A stretch of DNA of 64,000 bases from Verrucomicrobiia bacterium (GTDB lineage: Bacteria > Verrucomicrobiota > Verrucomicrobiia > Limisphaerales > UBA1319): NCBI GenBank assembly GCA_963664225.1, contig OY760937.1, positions 384,001-448,000 of the forward strand. The letters run 5' to 3'. A program made the translations under genes and the position numbers. The notes under the pieces are model-generated. The model made no database searches, was not told the origin of the DNA, and saw only the letters and a list, made by a program, of their open reading frames with translations. Shown here in pieces: positions 1-64,000 of the stretch; position 1 is the stretch's first letter; the number at the start of each line of letters is the position of its first letter.

Positions 1-4
1 TGCG

Positions 5-3000
5 TTGATGAAGGTGCAATCACAGGTGATGGCGGAGAGCAATAGCAGTTATCAAGTCAGTTTCTCGCAAACAAATCTCATTGGATACGGTGGTGGGTGT
101 GACAATACGGTGACCAATACCAATTCGGCTTCCGTTGAAATGCCCTTTTACAAACCATTCCAGCTTACGGTTCAGGGATCAAATCTGTATTATATTCAAT
201 GTGATTTAACTGCGATGGCCGGAGTGAGTCTGATGGACGCTCGGAGAGTTCGCGATAATTTTCCCAACAACATCAAGTTTTTAATCAACGATGTGGAAGG
301 AGGCATGTTATCAGATTTCAATTACACAAATTCATGTGGCTATTATAGCAATTCGTGGAAAGTAGAAATACGGTGGGATGCTCGTCCGCGCTGGCGACTT
401 GATGATGACAGCAACGAACCGGATAGAGCGCCGGGTGATGGTTCCAGCCTGCAGCTTGGACCAGGAATGAGTCTTTCTACAAACCGTTCCCAGATTGAAT
501 GGAATGTTAGCTTGGGGCATCTTTTGGACAACAATTCGGCTGGCAAGCTTCGGCTGCTTAACAATGGTTTGTTTGCCTCGGTTTACACCCCATCAAATTT
601 GTTTTATACGTGCAAATCCACGAATATCCGCAGTCAATTGGAATTGGTGATTACAAATCAGATGTCTGGAGAACTGCGCCAGGTCAAAGCGCCACAGGCA
701 TTTGTCGATATTGTACCGGGAACGAACCAATATTCGCTGAAGTTTTACCATCCTTCGCAGGTGGGCAGCCAGACAAACAGTCAGGGGATTTACACCAATA
801 TCTCGGGAAACTATTTTGTAAGCTGGCAGGTGGTGAATCCGGACAATAATCCGGCAATTAGCAACCGATTGCATATCATTGAAAATCGCAACGGTTGGTC
901 TCGCACCAACATTCTTGAATTCAATTCAGCCTCAAGTCTTTGGACTTTGAAGGAAGGAGAAGGCAGTGAACAAAAAATTGAAACACGGTTGGTTTCATTC
1001 GCTTCGAACACGAGCGTTTCACCTGCACGCAGCAATCGACTTGAGACAGTTGAAATCAAATATTACGGAGGCCAGATTTCATCCCAAAGCATTGAAAAAT
1101 ATGAGTTGTTTCCTTGGGGCTGGAATCTTGTGGAAACCCGCCTTGATCCAAACGGGGCAAATCTTTCTACGCGAATGGAATATTACACGGAAGGAGAGCT
1201 GTACGAAATAGGTCGCGTAAAATATGTTTTCAATCCAAATGGAACCTGGGAAAAGCGCATATACAACGGTTGGGATTCAGGCGAGCCAGGAACCTTGGGT
1301 AAAGTCCTTAGGCCATGGAAAGACAGCCCTTTGACGCCTCAAGAGGCCGATGAATCGAATTCCCATAGAACAGAATACGCAGCTTATTCAGAAGAGGGTG
1401 TGCCAATGTACAACCGCCAGTATCTCTATAATAACGATACAGGTTATGATTTCTGGATTCGTGAGGAAACGTATAGTGAAAATCCGGATTATGGGGATAC
1501 TCTGGAGAGATTTGAAGGCAAACAAATCTGCGAGGATATGACTTTGAGTGTAGGTGCCTACCGAAGATTCTTTGCCCCAACCGCACCTTGGGGACTTGCT
1601 GATCATCCTTTGGAATGTTCGAAAAGCGGTGAACCGGTCCAATATTATTACTACGATCATGGTTCTTATAATCCCTCGACGCGGGTTTTTTCCTATGATC
1701 CCAACAATCATCTCTACACGAGCGACGCCTCTTTGGTCATCAATCCAGATCGACGTCAAACCATCATTTACTGCGGTTTGGAGTCGATGGATATTTACGG
1801 CCTAGAAAATGATACTTACCGCAACATTGGCGTACAGCTTTATACGATGGAAGACCATGTATGCGATCGTTTATTGTATTATTATGTAGGTCAAAGTTGG
1901 AAAGAAACCACTGTTTATTCGCAAGGACTTCCCGTTTTAAGGGAAAAATATGCTTGCTCTGGCACCAATGCATGGGGCGAACCAGTGTTTGAGTTGCTTT
2001 ACCAGGAGGTTCTCGCAAACGACACGTTAGGACATACCACGAATATCACACGCATGGACCCTGTCTCAGGTTTGCCACGCACCACCTATTCTGCGGATTA
2101 CCGTGGGAACAATGTGATGGATGGCAGTCTTCTGCTTTCCGAAATGGATGAGACTGGCAAAGAAACAGTTTACACTTATGATACGCTTAAACGCATAAAA
2201 ACCCGCACGATCAAGGGCATCTCAGCAATGGATGGTTATCCTTCACAATCGGACCAGATTACCACCTATGTATATGACGCCTCCGGTCGCACGCTTAGCG
2301 AAACCCAATCGGCAGGTTCGTTATCCATGGTGAATGCCTCGGCTTTTGACAAAACGGGAAGACTTACGTCTCAGACCAATTCGGACGGTCTCGTGACCAC
2401 GTTTGCCTATCCGGGCAACACTTCGGGAACAAATATCACCCTGCCTGGAGGAGCCACGTTGCTTCTCACCAATTATCTGGATGGACGGCTAAAATCGAAA
2501 ACTGGCACATCCACCATTGCCGAGTATTACGACTATGATCTGGACTGGCAATATTCTATGGGTCGTGTTCAAGATTATACAGTCAAGAGAATCGGAGCGT
2601 TGAATTCTGGTCGATATGTTAAAACCGGAATCGACTGGGTCGATAACCAGATATATGAGGAACGTCCGAGCTTTTCCTTGGAAGGAAATTACACAGTTTA
2701 TAAAGCAATGCCGGAAGGTTACCGCGTAACCAAAATGACCACAAATGATTTGGGTCGCGCCGTAACCGAATATGATGGTCTGGAGCGGACATGGCGCCAA
2801 ACGCTCCGTAAGTATAACGGTTTGGAGCCAAATTACTCGTTTGTCTATACAGACCCAGTTTCAGATGATCGAATAAGTCAGACTGATACTTACTTCAAGA
2901 AAATCGCCAATGTCTGGTATGAAGTGACGACAAATCTCACGTTTTTGACCTATAACGACTCAACTCCTTCCGTGACGAGTGTTGTCGAGAACCAAGTCAA

Positions 3001-5881
3001 TAACCTGAGCTCGACCGAAATTTCGAAAACCAGCCAATGGGATGCTTTTAATAACCTGACTATTAGCACTGTTACGGTTGATCGCACCAAAAAACGCACC
3101 ACCGAGACTCTTAACACGGCCCAGTCGGTCCAAGACGCCACCACAGTAAAGGTTAATGACCTTTTGCAAAAGGAAAACACCCCAACCGTTGCTGGTTATA
3201 TATGGCATTATTACGATGAGTTGGGGCGCGAGGTTCAAACGATCAATCCACAGGGGGCTTCGAGCCGCACTTTCTATGATGCGGTTACCGGTCAAATCAC
3301 CAATACCGTGGATTACACGGGGATGAGCACGGCCTCCGAATATTATCCGGCTACGCATCTCAATGCAGGACAGCTGAAATGCACCACGGCGGCGAACGGC
3401 AAAAAAACCTTTTATGAATATACCGCCCGGGGTGAATTGTCACGGACCTGGGGTGATGTGCCATATCCCGAGGAGCGAATCTATGATTCATATGGTGATA
3501 TGATTGAGTTGCACACTTACCGTGGCGGGTCTCAATGGGCTAACTCGACCTGGCCTGGAACAGGTGTTGCGTGCGATACAAACAAGTGGCTGTATCAGGC
3601 TGAAACCGGTTACCTTACCAACAAAGTGGACCAAACTGGTCACGCTGTAAAATATGCCTATCAAAATAATGGTTTGTTGAGCACGCGCCAATGGTCTCGC
3701 GGTGTGACAACGACGTATCTATACAACGAGTACGGCGATCTGACAGCGGTCAATTATTCGGATGGAACAACGCCCGTCGTGTATGTCAATGAGGCATATA
3801 CAAGTTATAATCGCGCTGGCCTCCCAGCTTTTGTAAGTGATTCTACAGGGGAGCATTTGCTATTTTACGATATTCTGGGCCGTCCGACAGGAGACGGGTG
3901 CACAGCGGGAACATTCGTAAATCTCTCCATAACAAACCATTATGACGCATTGTATGGGCGCGACTGGATAAAACTCCGGGTTAATAGCACAGATTTACTG
4001 ACCTCGACTTATGGATATGACGCTTATGGGCGGTTGAGTAGCGCTTCGTCAGGGGTGGATTCCGCTGCATATGCATATCAGAACAATGCAGATTTGCTGG
4101 CAACCACCTCGTTCAAACACAGTGGATCGTCAAAACTCACAACGAGTCGGACGTGGGATTATGGAGTTCGCCTACATTCCATTGCCAATAACTCCACGGG
4201 GTCTGTAAGCAGTCACGTCTATACCTATGATTCCGTGAATCGCCGAACGCGGGCCACCCAGACCGACGGGTCGGCGTGGGCGTATGATTATAATGACCGC
4301 AACGAGGTCGTTTCAGGCAAACGCTATTGGTCGGATTTCAAACCGGTGACAGGACAGCAATATGAGTATTGTTACGATAATATAGGCAATCTGAAAACCA
4401 ATTGGAGTGGCGGTGACGCCTCTGGTCAAAACCTCAGACCAACGGCCTTCACGGTCAATGGGCTTAACGAATATACCGGTATCACGATACCCAGTTATAA
4501 AGATGTGTGTGGCGTGGCCTACGCGAATGTCACGATCACAGTGAATGGGCAGTCCACAGATCGGAAGGGGGAATACTACCATTCCGAGTTGAGCGTCACC
4601 AATGTCGGTGGAGCCTTGTGGCAGACCGTGACGGTCGCTGGTGCAACGAATACAACAGGTAATCTTCTGATTGCTCCGTCATCCGCCACATTGGTGTATG
4701 ATAATGATGGCAATCTTCAACAGGACGGGCTGTGGGGATACACTTGGGATGCGGAGAATCGGTTGTCAAAAGTTGAAAGCATCAGCTCGTTGCCCAACTT
4801 TGCCAAGCGGAAGCTGGAGTTTGGCTACGATTACAAAGGACGTCGAATCTGGAGCAAGATATCCACCAATAACGGCAGTTATGTTTTGAGCCGGAATACC
4901 CGGTTCCTTTATGATGGCTGGAATGTGATCGGCGAATTGAATGCAACCAACAACGCCTTGGTGCGCTCCTATACATGGGGCCTGGACATGAGCCATACGA
5001 TGGACGGGGTCGGTGGCATTGGAGGACTGGTTCTGGTCGCCGATAACTCGAGCGGATCAACCTATTATCCCGCCTATGACGGTAATGGAAACGTCATGGC
5101 GTTAGTTAATGCATCTGATGCTTCCACGGCGGCCCAATACGAGTATTCGCCATTCGGCGAACTTATCCGTGCCACAGGGCCAATGGCCAGAACTAATCCA
5201 ATCCGTTGGTCCACCAAATACTGGGATGAAGAAAGTAGTTTGGTTTATTACGGATACAGATATTATAGCCCGAGTATGGAAAGGTGGATCAGTCGAGATC
5301 CTAGTGAGGAACAGGGAGGAAATAATCTATATGCGTTCTGCAAGAATAATAGTCTTAACGCAATTGATCCACATGGGGATATGCTTGAGGGACTGCTATT
5401 AGCGGAAGGGGATGATTTGGGTGGTGCGGTGGCGTTCGCTGCACGTGGGTATTCATTGTTGTCAAGGATTAGGAATGCGGTTGAGACTTATGGGCAAATT
5501 CAAAACATGACGGTGCAAGCTCTTGATGCCGTGCAAAACGGTGATGGTGACCGTCTCGAAGAAATGCTATCAGCAGGTGGAACGGCTCTCGGTAGTATGC
5601 TTTTGGGTAAAACAGTTGGAGTGGCGGTTGGAGCCGCTACTAGTAGAGCACTTGGTGACATTCTGAGTGACACAACGATATTTAAACGATGGATAAAATG
5701 TAGTCATGATCCGAATCTACCATTAAGTGCGTCAGATGCAAAAAAAGTATGGGCAAAACTGAAACAAATGGGTAAAACGCCAAAGTATCACGATAAAGGC
5801 CATTCCGATACCAAGTGGCAAGGAGCGCATATAAACGTTGATGGCGCCCACATTCCTGTAGATCCATCTTTTAAGCCATGA
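5..5881 (+). CDS. RHS/YD-repeat polymorphic toxin (probably 5'-truncated by the window edge)
   Basis: 1958-aa ORF whose frame is open to the left edge. Many YD-type repeats; RHS-associated core YEYSPFGE...YYGYRYYSP...RWISRDP...NLYAF..N...IDPHG; 167-aa variable C-terminus after DPHG (starts 5378). Confidence 0.95.
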   Translation: MMKVQSQVMAESNSSYQVSFSQTNLIGYGGGCDNTVTNTNSASVEMPFYKPFQLTVQGSNLYYIQCDLTAMAGVSLMDARRVRDNFPNNIKFLINDVEGGMLSDFNYTNSCGYYSNSWKVEIRWDARPRWRLDDDSNEPDRAPGDGSSLQLGPGMSLSTNRSQIEWNVSLGHLLDNNSAGKLRLLNNGLFASVYTPSNLFYTCKSTNIRSQLELVITNQMSGELRQVKAPQAFVDIVPGTNQYSLKFYHPSQVGSQTNSQGIYTNISGNYFVSWQVVNPDNNPAISNRLHIIENRNGWSRTNILEFNSASSLWTLKEGEGSEQKIETRLVSFASNTSVSPARSNRLETVEIKYYGGQISSQSIEKYELFPWGWNLVETRLDPNGANLSTRMEYYTEGELYEIGRVKYVFNPNGTWEKRIYNGWDSGEPGTLGKVLRPWKDSPLTPQEADESNSHRTEYAAYSEEGVPMYNRQYLYNNDTGYDFWIREETYSENPDYGDTLERFEGKQICEDMTLSVGAYRRFFAPTAPWGLADHPLECSKSGEPVQYYYYDHGSYNPSTRVFSYDPNNHLYTSDASLVINPDRRQTIIYCGLESMDIYGLENDTYRNIGVQLYTMEDHVCDRLLYYYVGQSWKETTVYSQGLPVLREKYACSGTNAWGEPVFELLYQEVLANDTLGHTTNITRMDPVSGLPRTTYSADYRGNNVMDGSLLLSEMDETGKETVYTYDTLKRIKTRTIKGISAMDGYPSQSDQITTYVYDASGRTLSETQSAGSLSMVNASAFDKTGRLTSQTNSDGLVTTFAYPGNTSGTNITLPGGATLLLTNYLDGRLKSKTGTSTIAEYYDYDLDWQYSMGRVQDYTVKRIGALNSGRYVKTGIDWVDNQIYEERPSFSLEGNYTVYKAMPEGYRVTKMTTNDLGRAVTEYDGLERTWRQTLRKYNGLEPNYSFVYTDPVSDDRISQTDTYFKKIANVWYEVTTNLTFLTYNDSTPSVTSVVENQVNNLSSTEISKTSQWDAFNNLTISTVTVDRTKKRTTETLNTAQSVQDATTVKVNDLLQKENTPTVAGYIWHYYDELGREVQTINPQGASSRTFYDAVTGQITNTVDYTGMSTASEYYPATHLNAGQLKCTTAANGKKTFYEYTARGELSRTWGDVPYPEERIYDSYGDMIELHTYRGGSQWANSTWPGTGVACDTNKWLYQAETGYLTNKVDQTGHAVKYAYQNNGLLSTRQWSRGVTTTYLYNEYGDLTAVNYSDGTTPVVYVNEAYTSYNRAGLPAFVSDSTGEHLLFYDILGRPTGDGCTAGTFVNLSITNHYDALYGRDWIKLRVNSTDLLTSTYGYDAYGRLSSASSGVDSAAYAYQNNADLLATTSFKHSGSSKLTTSRTWDYGVRLHSIANNSTGSVSSHVYTYDSVNRRTRATQTDGSAWAYDYNDRNEVVSGKRYWSDFKPVTGQQYEYCYDNIGNLKTNWSGGDASGQNLRPTAFTVNGLNEYTGITIPSYKDVCGVAYANVTITVNGQSTDRKGEYYHSELSVTNVGGALWQTVTVAGATNTTGNLLIAPSSATLVYDNDGNLQQDGLWGYTWDAENRLSKVESISSLPNFAKRKLEFGYDYKGRRIWSKISTNNGSYVLSRNTRFLYDGWNVIGELNATNNALVRSYTWGLDMSHTMDGVGGIGGLVLVADNSSGSTYYPAYDGNGNVMALVNASDASTAAQYEYSPFGELIRATGPMARTNPIRWSTKYWDEESSLVYYGYRYYSPSMERWISRDPSEEQGGNNLYAFCKNNSLNAIDPHGDMLEGLLLAEGDDLGGAVAFAARGYSLLSRIRNAVETYGQIQNMTVQALDAVQNGDGDRLEEMLSAGGTALGSMLLGKTVGVAVGAATSRALGDILSDTTIFKRWIKCSHDPNLPLSASDAKKVWAKLKQMGKTPKYHDKGHSDTKWQGAHINVDGAHIPVDPSFKP

Positions 5882-6405
5882 AGACAAACGGTTATCTTAT
5901 TGTATTAGATACGGTCACATATAACAAAGGAACACTAAATATATTGTATCGAGGGGTAGATCGTTTGCCACAATATCCTAGCAATATACTTAGTGAACGT
6001 GAGGCGAATGAATTTTATGTATTTTCCGGTGTGCGTCTCGATTCTGGACTTATAGAAACATTGAATCAAGCCACCGATCTCTTAAAAATGTTTGAGAAAT
6101 CGCCACGTAAGTATGAAATACTCTTTTGCTCTTTTGACGATGATCAAAAACAATATGAACAAGAAGGACATTTGTTGTTTCTTGGGGTAGATGTAGCATC
6201 AATATCAGGAGACTGCTGGTCGATAGTGAAAGATTACCCTTGTCATCAAGAAATGAAAAAATATTTACCACTATTAAATGAAAATGGTTTATTTTCTAAT
6301 TGCATAGTAGCACGGAAATATTTGATGGATTACCGATCCCAAAAACTTAATGATTATGATTTTCCATTCGAGGTAATCGCTGTCTATCGATTCAATGTAA
6401 AATAA
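5878..6405 (+). CDS. Putative cognate immunity protein for the RHS toxin
   Basis: 175-aa AT-rich ORF whose ATG overlaps the RHS stop (ATGA at 5878-5881), the standard toxin-immunity arrangement. Confidence 0.75.
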   Translation: MKTNGYLIVLDTVTYNKGTLNILYRGVDRLPQYPSNILSEREANEFYVFSGVRLDSGLIETLNQATDLLKMFEKSPRKYEILFCSFDDDQKQYEQEGHLLFLGVDVASISGDCWSIVKDYPCHQEMKKYLPLLNENGLFSNCIVARKYLMDYRSQKLNDYDFPFEVIAVYRFNVK

Positions 6406-6459
6406 GCGATAAAACCCTAAACAAATATGTAAATAATAAGATAATCGACTATTATATAT

Positions 6460-6888
6460 ATGAATGTTAAATACTGGATTCAAGTTGGAATGTCATTGAT
6501 GTGTATGTCATTGTGTCTGCGAGCACAAAGCGTAACGAACAATAATGCGTTTACTGGTTATAAGCCCAATATCGAAGGAAAGATGAGTGATCCTGAACGA
6601 AAGGCGCTTTTAGAAAGCCGAAAACAAGAGTTGCTTAAATGGGATAAGAACGGTGATGGCAAAATTGATGCGGGCGAACGTGAAGCATGGAAACGTGCCC
6701 GCCAGGAATATTACCTGAAGATCAAGAAACAAAAGCAAATCGAAAATCCTAACAACGAGGCTGCGCGTTTGCTTAAAAAGCATGATGTGAATCATGACGG
6801 ACATCTCGACCAAACAGAGAAATTAGCATTGGAAGCTGATTTGGCTGAAGTACAAGCTCGTAAACAGTCAAAAAATGCTGGAAAATAG
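6460..6888 (+). CDS. Secreted EF-hand domain protein
   Basis: Signal-peptide-like N-terminus (..SLCLRA|Q) and two EF-hand loops, DKNGDGKIDAGE and DVNHDGHLDQTE. Confidence 0.8.
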   Translation: MNVKYWIQVGMSLMCMSLCLRAQSVTNNNAFTGYKPNIEGKMSDPERKALLESRKQELLKWDKNGDGKIDAGEREAWKRARQEYYLKIKKQKQIENPNNEAARLLKKHDVNHDGHLDQTEKLALEADLAEVQARKQSKNAGK

Positions 6889-7078
6889 AGAGTCTCGGTC
6901 TGGATTCATGCAGGCATTCTTCAGGACAAGTGGCTATTGTAGTCGATCGAGTTGACATCTAACAGCCTTTACATTGCTCGGTTTCGACATTGATAATGGG
7001 GGAGTTCATAAATTATCATGTCAAGTGCTGGATGGCTTCAAAAGACTCATGACGCGCAGCGGAGTATATCATTTGCAA

Positions 7079-8860
7079 TTATTTTAACTGCCGCTTCACC
7101 GGCAGCAGATCGTCAGGCTCCTTCAAAATCACCTGCTGAACCTTTTTCGGTTCGTTGGAATTCTTTAATAATCCAACGGCCATTTTCTGTTCACGGTCTT
7201 TAATTTGCCTGTTTGCCTCGGTACTTGGCATGGCAAACGGCAGTTTTTTGTACAAACGGGTTAAAAAGGATTGCGCCATCTTGTCATTGGCAGGCGTTTT
7301 CTGAATGGTCGGTGTCACAATGGTGTGGGGAGTGGCCATTCCAACGAGCCGAGCCACGCCATGACGCTGTTTCTGATCATGCAGAGCCGCCATAGCCCGG
7401 AACATCTGTTCCTCCAGGGGGCGGAATTGGACGCTGGAAAGTTCTTTTCCAATGACTGGACGGAGAAAAGGCATTTCGGTTTCAGAACTGCCTCCGCCTC
7501 GCACGTTCATTTGGGACGTGCCGTCTGAATTAGCCTCCGAACTATTCCACGCGCTGGGGTCTTCTTGTGAGTCGTTAAGTATCATGCCGCTCGTGCTTTC
7601 GGTGCCGGTCAGACCGGTAAATTGCCCGGTGGCCTCGCTCCAGTTTTCGCTCCTGCTCCTAACGGTGCGGGTCTCCTCGACGTAATCCATCACCTTGGTG
7701 CTGTATAGCTCGTGTTTGATCTCGTCCGGGTTCATCACACCCATAAAGAGGTCGGTGGCAAGGGGACGCAAATTCTCCTCGCCGTGTGTTTCAAACACGA
7801 TCTTGCTCCGCGCGTTCGCCATGATCGAGTCATACACCTGGGGGCCGTTTGCGCCGGTATGGAGAATCTGGCGTGGAAATTGGTTGGCAAGCGTGAGGTG
7901 AAGCCCGAATCCGCGTGCCTGGTCGAGATTCTTGGCAATCGTCGGGGTCACGAAGTTCTGAAATTCGTCAATATAGACATAGAATGGTTTTACCTGGCGA
8001 GCATCAGTGCCTTTACCGCGTTCCTTTGCCGCCGTCCAAAGATCGCTCAAAAGCAATGTCGCAAACAGGGAAGCATCTTCCTCGGATACGCGAGCGCCTT
8101 CGGTTGAAAGATTGACGATGATTATCGAACCCTCTTCGAGCGCTTTGCCAAGATCAAGTGATGTGCCGTTCTGGCCGAACATGAGACGCAGCTTTTCATT
8201 GTGCAGGAAACTGTGAAATCGATTCACGGTGCTCGAAATCTGTGCGTCAAAATCCCTTGGTGTTAAGGCATTAGCGTAGGCCCAATCCTGAGCAACAGAA
8301 CGTTTGGATAGGCCAGCCGTCATCTGGAACCGGAGGCGCTTGTTGGTGCGGTCAATCAGATATTCCGATTCAAGGAGCGTCATCTTTTTCTCATATAACG
8401 TCCATAGGACATTGCTTCCGATACGAGCGAATAGGGGTGTTTTGTCGGTGCCGTCCACGCCCCAGACATACGACATGGCTTGGACAAAGTTATTCACGAT
8501 AACCGCAGGATCGGCCTTCATGCGCGGACGCATCACGTTGTATGCGACTGTCCAATCGGTTTGCCGTAAATCAATTGGGACAATGGGAACCTTTTTAAGA
8601 TACGGTTCCTGCCATGAAATCCAATTGATGAGGCTGTCGTATAACGATCCGTGGGGGTCGAGCACCAGGAGTCCGCACTTGCTTTGGGGCCATTTGGCGA
8701 TGTCCTGGCGGATGAGATATTCCAGCATTTTCGATTTGCCGGTGCCGGTCGAGCCGCAGATGTATAAATGCGTCGAACGCATCTCAGGGGTAATCTGGAG
8801 GGGAACCCCCTTACCGTCCACCACACCGAGCTTAATTTTATTGCCGGGAATGCGACGCAT
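7079..8860 (-). CDS. VirD4/TraD-like type IV coupling-protein family P-loop ATPase (HerA/FtsK superfamily), no N-terminal TM
   Basis: Walker A HLYICGSTGTGKS, LVLDPHG, Walker B YIDEFQNF, ARGFGLHLTLANQ. ATG at 8860 preferred over the TTG at 8881. Confidence 0.85.
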   Translation of the reverse strand: MRRIPGNKIKLGVVDGKGVPLQITPEMRSTHLYICGSTGTGKSKMLEYLIRQDIAKWPQSKCGLLVLDPHGSLYDSLINWISWQEPYLKKVPIVPIDLRQTDWTVAYNVMRPRMKADPAVIVNNFVQAMSYVWGVDGTDKTPLFARIGSNVLWTLYEKKMTLLESEYLIDRTNKRLRFQMTAGLSKRSVAQDWAYANALTPRDFDAQISSTVNRFHSFLHNEKLRLMFGQNGTSLDLGKALEEGSIIIVNLSTEGARVSEEDASLFATLLLSDLWTAAKERGKGTDARQVKPFYVYIDEFQNFVTPTIAKNLDQARGFGLHLTLANQFPRQILHTGANGPQVYDSIMANARSKIVFETHGEENLRPLATDLFMGVMNPDEIKHELYSTKVMDYVEETRTVRSRSENWSEATGQFTGLTGTESTSGMILNDSQEDPSAWNSSEANSDGTSQMNVRGGGSSETEMPFLRPVIGKELSSVQFRPLEEQMFRAMAALHDQKQRHGVARLVGMATPHTIVTPTIQKTPANDKMAQSFLTRLYKKLPFAMPSTEANRQIKDREQKMAVGLLKNSNEPKKVQQVILKEPDDLLPVKRQLK

Positions 8861-8937
8861 AGTAATCACAACATAAATCAAAAACTGTATAGTGAAGGCG
8901 TGATAATATCAAAACAGGAACAAAGCATGTTTGGAAT

Positions 8938-9657
8938 CTATTTTTTCTGAGCAACAAAAAAAACCAAATCGTTCGGGACATCGGATCTTTTTTCGAATGA
9001 AACAGCATGGACTTCAGAAAATCCTATATTCGTAAATGCTCGCCAATAATCATCGCAATTTCGGTCAAAATATGTAAAGGGCGCTGGATGCACGGATGAT
9101 CCTCTAATTTTAAATGGTGCCAAGTATGCCGTCCGACCATTCACCAATATCCGCTTAGCTTGTTGACGCCGATGGTTAAACCAGAAAACAGGATGTGGTA
9201 TGCAACCGATCAGCACACCCTTTGGTTTAAGCAAATCGTAAATTGATTCTGCAATTTCTTCAATGTTAGGTACATTGTGAAAAAACATGTTTGCAACGCA
9301 AGCATCATAACGATCATGTTCCTCCTTCGAATAGTCGAGAATATTGGTAGCATGGAATTTGAGAGACGGAAAATTCTCCCGCGCAATGGAAATACAATCG
9401 GAAGCAATATCAATGCCGACTACATCGAATCCGAGATTGTGAATATAATCCGAGAAAAAACCTAAACCGCAACCAACATCTAGAACAGTTCGCCCAGGAG
9501 AAACGTCACTTAATAGTTTGTATAAAAGTGGACACAAAATATTTTTATATGTTTGGTCTTGTCCAGAAAATAGTTCTTGGAATCGATATCGAGCATTACA
9601 ATCCCATTGTTTGGCAATGAAACTGAATGAATTAAAATGTTTTTGGGATTTCCTCAT
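8938..9657 (-). CDS. Class I SAM-dependent methyltransferase (small-molecule type)
   Basis: Motif I VLDVGCGLG, motif II VVGIDIA, YDACVANMFFH, LLKPKGVL. ATG at 9657 overlaps the end of the upstream gene. Confidence 0.9.
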   Translation of the reverse strand: MRKSQKHFNSFSFIAKQWDCNARYRFQELFSGQDQTYKNILCPLLYKLLSDVSPGRTVLDVGCGLGFFSDYIHNLGFDVVGIDIASDCISIARENFPSLKFHATNILDYSKEEHDRYDACVANMFFHNVPNIEEIAESIYDLLKPKGVLIGCIPHPVFWFNHRRQQAKRILVNGRTAYLAPFKIRGSSVHPAPFTYFDRNCDDYWRAFTNIGFSEVHAVSFEKRSDVPNDLVFFVAQKK

Positions 9658-10258
9658 GGAGTATAATGCTGTATGATAACACATCGTTTGCCAAAGCTAT
9701 GAGATGGGGATCGTTCGTGCTGCAGGTCCCGATAAATTCAATTAGTTCCGGTCCGGCAATTGCGGCCCCTGTAACTTTGCTTCGGCATATTATTTGCTCA
9801 AAACCATCATTCTTTAGAATTGAAAACTTATGTTGTGACTGCACGCAACTGGGTATTTGAAATACTGAAGCTCCTGACGCCCTAAGTTGTTGTCCTTGGC
9901 TCCCAATTATCTTCAAAAATAACCGCAACTGACCTTTTGATGCCTTATTCACCAAGGCTGAATGTATTTCATCCGATCGCGCCCAATCTAAGTCATCGCA
10001 ATAAACCGATAAGTCTCCTGGAATATTATACCAATCTCTAAAAAAGCCGATTAATTGTTTACTGCCAGGTTTGAATCGATAAACTGTTTTTTCGCGAACG
10101 AAAATAGCATAACCAATAAAAACGCACAAAATTGTTGCTGCAATACACTTCTGATATAGATTAGGTAGAAGTGGGGCAAAATCTGCTAAGCCCACTACGC
10201 CCATGATCACAAAAAATAAATGAATTAAAGCTGCCCGAGTTTGTTTTATCGTATACAT
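9632..10258 (-). CDS. Membrane protein: two N-terminal TM helices plus a soluble domain with a degenerate PLD-like pattern
   Basis: Hydrophobic segments at about aa 9-31 and 38-54. The remainder LSVYCDDLDW...ALVNKASKGQLRLFL...LRASGASVF...HKFSILKND follows a PLD-like strand/helix pattern but lacks a canonical HxK(x)4D. Confidence 0.6.
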   Translation of the reverse strand: MYTIKQTRAALIHLFFVIMGVVGLADFAPLLPNLYQKCIAATILCVFIGYAIFVREKTVYRFKPGSKQLIGFFRDWYNIPGDLSVYCDDLDWARSDEIHSALVNKASKGQLRLFLKIIGSQGQQLRASGASVFQIPSCVQSQHKFSILKNDGFEQIICRSKVTGAAIAGPELIEFIGTCSTNDPHLIALANDVLSYSIILHEEIPKTF

Positions 10259-10331
10259 ATAAGCTCAGCGATCTATTAATGCATATTAAATCAAAAATAG
10301 TTTAACAAGTTCTATAAAGTGATTATCTACT

Positions 10332-11786
10332 TTAAGTAAGAACCCTCTTTATTGGTTTAGTAAAGTTCGTCTTTGAATTGTTCACGGCTTCGCAAAATAT
10401 ATGTTCCCAATCTGATATGGTTAAATCTTTAAAAAGATCGGACCGGTTTGGATGACAAAATACAAATACACGACGACTTTTGTCGAGTAAATTGTCGGCA
10501 CCTTCATTATCATAAGACGGCACTACGAAATCTTTAGTTCGTTCATCTAATAACTTCATACTATTTATGGCAAACGTTTCATGTCCCGGTTTAACCGGTG
10601 TGTATTCCAGTAAAATGTCCCCTTGTTTGATAGTTGGAAGAACATGCCTAATTGCCTTTTCCAAATTATTTGCCTTTTGTAGGCATGTATCGATAGATGC
10701 GTGACTTTCATTCAAAATGCTTTGGAAAAATGTACTGGCGTTAGGTTTGGCATGTGAAACTGAAACACCAAAACGGTAAACCATTTTAAACAAAGCACGA
10801 TTTCTAAACAGGAACGGCTCTAAAAGCGAATGTAATCGAGGGTTTTTGATTGTTCGAATAATTTGATAAATATTATGAGAAACCTGATCGTCTTGCGAAA
10901 GCATTAATCTTTTTAGCTGCATTGGAGTCAGAAACTTCATTTTGCATAACAAAAATATAAGCGTCTTCATCATTGCTCCACACGCTCGCACCGTTTTGTG
11001 CCAATATACTTCGTTATACATTAGATTTCTAACTGTGATCAAAGTTGGAATATGTGATTCACTTTTTGTACTAAGGCAAATACTGGCATTTGCTTTATCA
11101 ATGTGAAGCCCAGCTAAGAACCGGTCTATGTCCAAAGCCAGACCGAAATTAACTCCACAATGGACACTATCTCGAATGAGGTAATCCATTTTATCGAGGT
11201 CAAGCACCCCGCTCAAAGCAGTTGCCATTACAGCAAAACCGCCAGGTAGCCCTTGACCTTTGATCGCCTTGCATACATCGCGAGGGTTGATGCCCCAACT
11301 CTTTTCAAGAATCTCGCGAATCTTCGTATGCATGATGAGGTGATCGGCTCGATCTTCATGTTTTTTGAGGTTTATTCCTGGTAATTGCCCAATTTCTTCA
11401 ATTAAGTGAGAAAATGGATAGTGGCCTATGTCATGCAAGAGGGCACTTGCAATTAAAAGTTTGACCATGTCGGCGGGGCTTTGCGCAAACTCATAAAACT
11501 CATCTCGTTCAAGCAATACCTTGGCATATTTTAGGCTTAGTGCGTAAGTTCCCAGAGAATGTTCAAAACGCGTGTGAACGGCTCCAGGATATACAAAATA
11601 CGTTGGACCAAGTTGACGAACTCCACGTAATCTTTGAAATTCTTGAGTTTCAATGATTTGAAGAACTTCGTTGGCAACAGGGACACTGCCTGATACAGGG
11701 ATTCTTAAAGTGCCACTGAATGTCAGGATCCTCTCCAGCGACAGGTCTTTCTTAATCGCATGCTTCGATGTGCGTTTTGGTTTCAT
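10332..11786 (-). CDS. HD-superfamily phosphohydrolase, SAMHD1/EF1143-like dNTP triphosphohydrolase family
   Basis: FQRLRGVRQLG..YFVYPGAVHTRFEHSLG, ALLHDIGHYPFSH, LDLDKMDYLIRDS, RNLMYNEVYWHKTVR. ATG at 11786 (484 aa) preferred over the upstream TTG. Confidence 0.92.
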   Translation of the reverse strand: MKPKRTSKHAIKKDLSLERILTFSGTLRIPVSGSVPVANEVLQIIETQEFQRLRGVRQLGPTYFVYPGAVHTRFEHSLGTYALSLKYAKVLLERDEFYEFAQSPADMVKLLIASALLHDIGHYPFSHLIEEIGQLPGINLKKHEDRADHLIMHTKIREILEKSWGINPRDVCKAIKGQGLPGGFAVMATALSGVLDLDKMDYLIRDSVHCGVNFGLALDIDRFLAGLHIDKANASICLSTKSESHIPTLITVRNLMYNEVYWHKTVRACGAMMKTLIFLLCKMKFLTPMQLKRLMLSQDDQVSHNIYQIIRTIKNPRLHSLLEPFLFRNRALFKMVYRFGVSVSHAKPNASTFFQSILNESHASIDTCLQKANNLEKAIRHVLPTIKQGDILLEYTPVKPGHETFAINSMKLLDERTKDFVVPSYDNEGADNLLDKSRRVFVFCHPNRSDLFKDLTISDWEHIFCEAVNNSKTNFTKPIKRVLT

Positions 11787-11941
11787 TCGTAGAGGTATTG
11801 GTGAATGACTTCGTACCAGAAAAATAAGGACGAGCAACTCTAAAATAGAAATTAATATTGTTTTATAAAACTGAGCTGTGGAAAAACCGATGGATTCGAT
11901 AAGAATGAGCAATTAAAGAAAAGAATGTATTTACCTTTGAT

Positions 11942-12736
11942 TTATATGGTTTGATTATCGTTTAATGTATTTTTAGAGCGGTGTGTGGTCATAAAAATGT
12001 GCGCATCAGGGATTGTGATCCCGTTTCCTTCCCACCAATCTCGCGTTCTTGGGACGAAATCGGTTGCTAAATTGAGTGTCCTGCCACGAATCGCCGTCCG
12101 ATAACGCTTTGATCTTCGGTTGTAACCGCCAGCCGTCACTTTCTTGCCCTCTTTGGAATACCAGGATATCTGGGGAATTGTTTTGAAACTCGTGTCGAAA
12201 CGGTAAGATGCGACCGTCAATCCTTCGATCCAATAATACACATGGCCGAAATATGCCGCATGAATCCATTTTTCCCACAGTCGGGGTGTGTAGCGATTGG
12301 CGTCAAGGGCCGGTGTCCACTGCAAAAGCCAAAGCACATAAATTCCTCGTTGGTGGTAATCAATCGTCCGGCGCATGATTGTTTCGATCGAAAGGGAACT
12401 GATCTGAACCTCGATGGCGACAGGGACGCCATTGATAATGGCGCTTACGTCAGGGCGGACAGTTTCAAGCGGTCGCTCAATGGCGACATTGTGAACGCCA
12501 GGCTCTCGCTTAAGCGCCTCGAAAATCTCCATTTTGCAGCGCCGATGTGTCTCGCTTTCACCCTCGGCAAACTTGCACGCGATCGGATTGGCGTGGGCAA
12601 AATGATTTACGCGATTTCTGCCGCATTTAAGGATCACATCCTCGTTGCATTGAGGACAGACGAACGGCGCATTCCGTTTTGATTCAAGATATGCGGTCAC
12701 GACTTGACCGTCTGATTTTCGTTTGGCGCAGAGCAT
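11942..12736 (-). CDS. CoiA-like PD-(D/E)xK nuclease with N-terminal Zn-binding motif
   Basis: CPQC...HFAH...C...ESETH followed by RPDV...AIEVQIS. Confidence 0.85.
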   Translation of the reverse strand: MLCAKRKSDGQVVTAYLESKRNAPFVCPQCNEDVILKCGRNRVNHFAHANPIACKFAEGESETHRRCKMEIFEALKREPGVHNVAIERPLETVRPDVSAIINGVPVAIEVQISSLSIETIMRRTIDYHQRGIYVLWLLQWTPALDANRYTPRLWEKWIHAAYFGHVYYWIEGLTVASYRFDTSFKTIPQISWYSKEGKKVTAGGYNRRSKRYRTAIRGRTLNLATDFVPRTRDWWEGNGITIPDAHIFMTTHRSKNTLNDNQTI

Positions 12737-12779
12737 GTTCTGAAAAATCGATCAAATTATATCACGCCGCCTGTAGGTT

Positions 12780-12812
12780 AAAAAAGGACCCCTCCCGAAA
12801 AATGGAAGGGGC
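12780..12812 (-). terminator. Probable intrinsic terminator after ardC
   Basis: Minus strand reads GCCCCTTCC-loop-GGAGGGGT-CC-TTTTTTT. Confidence 0.55.
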
Positions 12813-12817
12813 TTGAA

Positions 12818-13672
12818 TCACTCTTTGACTTCGTTGATATCGCCTGCGGACGCGCCAATGATGTAATCAGCGGCTTTTTGCGCCTGGGCTGCTGCTTGAA
12901 CCATGAGCGTCCGATCACTGCGCAACTTTACGAGCCAGTTGTTAATATACGCAGCCGAGTTATCAATCGTTCGATCCACGATCTCTGCATATCCACAGAG
13001 AAACGCGCTGCCGAGTTCGGCGATCAATTCCTCGCGGGCATACGGGTCTGATCCGAAGCCGGTGTTTTCGACAAGCGTAGCGCGATGCAACCGCGATTTG
13101 TGGCCTGTCGAATGCACCAGTTCATGAAAAATCGTCGCGTAATAGCTCGTCTCGTTGTCGAATCGGTCAGGAACCGGCATTCCGACCTCATCTGCCGATG
13201 GGGCATAGAAAGCGCGGGTCATGCCGTGTTTGATCACGGGCGGTTGCGGCATCCTCGCCACAATTTCCGCTGGTTTCGTAACCGCAATCGAAATGTCTTC
13301 CGCTGCGGGTGGTGTTTTTAACCCCTCGCATTGCGAAATGTTGAATACGTGATACACGCGGAGCAAAGGAATTTTGTGTTCCTTGCCGGTTTCGTTGTCT
13401 TCAACCTCTAACGGTTTCCAAAAAACGACCGGACATGCTTTTTCGCCTTTGCTGACTGAACCGCCAAGCTCCGTGGCCTGGTGGAATGTCAGCCAGAAAG
13501 GGGATTCGTAGCTCATGGCTATGAGCAAAAATATATTCACGCCACGATACGGTCTTTTGGTGATGAAATTCCGTGGCAAGCCGGTTTTTGCTTTCCACGG
13601 CTTATGCCAGGGAATGGTGCCTTGCTCAAGCAGGGCAATGATTCGTTCGTTGATGCGGTCATAGGCATTCAT
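12818..13672 (-). CDS. ardC: ArdC-family antirestriction / ssDNA-binding protein with zincin-like domain
   Basis: LEQGTIPWHKPW, PRN..TKRPYRGVN, WLTFHQA..LGG.V.KGEK, HELVHSTGH, YAREELIAELGSA. ATG at 13672 with GGAGG upstream. Confidence 0.92.
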   Translation of the reverse strand: MNAYDRINERIIALLEQGTIPWHKPWKAKTGLPRNFITKRPYRGVNIFLLIAMSYESPFWLTFHQATELGGSVSKGEKACPVVFWKPLEVEDNETGKEHKIPLLRVYHVFNISQCEGLKTPPAAEDISIAVTKPAEIVARMPQPPVIKHGMTRAFYAPSADEVGMPVPDRFDNETSYYATIFHELVHSTGHKSRLHRATLVENTGFGSDPYAREELIAELGSAFLCGYAEIVDRTIDNSAAYINNWLVKLRSDRTLMVQAAAQAQKAADYIIGASAGDINEVKE

Positions 13673-13755
13673 AGACCGTGATCCTCCATTGGGATGTAAT
13701 ACCGGAGATGGCGAACACGCCACAATTCGCAACGAGTGGTGCAATGAAGATCCAT
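13669..13755 (-). pseudogene. 28-codon internally deleted remnant of the 14222-14551 gene, still translationally coupled to ardC
   Basis: Translates MDLHCTTRCELWRVRHLRYYIPMEDHGL*, matching both the start (MDVHCSTCGEPWDTFHL) and the end (EDHHL*) of the 109-aa gene; its stop overlaps the ardC ATG (ATGA). Confidence 0.7.
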
Positions 13756-13813
13756 CGTATCTCCTTATGGTTATGTGGTTTGATGAAGAACTGACTCCAG
13801 TTTTGCATTATAC
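13742..13813 (-). promoter_or_regulatory. Repeated promoter/RBS unit, copy A (upstream of the mini-ORF and ardC)
   Basis: Minus strand TGGTATAAT...TGGAGTCAGTTCTTCA..AAACCACATAACCATAAGGAG-6nt-ATG. Shares exact 21-nt and 16-nt blocks with copy B. Confidence 0.75.
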
Positions 13814-13905
13814 CAGACGATGTTCGAGGACAGGTAGGGCGCGGCGGTGGTTACATTAAGTCGAGGAAAGCAGTCAAGGCGTGCAAACTTGCCGTTTGGG
13901 GCAAG

Positions 13906-13934
13906 AAAAGGAGCGACCCGAATGGATCGCCCTT
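13906..13934 (-). terminator. Probable intrinsic terminator after the 13941-14225 gene
   Basis: Minus strand GGGCGATCC-ATTC-GGGTCGCTC followed by CTTTTC. Confidence 0.5.
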
Positions 13935-13940
13935 GTGAAT

Positions 13941-14225
13941 TCAATCGCTCGGCATCATGACCTTTGTCACGGAGCGATTCGGCACTGTGATGACAAAGAA
14001 TGGCATGTCATTGTGGTCGTGATAGACCGATATGAGAATCAACCCCCTTTCGAGGTTAAGATCGTTCTCTAATCGGTCGTCACTGCTTAAATTGCCCCAA
14101 TCGCTCATTTGATGACGAATGACTGCTGAAATGATTTCATTCAGAGTCAGGCATTTAAGGGCGTTGGGTGTTACCATGAGTTGACCAAGAGGGAACTTGG
14201 CGATTGAATTGACGGCTGCGTTCAT
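13941..14225 (-). CDS. Small plasmid/ICE-associated conserved protein (paralog of 16261-16560)
   Basis: KFPLGQL..TPNA...RH..SDWG...D...N...SVY...ITV.NRSVT.VMMP pattern; ATGA overlap with the upstream gene. Confidence 0.75.
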   Translation of the reverse strand: MNAAVNSIAKFPLGQLMVTPNALKCLTLNEIISAVIRHQMSDWGNLSSDDRLENDLNLERGLILISVYHDHNDMPFFVITVPNRSVTKVMMPSD

Positions 14226-14551
14226 AGGTGATGATCCTCGAAGGTTGCAGCCAATCCCTCCTGGTCCTTGCCCAAAAGCTGTTCAAGGACTGCTTTTGTT
14301 TTTACGACCTCTGGGTTGGGTTTTGCATCCTTGGGACAGCACGGGCAACGAGTGACGTTGATCACGCTTTGCCCGAACTCCCAGCCGACCGCCCGAAATT
14401 CCTTCCGGTAACGGTCGTTTAATTTTTGAGACTGGGGAAGAAAGTCCCACGCTTCGGCTTCCTCAGCACTCAATCCTGTCTCGAATATGGCTTCGTGCCA
14501 GAGATGAAATGTATCCCATGGCTCGCCACAGGTGGAACAATGAACATCCAT
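14222..14551 (-). CDS. Small Cys-rich (probable Zn-binding) mobile-element protein
   Basis: 109 aa with CSTC and CPCC motifs; strong RBS (AAGGAG) and TATAAT upstream. Confidence 0.75.
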   Translation of the reverse strand: MDVHCSTCGEPWDTFHLWHEAIFETGLSAEEAEAWDFLPQSQKLNDRYRKEFRAVGWEFGQSVINVTRCPCCPKDAKPNPEVVKTKAVLEQLLGKDQEGLAATFEDHHL

Positions 14552-14610
14552 GATAACTCCTTATGGTTATGTGGTTTCAGTGAAGAACTGACTCCAATGA
14601 TCAATTATAC
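14538..14610 (-). promoter_or_regulatory. Repeated promoter/RBS unit, copy B
   Basis: TATAAT (14604-14609, minus strand) plus blocks CTCCTTATGGTTATGTGGTTT (14557-14577) and TGAAGAACTGACTCCA (14581-14596), identical to copy A (13761-13781 and 13784-13799). Confidence 0.75.
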
Positions 14611-14782
14611 ATTACACAGGTGCGGAGATGGATGTTGATAGCGAATATGGTCGGTTACAAATGATAGGGTGAACTTACAATATATCTTCTAGGCCCAATT
14701 CTTTTGAGGATTGAATATGTTTGACTCAGATGGGTTATCAGGATTAAAATTGCATTAACATTCTAAAAAAGAAGAGATAAAT

Positions 14783-15073
14783 ATGTCATACACATACCTG
14801 TTTGAAACTGCCAGCGAACCATTTAAATTGTCAGTTTGGACTAAAGGAAGAATTATTCAAAACTTCGATCCAAAGGTATGGAGATACGATGAGTGCGGAA
14901 ACGTCATGAGATATAGCGAACATGGCAATTCAGATTCAGAATACGGCTGGGAAATCGATCATATTATGCCCGTTGCCCTTGGCGGAACCGATGATCTGAG
15001 CAATCTCCAGCCACTTCAATGGGAAAACAATCGTAGTAAAAGCGACACGTATCCTTGGCATTGCGGACAATAG
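14783..15073 (+). CDS. HNH endonuclease
   Basis: GWEIDHIMPVALGGTDDLSNLQPLQWENNRSK; GGAG-like RBS (GAAGAG) upstream. Confidence 0.9.
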   Translation: MSYTYLFETASEPFKLSVWTKGRIIQNFDPKVWRYDECGNVMRYSEHGNSDSEYGWEIDHIMPVALGGTDDLSNLQPLQWENNRSKSDTYPWHCGQ

Positions 15074-15108
15074 TTGAAAAACGGGCAACCGTTTAAAAGT
15101 TTTTAACG

Positions 15109-15708
15109 TCATCTGAGTTGGGCAACTGTCCATCCGATGGGTTCACGGTAAAGTTCAGCGATATCTCCCATAATAAGGGAATACATTTGGACGTTGTATT
15201 CCTGATTGTCTTCGTGCTCCCGTTTGAGGCGTGCAGCCCAATTAGCGTCTCGAACAACAATTTTTGCATTACTGCAATCAAAAGGCAGTTCGTCACATTT
15301 AATTCTCCACTCGCGTTCCCAGGTAAAGTCGGAAAAAGACAATCCGTCGCGCAATTCAAACGTAACATGACGCCATTGATAACTATGAGGTAGTTCATTA
15401 TATTCCGGCGCAGGCTGATAGATCACCGGCCGACCACCTCGTTCAAAAAGCAATTTCTTGGAAACCATGATTCCGAATGGCGAATATTTGGAATAGAAAT
15501 CCTGGTTCACTAAGCCGTCTTGGAGACTGGACAATGGTGCCTCGGAAAAACACACGCATCGATGGCCTCCCTTAATCTTGTTACTGCTGCCAATTAATTT
15601 CTTATCATGAATAATCTTTTGAAGACGTTTAAAGGCTTTTTCGTCGGTTGTGTCGCGCGTAAAGTGAATTAGGTATTTGGAAATGTCTGGTCGGATCATG
15701 GAAAACAT
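15109..15708 (-). CDS. AbiGi-like protein (predicted ADP-ribosyltransferase fold)
   Basis: LIHFTR, VCFSEAPL, YSPFGI.VSK..LFERGGRPVIY, DFTWEREWR. Start uncertain (15699, 15708 or 15753). Confidence 0.7.
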   Translation of the reverse strand: MFSMIRPDISKYLIHFTRDTTDEKAFKRLQKIIHDKKLIGSSNKIKGGHRCVCFSEAPLSSLQDGLVNQDFYSKYSPFGIMVSKKLLFERGGRPVIYQPAPEYNELPHSYQWRHVTFELRDGLSFSDFTWEREWRIKCDELPFDCSNAKIVVRDANWAARLKREHEDNQEYNVQMYSLIMGDIAELYREPIGWTVAQLR

Positions 15709-15926
15709 ATCACTACAGTTTTGATAGAGAAGAAACAGAAGAATTACATTCATTCCTCATTTTATCGGCATTTGAGATGTCTTCAGAATTTTAAATGCAC
15801 TCAGAGTGCTGGATGATGCAGCTCGTTTGGCTGAGAGTGGGGTTCGAAAGCCCCCTGGGGGAGGAATCCGGCAGGGGGTTGGGGGTCGGGGAGGACGTCG
15901 CACCCCCCCCCATTTGCCAAAGCACG

Positions 15927-15953
15927 AAAAAACCCCGCTTTTTAGGCGGGGTT
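15927..15953 (-). terminator. Intrinsic terminator after the 15969-16244 gene
   Basis: Minus strand AACCCCGC-CTAAAAA-GCGGGGTT followed by TTTT. Confidence 0.7.
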
Positions 15954-15968
15954 ATTTCGTCGCTGCGG

Positions 15969-16244
15969 CTATTCCGCGCTCGTGCTTTTCTCGCGAGAAT
16001 CCGTCATCTCGCGTATATCCGTGCGAATCTCGCCGATGAAATCGGCGATTGCCTCACGGTTTCCCTCAACCTTGTCCTCAACCTCGGCAATCCGACTGTA
16101 GAGGCGGGATTCTGTCGCGTCTATGCGCTCCTCCAGCCTTTCGAAAGAGCGTGCGATGGAGATGGCGATGTCGTCGCCGTTCTTGTAAATAACGCGCTCG
16201 ATGAGTTCGAGGTCTTTCTGCGTTAAACCTGTATAATTGGTCAT
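15969..16244 (-). CDS. Small coiled-coil hypothetical protein
   Basis: 91 aa with heptad pattern FERLEERIDATESRLYSRIAEVEDKVE; lies in a minus-strand run and is followed by a terminator. Confidence 0.7.
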   Translation of the reverse strand: MTNYTGLTQKDLELIERVIYKNGDDIAISIARSFERLEERIDATESRLYSRIAEVEDKVEGNREAIADFIGEIRTDIREMTDSREKSTSAE

Positions 16245-16260
16245 GGTGTTTGTTCGTTAG

Positions 16261-16560
16261 CTAATAATCTTCGGGCAGGAGAACCGTTGTCGCGGTTCGG
16301 TCTGCCTCCGTAATGATCCAGAATTTCACGGCATTTCTGCCGTGATACACCGAAAACAGACGGCCACCGCCCCAGAGTGCGGAATCGTTGGCCTCGCTGT
16401 CCTCGGGACAAACATCGCCCCAATCACACCCTGCATGGCGTAAAAGGCTGGCATGGATGTCTTCCGGTTCAATCGTGCGCATGGCATTTGTCGTCATGAC
16501 GATCTGGCCAAGCGGGAATTTCGGATTCAGATGCCTCGACAGGAAACTGAAGTTGGTCAT
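16261..16560 (-). CDS. Small plasmid/ICE-associated conserved protein (paralog of 13941-14225)
   Basis: KFPLGQIVMTTNA...RHAGCDWGDVCPED..AN..AL..GGRLFSVY...FWIITEADRTATTVLLPEDY. Confidence 0.8.
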   Translation of the reverse strand: MTNFSFLSRHLNPKFPLGQIVMTTNAMRTIEPEDIHASLLRHAGCDWGDVCPEDSEANDSALWGGGRLFSVYHGRNAVKFWIITEADRTATTVLLPEDY

Positions 16561-16593
16561 TTTTGCGAATGAGACTGATAATGAGGCTGGGGA

Positions 16594-16791
16594 CTACTCA
16601 GCCTTTCCGAAAGAACCGCGTCGGCGGCTCTCTCCCTTGCGGATCACCTGCTTGCCTTTCTGGCCTGCGGCGATTCCGTTGCGGTAACTTTCGAGGACTT
16701 TCTCGGAAACCCATCGGACGATGGTTGCCGTATTCTCGGCTCCGTTAAGCTTCTTCAAAAGTTCCGCTTCGAACTGTTCGATGTATGACAT
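16594..16791 (-). CDS. Small hypothetical protein, first gene of the minus-strand leading-region-like run
   Basis: 65 aa MSYIEQFEAELLKKL...VSEKVLESYRNG...; the longer ORF-track extension runs through a DNA hairpin and looks non-coding. Confidence 0.65.
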   Translation of the reverse strand: MSYIEQFEAELLKKLNGAENTATIVRWVSEKVLESYRNGIAAGQKGKQVIRKGESRRRGSFGKAE

Positions 16792-17660
16792 TGAAGTTTT
16801 TGTTGGCTGATAAAGTTCGACCTTTGTGCGCGGCGTTCGTAAGACGCCTGCACTCTCGGAATGGCATCCGAAGTCAAGGTTGGGCGAGCGCGGTGGAACG
16901 CCCTCGACCGGGATGGGCTGGAACGACCTTGACCGGATGGTAAAATGGAGAGAGGGCGGCGGCGAAACGAACGAATGCGGTTTGCGATTGGGGGGGTGCG
17001 ACGGACTTCGGGGCAGCAAACAGTATGAGGCGATGAGCCGAATTCCTTTTAACGGGTTAAAAAAGTGCAAAAAGTCGTCCCGGAAACAGTTAGAATCCGT
17101 AAAGAAGCGATAGCGATAACGGGTTAAAAATCGTAAGGGCGGATCAAGCGAGCGGAGACGGTTTCTGAATACTTGGAGGATACCCCGTCACGGCTCGCCC
17201 GCCCGCCAGGACAAAGTCTTGGGACGTTTCGAGACCGGAGGGTTTCCGCCGAAAGGGGAGCGGGGAATGAGGCGGATGCCCGGAGAGTCGAAGAATACTC
17301 GCAAGTCTTTGTCCGTTCCCGCTGTGTCATTGTGTCCCAGTGTCCGGCAGTCGTTTGAACCCGTTTCTAAACTCGTTTCACTCGTTAAGGACATGTCCTT
17401 AATAGGTCGAAACTCGTCAAACCCGTCCGCCGGTGAACTCGTTTTCGCGTGAGCGATGAGGGAGGTTTTTGGCGAGCACGGCTTCCACACAAACAGCAGC
17501 CGTGCGAGCCATAAAACCGACCGAAGTCGGGGATGCCGTCAAGCGGACAAACCACGACAAAACGACGGTAAACACAGGATGCCGTTGATTCGCAGGGTAT
17601 CCCCGCCGTGGGGACAGGTGCGGGGATAGGTTCGAGGATACCCTTTTTCAAAGAGACAAC

Positions 17661-17685
17661 GGGGTTCGAATCTCGTAGTCTCCAC
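17661..17685 (+). other. tRNA-Ala/tmRNA-like 3' fragment; probable att site at the right end of an integrative element
   Basis: GGGG-TTCGAAT-CTCGT-AGTCTCC-A-C gives a T-loop, 3' T-stem and acceptor strand with U70 and discriminator A. No 5' tRNA half upstream; sits at the accessory/host boundary. Confidence 0.65.
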
Positions 17686-18131
17686 TCAATCAACGGTGCA
17701 GATTTTTGTGAAAAGATCTTCGAACATTGTCCAAAAGAGTCTGCCTCAAACGCGAGGCAAAAAGTTGGATTGCACGTTCACGACGATGTTTGCCCTCGAA
17801 AGAAAGTTCGAGCGGCGTTATACAGAGGCACCACTTCCATTATTTTATCCCAGGCAACCGCAATTTGCCCGATTTTATTGGTTGTTTTTCATTTTTATGT
17901 CCCACTCGAGACGTGGTCCACGGCATATCGACAGTGTTCCTTTTCGCCAGCTAAACACACTTTTCAGGTTGGAATAGTGGCTGGAACGGTTTTTCGACGT
18001 CAATCTTCAGGGATTTGTCTGAAAACGGTTCATTGGGAGGATTTTCCAGCGTTCCTCGCCCATCTGAACACGCCATCAGCTTCACAGGAGCGATCCTGAG
18101 ACCAAAAAAACTCAATAAAATGGGTCCAGCT

Positions 18132-19286
18132 TTACGGCGTTCTCAAGCGGTAAATGCGTGCGGGATAATTCGTCCACTCGGGATCGCTGAAATGGGCCAT
18201 ACCGTCGGTGAGGGTGTTGGTTTGGAGTGGAGACCACGTGGGATTGGCCAGGTTGGTGCAGGCGTCCACGGCGACGGACACGTTTGTTGCCCAGGAAATG
18301 GTGAATCCGAAGCCGTTGGAATTGACGCCAAAGTCGTTACCAAAGTTAAGGATCTGCGGGTTTGGAAGCACCCATTGCGCTGTGGGACGGCCACCATAAG
18401 CCGTGTCCCAGCCAGAAGTGCCCGGCAAGTAATAGACGGTCGCATTGGTGCAATCAAAAAACACATCTTCCTCAAGGCTGGATGCATTGCCTTTAAAATA
18501 GATTCCATTCAGGTTTATACACGATCGGAATGCATTATTCCTAATACTGGTAACGCTCTTTGGGATTGTGACACTTGTAAGATTGTTACACAGAACGAAC
18601 GCAGAATCCCCGATGTTGGTGACACCGTTTAGTATGGCGCAGTTTGTCAGGCCGAAGCAGGCAGCAAACGCCTTATTTCCAATGCTTGTGACGCTATTTG
18701 GTATCGTGACGGACTCCAGTCTGAGGCTATAATAGAATGCCCAATCTCCGATGTTAATGATCCCGTTGGTCATACTGATGCTGATCAGGCCAAAGCATTC
18801 ACTGAACGCATAACTTCCTATGCTCTTGACGCTGTCGGGGATGGTGATGTTCCTAATAAACCTGCATGTTTTGAATGCGGAATCTCCAATGTTGGTGACA
18901 CTATTGGGAATCGTAATATCTGTCAGAACCTCGCAGTTGCTGAATGCATTTGTTCCGATGCTGGTAACGCTATTGGGGATTGTGACACTGGTCAGGCTGA
19001 AGCAACAATAGAATGCATCGTTCCCAATGCTGGTCACGCTGTCGGGGATCGTGACACTTACAAGATCGGAAAGCCGTGCGAATGCCATATCGCCGATTCT
19101 GGTGACAGTTATGCCATTGAGTTCATCTGGGATGGTGACTGCACCTCCGGGACCTGTGTATCCCGTGATGGTAATGGCTCCATTATTGGTTGTGTAAGTA
19201 TAATCGGATTGGGCCTGTGCGAACGCACAAATGTGGAATACCACAAATGCCGCCATAATTGCAGATAAAGTTTTGTTGAATCCCAT
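18132..19286 (-). CDS. BspA-type leucine-rich-repeat (LRR_5) surface protein
   Basis: Signal peptide followed by 23-aa repeats L.SVTIP.SVTSIG..AF..C. Confidence 0.92.
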   Translation of the reverse strand: MGFNKTLSAIMAAFVVFHICAFAQAQSDYTYTTNNGAITITGYTGPGGAVTIPDELNGITVTRIGDMAFARLSDLVSVTIPDSVTSIGNDAFYCCFSLTSVTIPNSVTSIGTNAFSNCEVLTDITIPNSVTNIGDSAFKTCRFIRNITIPDSVKSIGSYAFSECFGLISISMTNGIINIGDWAFYYSLRLESVTIPNSVTSIGNKAFAACFGLTNCAILNGVTNIGDSAFVLCNNLTSVTIPKSVTSIRNNAFRSCINLNGIYFKGNASSLEEDVFFDCTNATVYYLPGTSGWDTAYGGRPTAQWVLPNPQILNFGNDFGVNSNGFGFTISWATNVSVAVDACTNLANPTWSPLQTNTLTDGMAHFSDPEWTNYPARIYRLRTP

Positions 19287-19606
19287 CGTAATGGCCTCCC
19301 TCAGCCCAGTTGAATCCGTCGTTATTCCATGGCTTTAGACCGCATATCACGACCATTATCAGTGTGGAATGGAGAAAGCAAGCCAAACTCTTGATGTTTT
19401 GCCGAAATGCTTGATTCGACGATGATTTTCTGGCATAGGTGGTGACATGCCCAGCCGATCTGAAATAGGCGTTTTGCGCGCGTCCACCAGGACGGGTGGA
19501 GGCTGGATTGTTGCGGGCTTCTTTTTTCAATTTTCAAATCACAACAGAATAGCCGCCAATGGCGCAATGACGTTTCATTGGCCGTGCTGCTGAGTAAGAT
19601 GAGGTT

Positions 19607-20926
19607 ATGAATTACACTTCCCTACAAAACACGGCGGTTTTATTGGGCGTGCTGGTGGCCGGGGTATTCGGCGGTTCCAGCGCATTGTTCGCTCAATCCC
19701 GGGGCATCAACCAGGACGAGAGCAAAGTGCCGCCCTATGTGCTGCCGGATCTTTTGCGCCAGGCCGATGGCACCCGCGTCACCACCCGGCAATCCTGGGA
19801 GGCGAACCGTCGCCCGGAGATTTTGCGTTTTTACGAAACCCAGATGTATGGGCGCAGTCCCGCCCGGCCCGGCGACATGCGTTTTGTGGTGACGGTGACG
19901 GATACCAATGCCCTGGGCGGACTCGCCATTCGCAAGGAGGTGACCATTCAGCTTTCGAAATCGCCGGAAGCGCCGCAGATTCACTTGTTGATGTATGTGC
20001 CCAAAAAAGCCATGGCGACGAGGGAACGTCCGCCGGTGTTTTTGGGTCTGAATTTTTCCGGCAATCAAACCGTAAGCGCCGATCCGGGGATCACTTTGCA
20101 CGAACAGTGGGCAAAGTCGGAGAATAATGGCCCCCTGGTCAGGCGAATGCCCGCCGAATCAACCCGTGGAAAGGAGGCCAGCAGTTGGCAGGTGGAAAAG
20201 ATCCTGCAGCGGGGATATTCGCTGGCCACGTTCCATTATTGGGATGTGGAGCCGGACGATGCGGATGCCTATGAACACAGTGTGCGCGCGGTGTTTCCCA
20301 AGCCCAACACCGGCAAACCGGGACCGGACGAGTGGGGCGCCATCGCGGCGTGGGCCTGGGGAGCAAGCTGCGCCATGGATTACCTGGCGACCGATCGGGA
20401 TATCCAGGCGTCCAAAGTGGCATTGATGGGGCATTCGCGTCTGGGCAAGACGGCCTTGTGGGCGGGCGCGCAGGACAATCGTTTTGCGGTGGTCATCTCC
20501 AACGACTCTGGGGAGGGTGGCGCGGCGTTGAGCCGACGCTGGTTTGGGGAAACCGTGGACCGCATCAATACGGTGTTTCCGCATTGGTTCTGCGGCAATT
20601 ACAAGCAATACAGCAATAACGAAGACAAGCTGCCCATGGACCAGCACATGCTGATCGCCCTGATGGCGCCCCGGCCCGTTTATGTGGCCAGCGCCGAACA
20701 GGATCTCTGGGCCGATCCCAAAGGGGAATTTCTCGCGGCGCTGAATGCGGAACCGGCCTACCGGCTCTACGGGCTGGAAGGCTTGGGCGCGACGGAAATG
20801 CCGGGCATCGAGCAACCGATTGGCAAATTCATCGGCTACCATATCCGCCATGGCAAACATGATGTGACGGACTACGATTGGGACCGTTACCTTGACTTTG
20901 CAGACCGGCATTTTGGCCGGAAATGA
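19607..20926 (+). CDS. Glucuronoyl esterase-like protein (CE15, alpha/beta hydrolase)
   Basis: Signal peptide; AWAWGAS, GHSRLGKTALWAGA, SGEGGAAL, DQH.LIAL.APRP, D.WADP.GE. Confidence 0.9.
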   Translation: MNYTSLQNTAVLLGVLVAGVFGGSSALFAQSRGINQDESKVPPYVLPDLLRQADGTRVTTRQSWEANRRPEILRFYETQMYGRSPARPGDMRFVVTVTDTNALGGLAIRKEVTIQLSKSPEAPQIHLLMYVPKKAMATRERPPVFLGLNFSGNQTVSADPGITLHEQWAKSENNGPLVRRMPAESTRGKEASSWQVEKILQRGYSLATFHYWDVEPDDADAYEHSVRAVFPKPNTGKPGPDEWGAIAAWAWGASCAMDYLATDRDIQASKVALMGHSRLGKTALWAGAQDNRFAVVISNDSGEGGAALSRRWFGETVDRINTVFPHWFCGNYKQYSNNEDKLPMDQHMLIALMAPRPVYVASAEQDLWADPKGEFLAALNAEPAYRLYGLEGLGATEMPGIEQPIGKFIGYHIRHGKHDVTDYDWDRYLDFADRHFGRK

Positions 20927-20990
20927 GCGGACGGCTGTTCCATGACCCAACCAGGAAGTTGGCCGCTGGGGACAGTGCCGGTCGCTTTCC

Positions 20991-21878
20991 TCAGCGCAAC
21001 TCGGTGGTGTGGCGTTTCAGCCAGTCGAGATCGTTCTGAATTTGCGCAACGGTGACACCGGGCATCTGCGCCGAATGGTTGTGCCAGAAGCCGTCGGTCT
21101 CGGGCAAATTCGGGTTGTTAAATTTGGGATTGGTCCATTTGTGGGATTCGGCGTGGCCATCGGCAAACGCGAAATTCGAGGATTTGCCATGGTAGTTGCC
21201 CGGAACATGATAGACGGTGTTATTATCCATATGCACACCGAATTGGGGTCTGCAGATGCTGAAGGGATGGATCTCGCCAAACAAAAAGTAATTGTTGGGG
21301 CGGGGGACCTCGGCGGTTTTTTTGAAGACCCGATATTTGTCGCTGGGTTCGTTGTGCATGAGAACCCCTTCCCAGCCAAAGAACGTGTTCATGCTGTAGC
21401 TTCTTGGCCGCATGAATGTCTGGCCGCCCTTGACGATCGGTTTTCGATCCCCCGGACAGCGGAATGAGGCCCGGGCTTTGAGATACGGGGCCAGCAATGA
21501 GAGTTTGGGCGACACCAGGCCCGCCGCAGAAGCGTCATCGGTCAGATTCGACCCCTCGCGGCCCTCCGCCCAAACACTCGCAACATAATTGGCGGGCGGA
21601 TTAAGCAGATTGACGTTGGCATCTCCGCCTCCATTGGCCGGCCATCGGTCATTGTAATCGGTGGCATAGATCTGTGCGGCGAGACCCATTTGTCTTACAT
21701 TATTAATGCAGGAAATACTGCTGGCCTTGCTCTTGGCGGTGGACAGGGCCGGCAAGAGCATGGATGCGAGAATGGCAATGATGGCGATGACGACCAAAAG
21801 CTCAATCAAGGTGAACGCTCTTTGCTCAGAAAACGCGGGTGTTCTGAAAGACCGCCTGATAAACGTGGGAATTTGCAC
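20991..21878 (-). CDS. Prepilin-type N-terminal cleavage/methylation protein with H-X9-DG domain
   Basis: [29 protein letters not shown]....[26 protein letters not shown]. Start uncertain (GTG at 21878 chosen). Confidence 0.9.
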
Positions 21879-22192
21879 GACCTGACACTGGAGCACCTCC
21901 CGCCGACGGTCAAGCGGGATGTCCTTCAGATTGCGTAATAAGACAGTCCCGGCGACGTGCGGCAAATTCAGGCTTTTTTATTGGCGAATTACTGGACAAC
22001 CTAAATGGGCCTTGGAATGGTCTGCACCCAATATCATACGGTTTTCCACCGGGTGGGTGCCCGTAACAATCGGCAGGCAATGAGAGAACAAAACCACCGA
22101 TTGGTATTTGGACCCCATCAGACTGCGGCAGTCATTATCGCTGAACCTTTGTAAGGATTTATCTTGGAACAATCCGCTTTATAATTTCGTGA

Positions 22193-24022
22193 TTATTGCA
22201 CCAGGATTGCGCGGTATAATCCCTGAGTGAAGCCTTTATAAACCAGAATTCGCTTTTGCGTGGTGGTGGCGGTGACGGTGACTTCTGTCTGCCAGACTCC
22301 CCCGAGTGCGGTCACGCTCTGGATTTTGTATTGTTTACCCGGCACCGTCTGCAAATACAAGGCATGGTCCGTGGGGCCCAAGGCGGTTTTATCCGCATCG
22401 ATCAAATCTTCCGGGCGAGGTGCATTTTCAAATGACAGTTTTGAATTCGGATTGGTCGGATCAGTGCCTGCCTGCATCTCTGCCAGATTGGTCATGCCGT
22501 CCTGGTCCGCGTCATCCGTCTCCGCGCTGGAGTTTGGATATTTGTCCAACAAACCAACGCTCATTGCCCATTCCTGATAGGTTGGCTGCTGGATCCATAT
22601 TGCCGTGGGTCTGCCAGAATAGGTCGGGCCCCAGCCAGTGGTTCCTTCACGGTAGTGAACGATCACATCAGTGGCGCCCTGGAACGGATCGGGAATGGCT
22701 ACAGGCGCGTTACCCTCAAAATAGACTCCTGTAAGATTGGTGCATGAATAGAACGCCTGAGAGCCGAGCGTGGTGACACTGCCGGGGATGATGATGCTCT
22801 TGAGCCCGGTGCAGTTGTAGAATGCCAGATCCCCAATGGTGGTGACCGTGTCGGGGATGGTGACGTTCTTTAATTCAATGCAGCCATTGAACATCCCATA
22901 GCCGACGATCGGGACGCCATTGCCGATGATCGCATTTGTCAGGCTGGTGCAGGTGGCGAACACGTGCGCCCCAATGCTGGAGACACTCTTCCCAATCATT
23001 ACACTCTTCAGGCCGCTGCAGCCAATGAAGGCCTCCGCCCCGATGCTGGTGACGCTGTTGGGAATCGTGACGCTGGTCAGGCCGATGCAACCACGGAAGG
23101 CATACATGCCGATGCTGGTGACACTGTCGGGTATGGTGATATTTGTCAGTCCGGTGCAGCCTTCGAACGTATAATCCACGATGTTGGTCACACCGTTTCC
23201 AATGGTCACATTCGTCAGGCCGGTGCAGTTATAGAATGCCTGGACTCCGATGTTGGTGACGCTGTCAGGAATCGTGATACTCCTGAGGCCGGAGCACCAA
23301 AAGAATGCCGCATATTCGATGCTTGTGACGTTGTTGGGAATCGTGATGCCCTGGAGCCCTCGGCACGAATTGAACGCATTGGCCCCGATGGTGGTGACGC
23401 CGTTGCCGATTACCACATTGGTCAGACTGGCGCACCAAAGGAATGCCTTATTCCCAATGGTGGTGACACTGTCAGGAATCGTGATGTTCGTGAGCCCCGA
23501 GCAGTTATAGAAGGCCTGATAACCAATGGTGGTGACTTTGGATGGGATGGTGATGCCCGTCAGGCCAGGGCAACCGTCGAAAGTATTATTGGCGATGTTT
23601 GTCAGGCTGTTGCCCAATATCGCATTCGTCAGGCCAGTGCAGCCATAGAACAATTGGATTCCAATGCCGCTGACACTGTTGGGGATGGTGATGCTTTTCA
23701 AGCTGGTGCAACCGTCGAACACATTATTCCCAATGGTGACGATGCCTTCAGGGACTATCACACTTGTCAGGCTGGTGTCTTTTTGGAACGCGTAGTCCCC
23801 GAGAGTAGTGACCGGGGTGCCGCGAATATTGTCTGGAACCGTCACATTGGCTTCAGATCCGTTATATTTTGTGATGGTTACTGAAGTGCCGTCTGTCGAG
23901 TAGGTGAAATTCCCATACAATTCAGCTCTGCCCAGGGTAAACATGCCTGATAATAGAAGAAGAATTGACACGAGGCTCCACTGCGAGACGTTTCCGACTA
24001 TAATTCGTTTCGTTATCGTCAT
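22193..24022 (-). CDS. BspA-type LRR surface protein with a C-terminal DxDxDG Ca-binding-like motif
   Basis: Signal peptide, long run of 23-aa LRR_5 repeats, DADQDGMTNLAEMQAGTDP. Confidence 0.92.
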   Translation of the reverse strand: MTITKRIIVGNVSQWSLVSILLLLSGMFTLGRAELYGNFTYSTDGTSVTITKYNGSEANVTVPDNIRGTPVTTLGDYAFQKDTSLTSVIVPEGIVTIGNNVFDGCTSLKSITIPNSVSGIGIQLFYGCTGLTNAILGNSLTNIANNTFDGCPGLTGITIPSKVTTIGYQAFYNCSGLTNITIPDSVTTIGNKAFLWCASLTNVVIGNGVTTIGANAFNSCRGLQGITIPNNVTSIEYAAFFWCSGLRSITIPDSVTNIGVQAFYNCTGLTNVTIGNGVTNIVDYTFEGCTGLTNITIPDSVTSIGMYAFRGCIGLTSVTIPNSVTSIGAEAFIGCSGLKSVMIGKSVSSIGAHVFATCTSLTNAIIGNGVPIVGYGMFNGCIELKNVTIPDTVTTIGDLAFYNCTGLKSIIIPGSVTTLGSQAFYSCTNLTGVYFEGNAPVAIPDPFQGATDVIVHYREGTTGWGPTYSGRPTAIWIQQPTYQEWAMSVGLLDKYPNSSAETDDADQDGMTNLAEMQAGTDPTNPNSKLSFENAPRPEDLIDADKTALGPTDHALYLQTVPGKQYKIQSVTALGGVWQTEVTVTATTTQKRILVYKGFTQGLYRAILVQ

Positions 24023-24322
24023 AAGGGCCTTTTACCACTTGCCTGTCCTTATGCAAGACAAATCATGAAGTATTTTCAAGGGCGAATTGAATCCGATTTC
24101 AAGGTATTGAGGAAACCAGATTGAGTGAAAGCCATGGCGCCATTAATTCACGCAAAAGAGAAACGGGAAACCGGAGGCAACAAACATGAATTAAGGGAAC
24201 TGTTTCAATGGATTTGAATGGTTTCAACCATTGTCGGCTTGGGTTCCGTCCTGCTGAATTTCTGCATGGCTTGGCTTTACAACGCTGATGAACCTTGGAA
24301 TGTTATTGGCTCAGGACTGACC

Positions 24323-25858
24323 ATGATAAACCAACTATTCCGGATCAAGAGCCTGACCAGGATCAATGCCGACCTGCAGGCCGAAGGAGGCCATCGCCTG
24401 AAAAAGACCCTTGGGCCGCTCGATTTGGTCGCGTTGGGAATTGGCGCGGTGATCGGCGCGGGAATTTTCACGGTGATCGGCACGGCTGCGGCGGGAGGGG
24501 CCTCCCATATCGGAGCCGGGCCGGCGGTGTCTCTCTCATTTCTCATTACGGCCGTGGCGTGCGCCTTCTGCGCGCTGGCTTACGCCGAGTTTGCCTCGAT
24601 GGTGCCCATTTCCGGCAGCGCCTACACGTATTCTTATGCCACGCTGGGGGAGGTTGTGGCGTGGATCATTGGGTGGGATCTGATATTGGAATACGGCATC
24701 GGGAATGTGGCGGTGGCCATCGGTTGGTCCGGCTATTTCCATCATTTGATGGAAGGCTTTGGACTTCACATACCGGGCTGGCTCTCGGTGGATTACCATT
24801 CCGCGCATCTCGCCTATTTGGAAACCGTCAAAAGCGGCGGCACAGTGGTTCCGGGAACGAACCTTGCGATGGAGGCCTGGCAAAATCACCCGGTGCTGTT
24901 CGGCATTCCCGTCATCTTTAATTCCCTGGCTTTTGGGATCGTCCTGCTGCTCACCTGGCTCCTATGCATCGGCATCAAGGAATCCGCGTGGACCAATAAC
25001 GCGATGGTCATGATTAAACTGGTGATACTGACCTTTTTCATCGGGCTGGGCGCCTACCACGTCGATCCTCAGAACTGGACTCCTTTCATGCCCAATGGAT
25101 TCAATGGTGTGTGGGTGGGCGCCAGCCTGGTGTTTTTTGCGTTCATCGGATTCGATGCCGTATCGACCGCCGCCGAGGAATGCAAGAATCCGGGACGCGA
25201 CCTGCCGATTGGGATCATCGGATCGCTGGTGATCTGCACTGTTTTCTATGTGGCTTCAGCCATCGTGGTCACGGGGCTGGTTTCATGGAAAACACTCGGT
25301 GTTCCCGATCCCCTGGCGGCGGCGTTGTCGCAGGTGGGGCTGAACTGGGCCGCCGGAATCGTCGCCTTCGGGGCGGTGATTTCCATTTCCTCCGTGTTGC
25401 TGGTCTTTCAGTTGAGCCAGCCGCGCATTTTCTTCTCCATGGGACGCGACGGTCTGCTGCCGAAATGGTTTTCAACCGTTCATCCAAAATACAAAACCCC
25501 GGCCAATTCGACCATTCTGACCGGTGTCGTGGTAGCCGTGGTGGCCGGGTTCACCAATATCAATGAAATGGTGGAACTGACCAACATTGGCACGCTGTTC
25601 GCCTTCATCCTGGTCAGCGCGGGCATCATCGTTCTTCGCATCACAGATCCCAAGCATCCCCGCATTTTCAGAACCCCGTGGGTTCCCTGGGTGCCGCTGG
25701 CCGGTATGATCATGTGCGGTTACTTGATGCTGGGACTGCCGCGCATCACCTGGATCCGCTTCTTCATCTGGCTGGCCATCGGGCTGGTGATCTATTTCGT
25801 CTACAGTTATAAACACAGTGTCCTCCGAAAACGCGACAGGGCCGTTGGAAAGGCTTGA
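24323..25858 (+). CDS. APC-family amino acid permease
   Basis: LGIGAVIGAGIF, YAEFASMVPISGSAYTY, FFAFIGFDAVSTAAEE; many TM helices. ATG at 24323 preferred. Confidence 0.93.
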   Translation: MINQLFRIKSLTRINADLQAEGGHRLKKTLGPLDLVALGIGAVIGAGIFTVIGTAAAGGASHIGAGPAVSLSFLITAVACAFCALAYAEFASMVPISGSAYTYSYATLGEVVAWIIGWDLILEYGIGNVAVAIGWSGYFHHLMEGFGLHIPGWLSVDYHSAHLAYLETVKSGGTVVPGTNLAMEAWQNHPVLFGIPVIFNSLAFGIVLLLTWLLCIGIKESAWTNNAMVMIKLVILTFFIGLGAYHVDPQNWTPFMPNGFNGVWVGASLVFFAFIGFDAVSTAAEECKNPGRDLPIGIIGSLVICTVFYVASAIVVTGLVSWKTLGVPDPLAAALSQVGLNWAAGIVAFGAVISISSVLLVFQLSQPRIFFSMGRDGLLPKWFSTVHPKYKTPANSTILTGVVVAVVAGFTNINEMVELTNIGTLFAFILVSAGIIVLRITDPKHPRIFRTPWVPWVPLAGMIMCGYLMLGLPRITWIRFFIWLAIGLVIYFVYSYKHSVLRKRDRAVGKA

Positions 25859-25861
25859 TCC

Positions 25862-28507
25862 ATGAAATTTCACCAGAAAGAGTTTCGCCACACCGCGCTG
25901 ATCGTGATGGCGATGGTCCTCCTGCAAAGCAGGATCGGGTTAGCCGCAAACCCCGGTCCCACAGCGGTGGATTTTCAATACTCGCCACCGGAATGGCAGA
26001 CGGCCATCTGCCTGCCGGACGATCCTGACAAATCGCTCGTGGATCGCAGCGGCGAACTGCTCTATCACTACAACCAGGGCGGGCGCGAGTTCGGCACCCG
26101 GGTGAGCGTCGAAGCGGTTGGGAATGCGGTCTGGCAGAAACAGGAGTTGCTCTCGCCGCGTGTGCCCATTGTAATCACGCACCGCCTCGCGGAAGGGCTC
26201 GAAATCACCGAGGAAGCTTTCGCCATCACCGATCTGCCGCAACCGAGCGCGAAGTTAAGTCGCAAGGGATCCTCGGCCAGTACTAACCTGCCGCAAACAA
26301 CAGGCACGAGGCTGGTGTTGCTGCGTGTCGATAAGGGCGGACGCGAGAGGAACTGGGCCAAGCCGCCCAGTGGCGTAGATGCATCGTTTGGCGATATCGC
26401 GGTCCATCAGGAGGGCAGTCTGGAATACACCGTTGCCGTTTCGGCGGGCGCCGCGTATCGCATTGCACTGGTATTGTGTGAAGGTTGGTGGAGCGAGACT
26501 GGGAAGCGTGTTCAGGTTTTAAGAGTGGAAGGCGCAGCTCCACGGACAATCGATACCGTGGCCGATCTCGGGAAGAACAAGGCAGGTGTCTTTTGGTTCG
26601 ACGCGAAAGACACCAATGCCGACGGGCGGATCGAAGTAACCGTTGAAGCCGCTGGGGCCGACAAAAACACCATCCTCAACGGGCTATATGTTCTGGCCCC
26701 GGATGCCAATCCGGACAGTGAGGCGTTGTTGGCGGGCCGGATGAAGTCATTGGCTTTCGAGCGCATGAGCACCGCTCATTCCAGCGGGCCTGCGCGCAAC
26801 GATCTGATACTCGTCCACGTTAATAACACCACGTTGCAGGAATACACCCTGCGGCCCAGACTTATTGTGGATACGACCTTGCCGTTCACCTTCCAACCCG
26901 ACACCCAGCGGGTGCAGGTTAACGAACACGAGACCATCACGTCCTCACTGAAAATGATCGGCATGGCGGACGAGAGTTCATCGCGGCGCGCGATCCAACT
27001 CGAATCGCTCACTGTGCAGCCGGGCCAGAGCGCCACATTTTTTGCCCTGTATAGCGGCGGCGGCGCAATTGAGATCGAGCCAGCGTCTGTGAAAAAAGCC
27101 CTGAAGTATCGCGAACAGGCGGTGACGTATTGGCAAAAGGCACCTCTGCCGTACGGACGCGTTCAGGTGCCGGATGCGGGGATTCAAGGATTGGTGGATT
27201 CATCCATCCGCAACATCTGGCAGGCGCGGGAAATCAAAAAGGGCCTGCCGGCATTCCAGGTAGGGCCGACCTGCTATCGGGGGCTCTGGATTGTGGATGG
27301 CGCGTTCCTCCTGGAGGCCGCCGAGCTCCTGGGCGCTGGAGCGGAAGCCCGCAACGGCGTGGCCTACGAACTGACTTATCAGCAACCGGACGGGCGCATC
27401 CAGGTGATGCAGAATTTCTCCAAGGAAAACGGAATCGTGCTCTGGACATGCGTTCGCCACGCGCAACTCACCCAGGACAAGGCCTGGCTTGCAGCTCTAT
27501 GGCCCAAGCTGGAGCGCATTGCCGAACATATCAAAACGCTGCGGCAGCAGACTTTGACAAACGCCTCAAAGCTCGACGACGGATTGCTGCCCGCCGGTTT
27601 TCCGGACGGCGGAATCGGCGGCGTGATGGATGAATATACGAACCCCTATTGGAACCTCGTGGGCCTGCACGCCTTTATAGACGCGGCGCATTGGCTCGGC
27701 AAAACGGATTCTGCGGCGGTTTGGCGAAGAGAATATGATGACTTCATGGCCGCGTTCCGCAAGGCGTCGCAGCGCGACATGAAAATAGATGCGCATGGGC
27801 ACCCTTATCTGCCCATTCGCATGGATGGTCAGGACCTGCCTCAACGTGGGCAATGGGCTTTTTGCCAGGCGGTTTATCCGGGTCAGATATTTGCCAGGGA
27901 TGAGGCATTGGTCGCGGGCAACATGGCGATGCTGCAAGAGACCGAACGCGAAGGCATGGTCTATGGCACCGGCTGGGATCCGACCGGTATCTGGAATTAC
28001 TTTGCGTCTTTTTACGGGCATGCCTGGCTCTGGCAGGGCAATGGCCAGAAGGCGGCGAAAGTGCTTACGGCCTATGCAAACCATGCCGCGCCAACATTGG
28101 TCTGGCGCGAGGAACAATCATTGCGGGGTGAAAAATTCAATAAAGTGGGCGACATGCCGCACAACTGGGCGAGCGCTGAATTCATCCGGCTGACCATTCA
28201 CCTCCTGGCGCTGGATCGCGGCGATGAACTGCACTTGCTGGAGGGTCTGCCGCCGGAGTGGACCGGCCCTGTAATGACCACACGCCTCAGTGGAGTGGCC
28301 ACCCCGTTCGGCCCGCTCGAGATGGTTTTAAAAACCGATCGCGCGGGAAAAATGGCGACACTGAAAGTCAAACCGTTAGCCGATAACTGCAGCGCCATTG
28401 TGGTGCATCTGCCTGATGGCGGCACCCAAAAGATTTCTCCCGCCAAAGGCGGCACGATTACTTTTCCGGTGGGCAATTCAGGTGGCCGGACTCACGAAAA
28501 GCAATGA
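25862..28507 (+). CDS. Secreted six-hairpin (alpha/alpha)6 glycosidase-like protein with a malectin-like insert
   Basis: Signal peptide; YRIALVLCEGWW...GKRVQ (malectin-like); GPTCYRGLWIVDGAF, W.EE, GDMPHNWASAEF. Confidence 0.7.
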   Translation: MKFHQKEFRHTALIVMAMVLLQSRIGLAANPGPTAVDFQYSPPEWQTAICLPDDPDKSLVDRSGELLYHYNQGGREFGTRVSVEAVGNAVWQKQELLSPRVPIVITHRLAEGLEITEEAFAITDLPQPSAKLSRKGSSASTNLPQTTGTRLVLLRVDKGGRERNWAKPPSGVDASFGDIAVHQEGSLEYTVAVSAGAAYRIALVLCEGWWSETGKRVQVLRVEGAAPRTIDTVADLGKNKAGVFWFDAKDTNADGRIEVTVEAAGADKNTILNGLYVLAPDANPDSEALLAGRMKSLAFERMSTAHSSGPARNDLILVHVNNTTLQEYTLRPRLIVDTTLPFTFQPDTQRVQVNEHETITSSLKMIGMADESSSRRAIQLESLTVQPGQSATFFALYSGGGAIEIEPASVKKALKYREQAVTYWQKAPLPYGRVQVPDAGIQGLVDSSIRNIWQAREIKKGLPAFQVGPTCYRGLWIVDGAFLLEAAELLGAGAEARNGVAYELTYQQPDGRIQVMQNFSKENGIVLWTCVRHAQLTQDKAWLAALWPKLERIAEHIKTLRQQTLTNASKLDDGLLPAGFPDGGIGGVMDEYTNPYWNLVGLHAFIDAAHWLGKTDSAAVWRREYDDFMAAFRKASQRDMKIDAHGHPYLPIRMDGQDLPQRGQWAFCQAVYPGQIFARDEALVAGNMAMLQETEREGMVYGTGWDPTGIWNYFASFYGHAWLWQGNGQKAAKVLTAYANHAAPTLVWREEQSLRGEKFNKVGDMPHNWASAEFIRLTIHLLALDRGDELHLLEGLPPEWTGPVMTTRLSGVATPFGPLEMVLKTDRAGKMATLKVKPLADNCSAIVVHLPDGGTQKISPAKGGTITFPVGNSGGRTHEKQ

Positions 28508-28572
28508 AATGCGGGAGTGGTATTTGAAGTGTAGTTTTGGATTCTGATCGCATCTGCAACAAGAACGAACGC

Positions 28573-30426
28573 ATGAAAACCATCTGCCGGGCATTGATCG
28601 CAGGAATGCTGATTGCCATGATTGCCATTGGCGTGGCGTGCGCCATGGCGGAGTCGGACTCCGCTCAAACGAAGGTCGCCGTATTGCGGGGCGTGGTCGT
28701 CGATGCGGAAACGGGTTTGCCGGAGCCATGCACGGTCGCGATTATCGATTCGAAGGGTCGAACGGTTTTGGAGTCGGAGGGATTCAAGGACGGTTTTCGC
28801 TGCGATGGACGGTTTGAGAAGCAGTTGCCTCCGGGCCGGACGCGCGTGCGGGTGACGCGGGGATTTGAGGTGGTGGCAGAGGAGCGAACTGTGGAGCTGG
28901 CCCGGGGAAGGGAGGTCCGCATGGAGTTTCGTCTGAAACGAAGAGTCGATGTGCGCCGACGCGGCTGGTTTGCGGGGGACAGTCACGCGCACATGATTCA
29001 TGGCGAAAACAAGTTGCCGGTTGATTTTAACGACGTGGCACTGGCGGCAAAGGCCGAAGACTTGCAGTTCCTTTCGCTGGCGCAGGCGTGGTCAATGGAG
29101 AATCCCACGCCGGAAAAGCTCGAAGCCGAATTGAGCCGCAGGTCCAGTCCCGACTGCGCCCTGACCTGGAACATGGAAGCGCCCAAGAACTATTACCGGG
29201 GCGATGCGGGCCGCTGCCTGGGCCATTGCTGGACGCTGGGACTGCGCGGACGCACCGGCAGCGGACGGGACGCCATCTCGCTGCTCATGGAGGCCAGCGC
29301 GCACGATTACGAATCCGCCAAGCCGGGTTTCGCCAACTTTGAATCGCATCAATTCATCCATGAACAGGGAGGCGCGGTCTTTTACAGCCATCCCGCGCGG
29401 TGGTGGACGGGACCGTGGGGAGGCCAGGGCGGTTATGCGAAACAGGAGAACATGCGCATTTCCAACATGGCGGTGGAGCTCCCCTTGGACACTTTGATCG
29501 GGCCCACTTACGATGGCCTGGATGTGATGACCAGCAGCGGCGAACTTCAGGCCAACGGGCTGGCCTTCGACCTTTGGTGCCTGTTGCTCAACCACGGTTG
29601 GCGCGTGGCCGCCACCGCGTCATCGGATTCCTGTTTTGATCGTCCGGGCGGGGCGACTCCCGGGGATGTGCGGACTTATGCTTATCTGGAAGGCGGATTT
29701 TCCTTTCCGGCTGTGGCCAAGGCAACGGCCCTGGGTCGGACGTTTGTAACCAGCGGCCCGCTGCTGCTGGCCGCATTGGAGAAGCAACCGCCCGGCTCGT
29801 CTTTCGCCGCCGACGGGCACAAACGAACACTTACCCTGGAGGCCTGGGCCTCCGGCGCGGATGATCAGGGATTGGGCAAAATGGAAGTGCTGCGCAACGG
29901 GGTGTTGTTCTGGAGCAACCAATGGTCGCAGCCCTGTCTCAGCGCGAAAACCAATATCGTGATCACCGAGGACCAGAACGCCTGGTATTGCGCGCGGGTC
30001 TTCGGAACCGGCGCCCGTCAGCCGCGCGCCATTAGTGGGGCGTTTTATTTCGAATCAAAACCGTATGAACCGCCCGCTCCCATTCCGGCCAGCGTGCGTG
30101 TTTCACTGGTGGACAGGCAATCCGGCGCAAAACTTTCCGGGAAGGTGACCGAGGTGTTTTTCAAGGCATCGCTGCAGAGCGACGGAAAATCACATGCCAT
30201 TACGGGCGGCGAAGGCGAACTAACCACACCGGCAATTGCGAGGCTTCGCGCGGAAGTTCCCGGCTACGAACCGCTGTGCCTGAGTCCCTTTCTTGATAAT
30301 CCGGAATTGCTGAATACCATTACGGGTCTCAAAGCGGAGGATCTGGTCAAGTGGGTGACATTCGAACGCGTGCGGGCATTACTCGGCAGGGTCCAGTTGG
30401 AATTTCAGCTTCAGCGCAAACCGTAG
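28573..30426 (+). CDS. CehA/McbA-family (PHP-like) metallohydrolase
   Basis: Signal peptide; GWFAGDSHAH, GHC, YSHP, ATASSDS, GRTFVTSGPLL. Confidence 0.8.
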   Translation: MKTICRALIAGMLIAMIAIGVACAMAESDSAQTKVAVLRGVVVDAETGLPEPCTVAIIDSKGRTVLESEGFKDGFRCDGRFEKQLPPGRTRVRVTRGFEVVAEERTVELARGREVRMEFRLKRRVDVRRRGWFAGDSHAHMIHGENKLPVDFNDVALAAKAEDLQFLSLAQAWSMENPTPEKLEAELSRRSSPDCALTWNMEAPKNYYRGDAGRCLGHCWTLGLRGRTGSGRDAISLLMEASAHDYESAKPGFANFESHQFIHEQGGAVFYSHPARWWTGPWGGQGGYAKQENMRISNMAVELPLDTLIGPTYDGLDVMTSSGELQANGLAFDLWCLLLNHGWRVAATASSDSCFDRPGGATPGDVRTYAYLEGGFSFPAVAKATALGRTFVTSGPLLLAALEKQPPGSSFAADGHKRTLTLEAWASGADDQGLGKMEVLRNGVLFWSNQWSQPCLSAKTNIVITEDQNAWYCARVFGTGARQPRAISGAFYFESKPYEPPAPIPASVRVSLVDRQSGAKLSGKVTEVFFKASLQSDGKSHAITGGEGELTTPAIARLRAEVPGYEPLCLSPFLDNPELLNTITGLKAEDLVKWVTFERVRALLGRVQLEFQLQRKP

Positions 30427-30503
30427 CGGGCGCCAGACAGGCCGGGTCTCATTACCGCGCGGCCCTGATGCGCTTTATCTCATCAGGGCGCGCCGAATTC
30501 CTT

Positions 30504-31391
30504 TTACAGAGTGGCGTCCATCACGCCGCGGTAATAGCCGATCGATTCGGCCACTCCGAGCATCGGATCGTCCATGTCCTTCTCGTATTCCAGGCTGCAC
30601 ATGCCGCTGTATTTGATCTTGCGAAGTGCGAGGACGAATGCCGTCATATTGATGGCCCCGCGCGGCAGCTCGATGCCCCGGCCCTTTTTGTCCGACGAGG
30701 TCACGTTCTTGATGTGGATGTCGTGGATGCGATCGGCGAATTGGGTCACGGTCTTGACCGGGTCCTTGCCGTCGCGGAATTGATGCCCGATGTCCAGGCA
30801 AAGGCCCACGCGCTTGTCCATGTCCTTGATGAGTTCCATGGCGCTGTCGGCGCTGGGGAAAAGCTCCGGCATGTCCGGGCCGTGGTTATGGATGGCGTAT
30901 TTGATGTCGTATTCCTGGACCTTCTCGTTCACCAGCTTGAGCAGTTCGGGCGATGACACGCGCTTCTTGTCCACGAGCTTGAACGGCACGCCCACGAGGG
31001 TCTTCACGCCCACGCGTTTGGCATAGGCGAAGGCGCTGTTCACTTCCTCCTCGGTGCCCATGTAGATCGGGCCCACGCCGTATCCGGTGATGCCGAAACT
31101 CTTGCACTTGGCATGAAACGCGGCGATTTCTTCATCCGTGCTTTTCAGGGGCAGGTGAAAATCCTTGATGCACAGGTAGTGGACATCCACTTTTTTGACC
31201 ATCTCGAGGGTCGGATCGAGTTTGAATTTGACGAACGTGTAGCCCGCAATGCCGAGCCGCAGCGGTTCCTGCGTGCTGCCGTCCGTGGTGGACCGCTGTG
31301 CATGGGCCGTGCTGGTGAATAGCGCCGGACCGCCCACAGCGACTGCCGTGGCGACACTGGCCCGTTTGAAAAAGGAACGTCGTGAGATCAT
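30504..31391 (-). CDS. Tat-exported sugar phosphate isomerase/epimerase (xylose isomerase-like TIM barrel)
   Basis: MISRRSFFK twin-arginine signal; AIHNHGP, CLDIGH, HIKNV, SLEYE. Confidence 0.88.
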   Translation of the reverse strand: MISRRSFFKRASVATAVAVGGPALFTSTAHAQRSTTDGSTQEPLRLGIAGYTFVKFKLDPTLEMVKKVDVHYLCIKDFHLPLKSTDEEIAAFHAKCKSFGITGYGVGPIYMGTEEEVNSAFAYAKRVGVKTLVGVPFKLVDKKRVSSPELLKLVNEKVQEYDIKYAIHNHGPDMPELFPSADSAMELIKDMDKRVGLCLDIGHQFRDGKDPVKTVTQFADRIHDIHIKNVTSSDKKGRGIELPRGAINMTAFVLALRKIKYSGMCSLEYEKDMDDPMLGVAESIGYYRGVMDATL

Positions 31392-31493
31392 GCGCCAGTT
31401 GTAGCGCCGGATGGGCTGGTTGTAAACAGGGAGTGTGGGAATATTCAAGGAGGGCTATTGCCCTATAATCCAATTGCTTTCGCAAAGCTCCGG

Positions 31494-32618
31494 CTACAAC
31501 TGCTTCATGTCGATGGGAGCGTTCTCCAATATCACCATTTTTTCGCGCAGGTCGGAAGCGAGAACTTCAACAGTGGGTTGCGGCAATTCTCCTTCCACAG
31601 TCATTTGAATCGAATGATTGTCTTCAACGTAACGGACGACAATTCCATCCACCTTGTTTCTAAAAACGTTGTATTCCTCCTCCACTTTGGGCATTTGCTC
31701 ATGTGGAATTGCAGGACAATACAAGATTTTCAGCAAGTCAAGATCAGGTGAAGCACCTAATTCCACTCTCAATTTCTCCATCTCATCATGGAATTCTTTT
31801 TCCCAATTAAATTCACGAGACCACAGCGCCTGTCGAATATGCCATATATGGTTGGGTTTCCCGTCTTGTCTGACGATCTCCCAGCGTTGCCAATTCCGTT
31901 CTGTGATGCGCTCCCAACGCCAATCGGTGAGGTGTAGTCGCCAGTCGTTGATGTTCTCAACTAGAGAACTTTCCTTCCCGCTGTGGACCAACAGCCCACG
32001 CTGAATTAGGATTGAGGCTCCGCCTTCTTCCAGTGTCGCCGTATGTTTGTGAATCCAACCCGGAGGCGTGCCAATAGTTTGTGCTTTTGATATTCCAAGA
32101 GTGTCGATGTCAAAAATGAAGATGGGTGTTGTCCCCGGCTTACGTTGCTCCGGGTGACCAAGGCAACCGATGATGATGATGCGATTACCAACAAGAGTGG
32201 CTGTGTGAGAATCTGTGGGGGGGAAAATGTCGGCTGGATAACCAAGGATATCCATCTTGCTGTCTGGATGTACGACAACTACGTCATTGTAGATGTAGAA
32301 ATCAGAATCGTAAAAGTCCTCGTGCTCTCCAGCGATCATCACGGTGCGGCCATCTCGAAGCTTCGTCGAACTTTGACCAAAGCGATCGAAGCACCAGCCC
32401 GGCCCCTCATAACACGCCGAGTCATCGAATATTTCATCCGCTGAAAAGGCGCTGATTTTAGACCGGATAAGCCACTCCCAAACAGGATTATTCATCCGCT
32501 CAGGATTGGTGCGCCCAAAACGCGGAGCACGCCATTCTCGGAATAATTCCAATGTCACCGCTGGATCCATTGGGACTTCTTCAGCGTCCTGCCCTTGACC
32601 TGGAATTTCAATACTCAT
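31494..32618 (-). CDS. Conserved hypothetical protein with kelch-like repeats
   Basis: RFGQSSTKL.DGR.VMIAGEHED, DSHTATLVGNRIIIIG and HKHTATL repeats. Confidence 0.65.
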   Translation of the reverse strand: MSIEIPGQGQDAEEVPMDPAVTLELFREWRAPRFGRTNPERMNNPVWEWLIRSKISAFSADEIFDDSACYEGPGWCFDRFGQSSTKLRDGRTVMIAGEHEDFYDSDFYIYNDVVVVHPDSKMDILGYPADIFPPTDSHTATLVGNRIIIIGCLGHPEQRKPGTTPIFIFDIDTLGISKAQTIGTPPGWIHKHTATLEEGGASILIQRGLLVHSGKESSLVENINDWRLHLTDWRWERITERNWQRWEIVRQDGKPNHIWHIRQALWSREFNWEKEFHDEMEKLRVELGASPDLDLLKILYCPAIPHEQMPKVEEEYNVFRNKVDGIVVRYVEDNHSIQMTVEGELPQPTVEVLASDLREKMVILENAPIDMKQL

Positions 32619-32635
32619 GACAAAATTAAATAGTG

Positions 32636-33454
32636 TTACTTTCGCGCAAATGCCGCCGCTTTCGCAATCAGGTCTGCGGAGGGACGGACTCCGGTGTAGA
32701 GGACGAACTGTTCGACCGCCTGGATGACAATGACGTCCGCTCCGCTGATGATCGGTTTGCCGAGAGACTGCGCCAGTCGAATGAGCGGGGTTTCGGCGGG
32801 AATGGCGACGACGTCCATCACAGTTTGCGCGGCGCGCACCTGCTCCGGTGTGAAGGCCAGTTGCTCGGATTCGGCCCCGCCCGACATGCCGATGGGCGTG
32901 ACATTGATCAAGAATTGAGGGCGTTCATCGGCCAGTTCCGGCTTCCACTGAAAACCGTATTGGTGCGCAAGCGCCGTTCCCGTCTTTTGATTTCGCGCCA
33001 CCACGATGCCCCGGGTGAAGCCGGCGTCCCTGAGCGCGCAGACCACGGCCTTCGCCATGCCACCACTGCCGCGCACGGCAAAATCGACACCTGCCGGGTT
33101 CACACGCGCATGGATGAGATCGAAGACGGCGGTGTAGTCGGTGTTATAGGCTTTGAGATGGCCATCGGTGTTGACGATGGTGTTCACGGACATGATGCCG
33201 GAGGCCGAGGGCGTCAATTCGTCCAGGTAGGGGATGCAGGCTTCCTTGAACGGCATGGAAACCGCGCAGCCACGAATGCCCAGCGCGCGAATTCCAGTGA
33301 TCGCGCCCGCGAGATCGCGCGTGGTAAAGGCCTTGTAGAGGAAGTTCAGGCCGAGTTCCCGGTAGAGGAAGTTCTGAAAGCGGGTCCCGAAATTACCGGG
33401 TCGCGCGGAGAGCGACATGCAGAGTCGTGTGTCCTTATTGATTTGAAGTTCCAT
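32636..33454 (-). CDS. Shikimate 5-dehydrogenase-like protein (SdhL subtype)
   Basis: INKDT.LCMSLS.RP.NFGTRF, VSMPFK, SVNTIVN..G.L.AYNTD, GSGGMAKA. Confidence 0.9.
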   Translation of the reverse strand: MELQINKDTRLCMSLSARPGNFGTRFQNFLYRELGLNFLYKAFTTRDLAGAITGIRALGIRGCAVSMPFKEACIPYLDELTPSASGIMSVNTIVNTDGHLKAYNTDYTAVFDLIHARVNPAGVDFAVRGSGGMAKAVVCALRDAGFTRGIVVARNQKTGTALAHQYGFQWKPELADERPQFLINVTPIGMSGGAESEQLAFTPEQVRAAQTVMDVVAIPAETPLIRLAQSLGKPIISGADVIVIQAVEQFVLYTGVRPSADLIAKAAAFARK

Positions 33455-33626
33455 GGGATTTTAAAATGTTTCTTTCGTCGCGCCGTTTACCTCTTGCTGC
33501 CGCCACCCAAAAATTCGCCGGTCAAGTTTTGCGAACCATCGGTCAACGTCCCTCTCTCTATCAGCGCGATGTCAGCGTAACCAGTATTATTTCAGACCTG
33601 CGCGACGCATTCACACCCACCATCGC

Positions 33627-33654
33627 TTGACAGTTCGGGGTCGCGCGGTAGCAT
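33627..33654 (+). promoter_or_regulatory. Sigma70-type promoter for the GH78 gene
   Basis: TTGACA-16 nt-TAGCAT, 38 nt before the ATG at 33693. Confidence 0.5.
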
Positions 33655-33692
33655 GCGGGTTATTGCACGTCCACCATAACCATACGAACTTT

Positions 33693-36209
33693 ATGCAACA
33701 CTGGTTTAATCCTGTCCTGCGTTTGTTGTCGAAGGGAAAGTCGTTTCTCGGCCTGGGCCTGGTTGCCGCCTCGCTGGCCGTTTCCGCGTCCGCCGCAGAT
33801 AACGACGTTCCAGGCGTGAGCAAGGTTTTCCTGACGCCGCGCCTGCATATGGGAAACACAGGCATCATGCTGGTGCAACCCATCGACGAGGCCGCGTGGA
33901 TCTGGCATCCGGAGTTCGGGAATCCCAAGGCGCCTTCACACGCGGATGCGTTCGCCAACGGCTGGAAGGAACCGGTGGTGCTGCGCTTCCGCAAGGAATT
34001 TGAGGCGAAGACTTCGCCGATACGCATTCATGTCAGCGCCGATGAGCGTTATGAATTGTTTTTGGATGGGAAGCGCATTGCGCGGGGCCCGGACCGCTCC
34101 GATGTGGAGCATTGGTCCTATGCGACCTATGAACTGCGTCTTGCGGCGGGCAATCACCGCCTCGAAGCGCTGGCCTGGAGCATTGGTCCTTATGCGCCGG
34201 TGGCGCAGTTGACGTGGCGTGGCGGATTCATTCTCAAGGCCGAAGGCGATTACGATTCCCAGCTCACCACTGGAAAGGCCGCCTGGGAAGTCGCCAAACT
34301 CGGTGGTTACGAGTTCGCTCCGGGAGTGTTTTTTGTGGGCGCACAATTGACGGTTCGCGACAGTGGTTTGCAATGGCAGGAAGGCGAATACGTCAAGGCC
34401 CAGGTCATTCGAGGAGCGCTCCACGATAATCCCTATGGCGAAAATGCCGCCGGTTGGAAACTGTTTCCCGCGACGCTGCCCGACCAGTTCGACCGCGAGG
34501 TGACCACCGGTCGCGCCATGGCGCTGGGCAGTGGAACGCTTGCGGGCGACACGCTCGTCAGCGCCGAACAGGCCCAAAATAAGGACCTGCCCAAGTGGCA
34601 GGCGCTCATCGAGGGCAAAGATCAGATCGTCGTGCCCGCGAATACGGAGCAATTTCTGCTCTGGGATCTCGACAACTATTACTGCGCCTATCCGTTGTGC
34701 GAAGTCAGTGGCGGCGCGGGAGCGAAGATTGGCTGGAGTTGGGCCGAGTCGCTTTACTTGCCCAAGTCCGAAGCCAAAGGCCAGCGCGACGAGTTCATTG
34801 GAAAAACATTCCGCGGCATGACCGACACTTTCCTGCCGGGCGGCGGTGAGCATCGCAAATTCACCACCCTGTGGTGGCGCTCAGGTCGCTGGTGCCTGCT
34901 CTCAATCAAAACCGCAGCCGAGCCGCTGACCATTCACCGGCTCGCGCTGGATGAAAGCCGTTACCCGCATGAGAACGAGGGCAAGTTTGACGCCGGAGAT
35001 TCCGAATTGGCGGGCGTCATCAAGCTGGCCGTCCGGGGCATCCAGATGTGCACGCACGAAACCTACATGGACTGCCCCTACTACGAGCAGCTCATGTACG
35101 ATGGCGACACACGCCTGGAACTGCTCACCACCGACGTCATGACGCGTGACGACCGGCTGGTCAAACGCGCCATCGAGCTGTTTGATTTCTCGCGCCGGAA
35201 TTGGGGCTTCGTCAATGAGCGCTTTCCAGCCTATCTGCCCCAGCACTCGCCGACCTTCTCGATGATCTGGGCCGTGATGCTCAATGACTTCACCTATTGG
35301 CACAACGATCCGGCGTTTGTAAAGGCGCGCGCCATTGGCCTGCGCTCCATGCTGGAGCATTTCGAGCCCTACATGAACCAGGACGGCCTGTTGGAGAATT
35401 TGCCGGGCTGGCCCTTTATGGACTGGGTGCCGCAGTGGAATACCGGCAACGCCCCCGATGGCGCGAAGGGGATTTCGTCCATCAACAACCTGCTTTATGT
35501 CTTCGCCCTGCAGAAGTCGGCCGAGGTTGAAGACTCGCTCGGCGAACCGCTCCTGGCCCAGCGGCTTCGCGCGAAAGCCGTCCGCACCGCCGCAGCCGTG
35601 CGCGCCAAATTCTGGGACGAGTCGCGCGGCCTCTTCGCCGACAACGTGAAGCACAGCGAGTTTAGCGAGCATGCCCAGTGCCTTGCGTTGCTTTCCGACA
35701 CGGTGACCGGCGACCAGGCCAAACGCTGCTTCGAGCAATTGTTGACCGCCAAGGATCTGAAGCGCACGACCATTTACTTCAGCTTCTATCTGCTGGAGAC
35801 CTGGCAAAAATTCGGACGCGGCGATCTGATCGTGGAACGCATGGGCTTCTGGAAGGACCTGGTCAAACAGGGGCTCAAAACACCGGTCGAAATGCCGGGT
35901 GATACGCGATCGGACTGTCATGCCTGGGGGAGCCATCCGCTCTTCCATCTCCATGCCAGCGTGGCTGGGGTGCGTCCCGCCTCGCCGGGCTTCCGCACCG
36001 TGCGCATCGCGCCTCAGCCGGGCACACTGCCCAGGATTGTCAGCAGCACACCTCATCCGGATGGCTTCATCGGGCTCGACCTCGCCTTTGATGGCAACCG
36101 TTGCCACGGCAGTGTGGAATTGCCCGCAGGCATCACCGGAGTATTCGTCTGGCAATCCAAAGAACTGAAATTGAATAGCGGCGCCAACGCGATTGATTTG
36201 AAACCATAA
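33693..36209 (+). CDS. Alpha-L-rhamnosidase (GH78-like)
   Basis: Signal peptide; HVSADERYELFLDG, HETYMDCPYYEQLMY.GD, FMDW, TRSDCHAWGSHP. Confidence 0.88.
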   Translation: MQHWFNPVLRLLSKGKSFLGLGLVAASLAVSASAADNDVPGVSKVFLTPRLHMGNTGIMLVQPIDEAAWIWHPEFGNPKAPSHADAFANGWKEPVVLRFRKEFEAKTSPIRIHVSADERYELFLDGKRIARGPDRSDVEHWSYATYELRLAAGNHRLEALAWSIGPYAPVAQLTWRGGFILKAEGDYDSQLTTGKAAWEVAKLGGYEFAPGVFFVGAQLTVRDSGLQWQEGEYVKAQVIRGALHDNPYGENAAGWKLFPATLPDQFDREVTTGRAMALGSGTLAGDTLVSAEQAQNKDLPKWQALIEGKDQIVVPANTEQFLLWDLDNYYCAYPLCEVSGGAGAKIGWSWAESLYLPKSEAKGQRDEFIGKTFRGMTDTFLPGGGEHRKFTTLWWRSGRWCLLSIKTAAEPLTIHRLALDESRYPHENEGKFDAGDSELAGVIKLAVRGIQMCTHETYMDCPYYEQLMYDGDTRLELLTTDVMTRDDRLVKRAIELFDFSRRNWGFVNERFPAYLPQHSPTFSMIWAVMLNDFTYWHNDPAFVKARAIGLRSMLEHFEPYMNQDGLLENLPGWPFMDWVPQWNTGNAPDGAKGISSINNLLYVFALQKSAEVEDSLGEPLLAQRLRAKAVRTAAAVRAKFWDESRGLFADNVKHSEFSEHAQCLALLSDTVTGDQAKRCFEQLLTAKDLKRTTIYFSFYLLETWQKFGRGDLIVERMGFWKDLVKQGLKTPVEMPGDTRSDCHAWGSHPLFHLHASVAGVRPASPGFRTVRIAPQPGTLPRIVSSTPHPDGFIGLDLAFDGNRCHGSVELPAGITGVFVWQSKELKLNSGANAIDLKP

Positions 36210-36310
36210 AATATTGGTTCAGCAACCGAACGCAACCGACCAAAAAAATAACTTTTGGTCGGTCCTCATGGTTGACTCGAGACATGAGGTCGAGAGTTCA
36301 CTCAATTTAA

Positions 36311-36529
36311 ATGAGCAAAAAGACTAAAAGCGTCGTTCTTGGCATTGCAGCATTGATCGTTTTTGAGGCGGTAATGTTCTACGGATATTCTTGGCTCTTT
36401 TTGCTTGAGGGCGAGCCACAGAGGCATAATGATCCACAGTTGCAAACTTGGGCTGGAATTCTTCTGGGTGCGATGTTTGCTGGGTTCCTTGCCTTCATCT
36501 ACTGGATTGTCCGAATCTGTAAGTCTTAA
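36311..36529 (+). CDS. Small two-TM membrane protein
   Basis: 72 aa, ATG start, two hydrophobic helices. Confidence 0.55.
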   Translation: MSKKTKSVVLGIAALIVFEAVMFYGYSWLFLLEGEPQRHNDPQLQTWAGILLGAMFAGFLAFIYWIVRICKS

Positions 36530-36692
36530 ACAAAATTCACAGTGGCCGCCCAGATTGCGACAAGGAATTCAATCAATCCCAGGATTGGCTCGACTGACTT
36601 TGCGCTTTCTCGAAAATCCATGACGGGCGCAAAGAAAGGCGGTAATCATAGGTCCATGTCACCCACGAGCCTGAAAACAAGCCCTGTCTTGA

Positions 36693-38551
36693 CGCACTTT
36701 ACCCCGCTTAAAAACAAGAAATCTCCAATAGAATCAAGGGTGTGGAGCTCATTTTGAATTTCAACAAAATGGCTACAGCTTGATTCCGAGCAGATTCAGG
36801 ATTTCCTGCTGCTGTTCGTTGGGCTGAGAGATTTGCTCAAAGTGCACGCCGCCCACGCTGACTTGTTGTTTGCGGATGCCGCGCAAATGCTCAATCACAT
36901 TTTCCATGGTCCATTGACGTTTCTTTCCTTTGCCATCCTTTTCAAAGAGCGGCTGCAATCGTTGCTTCATGTGCCAGTAAACGTAATAGGCGAGCATGCA
37001 TAAAAACACATGGCTGCGGATGCGATCATCCTTTTTGTGATACACCGGCCGAATCTCCAGGGCCACGGTCTTGAGGGTGCGGAAGGCCTGCTCGACAAAG
37101 GTGAGGCTTTTGTAGGTGGCCACCACTTGGGCCGTCTTCATCTGGCTTTCCGTCACGGTGGTGGTAATAATGTAACAGCCGTCCAGCAGTTGTTCCTGCC
37201 CGATGGCTTCCTGCTTCAAATGGTATTCCAGCCGCCCCTCTTTAACCTCCCAGTGGATGAATTTACCCATTTTGTATTTTTCCAGCAGCCGCCCCACCTG
37301 GGAACCGAGTTTCTCAGGGGTCCTTTTTTTCTTGGGCTCGACGAGCTTGTCCATACCCTGGCGGGTGAGCTCGAGCAACCGTTGGCGGGTGGCCGTTTCC
37401 CGGGCCTGAGTGTCTGGATTGCGGCAGAGACAATAGCGCTGGCCGGGCTTGTCCGGGTCGGTCACCTCGGCGATCTTCTTTTCGTCGAACAATTCGAGTT
37501 GGATGACTTTGCGCTCCAGCAGTTCGAACATCTGCCGATGGGTCAGCGCGCTGAGCGTGTGCAGGCCCTGGACCTTTTCAAGCTTCTGCGCGTTGGCCTG
37601 GGTGATCATGCCCCGGTCGCCCACGAAGGTCACCTCGCTCAAACCGTATTCACGGCGCAGCTCCTGGATTTTATCGATCACCGTCTGGGCATCCTGCGTG
37701 TTGCCCGCAAAGAGTTCGATGCCCACCGGACAGCCCCGCTCGTCGCAGAGCAAACCCAGGACCACCTGCTCGTGTCCGCTCTTGCAGTCCCGGTTGTAGC
37801 CGAAAAGCACGACGTCGCTTTGCTCGTAGGCCCCCTCAAAATAGCTGCTGGTGATGTCGTAGAGCACGACATGGCCATTGCGCAGATGTTTTTTGGCCAG
37901 GGCTTTTTGAATGGCCTCCTGGCGCTCCAGCAACCGGTCCATCGGCCGGTAGCAGTGGTCTTCAACATCCACCTCGCCAGTGACCCCGCAGATCTCCCAC
38001 AGAGCGCTGTTTTTGGTCTGGTGGGACAGGGCCAGTTTGCTGCCCGCATAAACCACCCGGCCAGCAATCATGGCCAGGCAATCCCGGACCCACGGCTCGT
38101 TGCGGGAGTAAAGAATGGTGTCCAAACCCAATTGGCGGGCCGTTTCCACAACGGCATGGCTGGCCCCGTATTCCCTGGAATCGGTGCATTGGAAGGCGTT
38201 GGGATCCTCCTTGGGGACGACCTTGCCCTGAAAGGCGGCCTGGATCAGCTTGAGCTGGTCCAGGGACACGCCGGTGATGCGCCCGTGCTGGGTGTGTTTG
38301 ACAGCTTGGGTGTCGGAGTCGCGGTAGGAAGAGCGGATCAGGCCGATGGGATTGGCCCTGTGGCTTTGGATTTCGAGGTGGAAACGCTTGCCGGACTTCA
38401 TAATGGCCACATAATACGTTACGTGCGTTTTATAGTCAAATATAATATCGATATATGTATGGCTACATATGAACTATTACATTCCCCCTCAATCCCTTGC
38501 GTTTAAAGGCGATAAGCCCGATTGGCGGCTAATTTAAGGGGGTAAAGTGCG
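36693..38551 (-). mobile_element. IS1634-family insertion sequence
   Basis: Terminal inverted repeats CGCACTTTACCCC / GGGGTAAAGTGCG; 6-bp TSD TCTTGA at 36687-36692 and 38552-38557. Confidence 0.92.
36773..38410 (-). CDS. IS1634-family DDE transposase
   Basis: LYDITSSYFEG, GYNRD, FVGDRGM, YK.L..VEQAFRTLK...EIRPVYH...RIRSHVFLCMLAY. Confidence 0.95.
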   Translation of the reverse strand: MAIMKSGKRFHLEIQSHRANPIGLIRSSYRDSDTQAVKHTQHGRITGVSLDQLKLIQAAFQGKVVPKEDPNAFQCTDSREYGASHAVVETARQLGLDTILYSRNEPWVRDCLAMIAGRVVYAGSKLALSHQTKNSALWEICGVTGEVDVEDHCYRPMDRLLERQEAIQKALAKKHLRNGHVVLYDITSSYFEGAYEQSDVVLFGYNRDCKSGHEQVVLGLLCDERGCPVGIELFAGNTQDAQTVIDKIQELRREYGLSEVTFVGDRGMITQANAQKLEKVQGLHTLSALTHRQMFELLERKVIQLELFDEKKIAEVTDPDKPGQRYCLCRNPDTQARETATRQRLLELTRQGMDKLVEPKKKRTPEKLGSQVGRLLEKYKMGKFIHWEVKEGRLEYHLKQEAIGQEQLLDGCYIITTTVTESQMKTAQVVATYKSLTFVEQAFRTLKTVALEIRPVYHKKDDRIRSHVFLCMLAYYVYWHMKQRLQPLFEKDGKGKKRQWTMENVIEHLRGIRKQQVSVGGVHFEQISQPNEQQQEILNLLGIKL

Positions 38552-38622
38552 TCTTGATTGCGAAGAACGCAAGTGCATCGACTGTTTCCGAGATGCAGAT
38601 ATTGGAGAGCCAGCTCGAGCCA

Positions 38623-41600
38623 ATGATCCGCAGTGCCACATGGGTTCGTCTGAGCCTCGTGGGTGCCGCGTCAGCATGGCTGGCGTTGGCATCCGCCCCA
38701 ACTCGCGCGGGGGACCTCGATTTCAGCGATCCGGCAAAGGTATCGCCACCGCCAGCACACGCCATCGGTTTTCCGAATCGCGAGGCCAATTTCGATGCCT
38801 TGCCCGGTTTCAAGAGTCCTCCGCCGGGCTATGGAGAGGTGGCGTTCTACTGGTGGCTGGGCGATCCCCTCACGAAAGAGCGACTCGGATGGCAACTCGA
38901 TCAACTCGCCCAGGTGGACGGTGTGATGGGCCTGCAGATCAATTACGCGCACACGGATCGAGGAGGCACGAACTACGGCCTCACGTTCCCCAGTGAACCG
39001 CCGCTTTTCTCAACCCAGTGGTGGGATTTGGTGGGTTGGTTCATGGGTGAAGCGAAAAAACATGGCATGGCCATCAGCCTGAGCGACTACACTCTGGGCG
39101 TGGGGCAGGGCTGGCGCATGGATGAGGTCATTCGCGAGAATCCCGATATCCAGGGCTCCGTGCTGAAGGTGGAGCAAAAGGATACCGACGGCGGGCAGGA
39201 ATTTCGCTGGGAATTGCCTGCGGGGACTCTTGGTGTGACCGGGTATCGGCTCACCGGCGACCAGATCGGCGATGTCGGCACGGACCTGCGCAGCTTCATT
39301 CAGAGCGGCACGCTGGCATGGCAAGCCCCGGAAGGCCGCTGGCGCATCATGGCGGTGCGACCAGAGCGGGTGGTGCCTTCGCTTGACCCGATGAATCCCG
39401 GTTCCGGCGATGCCTATGCCCGCAAATTCTTCGGGCAATTCACGGACCGTCATCCGAACGAGGGAGGGCAGGGGTTGAACTGGTTTTTCTCGGATGAACT
39501 GGAATTCCGCGTCCAGGGCAATCTCTGGACCGCGCGTTTCGCCGATGAATTCCGCCGACGCAAGGGCTATGACATTATTCCTAAACTCCCCGCGCTATTC
39601 CAGGATATCGGACCGCGCACGCCGAAGGTGCGGCTGGATTACAGCGATGTGAAAGTGGCATTGACCGAGGAAGGCTTTTTCAAACCGGTCTTCGATTGGC
39701 ACCAGCAGCGTGGGATGATTTACGGGTGCGATCATGGTGGGCGCGGACGTAACGTGGTCGAGTTTGGGGATTATTTTCGCACGCAGCGTTGGAACCAGGG
39801 ACCCGGTTGCGACCAGCCGGCTTTGAGTCGCGACGTCATCAAGAACAAGGTGGCCAGTTCCATTGCGCATCTCTATCAGCGTCCACGCGTCTGGCTGGAG
39901 GGTTACCACAGCAGCGGCTGGAGCACAGGGACGGAGCAATTGACCGATGCCACCTTTGCCAACTTCATAGAGGGGCAGAACCTGCTCACGTTGCATGGTC
40001 TTTATTACTCCACGCATGGCGGCTGGTGGGAATGGGCGCCGCCCTGCAATCACTTTCGCATGCCCTACTGGGCGCACATGAAGGAGTTTTTCGCCTGCAC
40101 CAAACGGCTCAGTTACCTGCTCAGCCAGGGCGATCACCGTTGCGACGTGGCGATCCTCTATCCCGTGGCGCCGATGGAAGCCGGCATGGAGGGTGACAAG
40201 GCGGTGCAAACTGCGTTCGCTCTCGGTGAGCATCTTTACCGGACGGGAATCGATTTTGATTTCATGGACTTCGAGTCGCTCGCCCGCGCGCAAGTCAAGG
40301 ACACGGAACTACGCGTTTCCGGCGAACGCTCCCGTGTGCTGGTATTGCCCGCGATGAAAGCCGTCCGCTGGTCCACAATGCAGAAGGCGGCGGAATTTGT
40401 CCGCAATGGCGGACTCGTTATCGCGTTGGGCGCATTGCCCGAAGCCAGCGACCGCGCAGGGCGGAATGATGCCGAGCTTGAGGCTCTCAATGCAGTGGTC
40501 ACGAATCGAACCGAGCGGCCGGAGCAGGTTCAGGCGATGATCGAAAAGGCCTTTCCCCGCGACTTCGATTGCTCCGTGCAGACTCCTCAAGGTGCGAGGC
40601 CGGCCGTGATGCATCGGAAGATTGGTCCGCGCGATGTTTACGCCGTGTATGGCGCTTCGGAATCTGCGGAGTGCGCGTTCCGCGCCACCGGCAGTGTTGA
40701 GCTGTGGGATCCATGGACCGGCAAGAGCCGACCTGTCCAGGTGCTGGCGCAGAGTGCCGATACCACACGCCTGCGAATGCCGCTCAGCGCGAAAGAAATG
40801 CAATTGATCGTTTTCAGTCCAGGCAAGGCGCAGATCGAACCGGCTGACGCCATTCAGTCCGCCGCATCCACAGTGGCGCTCGATGGACCATGGGAATTTG
40901 AGCTTAAGCCCACGATGGATAATCGTTTTGGTGATTTCCGCTGGCCGCCCACCGCCGCGCTGATTGGAGCCGAGGCGCGGCAATTCCGATATGCCGATGA
41001 AACGACACCCAACACCAACTGGCAAAATCCATCTTTCGACGATTCCAAGTGGACCAAGGTCACTGCCTCATTCGGGCCAAAATTGTGGAAGTTGGGTCCG
41101 CTGCCGGATGCCACCGATACCTCCGCGCTCGAAGCCCAGCTTGCTTATCTCAAGCAGGTCGATCCCAGCGTTCCGGTCGAGTTCGGTGGTAAAAAATATT
41201 GCTGGCTGCCGTATTCCTACTCCTGGCGCTGGGGCATGGAGAACGACCCGGGGCATCAAGGGTATCATGGCCTGAAAGAAGAGGTGCATGAGGAGTTCAT
41301 TGGCCTGGGCAAACTTCAGACGCAGGCCACCGGCACAAGCTATGACAAAGAGGAGGTTGGCTCGCGCTATTATCTCTGGACCTCTATCAGCACCCATTCC
41401 AATCTTGAAGCCCGTGCCAGCATTGGCGGGCTGAAGCCGGCTGCGGCCTGGTTGAACCAGGTAGTCCTGGCTGACCCGACCGGTCTGCTTGGTCTCAACG
41501 AGGGTGCCAATCCGTTGCTCCTCCGTTACGACAATCCGGGTCGCGGTTATTTTGTGGTTCGCTCTGGTGAAACGGCGGAACAAGGTCCATCCCCGACCGG

Positions 41601-42288
41601 CGCCATGGCCATGCGCTGGTTCAATCAACCGGGCCTGCTGCCATACGACACGCGTCCTCAGGAGGCAAATCCAGCCGGATGGTATCGCTTTACGTCGCCT
41701 CCCGGTCTGCGTGCGATGACGATCCTTGCGCGTGGCAAAGTCCAGGCGTGGTCGGACGGGCATGAGATTCCAATCACAGATATCAAACTACGTGCTGATG
41801 GAGCTCATGAGTTCAGGGCTGTTGTTCCCAATCCCGCTGCCAAAGCGGTGGTTGTGGCTCTGCGCATTGAGCAGGAACGCGGGGCCTACGCGGGTGCGGC
41901 CTTGCCGGAACCGGTCGCTCTCGATTGTGCTCCGGGTCAGATCGAGTTGGGTGACTGGACCCAACAGGGCGTGCTGGAATGCTACTCCGGTGGCGCGTGG
42001 TATCGCAAAAGCCTGACACTGACTTCGGCACAGGCGCGCGGACATGTTACGCTCGATCTTGGCAATCTCTCCTCGAGCGCCGAGGTGCGCGTCAATGGCC
42101 AGTCTGCTGGGATTCGCATTCTGCCGCCGTGGAAGTTTGACATCAGCGCACTGATGAAACCGGGCGAAAACCGTGTTGAGGTGCTCGTTCTGAGCGCGCT
42201 GGGCGGCCATTACACCACCATCCCAACGCGGTATCGTGGATCCAGTGTGTCCGGCTTGCTTGGTCCGGTGAAGGCGGAGATTAGGTGA
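38623..42288 (+). CDS. Large secreted glycoside hydrolase, GH106-like with C-terminal GH2-type sugar-binding domain
   Basis: Signal peptide after the ATG at 38623; FKSPP...FYWW.G, FFSDE, F.RRKGYD, RLDY; C-terminal LDLG....AEVRVNG...G...PP.KFDI...KPGEN.VEV. Confidence 0.8.
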   Translation: MIRSATWVRLSLVGAASAWLALASAPTRAGDLDFSDPAKVSPPPAHAIGFPNREANFDALPGFKSPPPGYGEVAFYWWLGDPLTKERLGWQLDQLAQVDGVMGLQINYAHTDRGGTNYGLTFPSEPPLFSTQWWDLVGWFMGEAKKHGMAISLSDYTLGVGQGWRMDEVIRENPDIQGSVLKVEQKDTDGGQEFRWELPAGTLGVTGYRLTGDQIGDVGTDLRSFIQSGTLAWQAPEGRWRIMAVRPERVVPSLDPMNPGSGDAYARKFFGQFTDRHPNEGGQGLNWFFSDELEFRVQGNLWTARFADEFRRRKGYDIIPKLPALFQDIGPRTPKVRLDYSDVKVALTEEGFFKPVFDWHQQRGMIYGCDHGGRGRNVVEFGDYFRTQRWNQGPGCDQPALSRDVIKNKVASSIAHLYQRPRVWLEGYHSSGWSTGTEQLTDATFANFIEGQNLLTLHGLYYSTHGGWWEWAPPCNHFRMPYWAHMKEFFACTKRLSYLLSQGDHRCDVAILYPVAPMEAGMEGDKAVQTAFALGEHLYRTGIDFDFMDFESLARAQVKDTELRVSGERSRVLVLPAMKAVRWSTMQKAAEFVRNGGLVIALGALPEASDRAGRNDAELEALNAVVTNRTERPEQVQAMIEKAFPRDFDCSVQTPQGARPAVMHRKIGPRDVYAVYGASESAECAFRATGSVELWDPWTGKSRPVQVLAQSADTTRLRMPLSAKEMQLIVFSPGKAQIEPADAIQSAASTVALDGPWEFELKPTMDNRFGDFRWPPTAALIGAEARQFRYADETTPNTNWQNPSFDDSKWTKVTASFGPKLWKLGPLPDATDTSALEAQLAYLKQVDPSVPVEFGGKKYCWLPYSYSWRWGMENDPGHQGYHGLKEEVHEEFIGLGKLQTQATGTSYDKEEVGSRYYLWTSISTHSNLEARASIGGLKPAAAWLNQVVLADPTGLLGLNEGANPLLLRYDNPGRGYFVVRSGETAEQGPSPTGAMAMRWFNQPGLLPYDTRPQEANPAGWYRFTSPPGLRAMTILARGKVQAWSDGHEIPITDIKLRADGAHEFRAVVPNPAAKAVVVALRIEQERGAYAGAALPEPVALDCAPGQIELGDWTQQGVLECYSGGAWYRKSLTLTSAQARGHVTLDLGNLSSSAEVRVNGQSAGIRILPPWKFDISALMKPGENRVEVLVLSALGGHYTTIPTRYRGSSVSGLLGPVKAEIR

Positions 42289-42293
42289 TTCTT

Positions 42294-42893
42294 ATGAACC
42301 AATCTGTGGATATTGGAGAACGCTGGCGGCTTTTCATTGCGATAGCGGCGCCGGAGGCGGTCAGGGCGGAGATTGAAAAGACTCAGGCGGAGATGCGCCG
42401 CGCACTGCGCGAGGCCCGGATCAACTGGACCCGGCGGGAGCAATTTCACCTGACACTCAAGTTCCTGGGCGATGTCGAGGCGTCGCGTGTCGGGGAATTG
42501 GCCGAAACGTTGCGTGGAGCTTGTCGCGGTTTTGGCGCGATGAACCTGCGTGCTGAGGGCGTGGGGTGTTTTCCGAACCTGCGTCATCCGCGCGTGATCT
42601 GGGTGGGAGTGCGGGATGAGCAGGAGCAGCTTTCCAGTCTCGCAGACACGATTGAGACCACAGTGAGCGGTTTTACATTGGAAGAACGCGAGGAGCGATT
42701 TTCCGGGCACATCACCCTTGGGCGTATCAAGGAACTCTATCATTCCGAGAACGAGAAATTGGTCCAGATGGCGCAGGACATGGCCCAGAGGCCTTTCGGC
42801 CAATGGCGCGCCGAGACAATAGCCATCATGCGAAGCGAGTTGTTGCCACAAGGCCCCCGCTACACGGAACTTTTCAAAATGCCTCTAACCTAA
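42294..42893 (+). CDS. thpR: RNA 2',3'-cyclic phosphodiesterase (2H family)
   Basis: RLFIAI, HLTLKFLG, PRVIWVG, HITLGR. Confidence 0.92.
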   Translation: MNQSVDIGERWRLFIAIAAPEAVRAEIEKTQAEMRRALREARINWTRREQFHLTLKFLGDVEASRVGELAETLRGACRGFGAMNLRAEGVGCFPNLRHPRVIWVGVRDEQEQLSSLADTIETTVSGFTLEEREERFSGHITLGRIKELYHSENEKLVQMAQDMAQRPFGQWRAETIAIMRSELLPQGPRYTELFKMPLT

Positions 42894-43051
42894 CGATCAG
42901 CGAAACGGTTGCAAATGAACGAAAACCGTGTGAATGATCATGCATGGTACGCACGACATTTGGAAACGGTGTGGCGAGCGCGGTTGGAATGGTTGGATTC
43001 GTTTAATTTGGAGAAACCCAAAATCTAAATTTGCCTCGTAAAAGGTTTGTC

Positions 43052-43366
43052 ATGCGAATTATAAAGAAGAAAGTGCGCGATACAAAATCGGAACCAGCAG
43101 TAAAACGGAAGCGTGCCATTCTGCGGAAAAAGCCGCGGGCATTGCTCTCGGCAAAACGTCTGCGTGATCTTGAGCGCCGGTTTGCAAAGACTTCCGGGTT
43201 GGCATTTGCCAAGGCCCGAAAACAAACTTTGGTCTCTGGCCAAAGTGTTCTGCAATCCGAGGATGGAATCATCTTTGAAGTCTTTCCAGATGGGACACGG
43301 CATAAGATCAAAGAGATTGAGAAGCCCACTCAGGTAAAGCGCGGTCTTAGGCTGGCCATCCGGTGA
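43052..43366 (+). CDS. Small basic protein coupled to the downstream P-loop gene (putative antitoxin-like partner)
   Basis: Stop overlaps the next start (GTGA); motif GQSVL.SEDG.IFEV.PDG. Confidence 0.65.
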   Translation: MRIIKKKVRDTKSEPAVKRKRAILRKKPRALLSAKRLRDLERRFAKTSGLAFAKARKQTLVSGQSVLQSEDGIIFEVFPDGTRHKIKEIEKPTQVKRGLRLAIR

Positions 43367-44121
43367 GTGCGGACACACCTCGATTGCGAATGTTTGCCGG
43401 ACCCAACGGGTCGGGCAAAAGCACACTAAAATCGATTCTGCCAAGCGCATTGCTTGGCGTTTATCTGAACCCCGATGACATCGAGCGGGAGATTTGCCGT
43501 CAGGGCTTTCTGGAGTTAAGTGCTTTCCGCGTGGCCTCAACAGAGGAAGAGATATTGGGATTCTTCCGCAAATCAGAACTCCTGATTTCTGCCAAAATGG
43601 ATGAGGTGGTAAAGCGTCTTTCCTTTGCCGATGGTCGATTGCAGTTTGTTGGGGTGAGGGTTGATTCCTATCTTGCATCCGTCACTGTTGATTTTTTACG
43701 CCAAAAACTGCTTGAGCAAAGGACGACCTTTACATTTGAAACGGTCATGTCGCATCCCGGCAAGATTGAGTTGCTCACGCAGGCGCAACAATTGGGATAT
43801 CGAACTTACCTGTATTTCATTGCCACAGACGATCCTGATATCAACATCTCCCGTGTTAAAAGCCGTGTGAAAATGGGCGGTCATCCTGTCCCAATAAACA
43901 AGATCGAAGAACGTTACCATCGATCGCTGGATTTGTTGATGGCTGCCATTCGCCACACAAACCGGGCTTATATTTTCGATAATTCCGGCAACAACCAGAA
44001 AAGGACGTGGCTCGCAGAAGTCACCGAAGGAAAGATGCTGGAAATAAAAACGGACCGGATACCGGCGTGGTTCAAAAGGTCGGTATTGGAAAAGGCGGGT
44101 GCGGATTATAAGCCAATGTAA
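43363..44121 (+). CDS. Zeta-toxin-like P-loop kinase/ATPase
   Basis: FAGPNGSGKST, NPDDI, FTFETV.S, RV..RV..GGH.VP..KI..RY.RS, FDNS. Confidence 0.85.
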   Translation: MSADTPRLRMFAGPNGSGKSTLKSILPSALLGVYLNPDDIEREICRQGFLELSAFRVASTEEEILGFFRKSELLISAKMDEVVKRLSFADGRLQFVGVRVDSYLASVTVDFLRQKLLEQRTTFTFETVMSHPGKIELLTQAQQLGYRTYLYFIATDDPDINISRVKSRVKMGGHPVPINKIEERYHRSLDLLMAAIRHTNRAYIFDNSGNNQKRTWLAEVTEGKMLEIKTDRIPAWFKRSVLEKAGADYKPM

Positions 44122-44246
44122 GAAGTATTCCGGTTGCAATCAGTTGGTTGCAGTTCCGCCGTGATTATTGATAACGGCTTGGTGCCACCCACTCATTTTG
44201 ATTACAATGGGCTGGACAGTGGGGATGGCTGGATTATTTTCGCGGA

Positions 44247-45158
44247 ATGCCTTTGGAAACAATAAATTCAGTGACGCCGGTTGCGCCCTCCAAATCGAGG
44301 GTCTTTTTGCGTCGTCTGGGGACATTCACCGTTTTATGGACGGTGATACTTTCGGCCTTGTTTTCGGGGAATAAGTTTCTGTCGGATTACGTGTTCCTGG
44401 CGATCATGATGGTTCTGGCGGGGTTGGGACTGCGTGAGTTTTATTCCTTGGTGGAGAAGAGGGGGCTGGTTTGTTTCAAGGTTTTTGGGATTTTGGGCGG
44501 ACTGCTGTTGATGGTGAGCGCCTTTTTCTATCTCTCCGGCGATCTGCGAAGGGCACCCGCCAAGGCCAACGATTTCGAGACCTCGTTTGTGATCATCTTT
44601 GTGTTGGGCCTGTGCGTGCGCCAGTTTGTCTCGAAGAAAAACACGGCGGGCATCATTGCGATTTCGACAACCCTGTTCGGCTTGATGTATGTGCCCTGGC
44701 TGTTGAATTTCATTCAAAAGATCAATTTTTTCCCGGGGGTCGATGGCCGGTATTATGTGCTGTATTTCATTCTGGTGACCAAGTTCAGCGATTCGGGCGC
44801 GTACGTGGTGGGGAGCCTGATCGGCCGGCACAAAATGATTCCGCGGATCAGTCCCGGCAAGACATGGGAGGGATTCGCCGGGGCCATTGTGGTGGCGGCG
44901 GGAGCCAGTTTTCTGTTTTCATATTGGGCGGGACCGCGTTTGGTGGGGATGACGCCCATCCATTCGATCATTCTGGGGGTTTTGCTGGCGGCAACCGCGG
45001 TGATCGGCGACCTCATCGAGTCCTTGTTTAAGCGGGAGGCCGGGGTGAAGGATTCGGGCACGCTGTTTCCCGGCATGGGGGGAATACTCGACTTGCTGGA
45101 CAGCCTGTTGTTTAATGCCCCGCTAATGTACTTGTACCTTCGGCACATGTTGACCTGA
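44247..45158 (+). CDS. cdsA: Phosphatidate cytidylyltransferase
   Basis: DSGAY..G...G.HK..P.ISPGKTWEG, GDLIES.FKR..GVKDSG...PG.GG.LD..DS; adjacent to dxr. Confidence 0.95.
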   Translation: MPLETINSVTPVAPSKSRVFLRRLGTFTVLWTVILSALFSGNKFLSDYVFLAIMMVLAGLGLREFYSLVEKRGLVCFKVFGILGGLLLMVSAFFYLSGDLRRAPAKANDFETSFVIIFVLGLCVRQFVSKKNTAGIIAISTTLFGLMYVPWLLNFIQKINFFPGVDGRYYVLYFILVTKFSDSGAYVVGSLIGRHKMIPRISPGKTWEGFAGAIVVAAGASFLFSYWAGPRLVGMTPIHSIILGVLLAATAVIGDLIESLFKREAGVKDSGTLFPGMGGILDLLDSLLFNAPLMYLYLRHMLT

Positions 45159-45190
45159 GTCGGTGGCCGAATTTTGAATTTTTGCACACG

Positions 45191-46330
45191 ATGAAAAAAG
45201 TGGTTTTGCTGGGAAGCACGGGATCGATCGGCACCAGTACGGTGAAGGTGGCGGACGATCTGCCGGATCGGATCCAGCTCATTGGTCTGGCGGCGGGTCA
45301 GAATGTGGATTTGCTGGTCAAGCAGGCCGCCCGGTTGCGTCCGGCGGTGGTCTCGATTGCGGATCCCGCCAAGGCCGCGATACTGCGCGAGAAGCTTGGG
45401 CCGGGTTGCGAGGTTTGCAGCGGCCATGAGGGGTTGATGCGCCTGGCGACACTCCCGGAGGCGGATATTGTCCTGATTGCGATTGTGGGCACGGCGGGAT
45501 TGCAACCGGCGCTGGCGGCGATTCGGGCGGGCAAGGACATTGCCATCGCGTCCAAGGAAATTCTCGTCATGGCCGGGGAAACGGTGATGGAAGAGGCGCG
45601 CAAAAACGGGGTGAAGGTTCTGGCAGTGGATAGCGAGCACTCAGCCATTTTCCAATGTCTGGACGGTAAACCAGTGGAATCGGTGCGTAACCTCTGGCTA
45701 ACGGCTTCCGGCGGACCCTTCCGTTCCACCCCGAAAGAGGAGTTTCCCGGGATCACGGTGGAACGGGCGTTGAAACATCCTTCCTGGGTGATGGGCCGCA
45801 AGATCACGATTGATTCGGCCACCCTGTTTAACAAGGGCTTGGAAATGATCGAGGCGCGCTGGTTGTTCGGCGTGGAAATGAGCCGTGTGCGCGTCGTGGT
45901 GCATCCGCAGAGCGTGGTCCATTCGCTGGTGGAATTCGTGGATGGAGCCATGATTGCCCAAATGTCTTCGCCGGACATGTGTCTGCCCATCCAATACGCG
46001 CTAACCTATCCCGAGCGGGTTTCGAGCACCCGGGTGCAGACGCTTCTGGCAAAATGGGGAACGTTAACGTTCGAGGAACCAGACGAAGTTCGTTTTCCAT
46101 CAATGGGCCTGGCGCGACGGGCCGGAGAAATTGGCGGAACGCTGCCAGCCGTTTTGAACGCCGCCAACGAAGTCGCCGTGGAAGCTTTCTGTCAGCGCAA
46201 GATTCGTTTTGACCAGATCAGCCAGATGGTGCGCAAAGTCATGGATCGACATCAAGTGACGACCCGGCCCAGTTTGGATCAAATCCTGGAAGCGGATACT
46301 TGGGCGCGTTCCGCAGCCGCAGAAGGATAA
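45191..46330 (+). CDS. dxr: 1-deoxy-D-xylulose-5-phosphate reductoisomerase
   Basis: LGSTGSIG, VDSEHSAIFQ, LTASGGPF, HPSW.MG.KITIDSAT..NKGLE.IEA. Confidence 0.97.
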   Translation: MKKVVLLGSTGSIGTSTVKVADDLPDRIQLIGLAAGQNVDLLVKQAARLRPAVVSIADPAKAAILREKLGPGCEVCSGHEGLMRLATLPEADIVLIAIVGTAGLQPALAAIRAGKDIAIASKEILVMAGETVMEEARKNGVKVLAVDSEHSAIFQCLDGKPVESVRNLWLTASGGPFRSTPKEEFPGITVERALKHPSWVMGRKITIDSATLFNKGLEMIEARWLFGVEMSRVRVVVHPQSVVHSLVEFVDGAMIAQMSSPDMCLPIQYALTYPERVSSTRVQTLLAKWGTLTFEEPDEVRFPSMGLARRAGEIGGTLPAVLNAANEVAVEAFCQRKIRFDQISQMVRKVMDRHQVTTRPSLDQILEADTWARSAAAEG

Positions 46331-46527
46331 TCACTGCAGTCTTTGAACAGCAGGGCGGAATGTTGGTCAAAACATAGAGTGAACCGCTTTGAACAGCACG
46401 GGCTGTTGGGTGGCTGAAAATCTATTTTGACTTGATGGCATGAACTCTATAGAGTCTCCTTTTTCAAGGGATACCGGAGAAAAATAATTTTCGTAAGTGT
46501 TTTGTAGTAAGATATTTTGATTTCAGG

Positions 46528-47574
46528 ATGAAGCAGTGCCCCTCAATTAATCTGGATCGTGGCGGGTTGCGTTCAATGCTCAATTGGGCGAAGTGCGGTT
46601 TATTTCTAGCGTCAATACTCGCGGTCCACGCTGGCGATCCCATTAAGTTTTCGCCCAGCGGCGACAAAGTGGCTTTACCTGATAAAAACACCAAAGAAAA
46701 CAAATTGGACGGCCCAATCAAGGGCGGTTCGGGCGAATCTGTTGGAGACTATGAACTTCCAACTTCGATGCCAGCCACGCCGTCGTCAACAGTACTTTTC
46801 AACAACAAGAAACTGCAGGAACTGATCGATCAACGGAAGAATTGGATATTCATGACCCCGGAGATGACGATGGGGGAGGGGAATGGAATCTTTGAGAAGG
46901 CTAAGACCAGCAATGAAGCGGCCCCTGACCTTTTTGAAACGGGCGGCAAATCCAAAAAGGTGGTCGAGCGCTACATTGAGAATAAGGATCATCTGAACAA
47001 GCCGTCCATCCGGGTGAATACGGAAAAGTTGGAGGAGGAATTGAGTTCGGGAAAAGCCAGCAAGGGAATGATTACTGGCAAGATGACCAAAGATAATGGC
47101 TCCAATAATTCCGATGAGGGTGGCGCCCAAATAGGTACGACCGAAATGGGTGCTGAGGATGCTCTTTATCGGGCTACGGAGCTAAGAGGGCGTGGATTTG
47201 GCTTAAAATCCTCTGGTTTTCTGGATTCTGCGACTCAAAGGAAAATGGAGGCAGACCGCCGATTCCAACAATTATTGCATCCTGCTGCGCCCGCTGCGCC
47301 GAGTGATCCAATGCAAATGATGGCTGATGAGACGGCCAAGGATATGCAGCCGGTCACCGTAAAGTCGCTTGAGTCGCTTGCGGGGGACAAAATAAGCACC
47401 TCGGGCAATCCTTTTGGCGATCCCAATCAGGCCGCCTTTCCTCGCCGATTTGGAAGTATCAATGCGACGATCAGCGGTTCGTCCAGCCTTTCGCCAGCCA
47501 TGATCGCACCTTCTCCAACGGTTCAGTTAATGTCCCAACCGGTCGTTTTGCCGCTGCCGAAACGGAAGTTTTAA
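46528..47574 (+). CDS. Hypothetical exported protein, largely low-complexity
   Basis: 348-aa ORF; signal-peptide-like segment after the ATG at 46576 (possible true start). Confidence 0.65.
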   Translation: MKQCPSINLDRGGLRSMLNWAKCGLFLASILAVHAGDPIKFSPSGDKVALPDKNTKENKLDGPIKGGSGESVGDYELPTSMPATPSSTVLFNNKKLQELIDQRKNWIFMTPEMTMGEGNGIFEKAKTSNEAAPDLFETGGKSKKVVERYIENKDHLNKPSIRVNTEKLEEELSSGKASKGMITGKMTKDNGSNNSDEGGAQIGTTEMGAEDALYRATELRGRGFGLKSSGFLDSATQRKMEADRRFQQLLHPAAPAAPSDPMQMMADETAKDMQPVTVKSLESLAGDKISTSGNPFGDPNQAAFPRRFGSINATISGSSSLSPAMIAPSPTVQLMSQPVVLPLPKRKF

Positions 47575-47696
47575 GTTTTCCCGTCTTTCGAAACCTCAAT
47601 TTGGAAAAGCCGCTGAGATTTGCGATCCCGTAAAAAAATCGCTTGGGTTTATGCTTGATGCGAGGCTGTTTCTCCGGCTTAATCGCGCACAGATTT

Positions 47697-47790
47697 TGCC
47701 AGGGCCCACGGAATGTGGACTTACGAACCCCGCCAGGGCAGGAATGCAGCAACGGTAGTTTGCTCTGCATCTGCCGTGGTCACCCTGGCA
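47697..47790 (+). ncRNA. ffs: Small bacterial SRP RNA (4.5S)
   Basis: Closing stem TGCCAGGG/CCCTGGCA; helix-8 motif GCCAGG-GCA-GGAA-TGC-AGCAAC; lies directly upstream of dnaX-ybaB-recR. Confidence 0.9.
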
Positions 47791-47800
47791 TTTTTTTTTC

Positions 47801-49714
47801 ATGTCGTACCAAGTCATAGCGCGAAAATACCGGCCGCAGCGATTCGCCGATGTCGTTGGACAAGATCATGTCACACAGACACTTGGCAACGCCATCCGGC
47901 AAAACCGCATCGCGCATGCGTACTTGTTCGTGGGACCTCGAGGCACGGGCAAGACGACCATCGCCCGTATTTTCGCAAAATGCCTGAATTGCACCGATGG
48001 CCCCAAAGTCGATTTCTCCGAGGACGATCCCCGTTGCAAGGAGATCAGCGAAGGCCGGTCCTTGGACGTATTGGAAATTGACGGCGCCAGCAACCGCGGA
48101 ATCGAGGAAATCCGGGCCTTGCGCGAGACGGTGAAATTTGCGCCTGCGACAGGGAAATTCAAGATCTACATCATCGACGAAGTTCACATGCTGACGAAGG
48201 AGGCGTTTAACGCCCTTCTCAAGACTCTGGAAGAACCCCCCGAGCATGTGAAGTTCATGTTTGCCACGACCGAGCCGGAGAAGATTCTGCCCACCATTTT
48301 GTCCCGTTGTCAGCGTTATGATTTGCGACGGATTCCCGTGGCCTTGATTGTGAAGCATCTTGGCCAGATTGCGCAATTGGAGAGTGTCAAGGTGGAGGAA
48401 TCGGCGTTGTTTGTCATTGCGCGGGCGGCGGAGGGCTGCATGCGGGACGCCGAATCCACGCTGGATCAGCTTATCAGTTTCTGCGGCAATGAGATAGCGG
48501 AGACCGATGTGGTCTCCATGTTCGGCCTGGCGTCGCGAAGTCAGATTCAGGCGATGGCTGAGGCCGTGTTTGCCGGGAATCTGGAGGCTGTCCTGCGCGG
48601 TGTCGATGAGCTTTCCAAGAATGGAAAGGATCTGGGACTGTTGCTTTCAGACCTGCTCAATCACGCGCGCAATCTGTTGCTTTATCAGTTGACCAGGGGG
48701 GATTTGACCTTGTTGGAAGTGACAGAGACCGAGGCTGTAAAGCTTTCTGAACACGCCGGTTTGGTCGATTCAGAGGCTTTGACGCGAATCATGGAGGTTT
48801 TGGTCGATGGCGAGTCGCGCCTTCGGGACGCCGTTTCCAAGAAAACGCTGGTGGAAATCACCATGGTCAAGTCGGTGCAGGCGCGGCAAGCCGTGAGCAT
48901 CGATTCTGTGCTGAAGCAGTTGCGGGAATTGCGCTCCGGTAATCCTGTAACGATGCCTGCGGCGGTCCCGGCCCCACAAGTTGCAGCCCGGGCTATCACC
49001 AGCGTGGCCGCAACGGTGCCCGTCGAACCTCCGCAAGCGAAGCCGGCGGTCGCGGCGGCTCCAGCGGCTCCAGCAGCGCCAACCCCATCCACACCGGCAG
49101 TCGTCCCAGCCGTGGCAACGCCTCCGACTCCAGCTCCTTCGGCTCCAGTCTCCACGCCAGCGTCCTCCGTTGCTACTGCGGCCTCTGCGGTCCCTGTGCC
49201 TACGGTGTCCTCCGTGGATTTGGCTCCGCTATGGACCGGCGTTTTGGAGTGTGTGAGCCGGATCAGCCTCTTCACACACAGCTATCTGGTCAACGCCCAT
49301 CCGGTTTCTTTCGAGCGGCAGGTTTTGACGATTGGTTTTCCGCCGGAGTTCGCGGATCAGGTCGATCTGGTGGATAATGCCAAGAACCGAAAGATCATTC
49401 AGGGCGTGCTACAAGACTTGGGCCAGGGCGAGGTGAGTCTGAAGATCGTCAAGACGAAGGAGTCAGTCGCTAAACCGGCTCCATCGCAGCCACAAGCTAC
49501 GGTTCAGCAGGCTCCGCCGTTGCGCCAAAGGAAGCCAGAACCGGCGTCAACCCCGGGTTCTCAGGCTCAATCCACCGCCAAACCACAGGTCGCCAAGACA
49601 GAGACCGCCAAGCCCCCGGTCATCACCATGACCAGGGAAGATTTTAAGAACGATCCGCTGATCAAACAAGCTTTGGAAATTTTCAAAGGCCAGCTCGTCG
49701 AAGTCAAAGGCTGA
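47801..49714 (+). CDS. dnaX: DNA polymerase III subunit gamma/tau
   Basis: YQVIARKYRPQ.F, GPRGTGKTT, EIDGASN, IIDEVHML, SRCQ; Pro/Ala-rich linker. Confidence 0.97.
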   Translation: MSYQVIARKYRPQRFADVVGQDHVTQTLGNAIRQNRIAHAYLFVGPRGTGKTTIARIFAKCLNCTDGPKVDFSEDDPRCKEISEGRSLDVLEIDGASNRGIEEIRALRETVKFAPATGKFKIYIIDEVHMLTKEAFNALLKTLEEPPEHVKFMFATTEPEKILPTILSRCQRYDLRRIPVALIVKHLGQIAQLESVKVEESALFVIARAAEGCMRDAESTLDQLISFCGNEIAETDVVSMFGLASRSQIQAMAEAVFAGNLEAVLRGVDELSKNGKDLGLLLSDLLNHARNLLLYQLTRGDLTLLEVTETEAVKLSEHAGLVDSEALTRIMEVLVDGESRLRDAVSKKTLVEITMVKSVQARQAVSIDSVLKQLRELRSGNPVTMPAAVPAPQVAARAITSVAATVPVEPPQAKPAVAAAPAAPAAPTPSTPAVVPAVATPPTPAPSAPVSTPASSVATAASAVPVPTVSSVDLAPLWTGVLECVSRISLFTHSYLVNAHPVSFERQVLTIGFPPEFADQVDLVDNAKNRKIIQGVLQDLGQGEVSLKIVKTKESVAKPAPSQPQATVQQAPPLRQRKPEPASTPGSQAQSTAKPQVAKTETAKPPVITMTREDFKNDPLIKQALEIFKGQLVEVKG

Positions 49715-49753
49715 GAAGCGGAAGACACACAACTCAAACAACACCCATTCGTT

Positions 49754-50065
49754 ATGTCCAGCATCGGCAAACTCATGAAACAGGCGACGCGCATCCAGCA
49801 GCAAATGGAGGCGGTCCAGGCGCAACTCGCCGCAAAAACGGTCGAAGCCACCAGCGGAGGCGGCGCGGTCAAAGTGGTCGCGCGTTGCGATGGCACTCTG
49901 GCGTCGATCAAGATCGATCCCCAGGCGGCCAATCCGGCGGACGTTCAATTGCTCGAAGACATGCTGCTTGCCGCCGTGAACAACGCCCTGGGTCAGGCCA
50001 AGGAAATCTCCAACACGGAGATGGGGAAGGTCACCTCGGGCTTGAGCCTGCCCGGCTTGATGTAA
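49754..50065 (+). CDS. ybaB: YbaB/EbfC nucleoid-associated protein
   Basis: MKQA..QQQM...Q, SGGGAVKV, LEDMLLAAVN.A; lies between dnaX and recR. Confidence 0.95.
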   Translation: MSSIGKLMKQATRIQQQMEAVQAQLAAKTVEATSGGGAVKVVARCDGTLASIKIDPQAANPADVQLLEDMLLAAVNNALGQAKEISNTEMGKVTSGLSLPGLM

Positions 50066-50090
50066 GGGACGTTTCCCGGTTATCGTGTCG

Positions 50091-50693
50091 ATGGGACTTC
50101 CAGAGAGCCTGGTGGCGCTGATTGGGCATTTGAAGCAATTGCCCGGCGTTGGTCCGCGCTCTGCCGAACGGCTGGCGCTGCATCTGGCCCAGACCGATGC
50201 GCACGCCGTGGAAGCCCTGGCTGAAACCATGGTCAGGGTTCGCACCGGGATTCAGTGGTGCGAGGACTGCGGGGCCATGACCGAAGCCCAGCCTTGCGCC
50301 ATTTGTCAGGATCCCCGGCGCGACGCCGAAACTCTGTGCCTGGTGGAACGCGCCGTCGATATCTTCAGCATTGAGAAGGCGGGCACTTTTCGCGGCCGTT
50401 ACCATGTGCTTGGCGGGCGGATTTCCCCGGTCAACGGCGTGGGGCCGGAGGATTTGAAGCTGGCGGAATTGGAACGTCGCCTGACTGAAAACCCCTCGAT
50501 CAAGGAGATCATCATTGCCCTGGGCGCGGATGTGGAGGGAGACGCCACGAGCCTGTATGTGGCGAAACGCTTCGGACGTCAGGGCCTGAAATTGTCGAGG
50601 CTCGCGCTCGGATTGCCCGTGGGCGGCAGCTTGGAATTTGCCGACGAATTGACCTTGGGCCGCGCCATTGAAGGTCGCCGGACCATGTCGTAG
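50091..50693 (+). CDS. recR: Recombination mediator RecR
   Basis: LPGVGPRSAERLA, C4 zinc finger CEDC..CAIC, YHVLGG.ISP, EGDAT, GLPVGG.LEFAD. Confidence 0.96.
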   Translation: MGLPESLVALIGHLKQLPGVGPRSAERLALHLAQTDAHAVEALAETMVRVRTGIQWCEDCGAMTEAQPCAICQDPRRDAETLCLVERAVDIFSIEKAGTFRGRYHVLGGRISPVNGVGPEDLKLAELERRLTENPSIKEIIIALGADVEGDATSLYVAKRFGRQGLKLSRLALGLPVGGSLEFADELTLGRAIEGRRTMS

Positions 50694-50719
50694 GAATCCT
50701 TCATTCGCTTTTACTCAAC

Positions 50720-51328
50720 ATGGAAACTTCCCCGGCCATCGTCTTTGATTTGGGCAAAGTATTATTGAATTTTGATTACGCGGTGGCGGTGCGCCGCCTG
50801 CTCGCCCAATCGAAATGCACCTTGACGGAGTTGCTCAACCTGATCAATCAATCCCCGCTGTTGCTGGAATATGAGCGCGGCACACTGACGACCTCGGCCT
50901 TCTACGAAAAGGTGCGCGAAGTGTCCGGTTACGAAGGTTCCTTCGAGGCCTTCCAGGAAATGTTCGGGGATATTTTCACCCCCATCCCGGAGATGGTTCA
51001 GTTGCATGAGGACCTGGTGGCACGGGGCTATCCTGTTTTCATTTTCTCGAATACCAACGACATGGCGGTCCGGTATATTCGGAGGCATTTTCCGTTTTTC
51101 AGCCGGTTCGATGGCTATGTTTTTTCCTACGAACATGCGTCGATGAAACCCGAGGCGGATCTATACGAAGTGGTCGAAAAACTGACCGGCCGCCGGGGTG
51201 ATAAAATAATCTACCTGGATGATCGCGCGGAGAATATTGAGGCGGGTAGGGCGCGGGGTTGGCGCGCGCTTGTGCATGAATCACCCGCCGCAACGCGGTC
51301 ATGGGTGGAGTCCGCGCTGGCAACGTGA
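50720..51328 (+). CDS. HAD-family phosphatase
   Basis: IVFDLGKVL, FSNTN, MKP, YLDDRAENI. Confidence 0.9.
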   Translation: METSPAIVFDLGKVLLNFDYAVAVRRLLAQSKCTLTELLNLINQSPLLLEYERGTLTTSAFYEKVREVSGYEGSFEAFQEMFGDIFTPIPEMVQLHEDLVARGYPVFIFSNTNDMAVRYIRRHFPFFSRFDGYVFSYEHASMKPEADLYEVVEKLTGRRGDKIIYLDDRAENIEAGRARGWRALVHESPAATRSWVESALAT

Positions 51329-51482
51329 CCTCATCGGGCTTTGGAGAGACAATCCGGGGTTGAGGCCAGGCCCCAAATAAAAACTCCGGCGCGCGATCAG
51401 CGCAAACCGGAGCGAATTTTCAACTCCACCGCCCAGGCCGGATTTCTTCGCGGCCCTGAGCAGCGGATGAAAGAGGGGCTTC

Positions 51483-53072
51483 TTATAATTTTACAACGCG
51501 GACGTTCGTGATGTCAGCGTCCTTCTGTATCTCAGCCATCAATTCGGCGGGGGGCACGCTATCGAGATTGAGCACGGTGAGCGCCTGACCTCCGGCTTCA
51601 TTGCGGCTCAAGCTCATGCTGGCGATGTTGATGCCGTGTTTTCCCATGAGGGTGCCGACCTGGCCGACGATGCCGGGGCGATCCTTGTTGTTCATCAGGA
51701 AGAGAACACCATTGGGAACAATCTCCACCGGGCTGCTATTGATGCGCACAATGCGCGGATGATGGCGCGCGCTGAAGAAGGTGCCACCCGCGGAGACTTT
51801 GCTTTTCTCGTGGAAGGCGGTTACGTGCAGCCATTCGCTGAAGTCGGTTTCCTCGTTGGATTTAACCTCTTCGACGAGCAGCCCCAGCGTGTGGGCCTGC
51901 ATCAGGACATTGACGTGGTTGACGTCGGGACCGCAAACCGGCTCCAGGAATCCCTTGAGAATGGAACGTGTGATGGGATCCGTGGGCAGTTCATTGGCCT
52001 TGCCGCCGTAAGTGATGACGAGGCGTTCGTTGCGGGCGGGGGCCAGTTGTGCCAGGAGCTTGCCCAGTTTTTCACCGAGGCTGATGTAGGGTTTGACCAG
52101 CTCGAAGGTCTTTGCATCGAGGTTGGGCATGTTCACCGCGTTGCGGATTTCACCGGTGAGCAGGAAGCTGGTGATGGCCTCGGCCACTTCGATGCCGACG
52201 TTATCCTGCGCTTCGGAGGTGCTCGCGCCCAAATGCGGGGTCATGATGACCTGGGGCAGGTCACGCAACGGATACGCCGCCGGTGGCGGTTCCTGCATAT
52301 AGACGTCCATGGCCGCGCCGGCGACCTGGCCGCTTTGGATGGCGGCGGCGAGATCGGTTTCATCGATGATTCCGCCGCGCGCGCAATTGATCAGACGCAC
52401 GCCCTTTTTCATTTTCGCCATGGTGGCGGCGTTGATCATTCCCTTGGCCTGATCGGTCATGGGAATGTGGACGGTGATGAAATCACTGCGACCGTAAAGG
52501 GTATCGAGATCGACGACTTCGATCTGCATCGCCTTGGCGCGGGAGACGGCCAGATAAGGATCATAGCCGATGACTTTCATGCCGAAAGCCTGGGCGCGAC
52601 GGGCGACTTCGGAACCGATGCGGCCCAAACCGATGATGCCGATGGTTTTGTTATAAAGCTCTACGCCTGAAAAGGATTTGCGGTTCCATTCCCCGGCTTT
52701 CATGGACGCATTGGCCTGCGGAATCTTGCGGGCCAGCGACATGAGCATGGAGAAGGTGAGTTCGGCAGTGGAGATGGTGTTGCCGCCGGGGGTGTTCATG
52801 ACGACCACGCCGTGCTGTGTGGCGGCCTCAACGTCCACATTGTCAACGCCCACGCCTGCGCGACCGACGACTTTCAATTTTGGGGCGGCCTCGATGACCT
52901 TGCGGGTAATCTTGGTTTCTGAACGCACGACGAGTGCAGACATCTCGCCAACCAGGGGAAGAAGCTCTTCCTCGGTGTGTTTGCGGTTGAGGACACTGAC
53001 TTTGAACTCAGACCGTTGTTGCAGTAAAGCAATGCCTTTTGGTGATACGGGATCGCAAACTAATATGTTCAT
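51483..53072 (-). CDS. serA: D-3-phosphoglycerate dehydrogenase
   Basis: GRAGVGVDNVD, GLGRIG, NCARGG, TPHLGAST; C-terminal ACT domain DRPGIVG. Confidence 0.96.
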   Translation of the reverse strand: MNILVCDPVSPKGIALLQQRSEFKVSVLNRKHTEEELLPLVGEMSALVVRSETKITRKVIEAAPKLKVVGRAGVGVDNVDVEAATQHGVVVMNTPGGNTISTAELTFSMLMSLARKIPQANASMKAGEWNRKSFSGVELYNKTIGIIGLGRIGSEVARRAQAFGMKVIGYDPYLAVSRAKAMQIEVVDLDTLYGRSDFITVHIPMTDQAKGMINAATMAKMKKGVRLINCARGGIIDETDLAAAIQSGQVAGAAMDVYMQEPPPAAYPLRDLPQVIMTPHLGASTSEAQDNVGIEVAEAITSFLLTGEIRNAVNMPNLDAKTFELVKPYISLGEKLGKLLAQLAPARNERLVITYGGKANELPTDPITRSILKGFLEPVCGPDVNHVNVLMQAHTLGLLVEEVKSNEETDFSEWLHVTAFHEKSKVSAGGTFFSARHHPRIVRINSSPVEIVPNGVLFLMNNKDRPGIVGQVGTLMGKHGINIASMSLSRNEAGGQALTVLNLDSVPPAELMAEIQKDADITNVRVVKL

Positions 53073-53159
53073 AAGCTGGGCCGAGCTTATGCAACGCGGC
53101 CCAGTTGGTCAAATCATTCGACAACGATTCCGCAAAAAAATCGTTATCGAAGGGGGGAG

Positions 53160-54677
53160 TTACCGTTTCGCCGAATCCTGCAAGGCGAGCTTGTCCAAAA
53201 TCGGATTCAACGCAGCCACCCATTTGGCGTATCCAATGGCGTTGGGATGCAGCAAATCAGGGAATTCCTCTTTCTTGGCCGCACCCTCGTCATTGGCGAA
53301 GATTCTCCAGGTATCGCACAGGGTGATGCGGGGATCGCCATGAGCCAATTCATAGAGGCGTTGGTTGACCTCGAGGATTTTGATGGGGAAACGGCCGGGT
53401 TCGATCGCCCTGGGCATCACACGGCACAAAACGATGGGCAGGTGCGGATCGGAGGCTTCAATCGCCTTGATAATGGCCTGCATATTGACTTCCACATCGG
53501 CGGGATTGCCACCCAGGCCCAGGTCGTTTGTGCCAATGAGGATTACAATGGCCGAGGGGTGAAGGTCCAGAACGTCCTCCTGGAGCCGGTAAAGCACGCC
53601 GCGGGTGGTGTCGCCACTGATGCCGCGATTGGCCACCTTCAAATTGGGAAAATCCTTGGCCAGACTGTTCCAACCGTGCGTGATGGAGTCTCCCAGGAAA
53701 ACAACAGCGCCTTTGTCATTGTCGCGATTGCGATACCACTCCAGACGGCGCTGCTTCCAGAGGTTTTTAAACCAATCGGCATTCTGCAAAGGCCCTTTGC
53801 CGGGGAACATATCATCGCCAGGCCATTGGGCGGCCTTGGGCAGGACAGGCACCGGCGTTTTCAGCGTGTAGGAGTCGGGTGTGCCCAGACGCTGGGCGAA
53901 CATCCAGGGCAGGAATTCAGGTTCGGCAAAGGCGGTGCCCCAGGCGTTGTGGCCCAGGCCGAAATACTCGAAATACTTAGGCTGGCCACCGGCGGCGCGC
54001 ATGGCTTTGACCATGTTTTGTGTGCGGCGAACCTTGACGACCGGATCGTCCTCCGAATGGAAGGCCCAAACCGGGGCCTTGGCCACGGCGGGAGTGACGG
54101 TTTTCTCATCGCCGCCGCCGCAAATCGGAGCGCCTGCGGCAAACCGATCTGGAAAACGGGTCATGCAGTCCCATGTGGCATAGCCGCCCATGGAAAGGCC
54201 GGTCACATACACGCGCGCGGGATCGACGCTGAATTCCTTTTCCGCCGCATCGAGGATTTGCAGCGCCAGTTGCATGGCGGCGCTGGGCTGTTCGGGACGT
54301 GTTCCCGAATCGGTGCCCCAGGCCATATCCACCCATTGCTGATTATCCGGGCATTGGGGGGCGATCACGAAGGTGGGGAACTGTTCCCGGACCTCGGGTT
54401 TTAAGAAGAGGGAAGTTCCATGAACGAGCTGTTTTTCGTTATCCGTTCCACGCTCGCCAGCGCCGTGGAAGAACAGGACGAGGGGATACTTTTTGTCCGG
54501 CTGATAATTGGCCGGGGACAGGATCCGGTAGGGCATCGTCTGGCCCTGGCTGTTGGTAAATACCCGTGCCTGGTAGCCGGTCTGGGCTCCGGCGCCAGGT
54601 GTCAGAATTGTCAGGACTGCGCAGAGGCAGGCCCAGACAAAGCCGCGAAAATGCGATGTTAAGAATTTGGTTTTCAT
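53160..54677 (-). CDS. Secreted alpha/beta-hydrolase + SGNH/GDSL esterase fusion
   Basis: FHGAGERG.DN, GLSMGG, EDD.V and GHNAW, then FLGDSIT, NRGISGD, IGTND, DLLHPN. Confidence 0.88.
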   Translation of the reverse strand: MKTKFLTSHFRGFVWACLCAVLTILTPGAGAQTGYQARVFTNSQGQTMPYRILSPANYQPDKKYPLVLFFHGAGERGTDNEKQLVHGTSLFLKPEVREQFPTFVIAPQCPDNQQWVDMAWGTDSGTRPEQPSAAMQLALQILDAAEKEFSVDPARVYVTGLSMGGYATWDCMTRFPDRFAAGAPICGGGDEKTVTPAVAKAPVWAFHSEDDPVVKVRRTQNMVKAMRAAGGQPKYFEYFGLGHNAWGTAFAEPEFLPWMFAQRLGTPDSYTLKTPVPVLPKAAQWPGDDMFPGKGPLQNADWFKNLWKQRRLEWYRNRDNDKGAVVFLGDSITHGWNSLAKDFPNLKVANRGISGDTTRGVLYRLQEDVLDLHPSAIVILIGTNDLGLGGNPADVEVNMQAIIKAIEASDPHLPIVLCRVMPRAIEPGRFPIKILEVNQRLYELAHGDPRITLCDTWRIFANDEGAAKKEEFPDLLHPNAIGYAKWVAALNPILDKLALQDSAKR

Positions 54678-54898
54678 ACTGAGTATGCCCGTGAGGATAT
54701 GCCTTGCGGATTTTGAAAAGCGAGAAGATTTGACCGCAAGCTCCGCACGCTGGTTTTGTTGTTACCACAAAGCCGATTTAAAAACAGCGCACCGCCATGG
54801 CTGTTTTTCACACTCCCGTTATTTGTCGTACTCATTTAGGTTGGGGATGGCCATAACACGGCTTGACCGCACCTCCTGTACAGATAACTTTCTTGCAT

Positions 54899-55168
54899 AT
54901 GAAAACACCAATCGCAGTGGCGTTGATCGTGATGGGCGGTTTTCTTGTCATGACCCCTGCAGTGTCCGATCTCTTTTACCAGCGGAACGTCGTCGCCTTG
55001 ATGTCGCAGCCCGGCATCAACAGGGTTACCTTGGACGGCAGGATGGGAGACGCCTATCGGTTTGCCTGCTGGCTGACCGGCAGTGCCATGATTGCGGCGG
55101 CGGTGAAATTCTCTTTCGTCGGAGGGAAGGCTTCCGTCCAGGAAGAAATGGTTGGAAGAGCAGCTTAA
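54899..55168 (+). CDS. Small membrane protein
   Basis: 89 aa from the ATG at 54899 with two hydrophobic segments. Confidence 0.55.
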   Translation: MKTPIAVALIVMGGFLVMTPAVSDLFYQRNVVALMSQPGINRVTLDGRMGDAYRFACWLTGSAMIAAAVKFSFVGGKASVQEEMVGRAA

Positions 55169-55244
55169 GAACCCGGGCTCGTGGCTTGTGCCGGGTGGTA
55201 GTGCGATTGCACCGCCGACAGACAGATTGAATCAAGGGGCGTAT

Positions 55245-55550
55245 ATGAACCTGAAACGATATTCATTGTTTGCATTGGCTTTCCTGGTGCTGGATTGGGG
55301 ATGGGGGATGGCCCAGGTTCGCGGCCTTGTGCCGTTGTGGTCAACGGCCGTGTTGAACTTCCCATTCGGCCTGCCATTCACATGGCTTGAATATCATTGG
55401 GCGGGCACACGCTACTCTGTCGCAGGCCACACGGTTGACGAGTTGTGGTCCATGGGTTTGTTCTTCTTTATGATTCTGGCGCAGGCCGCGCTCTATTGTT
55501 CCTTGTTCGGATACTGGCAGGCCAGACGCCGGAAAACTGCCAGAGCTTGA
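55245..55550 (+). CDS. Small membrane protein
   Basis: 101 aa from the ATG at 55245 with three hydrophobic segments. Confidence 0.55.
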   Translation: MNLKRYSLFALAFLVLDWGWGMAQVRGLVPLWSTAVLNFPFGLPFTWLEYHWAGTRYSVAGHTVDELWSMGLFFFMILAQAALYCSLFGYWQARRRKTARA

Positions 55551-55590
55551 ATTGCTCAGGCATTATCCATTTCAATGGCAGCTCAGGCCC

Positions 55591-56994
55591 TTATTTCGCG
55601 GCCACATCCAGGCAGATCATTTTATTGAGATCGCGCAGGATGAGGCGTCCTGCAGTCAGGGCCATGGGACCCCAGGAATCGGGGCCTTCGAGCACTTTGG
55701 CCTGGGCCAGTTGTTTGTAGCCCGTGGTGCTGGTTTCGGCCATGGTCAGCAGCCCGTTGTCGTTCATCATGTAAATCACTTCTTTGGTGAAGAGGAACGG
55801 CCCGTTTCCAAAGCGGTGCGCGGGTCCGCTCTCCCAGACGGGTTTGCCGGTCAAATCAATGCACGCGAACTGGCCATCGGGCCGGATGCCGAACAGGTGG
55901 TTGTCAAAGAGCACCGGTGTGTGCTGCGTGGCGCCGAACACGGCGGGCTTGAGACGATAGGCAATCTCCGGCTTGATTTTGGCGCCATCGGCTTTGAGCT
56001 GAAACATGGCCGCGCCGGCGTTGTAGCCGCCGCTCAGGAAGACGCGGCCTTCACCGACGGGCACGGGGGAGGGGACGGTCGCAATGCTGATTTTCCAATC
56101 TGGCGAGTCCCAGAGCAGAGCGCCATCCTTGGCGGACACGGCGGAAACACCGCCGCTGCCGCAATAGACGTACATCCGCTGGCCGTTGAATTCCATCGGC
56201 ATCAGTGAGGAATGCGTCATCAGCCAGTTATTCGGATTGGGCGATTTCCAAACGGTTTTTCCAGTGGCGCAATCCACCGCCACAACCAGCGCGTCTCCGC
56301 CGGGGGCCAGGATCAGTTTGTCGCCATCGATCAGCGGACACTGGCCCGCATACCAGGGGGGAACCTCGGCGTTGAACTCCTTGACCATGTCGAGCATCCA
56401 ATGGAGTTCACCCGTGATGGGATCCAGGCAGGTGACATGGCATTTGGGGCCGATGCTGATGACATATTTGTCTGTGACCACGGGAATGGTTCGCGTCATG
56501 CCGTGGTTGCGTTTCACCTTCACGGGGTAGGTGAAGCGCCAGATCTCGCGACCGTCATCCAGGGAGAGACAACGGAGGGCGTCCGCCGATTTTTCGCGAT
56601 CGTAATCCATCACATAGACGCGCCCATTCCAGATGGCGGCTCCGGCAAAACCCTCGCCCACATCCGCCGACCACAGGACCTTGGGACCGGCGGCGGGCCA
56701 GGTTTTGGCCAGAGGGGTGGGGTCCGTGACGATATTATCGAGGTTAGTGCCGCGAAAGCGGGGCCAGGCTCCGGCAATGGTGGAGGGAACGCCGTTGGAC
56801 TTGATAAGGTGGCCTTCAAGCTTCGCTTCAGGAGCGCCGGGGGCGCCGGTGGAATCCGCGCGATCGGCTCCCGGTATGCGCTCTGTCAACACCCGCGGCT
56901 GACCACCGCCGGTCAGCCACCAGGCCAGGAGCAGGGCGGCTCCAACCAACGCGACCCCGGCGGGCAACCACTTGATAAACCGTGAGTTATTCAT
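55591..56994 (-). CDS. PQQ-binding-like beta-propeller protein (BamB-like)
   Basis: N-terminal TM, WPRFRG, repeated CL...G..W blades. Confidence 0.88.
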   Translation of the reverse strand: MNNSRFIKWLPAGVALVGAALLLAWWLTGGGQPRVLTERIPGADRADSTGAPGAPEAKLEGHLIKSNGVPSTIAGAWPRFRGTNLDNIVTDPTPLAKTWPAAGPKVLWSADVGEGFAGAAIWNGRVYVMDYDREKSADALRCLSLDDGREIWRFTYPVKVKRNHGMTRTIPVVTDKYVISIGPKCHVTCLDPITGELHWMLDMVKEFNAEVPPWYAGQCPLIDGDKLILAPGGDALVVAVDCATGKTVWKSPNPNNWLMTHSSLMPMEFNGQRMYVYCGSGGVSAVSAKDGALLWDSPDWKISIATVPSPVPVGEGRVFLSGGYNAGAAMFQLKADGAKIKPEIAYRLKPAVFGATQHTPVLFDNHLFGIRPDGQFACIDLTGKPVWESGPAHRFGNGPFLFTKEVIYMMNDNGLLTMAETSTTGYKQLAQAKVLEGPDSWGPMALTAGRLILRDLNKMICLDVAAK

Positions 56995-57353
56995 ATTTAA
57001 CACGCATACGGGCCAATCCATCGAATCCGATCCGTTAACAGGAGGCGCGTGCAGGTTTTCGCTGCGGCCTTCGATCAAAATTCAGCATGGTTTCAATCGG
57101 ATTAACGCATGGAACAATGCCATCATAGTGGAAAGCCTGGCCGCGAGTGTCAAAGCATAATGAAACAGCCCGCGTGTGCCATTAAGTCCCGGTGAACGGC
57201 ATCAAGAATTCAGAATTCCGGGGCTGGGCGGACCAGCCACGAAGAGGGCAGGGCGGGAGATGAATATTTCGAGCTTTTTTTGAGACTCAGTCTTGATTAT
57301 TTTGAAGGCTTTCCACACACTATTCTCGAAAGGGTATATAATTTAATAAAAGT

Positions 57354-58346
57354 ATGAGCTTGAGTCCCATTCGTGTCGCGGTGACCGGTGCTGCCGGTCA
57401 AATTGGTTATGCATTGTTGTTCCGGATCGCCTCCGGCGCCATGTTCGGCCCAAACCAGCCGGTTATTCTCCACCTGATCGAAATCGAGCCCGCCTTGCCG
57501 ACTCTCAAGGGAGTGGTGATGGAACTGGACGATTGCGCTTTTCCGCTTCTCCAGGGCATTGTGCCCACAGCCAGCCTGGATGAAGGTTTCAAGAATGTGA
57601 ATTGGGCGCTCCTGGTGGGCAGCGTGCCCCGCAAACAGGGAATGGAACGCAAGGACCTGTTGGGCATCAACGGCAAGATCTTCATCGGCCAGGGCAACGC
57701 CATTGCGAAGAACGCCGCCAGCGATGTGCGCGTGCTCGTGGTGGGAAATCCCTGCAACACCAACTGCATGATCGCCATGAACAACGCGCCGTCGATTCCG
57801 TCCGACCGCTGGTTCGCCATGACGCGTCTGGACGAAAACCGCGCCAAGGCGCAACTGGCCCAAAAGGCCGGTGTGGCCACGACCGCCGTCAGCAAGGTGG
57901 CCATCTGGGGCAACCACTCCGCCACCCAGTATCCTGACTTTTACAGCGCCCAAATCAATGGCAAGTCCGCCGCCACGGTCATCACAGACGAGGCGTGGCT
58001 CAAGGGCGAATTCCTGGCGACCGTGCAGCAACGCGGCGCAGCCATCATCAAGGCGCGCGGATCCTCCAGCGCGGCCAGCGCGGCCAATGCGGCAGTCGAT
58101 ACCGTGGCGTCCATCGTAAACCCCACGCCCGCAAATGATTGGCACAGCGTCTGCGTCTGTTCGGACGGCAGCTATGGCGTCGAGAAGGGCTTGATCAGCT
58201 CCTTCCCCATCCGCAGCAACGGATCGAAGTGGGAAATCGTTCAGGGCGTTGAGGTTAATGAATTCAGCCGCGCGAAGATCGATGCGTCGGTCAATGAACT
58301 GAAAGAGGAGAAGGCCATGGTGGCCGATCTTCTGCCCAAGAAGTAA
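57354..58346 (+). CDS. mdh: Malate dehydrogenase
   Basis: [54 protein letters not shown]. Confidence 0.97.
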
Positions 58347-58375
58347 TTCGTTTTCGAAGCATTCATTGCTTTTAG

Positions 58376-58406
58376 AAAAGGCCGGGGAAAGTTCCCCGGC
58401 CTTTTT
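58376..58406 (+). terminator. Intrinsic terminator after mdh (potentially bidirectional)
   Basis: AAAAGGCCGGGGAA-AG-TTCCCCGGCCTTTTT. Confidence 0.85.
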
Positions 58407-58779
58407 CGTTCAACCGGTTGACCACGGGTTGACTGCTGGTCAACGAAGGCAGAGAGCGGAGGGCGGAGGGCGGAGGGCAAACCAGAGGTCAACGAAAAAG
58501 CATCGGTAGTCCATGGTCCATGGTCAAAAAACGCCAGGAGCCAAGAGCAAAGGTCAGCGGGCCGAGGAAATGGATAATGGACAACGTTAATGCATGTGAG
58601 TTGACAGAGCGAGACAACGTGGTCATTAAAACACATTGCCGTCCGGGCAGGGTAGGGGCGTTCCATGAGCGCCAATGCCACGCTGCCCTGTAGGAAGAAA
58701 GCGACCGCTGCGGTGGGCTAAATCGTCAAGATATATGTTGACATATATCTGGAATTCTATCTATCAAAGTGATCGTCGG

Positions 58780-60051
58780 TTAAAATTTTGCAGCCTCCTG
58801 AAAGAGGCGTTCCTGGATTTCCTCAACTGCTTTCGCAGGGCGGTCGCAGTTAAAGAACATAATCACTCCGACGCCGTCTTCTGGACGGAAAAGCATTTCG
58901 GTCGCAATACCGGGATCATCTCCACCATGGCCCCAGGTCACATCTCCGTTTTTCAGCCTCCCTTTCCTCCAGCATAACCCTCGCCCGAAGTGCTCGACGG
59001 AGAGCATGGTCTGGATGGTTTCTTTTTTTAGGAGTTGTTTATTTCCATAGGCACCGTCCTTGATGCAGGCCCTCAGAAACAGGGACAGGTCCCGGACGCT
59101 CGTGCGGATCAATCCATCCGGGTAGTTGGGGAAACTGTAAAGGCAATGAGCAAGATGCACTCCCGTTCTTAAGGGCTGTCTGTCCATGGGGTATCTGGGA
59201 AGCAGAGTTTCTAAGGTTTTTCCTTCCGGCAATTTAAAATCCTTCGGAATATAAGTATAGGGGATCGCATGATCCGCAATGTTCAAATCTGCCAGATACC
59301 ATTGCGTGCTTTTCATCCCCAAAGGGGTGAAAATATATCCCTTGCAGTAATGGGCAAAATCCTCTCCCGATATAACCTCGACAAGGTAACCCAGAAGCCC
59401 AAATGCCACGTTGCTATAAGCCCCCTTCGCCCCGGGTTTCCAAGTGTGGAAATTTTCCTTTTCGCCATAATATTTGCCCCCTGGCGCCAGATAGCCTTTT
59501 ATCCAGTCTTTGAGGGGGATCGTGGGATCTCCGCAGGCATAGCTGGCGTCGTACGATGGACCGTCCTCGATGGATGACCTGTGCGTCAGAAGCTGCTCGA
59601 AAGTGATGGGATTGTCAGGAAAGTGAGGATTCCGCACTCGAAATGGCAGGTATTTGTTCACGTCGTCGTCCAGCTTGAACCTGCCCCGCTCCCAGAGCTG
59701 CATGACCGCAGTGGCCGTGATTGTTTTTGAGGCCGAACCTATGTTCAGAATCGTCCGGTCGGTCATCGGGGTCTTGTTCTCAATATCAGCCCAGCCGAAG
59801 CCCCGGCTCCAAACCAGCCTGTCATTTTTGACAATGCAGGCACTCAGGCCAGGAACGTTATCGGCTCTGAGTTTTTCCTGGATGAACTCATTCAAGCTCT
59901 GAGACTTGCCAGGAATCAAGCGTGCGACCCCATTGGTGCCCTCGCTGATCCTGAGCTGATCAAGGCCGAAGGTTGCGCACGGCGCGAGGCTGATTCCAGC
60001 CAGACAGCACACCATGACAATCAGCCTGGGGTGATAACTTTTGCAGGACAT
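58780..60051 (-). CDS. Serine hydrolase, beta-lactamase/AmpC-like family
   Basis: SxxK (GSASK), LLTHRS, YSN, HGG; signal peptide after the ATG at 60051. Confidence 0.9.
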   Translation of the reverse strand: MSCKSYHPRLIVMVCCLAGISLAPCATFGLDQLRISEGTNGVARLIPGKSQSLNEFIQEKLRADNVPGLSACIVKNDRLVWSRGFGWADIENKTPMTDRTILNIGSASKTITATAVMQLWERGRFKLDDDVNKYLPFRVRNPHFPDNPITFEQLLTHRSSIEDGPSYDASYACGDPTIPLKDWIKGYLAPGGKYYGEKENFHTWKPGAKGAYSNVAFGLLGYLVEVISGEDFAHYCKGYIFTPLGMKSTQWYLADLNIADHAIPYTYIPKDFKLPEGKTLETLLPRYPMDRQPLRTGVHLAHCLYSFPNYPDGLIRTSVRDLSLFLRACIKDGAYGNKQLLKKETIQTMLSVEHFGRGLCWRKGRLKNGDVTWGHGGDDPGIATEMLFRPEDGVGVIMFFNCDRPAKAVEEIQERLFQEAAKF

Positions 60052-60094
60052 GAGATTCAACCTTTGCGTTCGGGGAGGTTCTGTCAATGCCATT
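60030..60094 (-). repeat. 65-bp direct repeat, copy 1 (TTGACA promoter plus first codons of the serine hydrolase)
   Basis: 58/65 identical to 61463-61527 by manual alignment. Confidence 0.8.
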
Positions 60095-60285
60095 TGGCTC
60101 GCTGGAGAAATTCAGGATTCAGGGTGTTCATTTAAGGCCACATTCAGCGATTCTTTTCATCGTCCATGTGAGACCATATCCAGACCATACTATGGGTGAA
60201 CCCCTTTTAACCCATTTCTGGACCCATGTGAGGCCAGAACCGCATAAAATTATGCGGCGAACCCCTTTTTAACTTTATGATATTA

Positions 60286-61320
60286 TCAATTCGTTTTTTT
60301 GTATGAGCGTCGATACCACAATGTCAAACCGCCCACGCCAGCTAACGCCAGCAAGCTTATGATCGCAATTCGATCGTGTTTTGTGTCTCGTTTTGGTTGC
60401 ATCATAAAAGCAGGCTTAAAATTGTTGCCAATTAACGAATAGGACAGATCGTTCGTCCAAAAGGTGTAATTTCGTTCCATCTTACTGTTGGCGAACATCC
60501 CAGGTATATAGCCATCCTTCTCCAACTGGTCATTTGTGCCCATTGTCAGCGACACAAACTCGTAACGCATTACCTTATCACCGTATTTCTTAACGAATAT
60601 GACCGGTATGCCGGTTGTTTCCGGTTTGTATTCGTACGTAACAGAGGCTCCTTTGAAGTCGCCATCTTGGGAGTATTTCATGGAAGCAGGAAGTCCATTG
60701 GAACCGAGCGATAATTTACCTTTCGCGGACCCGGTTTTAAAGGCATTTCCTCTAGAATCGACCTTTGTCGCAACCGTCGCTGTAAATTGCAAACCGTCCC
60801 ATTTTATAGGCGACTCCCGAATGGACAAAACATCAAGTTGACGAGGAAGCCCGAGAGAAAGCGCGCTGAACATCAAATTGCGGTAATAATCGCCATATTT
60901 GTCAGGAACGCTGCCTCGAGCGGTGGCTTTGTCCGCGATATGGAAATCCTTGTCGCCAACAGTCCAGAGTTGCGTATAGGTGGCTCCGCACACTGATGTA
61001 TTTGATTCGGACGGAATAAATTTGGAGGGATCCTGCTTGTCTGGTTTAAGAAGTTGCGCATACCAAGTGTCGCCCTGATACCCAAAGCGCCACCATTCCT
61101 CATTTAACAAAGTGCCGTCCGTCTTCGAATACTTTCGATATACGACGGCCTCTTTTATAAGCACACTGCCGTTAACGAACCGTTGGAAATTCTGGAGGTT
61201 TGCATCCGCAACCTGTGCAAGGACCAACGGGGTATGGAGCAGAAGGACAATCGCAATCATAAACACAACTGACATGTTTTGATTGGCCCTTTGTCTGTTG
61301 AATGTAATCCGTTTCTTCAT
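60286..61320 (-). CDS. Hypothetical exported protein with C-terminal membrane anchor
   Basis: GGAGG RBS before the ATG at 61320; signal-like segment; C-terminal TM followed by a basic tail (WYRRSYKK). Confidence 0.75.
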   Translation of the reverse strand: MKKRITFNRQRANQNMSVVFMIAIVLLLHTPLVLAQVADANLQNFQRFVNGSVLIKEAVVYRKYSKTDGTLLNEEWWRFGYQGDTWYAQLLKPDKQDPSKFIPSESNTSVCGATYTQLWTVGDKDFHIADKATARGSVPDKYGDYYRNLMFSALSLGLPRQLDVLSIRESPIKWDGLQFTATVATKVDSRGNAFKTGSAKGKLSLGSNGLPASMKYSQDGDFKGASVTYEYKPETTGIPVIFVKKYGDKVMRYEFVSLTMGTNDQLEKDGYIPGMFANSKMERNYTFWTNDLSYSLIGNNFKPAFMMQPKRDTKHDRIAIISLLALAGVGGLTLWYRRSYKKTN

Positions 61321-61462
61321 GTCGAATCCTCCTTTGGCGTTGAGTAAAAGGTTCAAAAACTGAAACCCTGGGCCGGGGTCAAACTTAATATTTTGATCCT
61401 CCCATCCATCATGCATCCGCCTAAGGCTCGGTATCCGGAGGGAAAGTCAAATTGCGGGCCTT

Positions 61463-61527
61463 GGTGATATCTTTCGCAGGACATGAGGCTCAACATTTGC
61501 CTTTGGGGAGGTTCTGTCAATGCCATT
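61463..61527 (-). repeat. 65-bp direct repeat, copy 2
   Basis: 58/65 identical to 60030-60094. Confidence 0.8.
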
Positions 61528-62018
61528 CTGGAAAAGTACAGGGGAAGGATAACCGCAAAGAACGCATAGAAAACAGAAAAATAGGCGGAGAAGAAGGGGC
61601 CACAGATTCACATGGAGCAACACAGATTTGGAACATCGGAGGAAATTCATCCGAAGGGTGCGGAACAAAATTCTTCCGAGAGGACCTTTGTTGAACAACT
61701 CTCCTCGGTCCTCTCCCCGTTCGTGCCTGAGGTTGATTTGGGGCGAGGAGGTGGAATGCGCGATTCGCAAGGTTTTGGCTTTTGGACGCATGGGAGCAGA
61801 GAAGATCGCTGATGGCGCGCAAAATGCGTCGGCGCCAGGTGGACGGGCGGCGCGCACGGAGTGAGGTGACCGAGCAGAACATTCACGGAGCAAAGGACTG
61901 ATTTGAAGCGAGGCGAAAGATGGATTTGATTCAACGCCTACAGCGTTGAGGATTCTGAGGGACGAAGACCCCGTGAGGTTGCCCCGATTTGACGGACACA
62001 GGAGCGGAGCGAAACTTA

Positions 62019-62372
62019 ATGAAAAACCGTATGAAGCAATCTGTGATTCCCGATTCCAAGACTCATCCGAAGTATGATTCTGCATTTAAGCAGGAAGCCG
62101 TGAACCTCTGGAAATCCAGCGGGAAATCGGCAGCCACGGTGGCGGCTGAGTTGGGGATAAAAATGGAGCGGCTCTATGCCTGGCGCGCAAAATATGTGCC
62201 GCTGCCAACAGGGGAAGGAGCCGAAACAAAGACCCGTGAGCAGTTGCTGGCCGACAATGCCGCTTTGTTGCGCGAACTGGACTATGTGCGCCAGCAGCGG
62301 GAGATTCTAAAAAAAACGTTGGGAATTCTTTCGGACCCCCAGAGCAACGCTATCAACGGGTTGAAGCGATGA
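62019..62372 (+). CDS. IS3-family transposase OrfA
   Basis: YDSAFKQEAV..HTH..LYAW, L.RE...VRQQREILKK. The A8C run at 62309-62317 is a probable -1 frameshift site into the open OrfB frame. Confidence 0.9.
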   Translation: MKNRMKQSVIPDSKTHPKYDSAFKQEAVNLWKSSGKSAATVAAELGIKMERLYAWRAKYVPLPTGEGAETKTREQLLADNAALLRELDYVRQQREILKKTLGILSDPQSNAINGLKR

Positions 62373-63211
62373 AAGTCGATCATCCCATCCGCCTGCTCTG
62401 TGAGGCCTTTGATGTGTCTTTTAGCGGCTACTATGATTGGTGCCGACGGCAAATCCAGCCTTCGTTGCGTGCCCGTCAGGACGCCGTATTGAAAGGGACC
62501 ATCACAACGATTTTCAATGGCAGCCGCAAAACCTATGGCAGCCCGCGCATCCAGATCGCCTTGAAGCACCAGGGGCACTGCCATGGTCGCAACCACATCG
62601 CCCGTTTAATGCGCCAGGAAGGCCTGCAGGCGCGTTCTAAAAAGCGTTTCAAGGTCCGAACCACCGACAGCAATCATGATCAGCCCATTGCCCCCAACCG
62701 GCTGGCTCAAGCCGCGCCACCGGACCAACGCAATCAGACTTGGGTCGGGGACATCACCTACATTGCCACCGATGAAGGCTGGCTCTATCTCGCTGGCATT
62801 GAAGACCTTTACAGCCGCCGCATCGTGGGTTGGGGCATGAGCGAGCACATTGACACCGAACTGGTCCTGTCGGCCTGGAACATGGCCTGCATTCAGCGGC
62901 AACCCGAACCCGGATTGCTCTTTCATTCAGACCGGGGAGTCCAGTATGCCAGTCAGGATTATCGCCGGGCGATGGAAACCTCCGGTGCCCTGGCGAGCAT
63001 GAGCCGCAGTGGCAACTGCTATGACAACGCGGCCATGGAATCCTTTTGGAGCACCCTTAAACAAGAACTGGTTTATCGCCGGGTCTTTGCGACCCGAGCC
63101 CAGGCCCGACAGGCCATCTTTGATTACATCGAGACCTTCTATAATCGACAGCGTTTACACAGCACACTCAATTACATGTCTCCTGTTGACTTTGAAAATA
63201 TATCCAAATAA
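62369..63211 (+). CDS. IS3-family transposase OrfB (DDE integrase core)
   Basis: YGSPRI, WVGDITYI, HSDRGVQY, GNCYDNA.MESFW..LK.E, YNRQRLHS.L.Y.SP. Confidence 0.95.
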   Translation: MKVDHPIRLLCEAFDVSFSGYYDWCRRQIQPSLRARQDAVLKGTITTIFNGSRKTYGSPRIQIALKHQGHCHGRNHIARLMRQEGLQARSKKRFKVRTTDSNHDQPIAPNRLAQAAPPDQRNQTWVGDITYIATDEGWLYLAGIEDLYSRRIVGWGMSEHIDTELVLSAWNMACIQRQPEPGLLFHSDRGVQYASQDYRRAMETSGALASMSRSGNCYDNAAMESFWSTLKQELVYRRVFATRAQARQAIFDYIETFYNRQRLHSTLNYMSPVDFENISK

Positions 63212-63588
63212 CCTATATGTGTCTTCTGTGTCCGATTTATCGAAGCAAGCCCACCGGGTAGTCCCCGGCGGACAACCCGGGGCTGAGTGATTTAATCCCT
63301 TCGGGATAAAGAGATGTGTCGAGGAAGTTGGCGCGTTACGGGGGATGCCACCGCGCCGTCGACTGCGTCCTGACTGGGTCCGTACGGTTTAGGCTTTTAC
63401 CAGCTTCCTGAATTTTGTCCTGTGCCCGAAGCACGGGGGCGCACGACAAAAACCTTCGGAATGAATGTCGAACCCTCAGGAAGTCGGTCGGGGTTGAGGT
63501 AACGCGGGCATTTCCGCTCGGTGGATCGCAACCCGAAGCACCAGAGAAGAAGCGGCGTGACGGATGAACGACGCGCGTGTTGAGAATG

Positions 63589-63740
63589 TGCCGCCCCGCT
63601 GGGGCTTTGATTTCGATGGGGGCTTGAGTGCTATAAACATGTCGCGCCTCCGGCGCTTCGGATGCCGGACTTGGCGATGAACGCACGCCGGAATTGGAGA
63701 TTAAAGTGCGCAAAAACGCTCCGTAGGAGCGACATCTTAT
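63589..63740. repeat. REP-like short palindromes
   Basis: GCCCC-GCT-GGGGC, ATGTCGCGCC-TCC-GGCGC and GCTCC-GTA-GGAGC-GACAT hairpins in an intergenic region. Confidence 0.5.
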
Positions 63741-64000
63741 TAAGTCAATCATTTCCCCCTACACGCCGCATTTCCAGATCCCATCCTCCGCGCCTCCGTG
63801 CGACCGAAATCGCGCCGTCTTAAAGCCAGCGCTTAGCAAATAGCCAAAGCGACCTGACTGGGAGGAGGTGAGCCAATTCCAAAGCCGGTTTGGCTTGCTG
63901 GAGAGATTCAGAATACAGGGGGTCCATTCAAGGCCCCATTCAGCCACTCTCTTCATGGTCCATGTGCATCCCAGAACCAAACCGTAATCTAAGCGGACCC

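Follow-up and report, generated by a model that had tools for sequence, protein, structure and literature searches.

Is the cluster of three small genes on the minus strand of this Verrucomicrobiia contig a functional unit and, if so, what does it do? The initial annotation of the window, i.e., the whole stretch of 64,000 nucleotides analyzed here, proposed a nucleotide-centred defence cassette composed of a SAMHD1-like HD hydrolase, a membrane protein with two transmembrane segments (2TM protein), and a SAM-dependent methyltransferase (MTase). We analyzed the arrangement of these genes, their recurrence in other loci, and the features of each encoded protein.

Organization of the three-gene operon

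The three genes were all found on the minus strand. The HD gene (10332-11786) encodes 484 amino acids from the ATG at 11786; a longer open reading frame with a TTG start extends to 11912, and the ATG was backed by the N-termini of the homologues. A gap of 73 nt (10259-10331) separates it from the 2TM gene (9632-10258, 208 amino acids), whose start M1 was backed by the conserved N-terminus M-x-x-I-K-H/Q. This gene, in turn, overlaps by 26 nt with the MTase gene (8938-9657), which encodes 239 amino acids from the ATG at 9657; its longest open reading frame begins at 9684, and the overlap would be 53 nt with this start. The genes are co-oriented and tightly packed, as first described, and make up a self-contained operon of only 2.85 kb. 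The AT-rich minus-strand spacer of 155 nt located 5' of the HD gene (11787-11941) presumably contains the operon promoter region, and no strong consensus promoter was called in it. The GC content of the trio was 0.392, compared with 0.531 for the window, 0.517 for the left flank gene, and 0.505 for the right flank genes, in agreement with the AT-richness reported at the outset.

The flanks are also encoded on the minus strand and contain a DUF87/TrwB-type coupling-protein-like ATPase (7079-8881) on one side and, on the other, a gene with CoiA_N and CoiA_nuc domains (11942-12736), followed by an ArdC gene (12818-13744). The CoiA-like and coupling-protein-like neighbours were considered as parts of the system and ruled out, as they were missing beside the trio in loci L024-L027.

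Recurrence and mobility of the trio

The HD-2TM-MTase order was repeated in three more distinct metagenome loci (L025, L026, and L027) with unrelated flanks; a further entry, L028, has the same open reading frames at the same coordinates as L027, and both were counted as one locus. Since the same gene order was found in L025, L026, and L027/L028, the arrangement in the window is not due to chance. In all four loci, including the window, the 2TM gene either overlaps the MTase gene or directly adjoins it, the GC content of the trio is below that of its own flanks, and the flanks are dissimilar from locus to locus. Among 78 loci, the profiles built for the 2TM family and for the MTase matched only in trio loci, and neither gave a match in the 66 loci with distant HD genes (about 35% identity). 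Three further instances are likely, judging from database entries whose contigs are identical in length, two of them with the HD, 2TM, and MTase proteins (12340 and 4404) and one with the 2TM and MTase proteins only (1987). A neighbourhood search had been proposed in the initial annotation as a way to assess its claim, and the three metagenome loci demonstrated that the genes do co-occur outside the window, in identical order, as expected of a real recurrent unit. The linkage of the 2TM family to HD and MTase genes applies to the narrow trio clade, which comprises about nine HD lineages.

The trio in the window sits within an integrated mobile element, where we found a serine recombinase adjoining metG, a relaxase, a primase, two coupling-protein-like ATPases, and ArdC. 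An empty integration site was sought in a genome of the same genus (G401), and metG was the only feature common to both, which leaves the element without a defined right border. In the contigs of three runs, the same sequence was observed at lower coverage, and no variant without the trio was found among them. No RNA run was listed as containing this stretch. The location inside an integrated element, the low GC content, and the flanks that differ across loci bore out the suggestion that these genes are mobile-element cargo. Collectively, the trio is a self-contained, horizontally mobile three-gene operon.

This distribution speaks against a housekeeping control of the nucleotide pool, or against three unrelated genes placed together by chance, a reading already disfavoured and very improbable. 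The HD protein had no match in any of the 40 relatives, and only distant ones (34-43% identity) in 6 of the 400 other genomes of the phylum; moreover, the trio recurs in order with different flanks, and it is of low GC content inside a mobile element. What a housekeeping role has in its favour is that SAMHD1/EF1143-type enzymes control dNTP pools in some bacteria, and that distant HD genes occur on their own in loci of Gemmatimonadota. The 2TM family was found in none of 400 other genomes of the phylum.

A location next to ArdC in a conjugative element would also suit cargo devoted to anti-defence or to the support of transfer. In this view, the HD protein and the MTase would destroy or modify the immune signalling nucleotides or the dNTP pool of the recipient cell, with the membrane protein acting where entry takes place. 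In line with this, the trio lies between ArdC, an anti-restriction protein, and the coupling-protein-like ATPase, co-oriented with both, and a relaxase, a primase, and a recombinase are encoded in the same element. However, the 8-12 kb analyzed around the trio in L025, L026, and L027 contain no conjugation genes, and the fusion of the sensor to a TIR NADase, described below, is typical of host suicide effectors and not of anti-defence proteins. We consider this alternative unlikely.

The HD protein belongs to the SAMHD1/EF1143 branch

The HD protein matched the Pfam HD domain PF01966 (1.2e-9), and its sequence matches in the PDB were 2hek (3e-31), EF1143 (2o6i, 3e-25), and SAMHD1 (about 2e-23). 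The motifs QRLRGVRQLG, HTRFEHSLG, LLHDIGHYPFSH, and DKMDYLIRD were found in it, and residues R73, H76, H118, D119, H122, H127, and D201 aligned with R164, H167, H206, D207, H210, H215, and D311 of SAMHD1. In addition, E46, Q51, and R54 aligned with D137, Q142, and R145 of SAMHD1, residues that presumably have a role in guanine-nucleotide binding. Judged by sequence, this is an enzyme of the SAMHD1/EF1143 type with a complete predicted catalytic site; the intact metal site originally claimed was substantiated, as all catalytic residues had a counterpart in the SAMHD1 alignment. As a putative (d)NTP triphosphohydrolase, it would hydrolyse (d)NTPs to the nucleoside and triphosphate.

The scores obtained with the NCBIfam dGTPase models, including NF003701, were 29.9, 24.4, 16.5, and 15.9 bits, below the cut-offs of 152-439, and the PADLOC dGTPase model gave a weak match restricted to residues 84-172 (E 4.5e-5). 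The nearest large group of relatives was composed of protein kinase-HD fusions of about 770 amino acids (Pkinase, HD, and PF19276 domains; 36-43% identity), and no paper on PF19276 was found in the open-access literature and bioRxiv. In a tree of 124 sequences, made of the best 120 listed relatives plus the HD proteins of the four loci, these fusions accounted for 93 sequences, whereas the trio HD proteins formed a separate clade and lack the kinase domain. No relative was found when viral contigs were searched with the HD protein. The distant HD genes of the Gemmatimonadota loci stand alone.

The 2TM protein carries a PLD-fold domain that has lost the catalytic motif

Two hydrophobic segments (residues 7-32 and 36-55) were detected in the 2TM protein, which is organized as a transmembrane hairpin (about 7-55) followed by a C-terminal domain (about 58-203). 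It had no match in Pfam, PADLOC, or PHROGs, and none of the PLD families was matched at the sequence level. A word-index search gave 252 candidates, of which the query protein was the single match, and no relatives were found in genome contigs queried with the 2TM protein, in plasmids (tblastn with P0133 and with the window protein), or in viral contigs searched with a degenerate motif pattern. A HMMER scan collected 164 representatives at E<=1e-3 and, on these sequence comparisons, the protein is the founder of an unnamed family. A likeness to CorA in the PDB profile search was rejected, as it came from transmembrane-hairpin matches at chance level (E 0.33).

The AF2 model of this protein (pLDDT 88.5) was compared with known structures, and Foldseek and VIA-align retrieved Zucchini, NucT, Nuc, the C-domains of PPK1, TrmB, and FAM83, with Foldseek E values of 1.4e-5 to 1e-3 for the PLD-fold matches. 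The best 23 rows of VIA-align were PLD-fold proteins throughout, with Z scores of 13.2 for Zucchini (4ggj, rmsd 2.7, 134 aligned residues), 12.4 for 6ehi, 11.7 for 1bys, 10.7 for the sugar-binding domain of TrmB, and 10.6 for FAM83B. TrmB and FAM83 (DUF1669) are precedents for the use of the PLD fold in binding and not in catalysis. In BFVD, the matches were generic PLD-fold viral proteins only, and the ESM Atlas returned unnamed clusters (0.93-0.94) along with a weak lead to DUF5919 (0.85-0.86).

When the catalytic motif HxK(x)4D(x)6GSxN was mapped by eye from the strand pattern, rather than by a residue-level structural alignment, the window protein showed H143-K-F-S...D151-G...I-C-R-S-K instead, with Phe at the position of the HKD Lys and I-C-R-S-K in place of GSxN. 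Of 150 family sequences, only 51 have a His at the position of the catalytic His (H143), and 131-148 keep W76, Y77, D89, W92, S146, and R159. The PLD-like nature initially assigned to the membrane protein was thus upheld for the fold (best Z 13.2) and not for the HKD motif, where the Lys is lost and the His is in the minority.

An active membrane-anchored nuclease or phospholipase of the PLD type, like Nuc, Zucchini, or the restriction-type PLD nucleases, would make this protein the executing enzyme and not a sensor. The structural matches to Zucchini, NucT, Nuc, SauUSI, and BfiI had Z scores of 9.6-13.2, and the window protein does have H143 at the position of the catalytic His, followed by D151-G152, so it may keep residual catalysis. 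Nevertheless, the changes in the Lys and GSxN positions, the scarcity of the His while other residues are near-invariant, and the lack of a sequence-level match to PLD families leave this alternative with a low probability. Because the domain appears catalytically degenerate, a sensor is a better reading of it than a phospholipase or nuclease.

The PLD-fold domain is also found on a TIR effector

Among the relatives of the 2TM protein, P0169 (309 amino acids; hhalign probability 99.9, E 7.5e-35) contains the whole PLD-fold domain joined to a TIR domain of the CAP12/Pycsar type, which replaces the transmembrane hairpin. The TIR domain matched Pfam PF10137 (1.5e-28) and the PADLOC models TIR Effector (2.5e-42) and PycTIR (4.5e-31). 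This exchange marks the PLD-fold domain as the sensor and the hairpin as the effector; it gives independent support, through a TIR found in Pycsar- and CBASS-type systems, to the earlier notion that a 2TM effector is combined here with a domain that binds a ligand. In two other proteins, P0242 and P0271, the PLD-fold domain occurs in tandem, as expected of a dimerising domain, and the sensor probably acts as a dimer. Neither a PLD-fold sensor joined to a TIR or 2TM module was found described in the open-access literature and bioRxiv, nor an earlier case of an N-terminal transmembrane hairpin on a PLD fold in the searches made here.

The methyltransferase resembles enzymes acting on small molecules

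The MTase matched Pfam Methyltransf_23, 12, 25, and 11 above the cut-offs (1e-16 to 1e-14), and its motif I reads VLDVGCGLG, which together with D83 was invariant in 11 sequences. Only 7 close homologues (51-63% identity) were found among 108 candidates. Both the sequence and the AF2 model (pLDDT 90.4) indicate that this protein is a class I SAM-dependent methyltransferase of Rossmann-type fold, with a glycine-rich motif I and an acidic motif II. The top Foldseek matches of the model were XrdM (8rdl, 9.6e-16), ToxA (5je1, 1.9e-14), and glycine/sarcosine N-methyltransferases, and the listed neighbours were small-molecule or uncharacterised SAM-dependent methyltransferases, none of them named as a DNA or RNA methyltransferase. 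The solved folds nearest to the model are therefore N-methyltransferases of small molecules, XrdM and ToxA among them. Matches to DNA methyltransferases were weak (PADLOC MTase_II, 0.0016; PHROG DNA MTase, 7e-5).

The closest solved relatives, XrdM and ToxA, are natural-product N-methyltransferases, and ToxA participates in the synthesis of toxoflavin, a GTP-derived heterocycle. This is the point in favour of a small cassette that makes a natural product, a methylated nucleoside or nucleobase, or protects its own host from it; here, the HD protein would dephosphorylate a nucleotide, the MTase would N-methylate it, and the membrane protein would export the product or provide immunity. The TIR fusion, however, does not fit export, no exporter is known to consist of a two-helix hairpin and a cytoplasmic PLD-fold domain, and the trio has no further biosynthetic genes as conserved neighbours in L025, L026, and L027. 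We hold such a cassette to be improbable.

A proposed role in conflict and comparison with known systems

The most likely explanation, to which we assign a probability of roughly one half, is that the trio is a conflict module of the abortive-infection type directed against phages or other mobile elements; here, we infer that it serves in defence, which ligand is involved, and which component controls which. In this module, the HD protein and the MTase would process a small molecule derived from a nucleotide, which would control the PLD-fold sensor and, through it, gate the transmembrane hairpin, the part that would kill the cell. Depletion of dNTPs by the HD protein could act as a second arm, and dNTP depletion is an established antiviral mechanism. 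Much of the original interpretation was supported, i.e., the mobile unit, the HD site, the PLD-like fold, and the sensor-effector layout, with the correction that the PLD-like domain is catalytically degenerate.

A more specific and rather doubtful version is a new form of signalling immunity, where the HD protein and the N-methyltransferase would turn a (deoxy)nucleotide into a methylated messenger of the nucleoside type, or the triphosphate released would be the cue, and the PLD-fold sensor would read this signal and gate a membrane-breaking hairpin or, in P0169, the TIR NADase. In either version, the signalling scheme would be without precedent, because neither a cyclase nor any other known generator of a signal is encoded in the operon.

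Like the effectors of Pycsar, CBASS, and Thoeris, the 2TM protein combines an N-terminal transmembrane hairpin, or a TIR domain in P0169, with a C-terminal soluble domain. Unlike in those systems, the sensor has a PLD fold and is not a cNMP-binding, SAVED, STING, SLOG, or Macro domain, and it is accompanied by an HD hydrolase and a methyltransferase instead of a cyclase, a CD-NTase, or a ThsB-type generator. Pycsar effectors in particular have their modules in a similar order, but no cNMP-binding match was obtained for the soluble domain of the 2TM protein. From the PLD superfamily, the domain differs by the loss of the HKD motif and the lack of a sequence-level Pfam PLD match, while the fold is shared.

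An anti-phage dGTPase (Tal et al. 2022) is described in a 2026 review (PMC13276650). This enzyme and human SAMHD1 share with the trio HD protein the HD triphosphohydrolase fold and the H...HD...D site; however, the latter belongs to the SAMHD1/EF1143 branch and not to Dgt, and it is locked to two partner genes, whereas the others act as single genes. According to the same review, what SAMHD1-like proteins do in the defence of bacteria has yet to be discovered (PMC13276650). If the trio is a defence module, it would connect bacterial immunity with a true enzyme of the SAMHD1 branch, a possibility that the review leaves open; moreover, a catalytically dead PLD fold would join the short list of domains that gate transmembrane or TIR suicide effectors, and the pairing of an HD protein with a methyltransferase would point to a signal chemistry unlike that of cyclic nucleotides and ADP-ribose derivatives.

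The view that this is an unnamed combination held, as PADLOC v2 gave no system-level match for the trio, and no description of HD, 2TM, and MTase genes together was found in the open-access literature and bioRxiv. In PADLOC v2, the MTase matched mad2 (1e-19) and the flanking ATPase matched mad8 (7e-20), both over generic domains only, and this ATPase is missing from L025-L027.

In line with a role in conflict, the neighbours of the trio were often conflict genes in the four loci inspected. An Rhs toxin was found in the window, IS66 in L025, and an EndoU toxin in L026. The cyclase PycC, required in Pycsar, has no counterpart within the trio, and a protein with a PycC-like cyclase domain (3.3e-9) was present near one of the four loci (L027), about 1.9 kb from the trio and on the opposite strand. 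The proximity of these conflict genes may be coincidental.

Organization and recurrence of the three-gene module

The three genes lie together on the minus strand of the window, and encode a SAMHD1-like HD hydrolase (10332-11786, 484 aa), a protein with a transmembrane hairpin and a PLD-fold domain, hereafter 2TM (9632-10258, 208 aa), and a methyltransferase (8938-9657, 239 aa, counted from the ATG at 9657). A 73-nt gap separates the first two genes, and the last two overlap by 26 nt. Their GC content was 0.392, compared with 0.531 for the window and about 0.51-0.52 in two flanking genes. The neighbors are a DUF87/TrwB-type coupling-protein-like ATPase, a CoiA-like protein, and ArdC. The initial annotation had described co-oriented, tightly packed, AT-rich genes between VirD4-like and CoiA-like flanks, and our positions, spacing, composition, and flanks agree with it, the VirD4-like gene being the DUF87/TrwB-type ATPase. 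It had also suggested a PADLOC search; no PADLOC v2 system fitted the operon, which matched generic domains only, and no description of it was found in the open-access papers and bioRxiv preprints searched.

Among the matches listed, eight HD relatives shared 56-64% identity with the window's protein and the rest 43% or less. A metagenome scan gave five loci at 58-62% HD identity, and a check for co-occurrence, likewise proposed earlier, found the order HD, 2TM homologue, and methyltransferase homologue in L025, L026, and L027 (the ORFs and coordinates of L028 are identical to those of L027). L024 stops 32 nt past the HD gene, so its downstream genes lie beyond the locus end. Between the 2TM and methyltransferase genes, L025 has a spacer of 2 nt, and in L026 and L027 the two genes overlap by 4 nt. 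Among 78 loci examined, profiles of the 2TM family and the methyltransferase matched only the trio loci and the window's own, and gave no hit in the 66 loci whose HD genes are distant. In addition, database entries for all three proteins paired by common source-sequence sizes of 12340 and 4404, and those for a 2TM fragment and a methyltransferase by a size of 1987; from these matched sizes we infer three further instances.

The flanks differed from locus to locus, with IS66 in L025, an EndoU toxin in L026, and a YgjP-like peptidase in L024, and the GC content of the trio was below that of its flanks in four of four loci. In L027, a gene on the minus strand (9116-11638) encodes a protein of 840 aa that combines an Hsp90-like region with a PycC-like class III cyclase domain at the C-terminus (PADLOC PycC, 3.3e-9); this gene and the trio converge at a distance of about 1.9 kb. 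Across 400 genomes of the phylum, the 2TM profile turned up no further carrier, and HD matches occurred in only 6, at just 34-43% identity. No HD match at all came from 40 relatives, of which 1 shares the genus, 9 the family, and 30 the order. A distribution this sparse excludes a housekeeping function in this lineage.

The 2TM protein and its PLD-fold domain

No match to the 2TM protein was found in Pfam, PADLOC, NCBIfam, or PHROGs, and none of 50 aligned relatives gave a meaningful Pfam or PADLOC hit either. When 1.84 billion representatives were scanned in full with HMMER, 164 relatives were recovered at E≤1e-3, mostly of about 200 aa. In the AF2 model (pLDDT 88.5), two long helices at the N-terminus precede an alpha/beta domain, which structure comparison identified as a PLD fold (Z-scores: Zucchini, 13.2; NucT, 12.4; PPK1 and SauUSI, 11.9; TrmB sugar-binding domain, 10.7; FAM83B, 10.6). 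A crude hydropathy count picked out two hydrophobic segments in 104 of 150 family sequences. NucT and Zucchini scores might suggest an active PLD nuclease or lipase; however, the HKD motif is not retained, with Phe at the Lys position and His at the His position in only 51/150 sequences. The earlier 2TM/PLD-like label agrees with the helices and the fold. Conserved instead, in 131-148 of the 150, are W76, Y77, G81, C87, D89, W92, S146, I157, and R159.

In the relative P0169 (309 aa), the hairpin is replaced by a CAP12/Pycsar TIR domain (residues 5-124; PF10137, 1.5e-28; PADLOC TIR Effector, 2.5e-42; PycTIR, 4.5e-31), followed by a complete PLD-fold domain (residues 168-309; BLASTP, 6e-18; hhalign probability, 99.9). 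Alternation of a TM hairpin and a TIR NADase before one soluble domain is the mark of the ligand-gated suicide effectors of CBASS, Pycsar, and Thoeris, a pattern that the 2TM family and P0169 share. This alternation argues that the PLD-fold domain is probably the sensor and the hairpin the killing part, and the swap lends support to the initial proposal of a 2TM effector fused to a ligand-binding domain. Two relatives, P0242 and P0271, carry a hairpin followed by two tandem PLD-fold copies, consistent with the tendency of PLD folds to form dimers, and a third, P0202, has one TM segment and a coiled coil ahead of the domain.

The HD protein and the methyltransferase

The HD protein matched Aquifex 2hek, EF1143 (2o6i), and SAMHD1 at 3e-31 to 2e-23, and was far under the cut-offs of Dgt-type dGTPase models. 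The SAMHD1 catalytic residues R164, H167, H206, D207, H210, H215, and D311 are all conserved, confirming the intact metal site noticed initially. Most of the near relatives (P0012-P0121) are fusions of about 770 aa, with a protein kinase domain, HD, and PF19276, and are represented in both archaea and bacteria; the open-access and bioRxiv literature searched yielded no paper that names PF19276. The 120 listed homologues and four locus HDs were placed in one tree (124 sequences), in which the trio proteins formed one clade, separate from the group of kinase-HD fusions (93/124).

The methyltransferase, as first called, is a SAM enzyme, of class I, with only seven close homologues, distributed along with the trio. 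Judging from its model (pLDDT 90.4), the nearest structures are XrdM, ToxA, glycine/sarcosine N-methyltransferases, and GNMT, suggesting that its closest relatives are small-molecule enzymes and not DNA methyltransferases. Such relatives could also suit a small natural-product cassette, whereas the effector-like pattern of the 2TM family points to conflict. We put at about even odds (0.5) that the trio is a mobile conflict module, in which a membrane effector would be gated through a new PLD-fold sensor domain, and the HD protein and methyltransferase would be two enzymes acting on nucleotides or small molecules. That these two make the ligand of the sensor is a predicted chain that we consider improbable.

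The host element

The analysis also covered the 20 kb on the upstream side of the window (L068, G000:C1:364001-384000). A large serine recombinase gene lies immediately after metG; next come, in order, another DUF87 ATPase, a primase, a Replic_Relax relaxase, and the Rhs toxin gene at the window's opening. Because recombinase, ATPase, primase, and relaxase precede the window, the trio is cargo of an integrated, conjugative-type element beside metG (L068, 5588-16388; window, 7079-13744), in line with the initial remark that the genes look like mobile-element cargo. The element's genes include the recombinase, two DUF87/TrwB-like ATPases, a DnaG-type primase, the relaxase, and ArdC. Since the same-genus genome G401 has only metG in common with this region, the right border is undefined. 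Cargo of such an element could alternatively serve anti-defence; the TIR swap speaks for the conflict module.

The Rhs/YD-repeat protein (5-5881, plus strand, 1958 aa) has a toxin tip at its C-terminus, and a 175-aa ORF without Pfam hit that overlaps it by 4 nt (5878-6405, plus strand) may be its immunity gene. Within the element, a 214-aa ORF (15109-15753, minus strand) had no Pfam, PADLOC, or NCBIfam match, and a weak PHROG match (3.6e-4). Elsewhere in the window, a LigT-like 2H phosphoesterase (202 aa), a 111-aa ORF, and a Zeta-toxin-like kinase (252 aa) follow one another (42285-44121, plus strand), and the phosphoesterase and kinase may be a further conflict pair.
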